Below, one piece after another: positions 1 through 38,585 of a DNA stretch of 38,585 nt (within the stretch, counting starts at the first letter, position 1; each line of letters opens with the position of its first letter). The DNA comes from Macrostomum lignano (Eukaryota), in assembly GCA_002269645.1 (NCBI GenBank), contig NIVC01002373.1, positions 141,106-179,690 on the forward strand. The letters run 5' to 3'. The position numbers were made by a program, and so were the translations under genes. The notes under the pieces are model-generated. The model was given only the letters and a program-made list of their open reading frames with translations. It did not search any database and was not told the DNA's origin.

Positions 1-367
1 AGACTTAAACCGCTCTGGCGCTGCAACTAAAAGCACCAAAATGCCGTTAGATAACAGAATAAAGAGTCAGCGCCAAGAGGAACTGAATGAGGCAGCCAAA
101 AGATCCATAAAATTACTGGTCTTGCCCTGGCAAATTTCATTTATTTGAGATATTTACTAATTACATGAAAATTGAAAGTGCAGTTCAGTTGCGCAGTGTT
201 AGAATTTGTTGAAAATTCGAGTTCAAATTTTTTAGACTTTTGGCCACTTCCAACACAGAATTGAATATTGGCCTGGTTGTCACAATTAATTTCGCAAACT
301 GACACAATAGCAGGAGTTAGGGTGCCCTTAGATTAAAAAAATCATGTGCAATGTGCCCTCCCACCAA

Positions 368-406
368 AAGCCCCCCCCCCACTTTGAAATATGTTCCGAC
401 ACCGCT
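368..406 (-). mobile_element. Possible terminus of a non-autonomous DNA transposon
   Basis: The minus strand reads cagcggtgtcggaacatatttcaaagtgggggggggg, resembling common invertebrate MITE ends (CAG start, G-run). No partner TIR was found in the window. Confidence 0.25.
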
Positions 407-621
407 GACTTCACTCAAACACTAATCGATTATCATAACTCAAACTGAACTCAAAGCTTCATGCTCGAGAACTATTCAAGAAAAAATGATGTTCCTATCT
501 CCACAGTATATTAGATTAATATTCGATTTCGAGTACTTCTGCTCGCTGAAAATTGACATGCAGGACTTCACCCAGACACTAATCGATTATCATAACTCAA
601 ACCGAACTCAAATCTTCATGC
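407..621 (+). repeat. 58-bp imperfect direct repeat (407-464 and 564-621)
   Basis: gacttcactcaaacactaatcgattatcataactcaaactgaactcaaagcttcatgc versus gacttcacccagacactaatcgattatcataactcaaaccgaactcaaatcttcatgc. Confidence 0.85.
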
Positions 622-960
622 GAGTGCAAGTGCAACATTTCGTCATGCAACTTGAATCTAGATAATTCATTTTCGTGTCGAAAATTGCTATTTTAAATTT
701 TGTAACTTCGTTATGCTTTTTCAAACGAGTCGTTACTCAACAAAATAAACTAACCACGATTCAGGTTCTGAAAGCAGAAAACATCAGTTTGTAAAAAGGT
801 CGCAAGTGTGAGAATACACTTGAAGTGTATATATTTGGTTCTTTTTAACAATAGAATTCTGGAATACTAAGTCGACAAAGAGACATCTAGATATGTAATG
901 TACAATTTTAAATCACCACACTACTATCAATTATGCTCTCATGAAGGTCCATTTAATCTT

Positions 961-1340
961 CTAAAGTTCAGCCTTAACGCCCGCTAAAGCAAGCTCTCGC
1001 CTCTTCAGTACAAACTCCCCAGCGTCAGCCTGAGCTCCGTGTTCCTCAAGCCAGTCGATCACTCGCTGCGCGGTCCGCTCAGCCATGGTCCAGTCTTCAA
1101 CGCTGCTTCGTCCACCGCTGGATTCCTCAGTCCACAGCTGCTTCCCTGCCCGAACTTGCCGCCTCATTCGATAGGCCAGCGATTCCAAATCGTCGCGCGC
1201 TTCAATCCGTTTGGCCTCCCATCGATCCCGATCGGCGAAGGTCTGCAGCCGGTTGGCCATTCGTTTTATTTCCTGCTGGTCAATTCGCTGGTCAAAAGTG
1301 TCCGTGTTGATCGTGTTTGACTTCATTTCGCGAGAGAGAC
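961..1340 (-). CDS. Last exon of a divergent BiP/GRP78-like HSP70 (helical lid and C-terminal KAEL)
   Basis: Translates ...QEIKRMANRLQTFADRDRWEAKRIEARDDLESLAYRMRRQV...VIDWLEEHGAQADAGEFVLKRRELALAGVKAEL*. This aligns with BiP [41 protein letters not shown]...IEWLESHQDAD...KDEL. Acceptor ctgcag at 1346-1341, phase 1. The upstream part of the supplied ORF 961..1641 is intronic. Confidence 0.8.
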
Positions 1341-2186
1341 CTGCAGATGGTGTAACGTAATACGGTATGAAATGAACGCGATTTCGTTGCGCTCTAATAT
1401 ACACTGCAGAGTGTTTACAGAACTTCTGTAAAAATGAGCTTCGATCTGTGGCATTTATAAAATAGATGGCGCCGTGTACTTTCGAGTCAAAGAGCACTGC
1501 ACCTTTGAGTCTCAAGGTCCGCGTCACTGTTTTGCAATTGGCGGCACTGCAGCATATATGATGTACATGTACATGCACCTGTACAGCATTCCGACGTCGA
1601 CGACGTCCGCCGTCAACGTTCCTGACGTCTATCGACGTCACTGACAGATATGTACTTTTACATTAAACCGACTTTCAGCCGACGCATGTAACGTTGTTAT
1701 CATCGGTCGATGTAACGTAAAAATACTTATTTTACGTACAGCGACGTCTAGCTATGATAGACTCAGCAATTTAAGGCCTAAGGGCGCCACAACTGAGTGT
1801 CAAGGGTTGTATTTTACATGCAGGAGATATCAAATAAGGTCTCCTATTTCGTCAGGGGCTGCATGAGAGACGTCAGTTTTGAGAACTCTGGGGTAGCCAA
1901 GCATGCACTATAGCTTTTGGGTGTCCAGGGAAAGCCATTTTGAGATGTCAAGTTGCGCCACTTTTATGGGCCGGGGTTAAAGGCCTTCCTGTTTGAAGGG
2001 GGGGAGGGTCAGCTACCGGCGCCTGCACTTTGGCTTCCGCACTTTTTAGGGATTAATGGGTGCAAATGTTTGAATTTCAGGACCCTACTGAGACGTTTTG
2101 ATGTAATATCTTGAGTATTTGTAGTAGTGAAGAAGCAGAATTTCTTTAAAACGCTGAAAGTCATCTGAATAATCAATGATGGTTAC

Positions 2187-3653
2187 TAACCGTTATCGTG
2201 TGCTCGTGATTGATAGTAAAGTTACTCCAAAGTGCCGGATAGAGAGTCTTCTTAAAGTACAACTGAACCGAATCAACGAAGTTCTTCATTTCAGCCACGC
2301 GCTGCTCGCCCTCGAACACCAGTATAGTTGCCTTACTGACTTCCTCGTCGTAGATATTCGGCAACGATACCTTCACTTCCCTCTTGGCTGGCAGCGGCTC
2401 ATTTCGAGGAATAACGGTAGTAAAATAATATCCCTTGGATAAGTAGCCCAGGCAGCGTGACGTGCTGTCGACAAGGGCGAAATCTCCTGATGCCAGCAAG
2501 CCGGGCTTGAAGGCTCCAATAGTGCCGTCGTCGAATGCTCTGTTGGCGAGGCTCCCGGCCCAGATTGCCGCGCCAACAACTGACGAAGTGTCTGGATCCA
2601 TCATGTCGCTGGGCTGGCCAACTGCTAGGATGGCGTTTGCCACGAATTGACGCAACATTGGAATTTTACTGGAGCCGCCAACTAGCAACATGTCATCGAG
2701 TTTTGCGGCTCGCGAGCCTGCTCGGTTGAGCACCGTCTCAGCAAGATCTGCCACGCTTTGGAACAGATCCATATTCAGCTGTTCAAACCGGGACTGCATC
2801 AGAACCTCAGAGAAGTCCTCGCCAGAAGTGACTCAGTCTGAACATCCGCCAGCTCACTAAAAGACAAAGTTCGAATTGCTTTTTCAACTTCTCTACGAAG
2901 CTTCTGCTGGGCGTTGGCACTCTTACGGAGCCGCTCCGCCAAGCCTCTGCCTTCTTTTTCTCGTAGAGCATCTCCATGTAGTGAATGACTCGCTGCTGGA
3001 ATATTTCGCCACCAATTTTAGTTGAGCAATCCTGAGCGAGGGTTCGGATTGCTCCGTTGCCAACTGATAAAACTGCGACGCTGAGCGACCTGGCGCCAAC
3101 GTCAATGACCAGCACGCGCCTCGGACTGAAGACTTCGACTAGCAGCAGGTAAGCCAGGGTAGCGGTCATGTGGGAATTGACTACGTGAACCTCTTGGAAG
3201 CCGGAGATTTTACCAGAATCTTTGATCGCCCTCCGTTGGGAATAGGTGGCGCAGCTGGCCAAACTGATTACCGCTCTGGTGACCGGTTCGTTCAGGTATT
3301 TTTCAGCAATTTCCTTCATCTTGCTGAGCAGCACGGCGACAATTTCTTCTGTAGAAAATGACTCAATGCGGTCACCAACTTTCACGTCGATTTTGGCTTT
3401 CTTGTTGCTACTAAATATTTTGTAAGGCACGACCTCCGTGTGATTCTGGACCTCTTCCTCATCAAAGCTTTGGCCGCCAAGAATTGGGAATAAAGAGAAC
3501 ACCGTGTTCTCCGGATTCGAGGTGAGCTGACTCTTCGCCTCGTCTCCGATGAGCCGTTTTCCATCCCGTGTGAATGCCACATAGGCGGGTGTGATTTCGC
3601 TACCCTGCTCGTTCTTCAGGACCGAAGCTTTGCCGTTTCGGAATACGGCAACT
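2187..3653 (-). CDS. Main exon of a divergent BiP/GRP78-like HSP70 (ATPase domain plus SBD-beta), interrupted by two frameshifts near 2955 and 2824; possibly a pseudogene
   Basis: Acceptor tttcag at 3659-3654, then VAVFRNGK...ITPAYVAFTRDGKRLIGDEAKSQLTSNPENTVF (BiP: LIGDAAKNQLTSNPENTVF). A third frame between the two supplied ORFs gives QKLRREVEKAIRTLS (BiP: QKLRREVEKAKRALS), followed by GEDFSEVLMQSRFEQLNMDLF and LLVGGSSKIP. The donor A|gtaacc at 2186 fits the phase of the 1340 exon; this junction is inferred. The 5' exon(s) were not located. Confidence 0.8.
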
Positions 3654-5004
3654 CTGAAATCATGCAGTGAGTTTGAGTTAATTTAACAAACGCATATTCA
3701 ATCGATGCTGAAGTAAGAAACAACGTCGGGAGATTCAAATTGGAATGGCGATTGCATGCATAGAGATCGGGATGGTTGTACACTGTGTACTATCACTATC
3801 ACACAGACGTCACGTTGATGTGATAAAAAGCTTTCACGATGAACAAAAGCGAATGTCAAAAATGGACATCGATCGTCATTGGAAGTCCAATCTGTCTGCG
3901 TCTCAGTCCAGTGGACAACAAATAAGGGAATAAGGGAATAAGGGAGTTAAATTATGTGACATGTAAGTCTACATGACTTAGTAGACAACATTTATGTGCC
4001 ATTTAGCTTAAAACGGAAGCAATTTCTCTGTCTCATCCCACTATTGGACTGTAATTCAGTGTAAAATCATGGATAATTTTGACTGAGCGATCCGGCTAAA
4101 CGTCTTTTGCTACGCTGGGGTTGCATCATCGAGATTTGGCATTTGCTTCCGCGGCCTGATTATTTACAATTTGTAATTGTTCGTCAAATGTGTCCCAAAT
4201 GATCTTATGAATACGCGTACCAATTAAACGAATTATTACCTGATATGCGAGGCGCCAAAATCAATACCAATCGAAGCGCCGCCAGTATGTTCCCTGCTCA
4301 GTACTTTGTCGTTTCTAATTTCATTAAACTGGGCCGCAGAGCATGCAAATCCGATTATAATAGCCGTTGTCCTTAACAGCAAGCTAAAAGCCATCTAAAA
4401 AAATTGAAGGCCATATATTGTTATAGCATAAGTCTGTTGAATTTAAAACTGTTGATTATTCACAAAGAAAAGTTTTAATGTAACATTGTTACAGAACTTT
4501 GCAGCAGCTAGTCAATGTCGAAATTTGAGGGCGTGCAAGGATACTAATATTGTATAAGCCTTCTGCCAAACCACGGTTCGGTACAAATCATTTCTAACAA
4601 TCAAGAAACGAATATTTTTCACCTCTTCTGCAACTGAATGAGAACCAATAGGGGCGTATAGCCAAATGAATTTCTCATGGGGGGATGCAGGGACATGAAT
4701 AGCTGCTGCTACTTGTACGCTCGTACATGCTGGCCCAATGGGCAGTTCACAGGAAAATTAAGCGTCATAAATCAAATACGTATAGCTGCTTGGTAGCTTT
4801 GAATGGCCAGTCAAGTTTCCAATTCTATGAAAACACCTACTCAAATTCACAATTTAGTGAAAAATTAGAAAAAAATCTTTCTATTGAATGCTTCAGTAAA
4901 TGAAAATCGATTTGACTGAGTTCTGATCAGCTGCAAGAATCAAATAATGTAGTACTATAGTAAATATATCGAACTGAATTAGCACTGATTGATGTTCAGT
5001 TGCA

Positions 5005-5274
5005 TATAGTCTATGAACCGTAGACTACGGATAATACAGTCTATGAACCGTAGACTACGGATAATATAGTCTATGAACCGTAGACTACGGATAATATAGT
5101 CTATGAACCGTAGACTACAGATACTATAGTCTATGAACCATAGACTACGGAAACTATAGTCTATGAACCATAGACTACGGAAACTATAGTCTATGAACCG
5201 TAGACTACGGATACTATAGTTTATGAACCATATAGACTACAGATATATAGTCCATGAACTATGGACTACGGAAA
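5005..5274. repeat. 30-bp tandem repeat, about 9 copies, palindrome-rich
   Basis: Unit tatagtctatgaaccgtagactacggataa, contiguous with no unique spacers. Confidence 0.95.
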
Positions 5275-6025
5275 TTTGAGACGAAATTTCATTAATTGAT
5301 TCCTTCCAAAAGAATTGTCAGCCTGGAACACGTTGTGAAATCTATAAATCTTAAATCTGCTTTAATCGCGACATACGAGCGTAATGCATTATTCTTACCA
5401 TCAAGGATCCGCTGGGCTTGTTAAAACAAACTTCTACCGCAGTAGTAGAGGCTGAATAAGTTCTGCTCTCAGTCCAGATGCGCGGATAGCTATACGAGCT
5501 AGGCAGTTTTTATCGTTTTGAGAATATTTAAGGCAATGACTCACAAGAATTCGTTTGCTTTATGCTACTTTTGTTTGTAAATTCGAAGATAGAAATTACG
5601 AAATTTACGGCTTGCAGCTACAAACTTTATTTTGAATATGTACACAAACTGAGAATGAGAGAAGTACAGTGTCTTGGCTCCAATTCAAAATTTGTACTCA
5701 AATTTCTTTATACACTGTACTCAAGCTGAAATGGCTTCTTTTGCGCTTCTTTTATAGCTCATTTCTTATCTAGCCGCTCGTCTATTCAACTTGAGTGACA
5801 ACAAGGTACAAGTCTCTCTGAGTCGGAGCCAGTGCACTCGTTCGAAAATTTATCATAGATGTAATTTCTGTATATTAATGACCTTTTTTGCAGGAATATC
5901 GCCTCGCCATTTTGATCAAAATACATTTTAATAGCTTTGTTTTACATACACACTAATTTTGTTCCACTGTCGGAAATTCATGTAAGTTCGTAAGGACAAA
6001 GCGAATGACTATAAGCAGTCTTGTT

Positions 6026-6360
6026 TTACTTGTTCACCTGGCGATTGACGGACGGGGATTCCAGGTGCCGTTGAATGGCCGCGCGAAAACAGACAAGAGA
6101 CTTCGGCGCGTAGTATGTTCCATCCTGCTTTCGAAGAGACGAGTAGAAAAGCCTCTGATAATAGTTCTCAAACTCATGGCAGAGCCCCTTCTCATTGAGG
6201 AACTGGCGGAACCTTGCCACGTGAAGTTTTCGTTGAGTCTCGGTGGATTACGGCACACATTCATTCTCAATCCGGACCAGCATTAGCAGACCATCGCTTG
6301 TTAGCTCTGGTAGAACTTCGGTACTGGACGACGCATCCAACGACGAATCCAGCAAGCATC
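6026..6360 (-). mobile_element. Degenerate fragment of a Crypton-like / DUF3504 (KCTD1/ZMYM/QRICH1-related) tyrosine-recombinase element
   Basis: Reading upstream through one in-frame TAA gives ...LVRIENECVP*STETQRKLHVARFRQFLNEKGLCHEFENYYQRLFYSSLRKQDGTYYAPKSLVCFRAAIQRHL. This matches the recalled pattern FY...RKKDG..Y...SL...RAAI.RHL of the N-terminal region of Crypton/DUF3504 proteins. The catalytic domain is absent. Confidence 0.6.
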
Positions 6361-7055
6361 GATTTGGTCCAAAGCGGCAATGAAACCCAATAAGGAGTTA
6401 CATCTGTGTAATGCTATACACAGTAGCAATGGCTTGCTAGATATCTAAACTTCTGATTGTAAAAGAATACAGCATGCTTAATTAAATGCCAACTATAATA
6501 ACTGATTGAGTTGATCATGAGTCAGAAGTAGAGTAGCGTAGATTTAATATAATTGATACATTACCATAGCTCAGCTGAAGGACCCACTGAAGGAGTAGTC
6601 ATACGCAACGCGCCAGACATTACTGTAATTCTATTGTCAGGGATTAGAGCCCTTAGAAAAGAACATTCCTTGTGTATAAACAATTATCCTCGCTCTTAGC
6701 ATCAACCAATATTTTGTACTGACTTTGCTAAACTTTACAATTGCTGATCTGCAATTTACCGAAACCTGCCAAAACAAAAACGCCATACAAATAGGTTCTT
6801 AAATTTGTAAATGCAGCTAATTGCATTCATATTACAAATTATAACAAAATAATGAGCCCTTCAAGGTTGGCCCTCAACACAACAACTCATGGTCATGTTC
6901 GTGCCCGAACTAAATTGAAAGACAGCGAAGTAAAGGCCACAAATATTTAAAAGTCGTCTTTTCGCGTTTTTCATTTGTTAACCCAATCTTGGATTCAGCC
7001 CTGGATCCCAGGATCCTCCGGACTTTGATGCTCCTATTAAAGCATTCTTAATAAT

Positions 7056-7350
7056 ATAGTTTAGTTAGAGCGTCGGACTCACGACTCACGTGGTCGGGGT
7101 TCGATTCTCGACCAACTAGGAACAATTTGTGTCCTTGAGCAAGACACTTACTCTGCATTGCTTCAGTTCACCCAGCTGTAAAATGGCCGTGCCAGCTTTA
7201 GCTGGGGTAACTGAGGGTGTGGGGCGACCCCCCAGTCCTTGGACTGAACAGCCGTACGCAGCCTTCAGATGCGCCGCGCAATAGCTGCGGCTGAGCTGTC
7301 GGTTGCACATCTGGCCCAATTGGAGCAGGTGTAATCAGCTATTGCTTTTA
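7056..7350 (+). mobile_element. tRNA-derived SINE with a CORE-like central domain
   Basis: A-box-like tagtttagttagagcg and B-box ggttcgattc, then tgtgtccttgagcaagacacttactct...cagctgtaaaatgg, similar to the CORE consensus tgtgaccttgggcaagtcacttaacctc...catctgtaaaatggg. The 3' end is approximate. Confidence 0.75.
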
Positions 7351-7646
7351 TTAAGATTTTTGAGGATGTCTGAGCGACAAAAGACAAAAAATCACCCCAT
7401 GCATTAATGATGCATTGAGCAGTGCAACTCTCAGTGCTGAACTACCTAAATCGTGAAAAAGCTCCGTCGCCTGTCCATCATCACCTCGGCTCACCATAGC
7501 AGTTTTAATATACTGCACCTTACAGGTATATACGTAAATGGTGAAGAGCTTCAAGATGTAAAATATGTGCACGCAGATGTACGAAATACCGAAGATATAG
7601 CAGACGCTATGCATTTCACCCAGGCTGTGATTGAGTTTTGAGGTCA

Positions 7647-7860
7647 TCCATCCAACTATACTAATTGTCTAAGATTTGTCTGTCTGTCTGACCAGATGTA
7701 ACGCTCTACAGGCTGCAATTCTTGACCAATTTTGATCGCGTTTTCCTTAAAAGATTTGTAGTTATCTGGAAAGAAGACAGTTAAAATTTCTTGTATCTGC
7801 TTCAATGATAACGGTTTTAAATATTCGAAAAACTGTATACTTTCTTATATACCAAAGAAA
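7647..7860 (+). mobile_element. 5' part of a non-autonomous Helitron-like element
   Basis: A|TC start, ctatactaatt, a (CTGT)n microsatellite, then a segment homologous to 10490-10550 (17-mer ttaaatattcgaaaaac identical at 7817-7833 and 10518-10534). The 3' end is unresolved. Confidence 0.5.
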
Positions 7861-7958
7861 AAATGGTCAGAGGATTTGCAAAGCAAATAGCAAATTGCGG
7901 GTTGCAAAAAATGAGTTCGATTATTGAGCCATCTGCACACTCATTGAGCGAAACAGTA

Positions 7959-8457
7959 CTGGTGAAGCATTGCTAAACTGCTGGTGAAGCATTGCTAAAC
8001 TGCTGGTGAAGCATTGCTAAACTGCTGGTGAAGCATTGCTAAACTGCTGGTGAAGCCTTGCTAAACTGCTGGTGAAGCATTGCTAAACTGCTGGTGAAGC
8101 ATTGCTAAACTGCTGGTGAAGCATTGCTAAACTGCTGGTGAAGCATTGCTAAACTGCTGGTGAAGCATTGCTAAACTGCTGGTGAAGCATTGCTAAACTG
8201 CTGGTGAAGCATTGCTAAACTGCTGGTGAAGCATTGCTAAACTGCTGGTGAAGCATTGCTAAACTGCTGGTGAAGCATTGCTAAACTGCTGGTGAAGCAT
8301 TGCTAAACTGCTGGTGAAGCATTGCTAAACTGCTGGTGAAGCATTGCTAAACTGCTGGTGAAGCATTGCTAAACTGCTGGTGAAGCATTGCTAAACTGCT
8401 GGTGAACAAATTGCTAAACTGCTGGTGAACAAATTGCTAAACTGCTGGTGAACAAAT
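7959..8457. repeat. 22-bp minisatellite, about 22-23 nearly identical copies
   Basis: Unit ctggtgaagcattgctaaactg. Confidence 0.97.
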
Positions 8458-8730
8458 TTCTGAAGTGGTGGTGAACCATAGTATTGTTAACGAAAGACTA
8501 CTTTTAAAGAGAAGTGCAAGTGCAAGTTAAGTGCAAGTAGTTGCGGGAATTATTGCGGACTGCTAAGTGAATTATTTGATTGCTGAAGGGACAATTCTAG
8601 GCCGCTGAGGGTATAAATTCTTAATGTTAACGAAAGTTGTAGACTCCAAAGTGGATAAATGCAGACTGCCAAGAGATGACTGCAGTCTGTTTTGCGGGAT
8701 TAAATGGAGGGATGATTTTAGATTGTTTTA

Positions 8731-10163
8731 GGGATGCCTGCTGAAGGATGCTTGCTGTCTGGGGGATGCTTGCTGTTTGGGGAATGCTTGCTGTCTGGGG
8801 GATGCTTGCTGTCTGGGGAATGCTTGCTGTCTGGGGGATGCTTGCTGTCTGGGGAATGCTTGCTGTCTGGGGGATGCTTGCTGTCTGAGGAATGCTTGCT
8901 GTCTGGGGGATGCTTGCTGTCTGGGGAATGCTTGCTGTCTGGGGGATGCTTGCTGTCTGGGGGATGCTTGCTATCTGGGGAATGCTTGCTGTCTGGGGGA
9001 TGCTTGCTGTCTGGGGGATGCTTGCTGTCTGAGGAATGCTTGCTGTCTGGGGGATGCTTGCTGTTTGGGGAATGCTTGCTGTCTGGGGGATGCTTGCTGT
9101 CTGGGGAATGCTTGCTGTCTGGGGGATGCTTGCTGTCTGAGGAATGCTTGCTGTCTGGGGGATGCTTGCTGTCTGGGGAATGCTTGCTGTCTGGGGGATG
9201 CTTGCTGTCTGGGGGATGCTTGCTATCTGGGGAATGCTTGCTGTCTGGGGGATGCTTGCTGTCTGGAGGATGCTTGCTGTCTGAGGAATGCTTGCTGTCT
9301 GGGGGATGCTTGCTGTCTGGAGGATGCTTGCTGTCTGGGGGATGCTTGCTGTCTGGGGGATGCTTGCTATCTGGGGAATGCTTGCTGTCTGGGGGATGCT
9401 TGCTGTCTGGAGGATGCTTGCTGTCTGAGGAATGCTTGCTGTCTGGGGGATGCTTGCTGTCTGGAGGATGCTTGCTGTCTGGGGGATGCTTACTGTCTGG
9501 GGAATGCTTGCTGTCTAGATCTGGGGGATTGCTTGCTGTCTTGGGGATTGCTTGCTGTCTAGATCTGGGGGATTGCTTGCTGTCTAGATCTGGGGGATTG
9601 CTTGCTGTCTAGATCTGGGGGATTGCTTGCTGTCTTGGGGATTGCTTGCTGTCTAGGGCATTGCTTGCTGTCTGGGGGATTGCTTGCTGTCTTGGGGATT
9701 GCTTGCTGTCTAGATCAGGGGGATTGCTTGCTGTCTAGATCTGGGGGATTGCTTGCTGTCTAGATCAGGGGGATTGCTTGCTGTCTAGATCTGGGGGATT
9801 GCTTGCTGTCTAGATCAGGGGGATTGCTTGCTGTCTAGATCTGGGGGATTGCTTGCTGTCTAGATCAGGGGGATTGCTTGCTGTCTAGATCTGGGGGATT
9901 GCTTGATATCTATGGGTTGATGCTTTCTGGGGGATGCTTGCTGTCTGGGGGATCGCTTGCTGTCTAGGGGATGCTTGCTGTCTGGAGGATGCTTGCTGTC
10001 TGGGGGATTGCTTGCTGTCTGGGGGATGCTTGCTGTCTGGGGGATTGCTTGCTGTCTGGGGGATCGCTTGCTGTCTAGGGGATGCTTGCTGTCTGGAGGA
10101 TGCTTGCTGTCTGGGGGATTGCTTGCTGTCTGGGGGATGCTTGCTGTCTGGGGATGCTGGCTG
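8731..10163. repeat. 18-bp minisatellite with 24-25-bp variant sub-arrays
   Basis: Unit ggggatgcttgctgtctg. From about 9515 to 9900 the units carry an extra agatct/agatca. The array is the source of the spurious (LLSGGC)n and (CCLGDA)n ORFs. Confidence 0.97.
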
Positions 10164-10356
10164 TATGAGTATTTATTAAAGGTTTGATTCTAATAAAGAG
10201 GGGTCTAAGGCCGTCAGGGATTGGCATATTGAGCTCCTGCAGACCAGAATATAACTAGGCCAATGACAATACGCACTAAGAGTTTATGCTTGAAAGGATA
10301 AGCACTATTTGCTAATTGAGAAAAGAAAAGACAAGCGCTAAACTGCTAAAAAGCCA

Positions 10357-11160
10357 TCTAAATCTAAGCTTTCTCTGTCTTTCTGTCTGTCTGTCTGTGC
10401 GATAGATAATAGAAAAAACGGCTCAACCGATTTCCACCAAACTTGCACCATTCGATCAGAAAATTTTCCATGACGGTACATGGGTCGTGGCTAAGAAATT
10501 GCTCAATGCTAAAGGGATTAAATATTCGAAAAACGGTATTCTCCCTATCTAATTAGTGTATTTTTCTTGCAGTGAGAGCTCAATACGTCTATGGCCATAG
10601 ACTAAACTTCAATTCTTGAGCTGATGCTATGAGTTATAAATAGCTATACTAGCTTATTAAATTGTAAAATTTATGAATATCTTTGTCTTCAACTTGAATT
10701 GTTTGAATCCGGAACTGATTGTTTGAACTAAAGTCGGGTGTTACTAAAGTGCATAATCACTTGAACAGAAATGCCTCAACGACATTGTGCTAGGTTTAAG
10801 AGGGAATTGCTGAGATGTCAAGGCTTAATGGGGAATTGCTAAGATGTCAAGGCTTATAGCTAGGGGAATTGCTGGATGTCAAGGCTTACAGCTGGGGGAA
10901 TTGCCAAGATGTCAAGGCTTATAGGGAATTGCTGGGATGTCAAGGCTTATGGGGAATTTCTAAGATGTCAAGGCTTGTGGGATTGTTGAGATGTCAAGGC
11001 TTACTGGGAGCATTGCTAAGATGTTATTGTCAAGGCTTACCGCTGGTGAAATCGCTGAGATGCCAAGGCTTACTGGAAGCATCGCATGGGTCTATTCTTT
11101 AATATATTAGCAATATTTTCATTTTCCTTTTTGCACTCCCCGAACGGGCTGGATTGCTAG
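10357..11160 (+). mobile_element. Non-autonomous Helitron-like element with an internal minisatellite
   Basis: A|TC at 10356/10357, (CTGT)n, and aacggctcaaccgatttccaccaaactt (typical of short Helitron-derived elements). A small GC hairpin cccgaacggg at about 11139-11148 is followed by CTAG|T at 11157-11161. Confidence 0.6.
10801..11085. repeat. Degenerate tandem repeat of about 29 bp, 9 copies
   Basis: Core gggaattgctaagatgtcaaggctta; caaggctt recurs 9 times at 26-36-bp spacing. Confidence 0.9.
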
Positions 11161-11718
11161 TAATACATATTACTATTCATGCACTGAAAGAAACTTTTGT
11201 AGAGTGAGGCAGAGCACCCAGTGCCACTATAAATGGGGGAAAGATGCAAGTTCTCAATATGATGAAGCAATGGACTATCTATTCCTCATGTAAACATATT
11301 TGTAGATGCAGATCGACTCTATGGATGATTTGTGTCGAAGTTTGCTTACTGATAAGTAGAAAGTATAGAGTGTGGTATCATTCGCAGAACTGCGCGTTTT
11401 GCAAAGAGAAAAATAAGAACTTGAGCACAACACAGCACGGGGGAGTACAGCAGGGGGGGGGGGTCGATAAAATTTTTACCTCAAAGGCCAGGTAAAGAAT
11501 CTAGCTCATTGCTTCGAGCAAGATGAGAGTGGCAAGGAGAGGAAATGAAGGAGAGAAAAGAAGAAAGAGGAGCTAAGAGATAACAGAAGGGAGGCGAGAT
11601 GAGAGAAGCGAAGAGAGGAGAGAGAAGAGAACTGAGAAGATACACAAACCTTAAGCGGGCCGGATTGCTATTGTGAAGTTTCAAAGGACCCGAGGGCCGA
11701 ATAGAGAGGTTTTCGAAT

Positions 11719-11840
11719 CGCAGACGGCGCGTAGTCGGAGTTCGGTTATTGGACTATCCAGCTTGTCGAGTGGAATAGGAGGCTAAGCGGCTGATCCCCG
11801 AGCCGTACACGCAGAACGGGATAGGCCGGGAGCGTAACTG
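11719..11840. repeat. Dispersed repeat, copy 1 (related to 13359-13483)
   Basis: Hand alignment shows shared blocks cgcagacgg, agcttgtcgag, ataggagg, gatccccgag and ggccgggagcgtaactg in the same order and orientation. Confidence 0.85.
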
Positions 11841-11958
11841 ATCGACAGATCGACTATAGTTAGATAGATAGATAGGTTTTATACATCTATATATTTTCTA
11901 TATATTTTCTATATATATATATAGTTTCCCTTAATGTAAAGTTTCACCTACTTTTCAC

Positions 11959-12470
<512 letters not shown>

Positions 12471-12532
12471 GATAGACGAAATTAATTAAAACCACACACA
12501 GTGAGAGAAAGTACTCGTATAAATGTTGATTT

Positions 12533-12571
12533 GACCAAATTTTCGGCCAAGTCGTGGCCTTCGTCAGGGTC
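12533..12571 (-). ncRNA. Minimal type I hammerhead ribozyme motif (Penelope-like element type)
   Basis: The minus strand reads GACC-CUGACGA-A-GGCCA-CGACU-UGGCC-GAAA-AU-UU-GGUC. This gives a 4-bp stem I (GACC/GGUC), the CUGANGA and GAAA cores, a 5-bp stem II and a palindromic loop-less stem III (AAAUUU). Confidence 0.7.
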
Positions 12572-13358
12572 CGAAAAATAAATTTATTTCCGAGGAAAGG
12601 TGAAGTTATGTTTTTATAAAAAATGAGCAGTCAAAATCTCATCTCGGGCTTGCTCATCGGGCTTGGCCGTCAGATTCAGGTGTGCCCGATGCTCCTCGGG
12701 CTGCATGCGCCGCGCATACTATTGTTATGGCACCTGTCCTACTTTTCACCGGACAACCTCGTATTAATTTTCTTCGCCAGGCGGCCTTCGCCTCTCAAGC
12801 GCCTCGCTCCACTCGCCGCCTTACCGCCTCACGGCCTCGCCGCCTTATTGTAGCAGTGATGCAGATTGTCTGATGCAGAGTAAGATTCGTACACAACTAT
12901 GAACAACTAAGTTGCGGCTTTGAGCTTGCGAGCTGCGAGCTCTGCGAGCTCAAAAATGTGTCTATCATTTTTCAGTTGTTGTGTGAACAACTGTTCTTTT
13001 TTGGCAAATAATCGACTGGTGATGCACAGTTGATCTGTGCACAGATGCAGTTTGCCAAAACTGCCCAATAAGGAGCTTGCTAGCACAGAGCTTGCTGTGC
13101 GTTAGAGCATGCTTGTCGCACACTAGCATTAAAAACCTAAATAAAACCAGTCCTAATTTGGAGACAAATTGAGCTGCTATTGTCTCATAATATTATCAGC
13201 TTTAAAAAATTTTTATCCACTTTAAAAAGCAACAATTCACCAGTCGATTATTGTGTCTATCAACACACGGTAAGACATTCAGTGTGTTTATTGTTACAAG
13301 TCATCATTTCTCAGACTATCTAAGCTCCACATGATATTTACAAATCAAACTTTAAAAC

Positions 13359-13483
13359 CGCAGACGGGGGTGATCGGGGTTCGGGTACTAGACTTCCCTG
13401 AGCTTGTCGAGAGGGATAGGAGGGTGAGCGGCGATCCCCGAGACGTTACACAGGCAGAATTGGATGGGCCGGGAGCGTAACTG
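13359..13483. repeat. Dispersed repeat, copy 2 (related to 11719-11840)
   Basis: See copy 1; roughly three quarters identical by hand alignment. Confidence 0.85.
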
Positions 13484-15090
13484 TTAAGCCTGATGCATGG
13501 ATGATGAGGCTGCGAGCAGATTGTGTCTGTCCACTCGACAGCGACAGAATATAATCTGAATCCTCCAGAGAACTGGAGGAGTACATGCGGCACTTCTGGG
13601 GCTGGGGTGGGGCTTAGCCTCACAGGGCTGGGGAACGTTCCTAACACTGCTTTTTTCATAATTAAACACAAATCTAAGCACTATCTTACGCACTTTTAAA
13701 ACGCTAATTAGTTACTAGAAGAAAATAGATTCTTAAAAATCCTTGTGTAGAACAGAAACGCAAAATAGAGAAAAGAGAAGAAATTTTTTGTGGTGGTAGT
13801 GCGTCGTGGTGCCGCTTCCAGGTTGGCATTCCAGCTAACACCTTCACCTTGTCGGGTTACCATGCCACTCTGTGACGATAGCCCGTGTCATCACAGCTTT
13901 ACTGAATCAGAATAGAGCTGACCACCAATGCGACCAATTCAATGCAGGTTTTTTCCCTTAATGCAGAGCTTCAGGTCCCACTAGTTTACAAATGTTCAAG
14001 CCAAGGGATTTAGCGATCCGGCAGCTCCTCACGCTCCATGTTGGCCGCAGTTTCTCTGTCATCGCGTTACATTTTTCGAACACGAACGCGCATCCCAGGC
14101 CGCAAATTTTCAACTCCGCTGGAGGCCTTAACAAATGATTTCCGCATTGTTTCCTGAGACTGTTGGATACGAGTGTATTAGTTCTATATGTATAATTGCC
14201 AAAGAAGTAGGCAAAAAACGGGACGTCTTAGTTCTATAGCGCAGTCTGCCCCCTTCAGATCATACCAAAAATTTTTGGTGTACGAGCTACAATGATTTTG
14301 TGTTGTGGTTTCACATGTTAAACAAATTTTAAACAAATTAAACAATTTATTTTTATTGTGCCCCGCGAAAATACATTATAGATGCGTCTTTGAGCCTATC
14401 TACGAGCGTAAATTATAACTGCCAACACATTTTTCCTGTGCAAGTCTATTGCTACTGAAACTCGTCACATTAAGGAGCTCAAATACGAGCTTGGCGTCCA
14501 ATCGAACGAACACCGTCAAGCTTCTACATACCGGTCTTCATCAAGCCGGCCTGATCCGGCGGAAAAGAGAAAGCCAAAACCAAGTTCTGGGTACTCCAGG
14601 TATAGCTATGAAGTTTTTGTCGTTCATCTCATCTCTCATGCCGCTTATTCTTTTTCTAAAAGGCAATTTTGCTTCTTATTTATTGATATTTATTTACTAA
14701 TTGATTTCATTGTCTCAAAACTGAAGCGGGACTGCACTACTGGTATACAATAGTTAAACAAGATGATAAAGTTCGAATATAAGTTTTTGAAAGAATGAAG
14801 TCATGTACGCTCGTATTTATAAAACTTTACGTAGTTTCAGAATGACATCCGCTAAATCTTACGATTTTTTGCATCAGAGTTCCATTTTGCTAGTTTTTTA
14901 TGTGTTAGAAAATTAATGAGCCTTCACTAGTGAGCACATTAATAATGAAAAAAAAGTTTACGAGTCAATTTGACTCCTCAAGCTCAAAGCAAATACTTAA
15001 CTCATAGGATAAATTTCTGAAAAGATGAATCGGTAAAGGAAAAAATAAGGCCTAACTATAATTGCCAACTGCTTTTTTAAATGCAGGTCA

Positions 15091-16050
15091 ATGGGTAACT
15101 CAGGCAACTCTAAACTCCGACGTAAACGACAATCGTTTTCATCAAGTCAGCCTAAAATTTCTTCAGAGCAATCATTAGATTTGGTTGAAGAGAGAGTGCC
15201 AAGACCAAGACCAAGACCAAGACCGAAAATTCATCGATCCAGGTATAACAAGTACATTTCTACTTCTTTCTATCAAGAAGCAACAACCGATCAACAATCA
15301 ACAACGGATCAACAAGCAACAACCGATCAACAAGCAACAACCGATCAACAAGCAACAACCGATCGACAAGCAACAACCGATCAACAAGCAACAACCGATC
15401 AACAAGCAACATCCGATCAACAAGGAACATCCGATCAAGAACCAGATGAATCACTCCAGTCGGCTACGACAGCCAAAAATCGATTCAACCCATTGTTCAA
15501 CACAGAAACAGTGCTCACAGACTTTAAGTACTCACTCTGCAGCATCCGCAACCTGCCAGCTAAACTGACCAGTCACGAAAGCGTCAGGCGCATCTTTGCT
15601 CCATATTTGCTGCCAGAGGCTGCACCAGGGGCCAGTAATTGGAAAAGTGAGGGAAAATCTGTGCTCCAAACTCTTACGAACAATGTAATCTTTAGTACAG
15701 ATGACTATCAACGACCTGAAGCGATGAAAAATGTCCAGAAGCTTCAGGAAGATCTCTCTGAGGACGAATATTGTGAAGAGCTGATGGAATTGGCAATCAG
15801 CATTGCCGACGGCGAGTGGATGCTGGCTGAAGAGACTCTAAGAAGTCTGAACAGAAGTTCCGCAGAAATTGTTCAGGGTTGCCTGCGAGACCTGCAAGAG
15901 AACGGAGATCAACCTCGAGACCACTGCCCGGTTGCGGAGGCCTGGTTCTGCTTCATGGTGGCCGTCTGGAGCCGCCTCAGGGCTGTCGGGACTGAGCCCG
16001 AGGACGAGGCTGAGAAGTTCGGGGCCTGCGTTAGCCAGACAGACAGTTAG
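15091..16050 (+). CDS. Uncharacterised 319-aa protein: basic N-terminus, (PR)n, about 9 TTDQQA repeats and a novel C-terminal helical domain
   Basis: Uninterrupted ORF with about 200 aa of non-repetitive sequence. The C-terminal ~100 aa aligns with the C-terminus of ORF 17136-19013. A 3'-splice-site-like ttttttaaatgcag lies 4 nt before the ATG, so upstream exons are possible. Confidence 0.75.
   Translation: MGNSGNSKLRRKRQSFSSSQPKISSEQSLDLVEERVPRPRPRPRPKIHRSRYNKYISTSFYQEATTDQQSTTDQQATTDQQATTDQQATTDRQATTDQQATTDQQATSDQQGTSDQEPDESLQSATTAKNRFNPLFNTETVLTDFKYSLCSIRNLPAKLTSHESVRRIFAPYLLPEAAPGASNWKSEGKSVLQTLTNNVIFSTDDYQRPEAMKNVQKLQEDLSEDEYCEELMELAISIADGEWMLAEETLRSLNRSSAEIVQGCLRDLQENGDQPRDHCPVAEAWFCFMVAVWSRLRAVGTEPEDEAEKFGACVSQTDS
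15284..15440 (+). repeat. Coding 18-bp tandem repeat (acaaccgatcaacaagca; TTDQQA, about 9 copies)
   Basis: Direct inspection within ORF 15091-16050. Confidence 0.9.
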
Positions 16051-17135
16051 GCCTTCTGGTTTGCTCTCAACCTTTAAGTTAACGATAAAGTGTTGCATAT
16101 CATCATTGTTCATCATTGATTGAATTTTTGTACATTAATGCTTGTAAATTAACCCACCTGTAGTGAGAAACTCTGGCTACGAGATAGTGTTAGTGCCTTA
16201 CGCTCGTAGTGCCTTAGTAGAAGGTGGCTATGCTTGTGCCTGTGTATTTATTGCCTGACAGAACAGACTTCCCGTTTATTGTGTGCGCATGGGTATGTGC
16301 TCCGAACTTCCTCACTGCATGCGCATGCTACACCACCCAGGGGGATGATGGCGAGGGCGGCCTTTGGGCGGAGAGTCGAGACATGAAAAAATGAGAGGGC
16401 ACCAAGCGCATCCTCGCTAAAATACAGAACCAATCCCTCTCTTTGGGTCCTTACCCTCCAGAATACACACCACCCTCAACAAATTTCTGAATGCGCCACT
16501 AAGAATGGGGGATTTTATATGTAAACATACGTGATCGTACAAGCGTTTTTTGCCTTTGATTTTTGAATCTAAGTCGGATATCCATATCCGTATATCATCT
16601 ACAATCGGTTTTCTTGTAGATACATGTACTTCTAAAGTAATTCCACGCTTTTAATCGGAATTTATAACGCGTCCGTTGAAATCGTCATTCCTTAAATTGC
16701 TGCTTATTTCCCTATACTTGTTGAGGCTGAGTAGGATAGATTTGACTCAAGAGAGTTCAAGGTGCAAACAAAATGTAGGGAGCTTAAAAGAAATTCGTAA
16801 ACTTTTAATTGATAGCATACCCAAGTCATATTCTATTAGGCGAGCAATCTTATCTTATAGAACCAGTAGTAACGAGCATGGTCTAGAATAATGGCTATAA
16901 CAAGGGCTGGTTACCTTCATTATTAACAGACCTAAATGTAATTGGTGAACTTTGATAGCATGCGTATCGTATCCTATTAGAAAGGCAATTTTTTCTTATA
17001 TAGTAAGAAGCGTTATCTGGAAGAATGGCAATAGAAAGGCTGTTTATCTTATTAATTACAGACTTTAACATAATCTGCATGGTTTTTCTACTCATAAAAT
17101 TTCTGAACCGGCTCAGCAACCAGACAGGTGTTTAA

Positions 17136-19013
17136 ATGAACACAGTGTTGCACATCGTCATCCGTACAAAGCACAGCGAAGACTTTAATCAAATAATTTT
17201 TTGCTACAAATGGGGGCCTGACGGAGAGACCAAGCAGTGCGAACTGATGAAGAAAGAGCTGCGCGGAAGCAGACCAGCTGAGCAAGTATGGTACCTCCGA
17301 GTTGATGCTGACACCGATGAAAACTTCAAAAACCTTGCAGTGACGGACAATGGCGAGCTGAAAAAAGCAGACACAGAGGACATACTGACAATGAGTCTGA
17401 GGAAAACCATCGAAGAGAGCTCAGACTATCCAGTACAGTTCAACGAAGAGCTCCGCTTTGTGCCTCATTTTGTTGCAGATAAGAAGGCGGAGTTTGTCAT
17501 TTTCTCAGATATTTCAAAGAATGACTTCCGAGTCATACCAATGATACCACTCTGCCTTATATTTGAAATTCAAACTCCAAAGTCGGTATCCAGCAAGTTT
17601 TATATCGAAGCTAATTATTCCGAACTGAATGGCAGCAGTTCTTTAGAAAGCAGGACATTCAAAAAGTCTCGTCTGCTCTGTACAGATTGCAAGGCATGCG
17701 AAAATGCTAAGCAAGATCACGGAGACACTCAGGTCTGGACACTGACTATTGAAAAGTTGCAAATGGTCAATTATAATGGCTTCATGAGACTGCCTACTGG
17801 AGAGCCACTGAGTGTTAAAGTTATGAAAGAGGATGCGGAAGCTTTCTCAGGCTCATACGACATCAATCTGTCTGTTGATGGCGGAGTCAACCCAACGCAA
17901 ACGTACTTGATAAAGCTGGACCGTCAAGCTGAACCCCAAGTGTTTAGAATCGCTCATTGTGAGTTGCACTTCAAATGCGAAATAAAAAACGTTGACAGCT
18001 TTGACTTGCGAGGAAACTGTCACGAACTGGGCCCTTGGAAGGAGCAGTTTAAATGTAAGAAAAATGAAAGTCTAAGGATTTTTGTGGCTGCAGTAGTTGT
18101 GGAAATGACCAAAGGATCAAAGTTTTTGAAAACGTTCGATCTGAGAGACTTTCAATTTGAAGCGCTGCTTCACTTCGCACCACCAGGAGAGACGTCTTGG
18201 CCGAAAACTTATACAATATCTCACTTTGAGGTACCGCTGCAGACATTCTCTGTATTTACAGTTGAAATTAAACAATCACGGCTTCAAACCAGGCTCTCAA
18301 TCGAACCAGTAGTCACTGAAGTCACTCACCGGTTGCACAAAATTGCAGGTAGTACGAGCACAAATAATTTAAGATTTCTTGTTCCTAAGTTACACAGACA
18401 TGGCAGAATCTACAGTGAGGACGATGATCCGCAAAGAACGCACGACATCTGGGGCGAAGACCCTCCAATGGAGACACGTGATGATATTGAGCCAGAAGCA
18501 AAGAGCGGGTTGACCTATCTGAAGCTGAGGCAGACCCGGCATCAACATGAGAGCCTCTGTGGAAGACGAATCGTTTTGAAGAGGCTGAGCAAACAGTATC
18601 ACCGCTATCAGGACGAAGCTGTTAGAAAGCTCTTGGACTGGAACGCCGATGAAGTAAGAAAAGCTGCGCTGAATAAAATCTGCAGAGGTGGCGCATCCGA
18701 TAGCGAATACAAAAACATTTTGCAGGCTCTAGCCACAGAAATTTTACAAAGTCGTTGCAGTGTCGCAGACCACTCGCTGCTGCTGTGGCTGGCCGCTGCC
18801 ATTGTTCGCGGCAGAGCTGAGGCTCTGGTTCTGAGTCCCAGGGCTCAGGCATGGCAGCAAACTAATTGGGAACGGCACATGGTCGCTGCGGAGTGCTGGT
18901 TTCGAGTCGTCTTGGCGCTCTGGGAGACTCGACCCGATGAGAGAGCAGACTTTCGCGAGGCCATCAGGAGAGCCGGTGAAAGTCCCGCCTTTTACACTTG
19001 GCGCGAGAATTGA
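17136..19013 (+). CDS. Uncharacterised 625-aa protein: putative tandem CBM20/CBM48-like beta-sandwich modules plus a C-terminal helical domain shared with ORF 15091-16050
   Basis: A 1878-nt non-repetitive ORF in AT-rich surroundings. LRGNCHELGPW resembles the CBM20 G(S/N)xxELGxW signature, and the C-terminal domain is paralogous to that of the upstream ORF. Confidence 0.85.
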   Translation: MNTVLHIVIRTKHSEDFNQIIFCYKWGPDGETKQCELMKKELRGSRPAEQVWYLRVDADTDENFKNLAVTDNGELKKADTEDILTMSLRKTIEESSDYPVQFNEELRFVPHFVADKKAEFVIFSDISKNDFRVIPMIPLCLIFEIQTPKSVSSKFYIEANYSELNGSSSLESRTFKKSRLLCTDCKACENAKQDHGDTQVWTLTIEKLQMVNYNGFMRLPTGEPLSVKVMKEDAEAFSGSYDINLSVDGGVNPTQTYLIKLDRQAEPQVFRIAHCELHFKCEIKNVDSFDLRGNCHELGPWKEQFKCKKNESLRIFVAAVVVEMTKGSKFLKTFDLRDFQFEALLHFAPPGETSWPKTYTISHFEVPLQTFSVFTVEIKQSRLQTRLSIEPVVTEVTHRLHKIAGSTSTNNLRFLVPKLHRHGRIYSEDDDPQRTHDIWGEDPPMETRDDIEPEAKSGLTYLKLRQTRHQHESLCGRRIVLKRLSKQYHRYQDEAVRKLLDWNADEVRKAALNKICRGGASDSEYKNILQALATEILQSRCSVADHSLLLWLAAAIVRGRAEALVLSPRAQAWQQTNWERHMVAAECWFRVVLALWETRPDERADFREAIRRAGESPAFYTWREN

Positions 19014-20242
19014 ATTTAACTTTCGAATGATATTCAATTTGATTTACTGATTGCATGCAGTAGCCATATTGACTTTAGGTATTTTCACTTTCTCTCGCTA
19101 ACCTAAAATTTATATCGAGAAACCATAAACTGTAAAATTTAGTTCAATGTGAAAAATGTGTCAGCTCCGGATGTGTCTTACATTCATGTAAATGTAATCT
19201 GTCCGTTTGACATTGCCACGACCAAGGATCATTAGCAGTATTTCAGGACACTACGAGAATGGAGGTAGGAAAAATCATTTTTATCACAAAATCAATCAAG
19301 AAGGAACAAAACAGTCAATTTAGCAAATGCCACTTGTGAGTATTTACAACTTTGGCTTAAAATATAAAAAACAATATGAAAAACGAAAATTCCACTGCAC
19401 AACATCATAAAATACAGCAGAGTAACATTTTGTGCATACGAAATTAATATAATTAATCTTCACTAACCCAGATCAAATCAAATGCAATCATTGATGTTGT
19501 GATGAAAAAAGATTATTTCCAATTATCTCCGCAGTGTATTTTCTTAAGGAAATCGCCCTTCACGATCTTTGAGTGTAGCGCCCTGATATACTGCTAGTGG
19601 TCCTTGTGCACAAACTATCATATGTTTTACACTGCAGACTCTCAAAGTGTTTTTTTATTTTTTTCTGGCTGTTAGCAATACGGTAATTGGTTAGAGTTTG
19701 CTGTTTGAAACAATATCTATGTGACGAAAAGTTACCAATATTTCTGAACTATCCTTGCCTAATTCAAAACTGATCTATATTTGAGCATGACCTGCTGTAT
19801 GTGCCTATAGCCATGTTGGTGTCAGTAGTTAGAAATTCTGTTTATAAATTCTGATTACTTCAAATATACTACACATACTACTGACAGACACCATCTAGCC
19901 AGTAACATCCGAGTCAGTCACTGAAATTCGCTTAAGGGATTCTTTGGCCGCTGCCGCAATGTCAGGCGACAGTCAGCCCGGCAGCCAGCAGTCATGCCAG
20001 CTCTTGTGACCCCCTGAGCACACAGGCGCTCTCACAGGGTGTACATGCAATGAGCCTGTCAGTCACACAGCTACTCATCTTGCGTGTTGGGCTCCACTGT
20101 CACAGGTTAGAGAGTCACCTACTCATGCATTTCTCACTCCAAAATTCAGCCACCTCAATATATTAGTATGCAAATATTTGTGAGCAGCAAATTCCATCGA
20201 TCAGAAACTGATCAAAGATCAGAAATGCACCGCTCCATCATT

Positions 20243-20248
20243 TTTATT
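20243..20248 (-). promoter_or_regulatory. Candidate AATAAA polyadenylation signal for BTAF1
   Basis: First clear AATAAA I noticed on the minus strand downstream of the stop at 21099 (about 850 nt away); position only. Confidence 0.25.
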
Positions 20249-20689
20249 CAGGCAAACAAAAATAGCAGCTAGATTGGTTGCTGTGATCAGCTTAAACTGC
20301 TTGAAAATATTATTGATAAATTGTATTTTTTACCTTAGCAGCAGGACAATGGCTAAACAGTATGAATGCGGCTGGCACAGCGTGGCACAATGTCACTACT
20401 GGCTGCTCAGCCGCATGCACGCATTGTAAAGTACATGGCAGATGAGCACTTCTTAATTAGTATGAGGGAAGTTGAGCTTGAATCAACATTTTTACAGCGA
20501 AGTTCAGCACAGACCGTAACAACATGCGGCATCTTCAATGAACCCTAGCAGCAGGACTGTTCACATTGGATACGACACTGTTGAATGCACCGAGACAGTC
20601 TGGGGAGAAGGAGGCAGAGACGAGGGAGTCTGTGGATGAGGGATTCTGGGAATGAAGGAATTCGAAAATGAATTCGCTGCAAATGAAAG

Positions 20690-21070
20690 AGACTGAATAT
20701 GGAGTCTGGAGACTGAGGACGGAGTCAAAGAAAGAAGTTTTTTAAGATAATGGAGTCTAGAGATGATTGAGATGAAGGAATCTTGTGATGAGGAGTCTGG
20801 AGATGAAGGAGCCTAGAGAGCTCTAGGAGCCTAGAGTCTGGACAGAAAGGAGTTTGGAGATGAGAGGTATAAAGATGAGGAGTCTGGGGATGTTCAAGGA
20901 GTCTGGATATGTTCAAGGAGTCTGGAGATGCAGGAGTCTGGACATGCAGGAGTCTGGAGATGCAGGAGTCTGGAGATGCAGGAGTCTGGAGATGCAGGAG
21001 TCTGGAGATGCAGGAGTCTGGAGATGCAGGAGTCTGGAGATGAAGGAGTCTGACAGATGCAGGAGTCTGG
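20690..21070. repeat. 16-bp minisatellite just downstream of the BTAF1 stop codon
   Basis: Unit tgcaggagtctggaga, degenerating toward lower coordinates. Confidence 0.9.
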
Positions 21071-21098
21071 CAGCTGAAGAGCTCAAAGCCGTGGAGCA

Positions 21099-21417
21099 TC
21101 AGGACAGCAGCTGCACGAACTGGCTCATGTCGAACTCCTCCTCGTAGTCCACAGTCAGCTCAGCCTCCGCAGCTGACGCGCCCGAAGCTGAAGCTGCCGA
21201 CATCGAGCTGAGCACCGAGCCCAGCGTCTTGGACATCGCCTGCTTGGCTCTCTGCCTGGAGGCCGAGTCCCTGCTGTCTGCCGCCGACTTGCCTGAAGCT
21301 GCTGAGCCGGAGGAGAACTCGAACAGGTCCAGCAGCTGCTCGGTGCCGAGCGACTCCACGCTGGCGTTGTCTGCATTCACCACCGAGTTGGCCACTGCCG
21401 TCTTGAACTTCTGGTAC
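21099..21417 (-). CDS. BTAF1: BTAF1 terminal exon
   Basis: ccctgcag acceptor at 21419-21418; [13 protein letters not shown]...EQLLDLF...[15 protein letters not shown]. Confidence 0.93.
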
Positions 21418-24400
21418 CTGCAGGGGGCGGGTGGCAGTGCTGCTGGCACTGGGAATCCTCGGGCTGGGGTGCTGGATTCTCAGCACCGAAGAAATCCCCA
21501 CAGCTTTCCTCAAATCCCCACAGCATCCCTCAAATCCCCACAGTATCCCTCAAATCCCCACAGTATCCCTCTAATCCCCGAAACAACTTGGAAGTATTCC
21601 GAAATTTCATAAAGCACCGTAGAAATTCTCAGGCCAGAGTCTCATCATCAGAGCTGGCCTAACAACCCAGAACTCTAGCAACCAAGAACCATCCACCGTA
21701 GCAATCCATAAGTTCTCCTGGAAACAATCCCTTAGCAACCCAGAACTTCCCATGACAACCCCAGAATTCCTTCTAGAATTCCAGAACACCCATAGCAACT
21801 CAGAACATACCCTAGCAACCAGAACTACCCCTAGCAACCACCGTATCAACCAAGAGCCAGAACTCCCCCTTGGCAACCACCGTATCAACCAAGAGCCAGA
21901 AATCCCCCTAGCAACCACCGTATCAACCAAGAGCCGGAACTCCCCCTAGCAACCACCATAGCAACCAAGAGCCAGAACTTCCCAGAAACCCCCAGCAACC
22001 CAGAACCCCCCAGTCCACGCACTTCATGATCTTCTCCTCGATGGTGTCCCTGGTGAGCAGTCTGTAGACGCTCACAGCCCGAGTCTGTCCGATCCGATGC
22101 GCCCTGTCCATGGCCTGCAGATCCCGCATGGGGTTCCAGTCGTGATCAACAAAGATCACGGTGTCAGCGCCAGTCAGGTTCAGACCGAGGCCCCCAACAG
22201 AGGTTGTCAATAGCAACGCATCGATGCTGGGGTCGGAGTTGAACTTCTGCACCAGACTGTGTCGGTCAGCGGCTGGCACCGAGCCGTCCAGCCGCAGGTG
22301 CTGCATGTCGCTGTCCTTGAAGACCAGCTTCTCAACGAGGTCCAGAGTGGCTTTGGTCTGAGCGAAGAGCAGCACTCGGTGCTGACTCACCACGCCCAGC
22401 CGGCTGTCTCCCGTGATCCCAATGTCTGACAGCAGCTGGCGCAGTGCCAGGAACTTTCCAGAGTTTTCCACGGTGGCCACGTTCTTGTGCTGCTGCTGCT
22501 GCTGGGGACTCGAACCAAGGACCAAGGCTGGGTGATTGCAGATCTTGCGCAGGAAGTGCAGCGCCTGCGGTTTCAAATGGGGATATTGGGGATCAGAGTG
22601 GCAGCTTGAGCACGCGAAGGGATACACTCAGGATTGAGTGTCCGGTCCCTCAGATTGAGTGTACGATCCCTCAGATTGAGTGTCCGGTCCCTCAGAATGA
22701 GTGTCCGGTCTCTCAGATTGTGTCAGGTCCCTCAGATTGAGTGTACGATCCCTCAGATTGAGTGTCCGGTCCCTCAGATTGAGTGTCCGATCTCTCAGAT
22801 TGAGTGTACGATCCCTCAGAATAAGTGTACGATCCCACAGATTGAGTGTACGATCCCTCAGATTGAGTGTCCGGTCTCTTAGATTGAGTGTCCGATCTCT
22901 TAGATTGAGTGTCCGGTCCCTCAGATTGAGTGTCCGGTTCCCTCAGATTGAGTGTCTCAGATTGAATGTCCGATCTCTCAGATTGAGTGTCTCAGATTGA
23001 GTGTCTCAGATTGAGTGTCCGGTCCCTTAGATTGAGTGTACGATCCCTCAGAATGAGTGTACAATCCCTCAGATTGAGTGTACGATCCCTCAGATTGAGT
23101 GTCCGGTCTCTTAGATTGAGTGTCCGATCTCTCAGATTGAGTGTCCGGTCCCTCAGATTGAGTGTCCGGTTCCCTCAGATTGAGTGTCTCAGATTGAGTT
23201 TCCGGTCACTCAGATTGAGTGTCCGGTCCCTCAGATTAAGTGTCCGGTTCCCTCAGATTGAGTGTCTCAGATTGAGTTTCCGGTCACTCAGATTGAGTGT
23301 CCGGTCCCTCAGATTGAGTGTCCGGTTCCCTCAGATTGAGTGTCTCAGATTGAGTTTCCGGTCACTCAGATTGAGTGTCCGGTCCCTCAGATTGAGTGTC
23401 CGGTTCCCTCAGATTGAGTGTCCTATCTCTTAGATTTTGTGGCCGATCTCTCAGATTGAGTGTCCAGTCCCTCAGATTGAGTGTCCGGTCTCTCAGATTG
23501 AGTGTCCGATCTCTCAGATTGAGTGTCCGGTCCCTCAGATTGAGTGTCCGGTTCCCTCAGATTGAATGTCCTATCTCTTAGATTTTGTGGCCGATCTCTC
23601 AGATTGAGTGTCCGGTCCCTCAGATTGAGTGTCTCAGATTGAGTGTCCGGTCCCTCCGATTGAGTGTCCGGTCTCTCAGATTGAGTGTCCAATCTCTCAG
23701 ATTGAGTGTCCAATCTCTCAGATTGAGTGTCCAATCTCTCAGATTGAGTGTCCGGTCCCTCAGATTGAGTGTCCGGTTCCCTCAGATTGAGTGTCCTATC
23801 TCTTAGATTTTGTGGCCGATCTCTCAGATTGAGTGTCCGGTCCCTCAGATTGAGTGTCTCAGATTGAGTGTCCGTCTTTCAGATTGAGTGTCTGATCTCT
23901 CAGATTGAGTGTCCGATCCCTCAGATTGAGTGTCCGATCCCTCAGATTGAGTGTCCGGTCTCTCAGATCGAGTGTCCGGTCTCTCAGATCGAGTGTCCGG
24001 TCCCTCAGATTGAGTGTCCGATCGCTAAGATTGAGTGTCCGATCTCACCCCAGGTGTTACTCATCACTCACCTGGAAGATGTGCTGGCGGTTGTCACCAG
24101 AGTCTGAGTCACCGGTGCCCAGGTGGCTGTTGCGGCAAAACTTCTCATACAACTGGGCCTGCGGTGTCGAGATGGGGTGGGTGGGACTGCGATGAAAAGA
24201 TGGGAATTCAGGTTTGGATGTGATGCTGGAAGGTGCATCCCTACAAAGTCAAATATTCAAATAGTGACTAGAACAGATGAAAAATGATTAGAACAGGTAA
24301 AAGGCTATTTAACAAGTACAATTTAATTCCAACAGGAAATGTCAATTTTAACAGGTAATATGCGACTCAAACCGGTAATATGTGACTCAAAACCGTAATG

Positions 24401-27400
24401 TGTGACTCAAACCGGTAATATGCGACTCAAACCGGTAATATGCGACTCAAACCGGTAATATGTGACTCAAACCGGTAATATGCGACTCAAACCGGTAATA
24501 TGCGACTCAAACCGGTAATATGTGACTCAAACCGGTAATGTGTGACTCAAACAGGTAATATGCGACTCAAACCAGTAATATGCGACTCAAACCGGTAATA
24601 TGTGACTCAAACCAGTAATATGCGACTCAAACCGGTAATATGTGACTCAAACCGGTAATGTGTGACTCAAACCGGTAATATGCGACTCAAACCGGTTATA
24701 TGTGACTCAATTGGTAATATGTGACTCAAATCGGTAATAAGTGACCTAAACCGGTAAAAAGCAATTAAAACCAGCGTCAGTCTCACCTGCAGAGGACTCA
24801 GCTGGCAGTAATAATCCTGACAAATCTTCGGTGGCAGGTCCCTCAGCACGTCCTCCTTGAGCCGCCTGAGCATAAACGGCAGAGTCTGTCTGTGAAGAGC
24901 CTCCAAAGCGAGGGTGCCCTTGGTCTGGTCCTCAGTGCCAGCCTTCACATCCCTGGAGCCCTGGATTGGCTTGGCAAAGGCGGTGGAGAACTCTGACTCG
25001 GTGCCCAGGTAGCCGGGCATCAGGAAGTCGAAGATGGCCCACAGCTCGTGAACTCCGTTCTGAATTGGGGTGCCCGTCAGCACGAGACGGTGCTGGCATC
25101 TCAGTGACTTCACGGCGAGACTGAGCTGCAGGGGGGGGGGGGGTGAGGGTGGCTGAGTGAGCTGCAGAGGTGGTTGAGGGTGGCTGAGTGAGCTGCAGAG
25201 GTGGCTGAGGGTGGCTGAGTGAGCTGCAGTGTCGGGTGAGGGTGGCTGAGTGAGCTGCAGAGGTGGCCGAGTGAGCTGCAGAGTGCAGAGATGGCTGAGT
25301 GAGCTGCAGAGGTGGCTGAGTGAGCTGCAGAGGTGGCTGAGTGAGCTTCAGAGGTGGCTGAGTGATCTGGGCATCACAAAGAATGGGTCAACAATTATTT
25401 CTGATTATTTGAGTCAGTTTTCATGCATTATCGATTTCCATAATGTAAGTATAAACTTCTGCTGAAAATTAAAGCGTAAAAGTGCTAAGTTTACTACTGA
25501 ATCGCATTGAACAAGTAAGTAGCAAGTAACAAACCTTAGATTTAGGATTTTTTATTATGTGACCTTCGTCCAAAATGCAGTAATTCCACGCGACCTCCCT
25601 GCAATGAGCGTCGGTTTGAGGTCGATGGATGCGAAACCTTTGTGATGACGGGGCACAACCTTTATTATGGCCCAGCAACTGAGGATCTGGGAGGCTGGCC
25701 CAGCAACTGAGGATCTAGGAGGCTGACCCAGCAACTGAGGATCTGGGAAGCTGGCCCAGCAACTGAGGATCTGGGAGGCTGGCCCAGCAACTAAGGATCT
25801 GGGAAGCTGGCCCAGCAACTGAGGATCTGGGAGGCTTCCCAGCAACTGAGGATCTGGGAAGCTGGCCCAGCAACTGAGGATCTGGGAAGCTGGCCCAGCA
25901 ACTGAGGATCTCGGAGGCTTCCCAGCAACTCAGGATCTGGGAAGCTGGCCCAGCAACTGACACTTTGGGAGGCTGGCCCAGCAACTGAGGATATGGGAGC
26001 TGTCTTACCCAAACAACTCAGCGTCCTTCCGCACAGCGTCAAAGGAGGTGATCAGGATGGTGCAGCCCGACTTCTCCGGCGACCTTTTGTGCGTTTTAAC
26101 AAATTTTTCAATCAGTGCCCGACGCGTCTGCCGGTTGCCATTGACAACCAGCGGCTGGGCGGCGTCGTCGCTGATGAACTTCTCCATCTCGTACTGCCAG
26201 TGGCCGGTGAGGGTGGCCGGGCACACCACCAGGGAGGGCAGCGGCCGGTCCGCCGCTTTGTTGCTGGCCTGGGGGCAGAAGGGGGCAGATATGGGACAAT
26301 GGTGAGCGGATTGGGGAGCAGATTACCTGATGGCTGATGCTTCAATTAGAATCCACGAATCCCATTAACTGCTATTTCAAATGAATAATATCCTCAAGGA
26401 GAACCCTATTCAATAGAATCTCATCGCCCGATAAAAATCTTACGACCCAGAATCCCATCACTCACAATCTCATCACCCAAAATCCCATGACTCAAAATCT
26501 CACAACTCAGAATCCCATTGTTCATCACTCAGAATCCCACAACCCAGAATCCTATCTTTAAAATTCAATTACCAAGAATCTCATCACTTAGAATCCCATT
26601 CCCATCACCCCATCAATCAGAAACCTACTCCCAACCATCGCATTCCCCATGTATCATCCCATTCCCCATCACTCGATTCACTCAGAATCCCATTCCTCAT
26701 CATCAAAGTCCCCATCGCCCCATTCACCCAGAATCCCATTCCTCATCCTCCTATCACCCAGATTCCCAATACTCATCACCCAGAATCCCTTTCTCCATCA
26801 CCCAGAATCCCCTTCTCCATCACTTAGAATCCCCTTCTCCATCACCCAGAATCCCCTTTTTCCATCACTCAGAATCCCATTCCTCGTCACTCCATCACCC
26901 AGAATCCCATTATCCATCACCCCACCCCAGCATCCCACGCACCTGGAAGCAATCCAGCCTCTCCCGGTGCTCCCCAGCCAGGGCGCAGATGGTCATGAGC
27001 GTCTTGCCCAGCCCCAGGTCGTCAGCCAAGACGCCGTTCAGTCCGTAGCGCCGCAGGAACACCAGCCAGTTGACGCCCTCCTGCTGATAGGATCGCAGCT
27101 GCGCTTTCACGGCCACCGGCGCGGAGTAGGCAGCGGCTCTGCTCGGGTGGAGCAGACAGTCGATGAAGCCTCGCTCAGCATCCCGCCTAGCAACCAGCTC
27201 CGGAGTGAGGGCAGCACTGGCGCCACTTTTAGTCGCTTCCAACGGCAGCAGGCGAAGCAGACGGCCGAACGTCTTGGCCGAGGCGGACCGGACACTGGCG
27301 TTCTGGTCGGACATGCGGCCGAGACAAGGCAGCAGCAGCAGAGCCAGGTAGGGCAGGATGAGCAGTTCCAGATCCCTGACTAGGATGAAGCTGAGCTCAG

Positions 27401-29458
27401 CTGCTCCCAGTCTGCAGGCCGGCTCCGAGTGGCTCAGCCAATCCAGACACAGCTGTACACCCGGGCTGCGCGCCTCCTCGCTGCGTCGGCACCAGGCGGA
27501 CACCAGCCGGGCGGCGGCGTGTCGGAGGCGGGGATCGGCGCTGGACAGGGGGCCGGGGTGGCGGCGGCAGAGGGGCAGAAGGACGGAGGACAGCTGCGGG
27601 ATTTGGGTGAATGAGTGGGGATTTGGGTGAATGAATGGGGATTTGGGTGAATGAGTGGGGATTTGGGTGAATGAATGGGGATTTGGGTGAATGAGTGGGG
27701 ATTTGGGTGAATGAGTGGGGATTTGGGTGAATAAATAGGGATTTGGGTGAATAAATGGGGATTTGGGTGAATAAATGGGGATTTGGGTGAATAAATGGGG
27801 ATTTAGGTGAGTAAATGGGGATTTGGGTGAATGAATGGGATTTGGGTGAATGAATGGGGATTTGGGTGAATGAATGGGATTTGGGTGAATAAATGGGGAT
27901 TTGGGTAAATGAATATGGCGATTTGGGTGAATGAATGGGGATTTGGGTGAATGAATGGGGCGATTTGGTAAACTAAGAATACGATCATATGATATTGGTA
28001 AACGGGTTGGGTGTATGGACACTTAATTGAAAAACGGTCAAATTTAGTCGAGGCCAGCTGTGTTCACCTGGTCGAAGGCGCCGCTGTCCAGATGATCGCA
28101 GCAGATCTCCAGGGCCATCAGGGAGGTCAGCAGAGAGGAGACGCCCGCGGAGTCCAGCGAATCTGCGGCATGAAATTCGGGTTCAGAGCGAATATTTTTA
28201 TTTCTATTTTAAAATATACAATAAAACGCATTTTTTACTGCAAGTAGCAAGTAGGTAATTTTAGCAGTATTTTATAGTGCAGTGGCCCTCACCAAAATCG
28301 GCCAGGGCTGCGGCCGGAAAGTCGAGCAGCAGCCGCCACAGCGCCGGCAGCCCGGTGGCCAGGCGGTGGCCGAAAAGACGGCAGACCGCCTGGAAGGCCA
28401 GCTGGCCGCCTCGGGTCTCCAGCGGGACTGCTTCGGGCTGATGCTGCTGCATAGTTGCTATGGCAACAATTTCTTCCTTAGCAACGGTGGGCAAGGCGGT
28501 GTCAGCGCGCAGATAGGCGGAAAGATTCTTGATGATCTTGTCGGCCACGGCCTCTCCGGACGGCTTGGCGGACAGCAGCAGCAGTGCCTGGGCGAGGGCG
28601 TCTGCAGACAGGCGCTGGGGAGGCGAATTCGATGCTGGGGAAGGGTAATTCGGTGCTGGGGGAGGGGAATTCGATGCTGGGGGAGGGGAATTCTGTGCTG
28701 GGGGAGGGGAATTCTGTGCTGGGGGAGGGGAATTCGATGCTGGGGGAGGGGAATTTAATGCTGGGGGAGGGGACTTCGATGCTGGGGGAGGGGAATTTGA
28801 TACTGGGGGAGGGGAATTCGATGCTGGGGGAGGGGAATTTGATACTGGGGGAGGGGAATTCGATGCTGGGGGAGGGGAATTCGATGCTGGGGGAGGGGAA
28901 TTCGGTGCTGGGGGAGGGGAATTCGGTGCTGGGGGAGGGAAATTTAGTGCTATGGGAGGGAAATTCGGTGCTGGGAGGAGGAGGAGTATTATTTAGTTTA
29001 CTATGCCTATTATCTATCAGTATATTATCTAGTAGTAGGCTGAGGCCCACGCCCACACAGAGCAGGGAGTACAGTGGCCACCCCCTAAAGTTCACAGGTT
29101 TGCGGGATTGCTAAAAATAACTTCAACGAACACTTTAATACCTCTATTATAAGACTTTACTTTTATCCGACTACGATATGCCACTATTTTTTTCTAATAA
29201 ACCTTTCCTGAATATAACTGATGAGCTTGAAATTCATCGGCAAAATCCAATGTAATGTTGGTTTTAAAGTTTTTATTTCTCCAGTTATGATTAAGCGTGA
29301 AACTGTATTTATACGATAGCTGGCTGGCGTTCGCTACCTGCAGCCTGGCGTTCTCCTCAGCTCTGAGGCTGTCCATGAGCGGCTTGATCACCGGACTGAC
29401 TCGGTCTGGGAGGTCTGCCACCAGCAGGCATAGGGCCGCTGCAAGGCTGGACTGCACC
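21099..29458 (-). CDS. BTAF1: BTAF1/Mot1 TBP-associated SNF2-family ATPase, 3' half (10 exons, about 932 aa visible; 5' exons lie beyond the window)
   Basis: Exons 29458-29338, 28614-28293, 28162-28068, 27593-26943, 26268-26009, 25598-25535, 25125-24787, 24158-24072, 22564-22023 and 21417-21099. All are flanked by AG/GT with matching phases and splice into one open frame. Motifs include [33 protein letters not shown], the Mot1-typical Walker [46 protein letters not shown] and EKIMKYQKFK. Confidence 0.97.
21490..22015. repeat. Intronic degenerate repeats (units of about 20 bp and 39 bp), G-rich on the BTAF1 sense strand
   Basis: cctcaaatccccacagtat (about 3 copies) and ccccctagcaaccaccgtatcaaccaagagccagaact (about 3-4 copies). 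Confidence 0.85.
22023..22564 (-). CDS. BTAF1: BTAF1 exon (helicase C-terminal lobe)
   Basis: [12 protein letters not shown]...RLDGSV...[33 protein letters not shown]; acceptor aaaccgcag, donor AA|gtgcgt. Confidence 0.96.
22628..24047. repeat. Intronic 21-bp minisatellite, about 1.4 kb
   Basis: Unit ctcagattgagtgtccggtcc with 14-bp and 22-bp variants; source of the (LRLSVRS)n and (QIECPVP)n ORFs. Confidence 0.97.
24072..24158 (-). CDS. BTAF1: BTAF1 exon (absent from the ORF track)
   Basis: accgcag|[29 protein letters not shown]|gtgagt, phase 0 at both ends; links SPLQ to ALHFLRK. Confidence 0.9.
24350..24755. repeat. Intronic 20-bp minisatellite, about 20 copies
   Basis: Unit accggtaatatgcgactcaa. 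Confidence 0.96.
24787..25125 (-). CDS. BTAF1: BTAF1 exon (SNF2_N motifs III onward)
   Basis: [23 protein letters not shown]...[28 protein letters not shown]|gtgaga. Confidence 0.96.
25121..25365. repeat. Intronic 21-bp minisatellite overlapping the 3' splice site
   Basis: Unit gagctgcagaggtggctgagt. Confidence 0.93.
25535..25598 (-). CDS. BTAF1: BTAF1 exon (Walker B)
   Basis: cattgcag|[22 protein letters not shown]|gtttgt. Confidence 0.94.
25669..25995. repeat. Intronic 28-bp minisatellite, about 11 copies
   Basis: Unit cccagcaactgaggatctgggaagctgg. Confidence 0.95.
26009..26268 (-). CDS. BTAF1: BTAF1 exon (motif Ia)
   Basis: ccccag|[31 protein letters not shown]...[17 protein letters not shown]|gtaaga. 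Confidence 0.94.
26440..26935. repeat. Intronic degenerate repeat of about 20 bp, G-rich on the BTAF1 sense strand
   Basis: Recurrent catcacccagaatccc. Confidence 0.85.
26943..27593 (-). CDS. BTAF1: BTAF1 exon (HEAT repeats into Walker A)
   Basis: LSSVLL...RHAAARLV...RLGAAE...[25 protein letters not shown]...[12 protein letters not shown]...[13 protein letters not shown]; acceptor cccgcag, donor CAG|gtgcgt. Confidence 0.96.
27598..27965. repeat. Intronic 20-bp minisatellite abutting the 3' splice site, about 18 copies
   Basis: Unit atttgggtgaatgaatgggg. Confidence 0.95.
28068..28162 (-). CDS. BTAF1: BTAF1 exon (absent from the ORF track)
   Basis: gccgcag|(D)[31 protein letters not shown]|gtgaac; phases fit both neighbours. 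Confidence 0.88.
28293..28614 (-). CDS. BTAF1: BTAF1 exon (HEAT region)
   Basis: ccccag|[14 protein letters not shown]...DKIIKNL...TRGGQLAF...LPALW...DF-G|gtgagg. Confidence 0.92.
28615..28980. repeat. Intronic 21-bp minisatellite abutting the 3' splice site, about 17 copies
   Basis: Unit gctgggggaggggaattcgat. Confidence 0.95.
29338..29458 (-). CDS. BTAF1: BTAF1 exon (most 5' exon visible)
   Basis: attacag|[41 protein letters not shown]|gtagcg, matching the recalled BTAF1 LPEKLNPIIKPLMETIKKEEN. Confidence 0.92.
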
Positions 29459-29489
29459 CTGTAATTGGGGAGGGGATTGATGGCAATTT

Positions 29490-29995
<506 letters not shown>

Positions 29996-31069
29996 CTTAC
30001 GACTGTCTGTGTGTTTAGCGGGACCTGAGTTATGTTAATGCGTTACGTGGACCACGCAATTTCGGTTGAAAAATAGAGTCTGTTTTGACAACGCGAAAGG
30101 CTAGCTAGGGTTATCTTTTTGTTAACTTGACGGAATAGCCAGTTCGGGGAAACTGTGGTGGTTCACTAACTACGTTTTGGGGACCGGGTTAGGTGGACCG
30201 CAAAAAAACAGTTGGTTTAGTTAGACCTCTTTCGTTGTAGAAAATTTATTGCTTTAAACTGTTCTTTTGAACTAATTAAAACAGAAATTCTCAAAAAGAA
30301 CAGATAAAAGGGTTACGACGTCATTTAATGAAAATATCCCAAGTTCAAACCAATTTATTTAGCATTATTAATCGGGTTAATCGGGTTAAACAAATGTACG
30401 ATCGCATTAGTTAGTTGCGTCGCGTGAATACAAGAAGGTGAATGAAAATAAAGCAGTTTGAAAATAAATACCGAATCATATCAAATACTAACTGTAAACT
30501 CATTAAAACTAATTTAGGTCAAAATGTATGCTTCAAATACATGTTAACAAACGTAAGATTCCATTAGTTAAAAAAGGTCATCCGAGTACGAGCCTACAAG
30601 AAGTTGAAGGGCATTTTTAATAACGACAAAAGTTACTAAAACTGAAATTAAATTGATTTGACTACATCAGTCCTATTATACTGAATGAGTTGGTGAGCAA
30701 TCATATGATAAGCCAATCATTTTACCGACTTTCATCTTTTCGTTCACGCAGATGATGGCTTAATCTTCTTATTTTTTCTACGAAATATTCTCCTGGACCT
30801 TCCCTGCCTCCGTGGTCCGGGACCGCTTCTGTTATTGATCTGTCATTGCCTCTCTCACGAATTTCAGCTTACTCAGCCATCGAATCCGCTTTCGTCAGCT
30901 CAGCTCTATGATGAACCTTTCTATATTTCTCGTCAATTAGTGGTTTGAATCTTCTTTTACAGTTCGTTTTAACCTTCATCTCGGTGAAATGCAGTCAGTC
31001 TCGTCGAGCTCAGGCGAACAAAATCAACCACAGGCTCCTACAAAGGTAGAAAATAAAATTAACTGACAA

Positions 31070-34000
31070 TCAAACAGACACAGAAATCTGTTCCAGTTGT
31101 GTCTGTAGTTTATGTGGACCACCTGAGAGCCAGAGCCTCAAACAGACAGAGAAATCTGTTCGAGTTGTGTCTGTAGGTTAGGTGGACCACCTTCTGAGAG
31201 CCAAAGCCTCAAACAGACTGAGAGAGCTGCTTCAGTTGTGTCTGTAGGTTATGTGGACCACCTAAGAGCCAGAGCCACAAACAGACAGAGAAATCTGTTC
31301 GAGTTGTGTCTGTAGATTAGGTGGACCAGCTATTCTACAGCACTTCTAGGCGATAATCTGAGCCAGGAATCTCCAAAAGCCTCTCGTTACACATCCAGAT
31401 GTTCTGCCTTGATGCTGGACTAGCTCACTTTCTAAGAATCTGTTCTGATTGCATTCTAACAAACTGAAGAATTCTCGGCACTAAACTTTCTCGGCGGCTC
31501 TGAGATCCAGAGCCTCAAACAGACAGAAATCTGTTCGAGTTGTGTCTGTAGGTTAGGTGGACCAGCTACTCCAAAGCACTTCTAGGCGATAATCTGAGCC
31601 AGGAATCTCCAAGAGCCTCTCGTTACACATCCAGATGTTCTGCCTTGATGCTGGACTAGCTCACTTTCTAGGAATCTGTTCTGATTGCATTCTAACAAAC
31701 TGAAGCATTCTCGGCACTAAACTTTCTCGGCGGCTCTGAGAGCCAGAGCCTCAAACAGACAGAGAAATCTGTTCGAGTTGTGTCTGTAGGTTAGGTGGAC
31801 CAGCTACTCCACAGCACTTCTAGGCGATAATCTGAGCCAGGAATCTCCGAGAGCCTCTCGTTACACATCCAGATGTTCTACCTTGATGCTGGACTTGCTC
31901 ACTTTCTAGGAATATGTTCTGATTGCATTCTAACAAACTGAAGCATTCTCGGCACTAAACTTTCTCGGCGGCTCTGAGAGCCAGAGCCTCAAACAGACAG
32001 AGAAATCTGTTCGAGTTGTGTCTGTAGGTTAGGTGGACCACCTTCTGAGAGCCAAAGCCTCAAACAGACTGAGAGAGCTGCTTCAGTTGTGTCTGTAGGT
32101 TATGTGGACCACCTAAGAGCCAGAGCCTCAAACAGACAGAGAAATCTGTTCGAGTTGTGTCTGTAGGTTAGGTGGACCAGCTACTCCACAGCACTTCTAG
32201 GCGATAATCTGAGCAGGAATCTCCGAGAGCCTCTCGTTACACATCCAGATGTTCTGCCTTGATGCTGGACTAGCTCACTTTCTAGGAATCTGTTCTGATT
32301 GCATTCTAACAAACTGAAGCATTTTCTGCACTAAACTTTCTCGGCGGCTCTAAGAGCCAGAGCCTAAACAGACAGAGAAATCTGTTCGAGTTGTGTCTGT
32401 AGGTTAGGTGGACCACCTTCTGAGAGCCAAAGCCTCAAACAGACTGAGAGAGCTGCTTCAGTTGTGTCTGTAGGTTATGTGGACCACCTAAGAGCCAGAG
32501 CCACAAACAGACAGAGAAATCTGTTCGAGTTGTGTCTGTAGATTAGGTGGACCAGCTATTCTACAGCACTTCTAGGCGATAATCTGAGCCAGGAATCTCC
32601 AAGAGCCTCTCGTTACACATCCAGATGTTCTGCCTTGATGCTGGACTAGCTCACTTTCTAGGAATCTGTTCTGATTGCATTCTAACAAACTGAAGAATTC
32701 TCGGCACTAAACTTTCTCGGCGGCTCTGAGATCCAGAGCCTCAAACAGACAGAAATCTGTTCGAGTTGTGTCTGTAGGTTAGGTGGACCAGCTACTCCAA
32801 AGCACTTCTAGGCGATAATCTGAGCCAGGAATCTCCAAGAGCCTCTCGTTACACATCCAGATGTTCTGCCTTGATGCTGGACTAGCTCACTTTCTAGGAA
32901 TCTGTTCTGATTGCATTCTAACAAACTGAAGCATTCTCGGCACTAAACTTTCTCGGCGGCTCTGAGAGCCAGAGCCTCAAACAGACAGAGAAATCTGTTC
33001 GAGTTGTGTCTGTAGGTTAGGTGGACCAGCTACTCCACAGCACTTCTAGGCGATAATCTGAGCCAGGAATCTCCGAGAGCCTCTCGTTACACATCCAGAT
33101 GTTCTACCTTGATGCTGGACTTGCTCACTTTCTAGGAATATGTTCTGATTGCATTCTAACAAACTGAAGCATTCTCGGCACTAAACTTTCTCGGCGGCTC
33201 TGAGAGCCAGAGCCTCAAACAGACAGAGAAATCTGTTCGAGTTGTGTCTGTAGGTTAGGTGGACCACCTTCTGAGAGCCAAAGCCTCAAACAGACTGAGA
33301 GAGCTGCTTCAGTTGTGTCTGTAGGTTATGTGGACCACCTAAGAGCCAGAGCCTCAAACAGACAGAGAAATCTGTTCGAGTTGTGTCTGTAGGTTAGGTG
33401 GACCAGCTACTCCACAGCACTTCTAGGCGATAATCTGAGCCAGGAATCTCCGAGAGCCTCTCGTTACACATCCAGATGTTCTGCCTTGATGCTGGACTAG
33501 CTCACTTTCTAGGAATCTGTTCTGATTGCATTCTAACAAACTGAAGCATTCTCGGCACTAAACTTTCTCGGCGGCTCTGAGATCCAGAGCCTCAAACAGA
33601 CAGAGAAATCTGTTCGAGTTGTGTCTGTAGGTTAGGTGGACCAGCTACTCCAAAGCACTTCTAGGCGATAATCTGAGCCAGGAATCTCCAAGAGCCTCTC
33701 GTTACACATCCAGATGTTCTACCTTGATGCTGGACTAGCTCACTTTCTAGGAATCTGTTCTGATTGCATTCTAACAAACTGAAGCATTCTCGGCACTAAA
33801 CTTTCTCGGCGGCTCTTAGATCCAGAGCCTCAAACAGACAGAAATCTGTTCGAGTTGTGTCTGTAGGTTAGGCGGACCAGATACTCCAAAGCACTTCTAG
33901 GCGAGAATCTGAGCCAGGAATCTCCGAGAGCCTCTCGTTACACATCCAGATGTTCTGCCTTGATGCTGGACTAGCTCACTTTCTAGGAATCTGTTCTGAT

Positions 34001-37000
34001 TGCATTCTAACAAACTGAAGCATTCTCGGCACTAAACTTTCTCGGCGGCTCTGAGAGCCAGAGCCTCAAACAGACAGAGAAATCTGTTCGAGTTGTGTCT
34101 GTAGGTTAGGTGGACCAGCTACTCCACAGCACTTCTAGGCGATAATCTGAGCCAGGAATCTCCAAGAGCCTCTCGTTACACATCCAGATGTTCTGCCTTG
34201 ATGCTGGACTAGCTCACTTTCTAGGAATCTGTTCTGATTGCATTCTAACAAACTGAAGCATTCTCGGCACTAAACTTTCTCGGCGGCTCTTAGATCCAGA
34301 GCCTCAAACAGACAGAAATCTGTTCGAGTTGTGTCTGTAGGTTAGGTGGACCAGATACTCCAAAGCACTTCTAGGCGATAATCTGAGCCAGGAGTCTCCG
34401 AGAGACTTTCGTTACACATCCAGATGTTCTGCCTTGATGCTTGACTAGCTCACTTTCTAGGAATCTGTTCTGATTGCATTCTAACAAACTGAAGCATTTT
34501 CTGCACTAAACTTTCTCGGCGGCTCTAAGAGCCAGAGCCTAAACAGACAGAGAAATCTGTTCGAGTTGTGTCTGTAGGTTAGGTGGACCACCTTCTGAGA
34601 GCCAAAGCCTCAAACAGACTGAGAGAGCTGCTTCAGTTGTGTCTGTAGGTTATGTGGACCACCTAAGAGCCAGAGCCACAAACAGACAGAGAAATCTGTT
34701 CGAGTTGTGTCTGTAGATTAGGTGGACCAGCTATTCTACAGCACTTCTAGGCGATAATCTGAGCCAGGAATCTCCAAAGCCTCTCGTTACACATCCAGAT
34801 GTTCTGCCTTGATGCTGGACTAGCTCACTTTCTAAGAATCTGTTCTGATTGCATTCTAACAAACTGAAGAATTCTCGGCACTAAACTTTCTCGGCGGCTC
34901 TGAGATCCAGAGCCTCAAACAGACAGAAATCTGTTCGAGTTGTGTCTGTAGTTAGGTGGACCAGCTACTCCAAAGCACTTCTAGGCGATAATCTGAGCCA
35001 GGAATCTCCAAGAGCCTCTCGTTACACATCCAGATGTTCTGCCTTGATGCTGGACTAGCTCACTTTCTAGGAATCTGTTTTGATTGCATTCTAACAAACT
35101 GAAGCATTCTCGCACTAAACTTTCTCGGCGGCTCTGAGAGCCAGAGCCTCAAACAGACAGAGAAATCTGTTCGAGTTGTGTCTGTAGGTTAGGTGGACCA
35201 GCTACTCCACAGCACTTCTAGGCGATAATCTGAGCCAGGAATCTCCGAGAGCCTCTCGTTACACATCCAGATGTTCTACCTTGATGCTGGACTTGCTCAC
35301 TTTCTAGGAATATGTTCTGATTGCATTCTAACAAACTGAAGCATTCTCGGCACTAAACTTTCTCGGCGGCTCTGAGAGCCAGAGCCTCAAACAGACAGAG
35401 AAATCTGTTCGAGTTGTGTCTGTAGGTTAGGTGGACCACCTTCTGAGAGCCAAAGCCTCAAACAGACTGAGAGAGCTGCTTCAGTTGTGTCTGTAGGTTA
35501 TGTGGACCACCTAAGAGCCAGAGCCTCAAACAGACAGAGAAATCTGTTCGAGTTGTGTCTGTAGGTTAGGTGGACCAGCTACTCCACAGCACTTCTAGGC
35601 GATAATCTGAGCCAGGAATCTCCGAGAGCCTCTCGTTACACATCCAGATGTTCTGCCTTGATGCTGGACTAGCTCACTTTCTAGGAATCTGTTCTGATTG
35701 CATTCTAACAAACTGAAGAATTCTCGGCACTAAACTTTCTCGGCGGCTCTGAGATCCAGAGCCTCAAACAGACAGAAATCTGTTCGAGTTGTGTCTGTAG
35801 GTTAGGTGGACCAGCTACTCCAAAGCACTTCTAGGCGATAATCTGAGCCAGGAATCTCCAAGAGCCTCTCGTTACACATCCAGATGTTCTGCCTTGATGC
35901 TGGACTAGCTCACTTTCTAGGAATCTGTTCTGATTGCATTCTAACAAACTGAAGCATTCTCGGCACTAAACTTTCTCGGCGGCTCTGAGAGCCAGAGCCT
36001 CAAACAGACAGAGAAATCTGTTCGAGTTGTGTCTGTAGGTTAGGTGGACCAGCTACTCCACAGCACTTCTAGGCGATAATCTGAGCCAGGAATCTCCGAG
36101 AGCCTCTCGTTACACATCCAGATGTTCTGCCTTGATGCTGGACTAGCTCACTTTCTAGGAATCTGTTCTGATTGCATTCTAACAAACTGAAGCATTCTCG
36201 GCACTAAACTTTCTCGGCGGCTCTGAGAGCCAGAGCCTCAAACAGACAGAGAAATCTGTTCGAGTTGTGTCTGTAGGTTAGGTGGACCACCTTCTGAGAG
36301 CCAAAGCCTCAAACAGACTGAGAGAGCTGCTTCAGTTGTGTCTGTAGGTTATGTGGACCACCTAAGAGCCAGAGCCTCAAACAGACAGAGAAATCTGTTC
36401 GAGTTGTGTCTGTAGGTTAGGTGGACCAGCTACTCCACAGCACTTCTAGGCGATAATCTGAGCCAGGAATCTCCGAGAGCCTCTCGTTACACATCCAGAT
36501 GTTCTGCCTTGATGCTGGACTAGCTCACTTTCTAGGAATCTGTTCTGATTGCATTCTAACAAACTGAAGCATTCTCGGCACTAAACTTTCTCGGCGGCTC
36601 TGAGAGCCAGAGCCTCAAACAGACAGAGAAATCTGTTCGAGTTGTGTCTGTAGGTTAGGTGGACCAGCTACTCCAAGCACTTCTAGGCGATAATCTGAGC
36701 CAGGAATCTCCGAAGAGCCTCTCGTTACACATCCAGATGTTCTGCCTTGATGCTGGACTAGCTCACTTTCTAGGAATCTGTTCTGATTGCATTCTAACAA
36801 ACTGAAGCATTCTCGGCACTAAACTTTCTCGGCGGCTCTAGATCCAGAGCCTCAAACAGACAGAAAATCTGTTCGAGTTGTGTCTGTAGGTTAGGTGGAC
36901 CAGCTACTCCAAAGCACTTCTAGGCGATAATCTGAGCCAGGAATCTCCGAGAGCCTCTCGTTACACATCCAGATGTTCTGCCTTGATGCTGGACTAGCTC

Positions 37001-38585
37001 ACTTTCTAGAATCTGTTCTGATTGCATTCTAACAAACTGAAGCATTCTCGGCACTAAACTTTCTCGGCGGCTCTGAGAGCCAGAGCCTCAAACAGACAGA
37101 AATCTGTTCGAGTTGTGTCTGTAGGTTAGGTGGACCAGCTACTCCAACAGCACTTCTAGGCGATAATCTGAGCCAGGAATCTCCAAGAGCCTCTCGTTAC
37201 ACATCCAGATGTTCTGCCTTGATGCTGGACTAGCTCACTTTCTAGGAATCTGTTCTGATTGCATTCTAACAAACTGAAGCATTCTCGGCACTAAACTTTC
37301 TCGGCGGCTCTGAGATCCAGAGCCTCAAACAGACAGAAATCTGTTCGAGTTGTGTCTGTAGGTTAGGTGGACCAGCATACTCCACAGCACTTCTAGGCGA
37401 TAATCTGAGCCAGGAGTCTCCGAGAGACTTTCGTTACACATCCAGATGTTCTGCCTTGATGCTGGACTAGCTCACTTTCTAGGAATCTGTTCTGATTGCA
37501 TTCTAACAAACTGAAGCATTTCGCACTAAACTTTCTCGGCGGCTCTAGAGCCAGAGCCTAAACAGACAGAGAAATCTGTTCGAGTTGTGTCTGTAGGTTA
37601 GGTGGACCACCTTCTGAGAGCCAAAGCCTCAACAGACTGAGAGAGCTGCTTCAGTTTGTCTGTAGGTTAGTGGACACCTCTGTAGGTTATGTGGACCACT
37701 AAGAGCCAGAGCCTCAAACAGACAGAGAAATCTGTTCGTTGTGTCTAGGTTAGGTGGACCAGCTACTACAGCACTTCTAGGCGATAATCTGAGCAGGAAT
37801 CTCCGAAAGCCTCTCGTTACACATCCAGATGTTCTGCCTTGATGCTGGACTAGCTCACTTTTCTAGGAATCTGTTCTGATTGCATTCTAACAAACTGAAG
37901 CATTCTCGGCACTAACTTTCTCGGCGCGGCTCTGAGAGCCAGAGCCTCAAACAGACAGAGAAATCTGTTCGAGTTGTGTCTGTAGGTTAGGTGGACCACT
38001 ACTCCACAGCACTTCTAGGCGATAATCTGAGCCAGGATCTCCAAGAGCCTCTCGTTACACATCCAGATGTTCTGCCTTGATGCTGGACTAGCTCACTTTC
38101 TAGGAATCTTTCTGATTGCATTCTAACAAACTGAAGCATTCTCGGCACTAAAACTTTCTCGGCGGCTCTGAGAGCCAGAGCCTCAAACAGACAGAAATCT
38201 GTTCGAGTTGTGTCTGTAGGTTAGGTGGACCAGCTACTCCACAGCACTTCTATGCGATAATCTGAGCAGGATCTCCGAGAGCCTCTCGTTACACATCCAG
38301 ATGTTCTGCCTTGATGCTGGACTAGCTCACTTTCTAGGAATGTTCTGATTGCATTCTAACAAACTGAAGCATTCTCGGCACTAAACTTTCTCGGCGGCTC
38401 TGAGAGCCAGAGCCTCAAACAGACAGAGAAATCTGTTCGAGTTGTGTCTGTAGGGTTAGGTGGACCACCTTCTGAGAGCCAAAGCCTCAAACAGACTAGG
38501 AGCTGCTTCAGTTGGTCTGTTTAGGTTATGTGGACACCTAAGAGCCAGAGCCTCAAACAGACAGAGAAATCTGTTCGAGTTGTGT
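31070..38585. repeat. Satellite array of at least 7.5 kb: monomer of about 240 bp (A block about 65 bp, B block about 175 bp) with interspersed A-A'-A triplets; truncated by the window end
   Basis: A = gagccagagcctcaaacagacagagaaatctgttcgagttgtgtctgtaggttaggtggacca. B = gctactccacagcacttctaggcgataatc...ctaaactttctcggcggctct. Both recur throughout the region. Confidence 0.98.

What the first reader, a model, noticed from the sequence alone, without database searches (positions are those of the whole stretch)
15754..18990. Tandem orphan genes sharing an unrecognised C-terminal helical domain of about 100 aa
Seen in sequence: two adjacent uninterrupted plus-strand ORFs with unrelated N-termini end in alignable segments. 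ORF1 reads SEDEYCEELMELAISIADGEWMLAEETLRSLNRSSAEIVQGCLRDL...HCPVAEAWFCFMVAVW...DEAEKF. ORF2 reads SDSEYKNILQALATEILQSRCSVADHSLLLWLAAAIVRGRAEAL...HMVAAECWFRVVLALW...DERADF. The conserved pattern is S-x-x-EY...LA..I......A..(T/S)L...A.IV.G....L...H...AE.WF....A.W...DE...F. Nucleotide similarity is not evident, so the duplication is old and the domain has been retained at the protein level. I do not recognise the domain. Inference: a lineage-specific modular family in which one effector or interaction domain is fused to different targeting N-termini (basic/repeat tail versus beta-sandwich modules), as in sensor/adaptor pairs.
Basis: partly seen in the sequence, partly recalled or inferred. Interest (0 to 1): 0.75.

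Follow-up and report, generated by a model that had tools for sequence, protein, structure and literature searches.

The report
Flatworm gene pair sharing undescribed domain
Two neighbouring genes of the flatworm Macrostomum lignano really do share a helical C-terminal domain; it is the tail of a roughly 250-residue module that defines an undescribed protein family seen almost only in this flatworm, and its function is unknown.

Summary
ORF1 (15091-16050, 319 aa) and ORF2 (17136-19013, 625 aa) are intact plus-strand genes of Macrostomum lignano.

Their pairwise similarity is marginal (BLASTP E=0.011). A profile built only from seven other proteins still hits ORF2 at E=1e-39 and ORF1 at E=4e-13.

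The shared ~100 aa is the helical half of a ~250-aa C-terminal module, with motifs LVP..G.YD, HDIWGE, AAIVRGR.EA, WF...A.W and P.FY.W. The module occurs in at least nine 50%-identity clusters. All named members are M. lignano hypothetical proteins.

Some long members carry Pfam CBM_20 modules at the N-terminus. ORF2 has the whole module. ORF1 is a shortened, module-only relative that lacks the HDIWGE segment and the P.FY.W tail.

No Pfam, PDB sequence or PDB fold match was found. ORF2 is not ORF1's nearest relative, so the pair is not a recent tandem duplicate.

Function is inferred only: ligand-binding beta modules plus a helical interaction module.

Unexpectedly, ORF1 and the 5' two-thirds of ORF2 differ at dS of about 1 from the homeologous locus, while the adjacent BTAF1 gene differs at dS 0.02.

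Interest is moderate to low: a real, undescribed lineage-specific family.

The parts
15091..16050 (+). ORF1: a 319-aa single-exon gene, a short module-only member of the family.
   Evidence: ORF list. Called as a 319-aa gene in the NCBI annotation of NIVC01002373.1. Paralogues lie at L001 8351-9442, L002 7690-8895 and L003 19433-20203. The C-domain has dN/dS 0.26 at dS of about 1.
15091..15132 (+). ORF1 N-terminus MGNSGNSKLRRKRQ: a myristoylation-type G2 motif followed by a polybasic stretch. It is not conserved in the paralogues.
   Evidence: Read from the sequence. The paralogue N-termini differ. The motif assignment comes from my own knowledge of the PROSITE-type pattern and was not tested.
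15272..15438 (+). Coding 18-nt minisatellite, (A/S)TTDQQ x 9, inside ORF1. Copy number varies among the paralogues.
   Evidence: TRF: period 18, 9.3 copies. Direct-repeat family D1. The paralogue translations show about 20 units in L001, about 30 in L002 and none in L003.
15487..15618 (+). ORF1 residues 133-176 (NPLFNTETVLTDFKYSLCSIRNLPAKLTSHESVRRIFAPYLLPE): a weak match, in the same order, to the start of the family module (part A, ending in the LVP/LLP motif).
   Evidence: The HMM built from the other family members hits ORF1 137-176 at profile positions 11-49, iE 1.3e-3. Alignment.
15676..16032 (+). ORF1 residues 196-314: the helical domain (part C of the module). It contains EY..L.ELA.SI, AEIVQG, AEAWF...VAVW and EKF..C.
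   Evidence: The HMM built without any ORF1 or ORF2 sequence gives iE 5.8e-13, 34.8 bits. The AF2 model of residues 205-319 has pLDDT 74.8, pTM 0.68 and five helices.
16051..17135 (.). 1,086-bp spacer between the two genes. An AG acceptor-like site lies just upstream of each ATG (tttaaatgcag|gtcaATG for ORF1, accagacag|gtgtttaaATG for ORF2).
   Evidence: Sequence. The spacer cannot be aligned with L002 or L003 and is only 70% identical to L001 over 300 nt. The trans-splicing reading is inference from PMC5730564.
17136..19013 (+). ORF2: a 625-aa single-exon gene, a full-module member of the family.
   Evidence: ORF list. Identical protein P0001 is annotated on NIVC01002373.1 and NIVC01004955.1. 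Paralogues are P0002 (89% identity) and P0003 (59%).
17136..18290 (+). ORF2 residues 1-385: a beta-rich N-terminal region with no recognisable family.
   Evidence: AF2 secondary structure is almost all strands, but confidence is low (pLDDT 42.7). No Pfam hit even at E<=10 on fragments. No significant similarity to the N-termini of other family members.
17949..18113 (+). ORF2 residues 272-326, containing RGNCHELGPW: a weak match to the CBM20-like 'G-N-C-x-E-L-G' modules of the paralogues.
   Evidence: The HMM of 10 paralogue modules gives iE 2.9e-5 at Z=1 (10.6 bits), and hhalign gives P=1.7e-4 over 24 columns. The modules were picked by that same motif, so the test is partly circular. Pfam CBM_20 itself is not hit.
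18291..19010 (+). ORF2 residues 386-625: the complete family C-terminal module. Motifs: LRFLVPKL..G.IY (412-426), HDIWGED (436-442), SGLTYLKLRQTRH (457-469), RLSKQYHRYQDEAV (483-496), the helical domain (521-614) and the terminal PAFYTWREN (617-625).
   Evidence: The HMM from the other members gives E=1.2e-39 over residues 412-624. The all-member HMM covers 386-625.
18696..18977 (+).
   Evidence: BLASTP, hhalign, shuffle control, eight-sequence alignment with invariant E, L-A, I, L, I-V, L, R, W-F, W, F.

Best explanation
SHOWN. ORF1 and ORF2 are two protein-coding genes of Macrostomum lignano. Both belong to one undescribed multigene family with very narrow taxonomic spread.

The family is defined by a C-terminal module of about 250 aa in three parts:
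- Part A: ...L..F...L....P....V..YA..LVP.I...G.YD
- Part B: HDIWGE, an acidic linker, RSA..Y, then RL..YH.RE
- Part C: a bundle of four or five helices (EY..L..LA..I / AAIVRGR.EA.LV / H..AA.WF..L.A.W / F...I), usually ending in P.FY.W

ORF2 has the whole module behind about 385 aa of beta-rich sequence. ORF1 is a shortened paralogue. It keeps a weak part A and a clear part C. It has lost part B, the terminal P.FY.W and all beta modules, and it carries a low-complexity TTDQQA-repeat N-terminus instead.

The two are ancient paralogues, not a recent tandem duplicate. Both are under purifying selection.

INFERRED. The invariant residues of part C are a small residue (G/A) in helix 2 and W-F and W in helix 3, with aliphatic residues elsewhere. 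These look like core-packing positions, so part C is most likely a structural or protein-protein interaction domain rather than a catalytic one.

In the long members, beta-sandwich arrays would bind a ligand. Two of them reach the Pfam CBM_20 cut-off, so alpha-glucan or glycogen is the obvious candidate. The C-terminal module would then assemble or dock the protein.

ORF1 has only the helical part. It could pair with, or compete for, the partner of full-length members such as its neighbour ORF2.
For: Organism and gene status:
- Every named database relative is an M. lignano hypothetical protein.
- The window lies within NIVC01002373.1, around positions 148-170 kb, and both ORFs are annotated there as single-exon genes.
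- That annotation was built from RNA-seq-guided transcripts (PMC5730564).

Homology:
- hhalign P=1.5e-4, and 0 of 300 shuffles reach the real score.
- A profile of the shared segment finds 9 further proteins at E<1e-3 among 1.84 billion cluster representatives.
- An HMM built from those alone returns ORF2 at 1.2e-39 and ORF1 at 4.4e-13.

Module anatomy and ORF1's missing part B:
- Alignment.
- ORF1 matches profile positions 10-48 and 134-241 of 260.

Helical fold:
- The AF2 model of the ORF1 domain has pLDDT 74.8 and pTM 0.68.
- The same order of helices is predicted in ORF2 at 522-613.

CBM_20 in paralogues:
- P0010: 37.8 bits against a cut-off of 23.3.
- P0011: 24.0 bits against a cut-off of 23.3.

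Selection:
- ORF1 C-domain: dN/dS 0.26 at dS of about 1.
- ORF2 N-terminal region: dN/dS 0.40 at dS of about 0.85.

Ancient split: ORF1's domain is 26-32% identical to most long members (19-20% to the most divergent), and ORF2 is not the closest.
Against: There is no functional evidence of any kind. I had no expression level, tissue, localisation or interaction data.

ORF2's own N-terminal region does not hit Pfam CBM_20 even at E<=10. It resembles the paralogues' modules only around one short motif.

The full-length ORF2 model is unusable (pLDDT 42.7).

The 'core-packing' reading of the conserved residues rests on one medium-confidence model built from five sequences.

Part B (HDIWGE) could be the functional site, in which case ORF1 lacks it.

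In the module-coding half of ORF2, dN/dS between copies is 0.7-1.4. That does not show constraint there, although the number of substitutions is small.
Confidence: 0.55

Rival explanations
1. The pair is a functionally coupled two-gene cassette. ORF1 would be a dedicated partner of ORF2 (adaptor, inhibitor or antidote-like), and the two would be co-inherited and perhaps co-transcribed as one trans-spliced unit.
For: The order, orientation and spacing (0.56-1.1 kb) are the same at four distinct loci, plus a redundant copy (L005) of the window's own locus. One of the four, L001, lies in a different genomic context.

ORF1 and the ORF2 N-terminal region diverge together into the same two sequence classes, A and B, at dS of about 1.

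Acceptor-like AG sites sit just upstream of both ATGs. [quoted passage not shown]
Against: Three of the loci are simply the three subgenome copies of one block. Their shared arrangement therefore counts as one observation, not three.

Other long family members (P0008, P0010, P0012) have no ORF1-like neighbour.

ORF2 is not ORF1's closest relative.

No interaction or co-expression data exist.
Confidence: 0.2
2. The similarity is a chance or compositional match between two helical, alanine- and leucine-rich C-termini.
For: Direct BLASTP gives only E=0.011 with 22% gaps. hhalign probability is only 46-51%.
Against: 0 of 300 column shuffles reach the score, z about 7.6.

An HMM containing neither family hits both ORFs, at 4e-13 and 1e-39.

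The same invariant positions hold across 8 to 19 sequences.

Both domains sit at the same distance from the C-terminus.
Confidence: 0.02
3. ORF1 is a decaying gene fragment, a partial duplicate of a long family member. It would be annotated because it is transcribed but would have no function.
For: It lacks part B, the terminal motif and all beta modules.

Its N-terminus is low-complexity and differs between copies in start, repeat number and upstream exons.

A short module remnant does exist beside another family gene, at L007 10105-10302.
Against: The ORF is intact in all five genomic copies and in a 226-aa relative from an independent sequencing run (P0007).

The C-domain has dN/dS 0.26 at dS of about 1.0 between classes A and B.

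The most conserved stretches are the same ones conserved family-wide.
Confidence: 0.05
4. The family derives from a mobile element or virus: intronless, multicopy and restricted to one lineage.
For: ORF1, ORF2, P0010 and P0012 are intronless, whereas the average M. lignano gene has 4.9 introns (PMC5730564).

There are many copies, and no homologues outside the lineage.
Against: No terminal inverted or long direct repeats flank the pair.

No transposase, integrase, reverse-transcriptase or capsid domains appear in any member.

The copies sit in conserved synteny next to BTAF1, as expected for subgenome copies rather than for insertions.
Confidence: 0.04

Closest known systems
Animal CBM20 (starch/glycogen-binding module) proteins: laforin/EPM2A, STBD1, GPCPD1 (named from my own knowledge). 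Pfam PF00686 CBM_20.
   Same: Long members of this family, P0010 and P0011, contain modules that pass the Pfam CBM_20 cut-off. The recurring 'V.G.C.ELG' signature of the family's beta modules resembles the CBM20 'G...LG.W' signature. ORF2 has one such motif, RGNCHELGPW.
   Different: No phosphatase, phosphodiesterase or other known partner domain is present. The C-terminal 250-aa module has no counterpart in those proteins. ORF2 itself fails CBM_20. ORF1 has no beta module at all.
Mlig-sperm1 family (Grudniewska et al. 2018, PMC5816591).
   Same: It is also a flatworm-restricted, multicopy family of M. lignano with a conserved domain unknown to Pfam.
   Different: None of nine gene identifiers of the present family appears in the supplementary files held for that paper, which include its member table (Supplementary Table 4). 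Mlig-sperm1 homologues exist in planarians, whereas this family was found in no planarian or parasitic flatworm protein set. The conserved Mlig-sperm1 domain is described as the first of three predicted domains, with a beta sheet plus helices, not as a C-terminal helical bundle.
Generic small helical bundles and helical repeats in the PDB (designed helical repeats, FEM1B, 14-3-3, talin rod domains).
   Same: All are alpha-helical up-and-down packing. These are the top Foldseek matches.
   Different: The best E-value is 1.4, TM-scores are 0.2-0.5 and identity is 6-22%. These are not evidence of relationship.

Membership tests
Undescribed Macrostomum family with the C-terminal 'LVP / HDIWGE / AAIVRGR / WF..W / P.FY.W' module (defined here from P0008-P0015) | Part C helical domain (EY..L..LA..I, A.IV.G, H..A..WF....A.W, F...[AC][IV]) | tested here: met
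   With an HMM that excludes both ORF families, ORF1 196-314 scores iE 5.8e-13, and ORF2 is covered within its 412-624 hit at E=1.2e-39.
Undescribed Macrostomum family with the C-terminal 'LVP / HDIWGE / AAIVRGR / WF..W / P.FY.W' module (defined here from P0008-P0015) | Part A (..L..F...L....P....V..YA..LVP) | tested here: inconclusive
   In ORF2, LRFLVPKL at 412-419 lies inside the significant hit. In ORF1, residues 137-176 match in the same order but only at iE 1.3e-3 with the independent HMM.
Undescribed Macrostomum family with the C-terminal 'LVP / HDIWGE / AAIVRGR / WF..W / P.FY.W' module (defined here from P0008-P0015) | Part B (G.YD ... HDIWGE ... RSA..Y ... RL..YH.RE) | tested here: not met
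   This feature is met by ORF2 (HDIWGED at 436-442, RLSKQYHRYQDEAV at 483-496). It is not met by ORF1: profile positions 49-133 are skipped and the alignment shows a gap there. ORF1 is therefore filed as a truncated relative, not a full member.
Undescribed Macrostomum family with the C-terminal 'LVP / HDIWGE / AAIVRGR / WF..W / P.FY.W' module (defined here from P0008-P0015) | Extreme C-terminal aromatic motif P.FY.W | tested here: not met
   ORF2 has PAFYTW at 617-622. ORF1 ends ...EKFGACVSQTDS without the motif.
Pfam PF00686 CBM_20 (starch-binding domain) | Score above the gathering cut-off (23.3 bits) on the protein | tested here: not met
   ORF1 and ORF2 give no hit at E<=1 on the whole proteins. 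ORF2 fragments give no hit at E<=10. The paralogues do pass: P0010 at 37.8 bits and P0011 at 24.0 bits.
Pfam PF00686 CBM_20 (starch-binding domain) | Binding of alpha-glucan (starch or glycogen) | not testable with these tools
   This needs a binding assay with recombinant modules.
Mlig-sperm1 family (PMC5816591) | Listed among the 35 M. lignano genes with blastp E<1e-15 to Mlig-SPERM1 (Supplementary Table 4) | tested here: not met
   None of Mlig033770, 021936, 022669, 034522, 026577, 011641, 010431, 018956 or 023762 occurs in the held supplementary files. The control identifier Mlig020950 does occur.
Any solved structure or PDB sequence family | Significant sequence-profile or fold match | tested here: not met
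   The module profile against PDB sequences gives only a designed coiled coil, at E=0.0023 with no stretch passing on its own. Foldseek of the ORF1 domain model gives a best E of 1.4.

The most novel reading that the evidence does not exclude
The ORF1-ORF2 pair would be a co-adapted two-gene unit kept in two anciently diverged sequence classes, A (the window, its redundant copy L005, and L001) and B (L002, L003). These classes differ at dS of about 1 across ORF1, the spacer and ORF2 codons 1-400. They are embedded in subgenome copies that otherwise differ by about 2%: the BTAF1 gene 2 kb away has dS 0.02.

That pattern is what long-term balancing or diversifying selection on a recognition, compatibility or toxin-antidote-like locus would leave. 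Later recombination or gene conversion would have homogenised the module-coding 3' third of ORF2.

My data do not exclude this. They equally fit an ectopic replacement from an older paralogue.
Probability: 0.1. Interest if true: 0.65.

Novelty: new variant of a known kind. Interest (0 to 1): 0.35.

Why it matters
It adds one defined, testable domain family to the very large pool of flatworm 'hypothetical proteins'. The family comes with a motif description, module boundaries and a list of members with 1-3 module copies and CBM20-type arrays.

M. lignano is a transgenic and RNAi-tractable model, so the family can be tested directly.

The more interesting lead is evolutionary. The gene pair is a hotspot of divergence, with dS up to about 1, between subgenome copies of a neopolyploid whose paralogues normally differ by 1-2%. 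If that reflects selection rather than ectopic conversion, it would mark a locus of unusual biology.

Otherwise this is an ordinary lineage-specific family.

Tried and rejected
1. The search for homologous proteins with the 8-sequence domain alignment A3 returned nothing at all, not even the input proteins. The cause is probably the candidate cap.

2. The AF2 model of full-length ORF2 from a 3-sequence alignment has pLDDT 42.7. It is unusable for fold search.

3. Foldseek of the ORF1 domain model against the PDB gave no match better than E=1.4. I did not run the viral library because the organism is an animal.

4. Pfam scans of the whole proteins, of fragments and of all 12 module sequences gave only scattered sub-threshold hits (Actin, SDH5_plant and others), each in a single member. 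I rejected these as noise.

5. ORF1's database hits P0005 and P0006 are matches to the TTDQQA low-complexity repeat only. Rejected.

6. P0013 (4,007 aa) is a junk chimeric translation that contains a P0011-like piece. It does not count as a separate architecture.

7. The Mlig-sperm1 family was considered and rejected.

8. A search for expression data by gene identifier found nothing: 0 papers in full text, and nothing in the supplements of PMC5816591 or PMC12896417.

9. The JGI metagenome scan gave 591 pattern matches with the HDIWG and AAIVRGR patterns, but none was confirmed as a relative.

10. A search for transposon-like terminal repeats around the pair found none.

11. A simple chimeric assembly as the cause of the mosaic divergence was rejected. 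The window's ORF2 3' half is about 10% from every other copy, not near-identical to one of them.

Full report
**What the window is**

The window is eukaryotic and rich in mini- and microsatellites. ORF2's only database relatives are Macrostomum lignano hypothetical proteins. The exact ORF2 protein is annotated on contig NIVC01002373.1 of assembly GCA_002269645.1, with a 319-aa gene (ORF1) 1,086 bp upstream and a BTAF1/Mot1-type SNF2 gene downstream on the other strand (Pfam).

That assembly's annotation was derived from RNA-seq-guided transcript models (PMC5730564). Both ORFs therefore probably have transcript support, although I could not inspect it.

**Checking the observation**

ORF1 (15091-16050) and ORF2 (17136-19013) are uninterrupted plus-strand ORFs.

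- Direct BLASTP aligns ORF1 223-308 with ORF2 521-605 at 28% identity, 22% gaps, E=0.011. On its own that is marginal.
- tblastn found the same ORF1-like then ORF2-like tandem at three further loci, L001, L002 and L003. This gave four sequences of each type.
- Profile-profile comparison then gives P=1.5e-4 over 71 columns.
- The score is 38.5 against 15.2 +/- 3.1 (maximum 29.3) for 300 column-shuffled controls.
- An eight-sequence alignment keeps E, L-A, I, L, I-V, L, R, W-F, W and F invariant.

**The wider family**

I searched a profile of five C-terminal segments with HMMER against 1.84 billion cluster representatives. It found 11 proteins at E<1e-3. Besides the input families these were:

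- P0007 (226 aa, ORF1-like, from an independent sequencing run)
- P0008 (1,348 aa)
- P0009 (1,848 aa, three module copies)
- P0010 (649 aa)
- P0011 (1,525 aa)
- P0012 (529 aa)
- P0014 (899 aa, two copies)
- P0015 (112 aa, from an ENA metagenome contig)
- P0013, a junk chimeric model

All named ones are M. lignano hypothetical proteins.

Aligning the C-termini shows that the conserved unit is about 250 aa, in three parts:

- Part A ends in YA..LVP.I...G.YD.
- Part B contains HDIWGE, an acidic linker, RSA..Y and RL..YH.RE.

An HMM built only from P0008-P0015 scores ORF2 at E=1.2e-39 (residues 412-624). It scores ORF1 at E=4.4e-13 (residues 196-314), plus a weak hit in the same order at residues 137-176.

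The homology is therefore established independently of the weak pairwise signal. ORF2 is a complete member. ORF1 lacks part B and the terminal motif.

**Is the domain known?**

No.

- Pfam gives nothing above cut-off for either ORF or for any of 12 module sequences.
- A module profile against PDB sequences gives only a designed coiled coil at E=0.0023.
- An AF2 model of the ORF1 domain (pLDDT 74.8, pTM 0.68, five helices) has no Foldseek match in the PDB better than E=1.4.
- The low-confidence full-length ORF2 model (pLDDT 42.7) predicts helices in the same order at 522-613 and an almost all-beta N-terminal region.
- The family is not the published Mlig-sperm1 family.
- It was not found in JGI metagenome contigs or in any non-Macrostomum protein set.

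**N-terminal regions**

P0010 and P0011 pass the Pfam CBM_20 cut-off. The long members carry several modules with a 'G-N-C-x-E-L-G' signature.

ORF2 has one such motif, RGNCHELGPW at 292-301. It matches an HMM of the paralogue modules weakly (iE 2.9e-5 at Z=1). It does not hit Pfam CBM_20. Its N-terminal region is otherwise unrelated in sequence to the others.

ORF1's N-terminus is a myristoylation-like MGNSGNS plus a basic stretch, followed by nine TTDQQA repeats. None of this is conserved in the paralogues.

**Evolution**

ORF1's helical domain is 26-32% identical to most long members (19-20% to the most divergent), and ORF2 is not its nearest relative. The adjacency is therefore not a recent tandem duplication.

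Between the two sequence classes, A (the window and L001) and B (L002 and L003), selection looks as follows:

- ORF1 domain: dN/dS 0.26 at dS of about 1.0.
- ORF2 N-terminal region: dN/dS 0.40 at dS of about 0.85.

Both are under purifying selection.

P0010 and P0012 are intronless and isolated, with no ORF1-like neighbour.

**An unexpected feature**

M. lignano DV1 carries three subgenome copies. They differ by about 2% overall and about 1.1% in coding sequence (PMC10733133).

The window, L002 and L003 all carry BTAF1 downstream of the pair (window; L002 and L003), so they look like those three copies. The divergence between the window and L002 changes sharply along the locus:

| Region | Divergence, window vs L002 |
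|---|---|
| BTAF1 exons | dS 0.019-0.025, dN <= 0.002 |
| Intergenic 19575-20599 | 86% identical |
| ORF2 codons >= ~412 (exactly the family module) | dS about 0.1 |
| ORF2 codons 1-400 | dS 0.5-2.6 |
| Spacer between the genes | cannot be aligned |
| ORF1 | dS 0.8-1.0 |

In the module-coding part of ORF2, all four copies are about equally distant from one another and dN/dS is 0.7-1.4.

The window's class-A genes are 91% identical to L001, which has no BTAF1 within 10 kb downstream.

I cannot distinguish between three explanations: ancient haplotype classes, ectopic gene conversion from an older paralogue, and unusually fast evolution. A simple assembly chimera is unlikely, because no copy is near-identical to the window in the ORF2 3' half.

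**Mechanism (inferred)**

The family-wide invariant positions of part C are a glycine or alanine in the middle of helix 2 (IVRG), W-F and W in helix 3, and aliphatic residues in helices 1 and 4. That is the pattern of a packed helical core, not of a catalytic site.

My best reading has three steps:

- The module is a structural or protein-interaction unit.
- The beta-sandwich arrays of long members bind a ligand. Alpha-glucan is the only candidate with any support, from the CBM_20 hits.
- ORF1, as a helical-domain-only protein, could pair with or compete against full-length members.

None of this is shown. Part B (HDIWGE), which ORF1 lacks, is the only conserved polar motif and may be the real functional site.

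**Verdict**

This is an undescribed lineage-specific family, of moderate to low general interest. The divergence island is worth following up.

Noticed in passing
window ~15091-18370, compared with L002 7690-11200 and L003 19433-22250: This is a hyperdivergent island. ORF1, the spacer and ORF2 codons 1-400 differ from the homeologous loci at dS 0.5-2.6, and the spacer cannot be aligned. BTAF1 exons 3-6 kb away differ at dS 0.02, and the genome-wide CDS divergence between subgenomes is about 1.1%.
   Followed up: partly
window 18370-19013 (ORF2 codons ~412-625) and the equivalents in L001-L003: In the module-coding third of ORF2, all four copies are about equally distant from one another (dS 0.06-0.17). 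dN/dS is 0.7-1.4, and the tree does not follow the A/B classes. This suggests gene conversion or recombination with a breakpoint at the start of the family module.
   Followed up: partly
window 15272-15438; L001 ~8520-8790; L002 ~7740-8180: The in-frame 18-nt minisatellite encoding (A/S)TTDQ(Q/E) varies from 0 units (L003) to about 30 units (L002) among ORF1 paralogues. It produced spurious database hits P0005 and P0006.
   Followed up: partly
window 21923-29400, minus strand: A BTAF1/Mot1-like gene (HEAT repeats, SNF2-related domain, Helicase_C). Its introns are largely filled with 14-38-nt minisatellite arrays, for example 22627-24041 (period 21, 70 copies), 24350-24757, 25668-25999, 27598-27960 and 28617-28981.
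   Followed up: partly
window 961-3580, minus strand: An Hsp70-family gene split over at least three ORFs, matching Pfam HSP70 profile positions 38-243, 296-448 and 488-588. This implies introns or frame breaks. It is not found in the 7-10 kb upstream of the pair in L001-L003.
   Followed up: partly
window 31070-38585 (runs to the window end): A satellite array with a ~238-bp unit (higher-order periods 376 and 474), built from 68-71-bp subrepeats. Neighbouring units are 95-97% identical.
   Followed up: no
window 7959-8452, 8746-10164, 11959-12476, 29490-29993: Large simple arrays: a 22-nt unit x 22, an 18-nt unit x 74 (which generates long spurious ORFs), (AGAT) x 130 and (GACA) x 127. Strong GC skew runs across 8-13 kb.
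   Followed up: no
L007 10105-10302: A 66-aa fragment matching only the last part of the family module (profile positions 185-240, E=1.6e-16). It lies about 150 nt downstream of the stop codon of P0010 and is probably a partial duplicate remnant.
   Followed up: no
window 15091-16050 and 17136-19013; L007 8001-9950; L008 8001-9590; L009 7893-12704: Family genes are intronless. L009 even has a 1,604-aa uninterrupted ORF where the gene model P0008 removes a KESDQ repeat as an intron. The average M. lignano gene has 4.9 introns.
   Followed up: no
L005 (NIVC01004955.1, 30 kb): A second contig of the same assembly carries ORF1 and ORF2 with identical proteins. This is a redundant or haplotype copy of the window's locus.
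   Followed up: no
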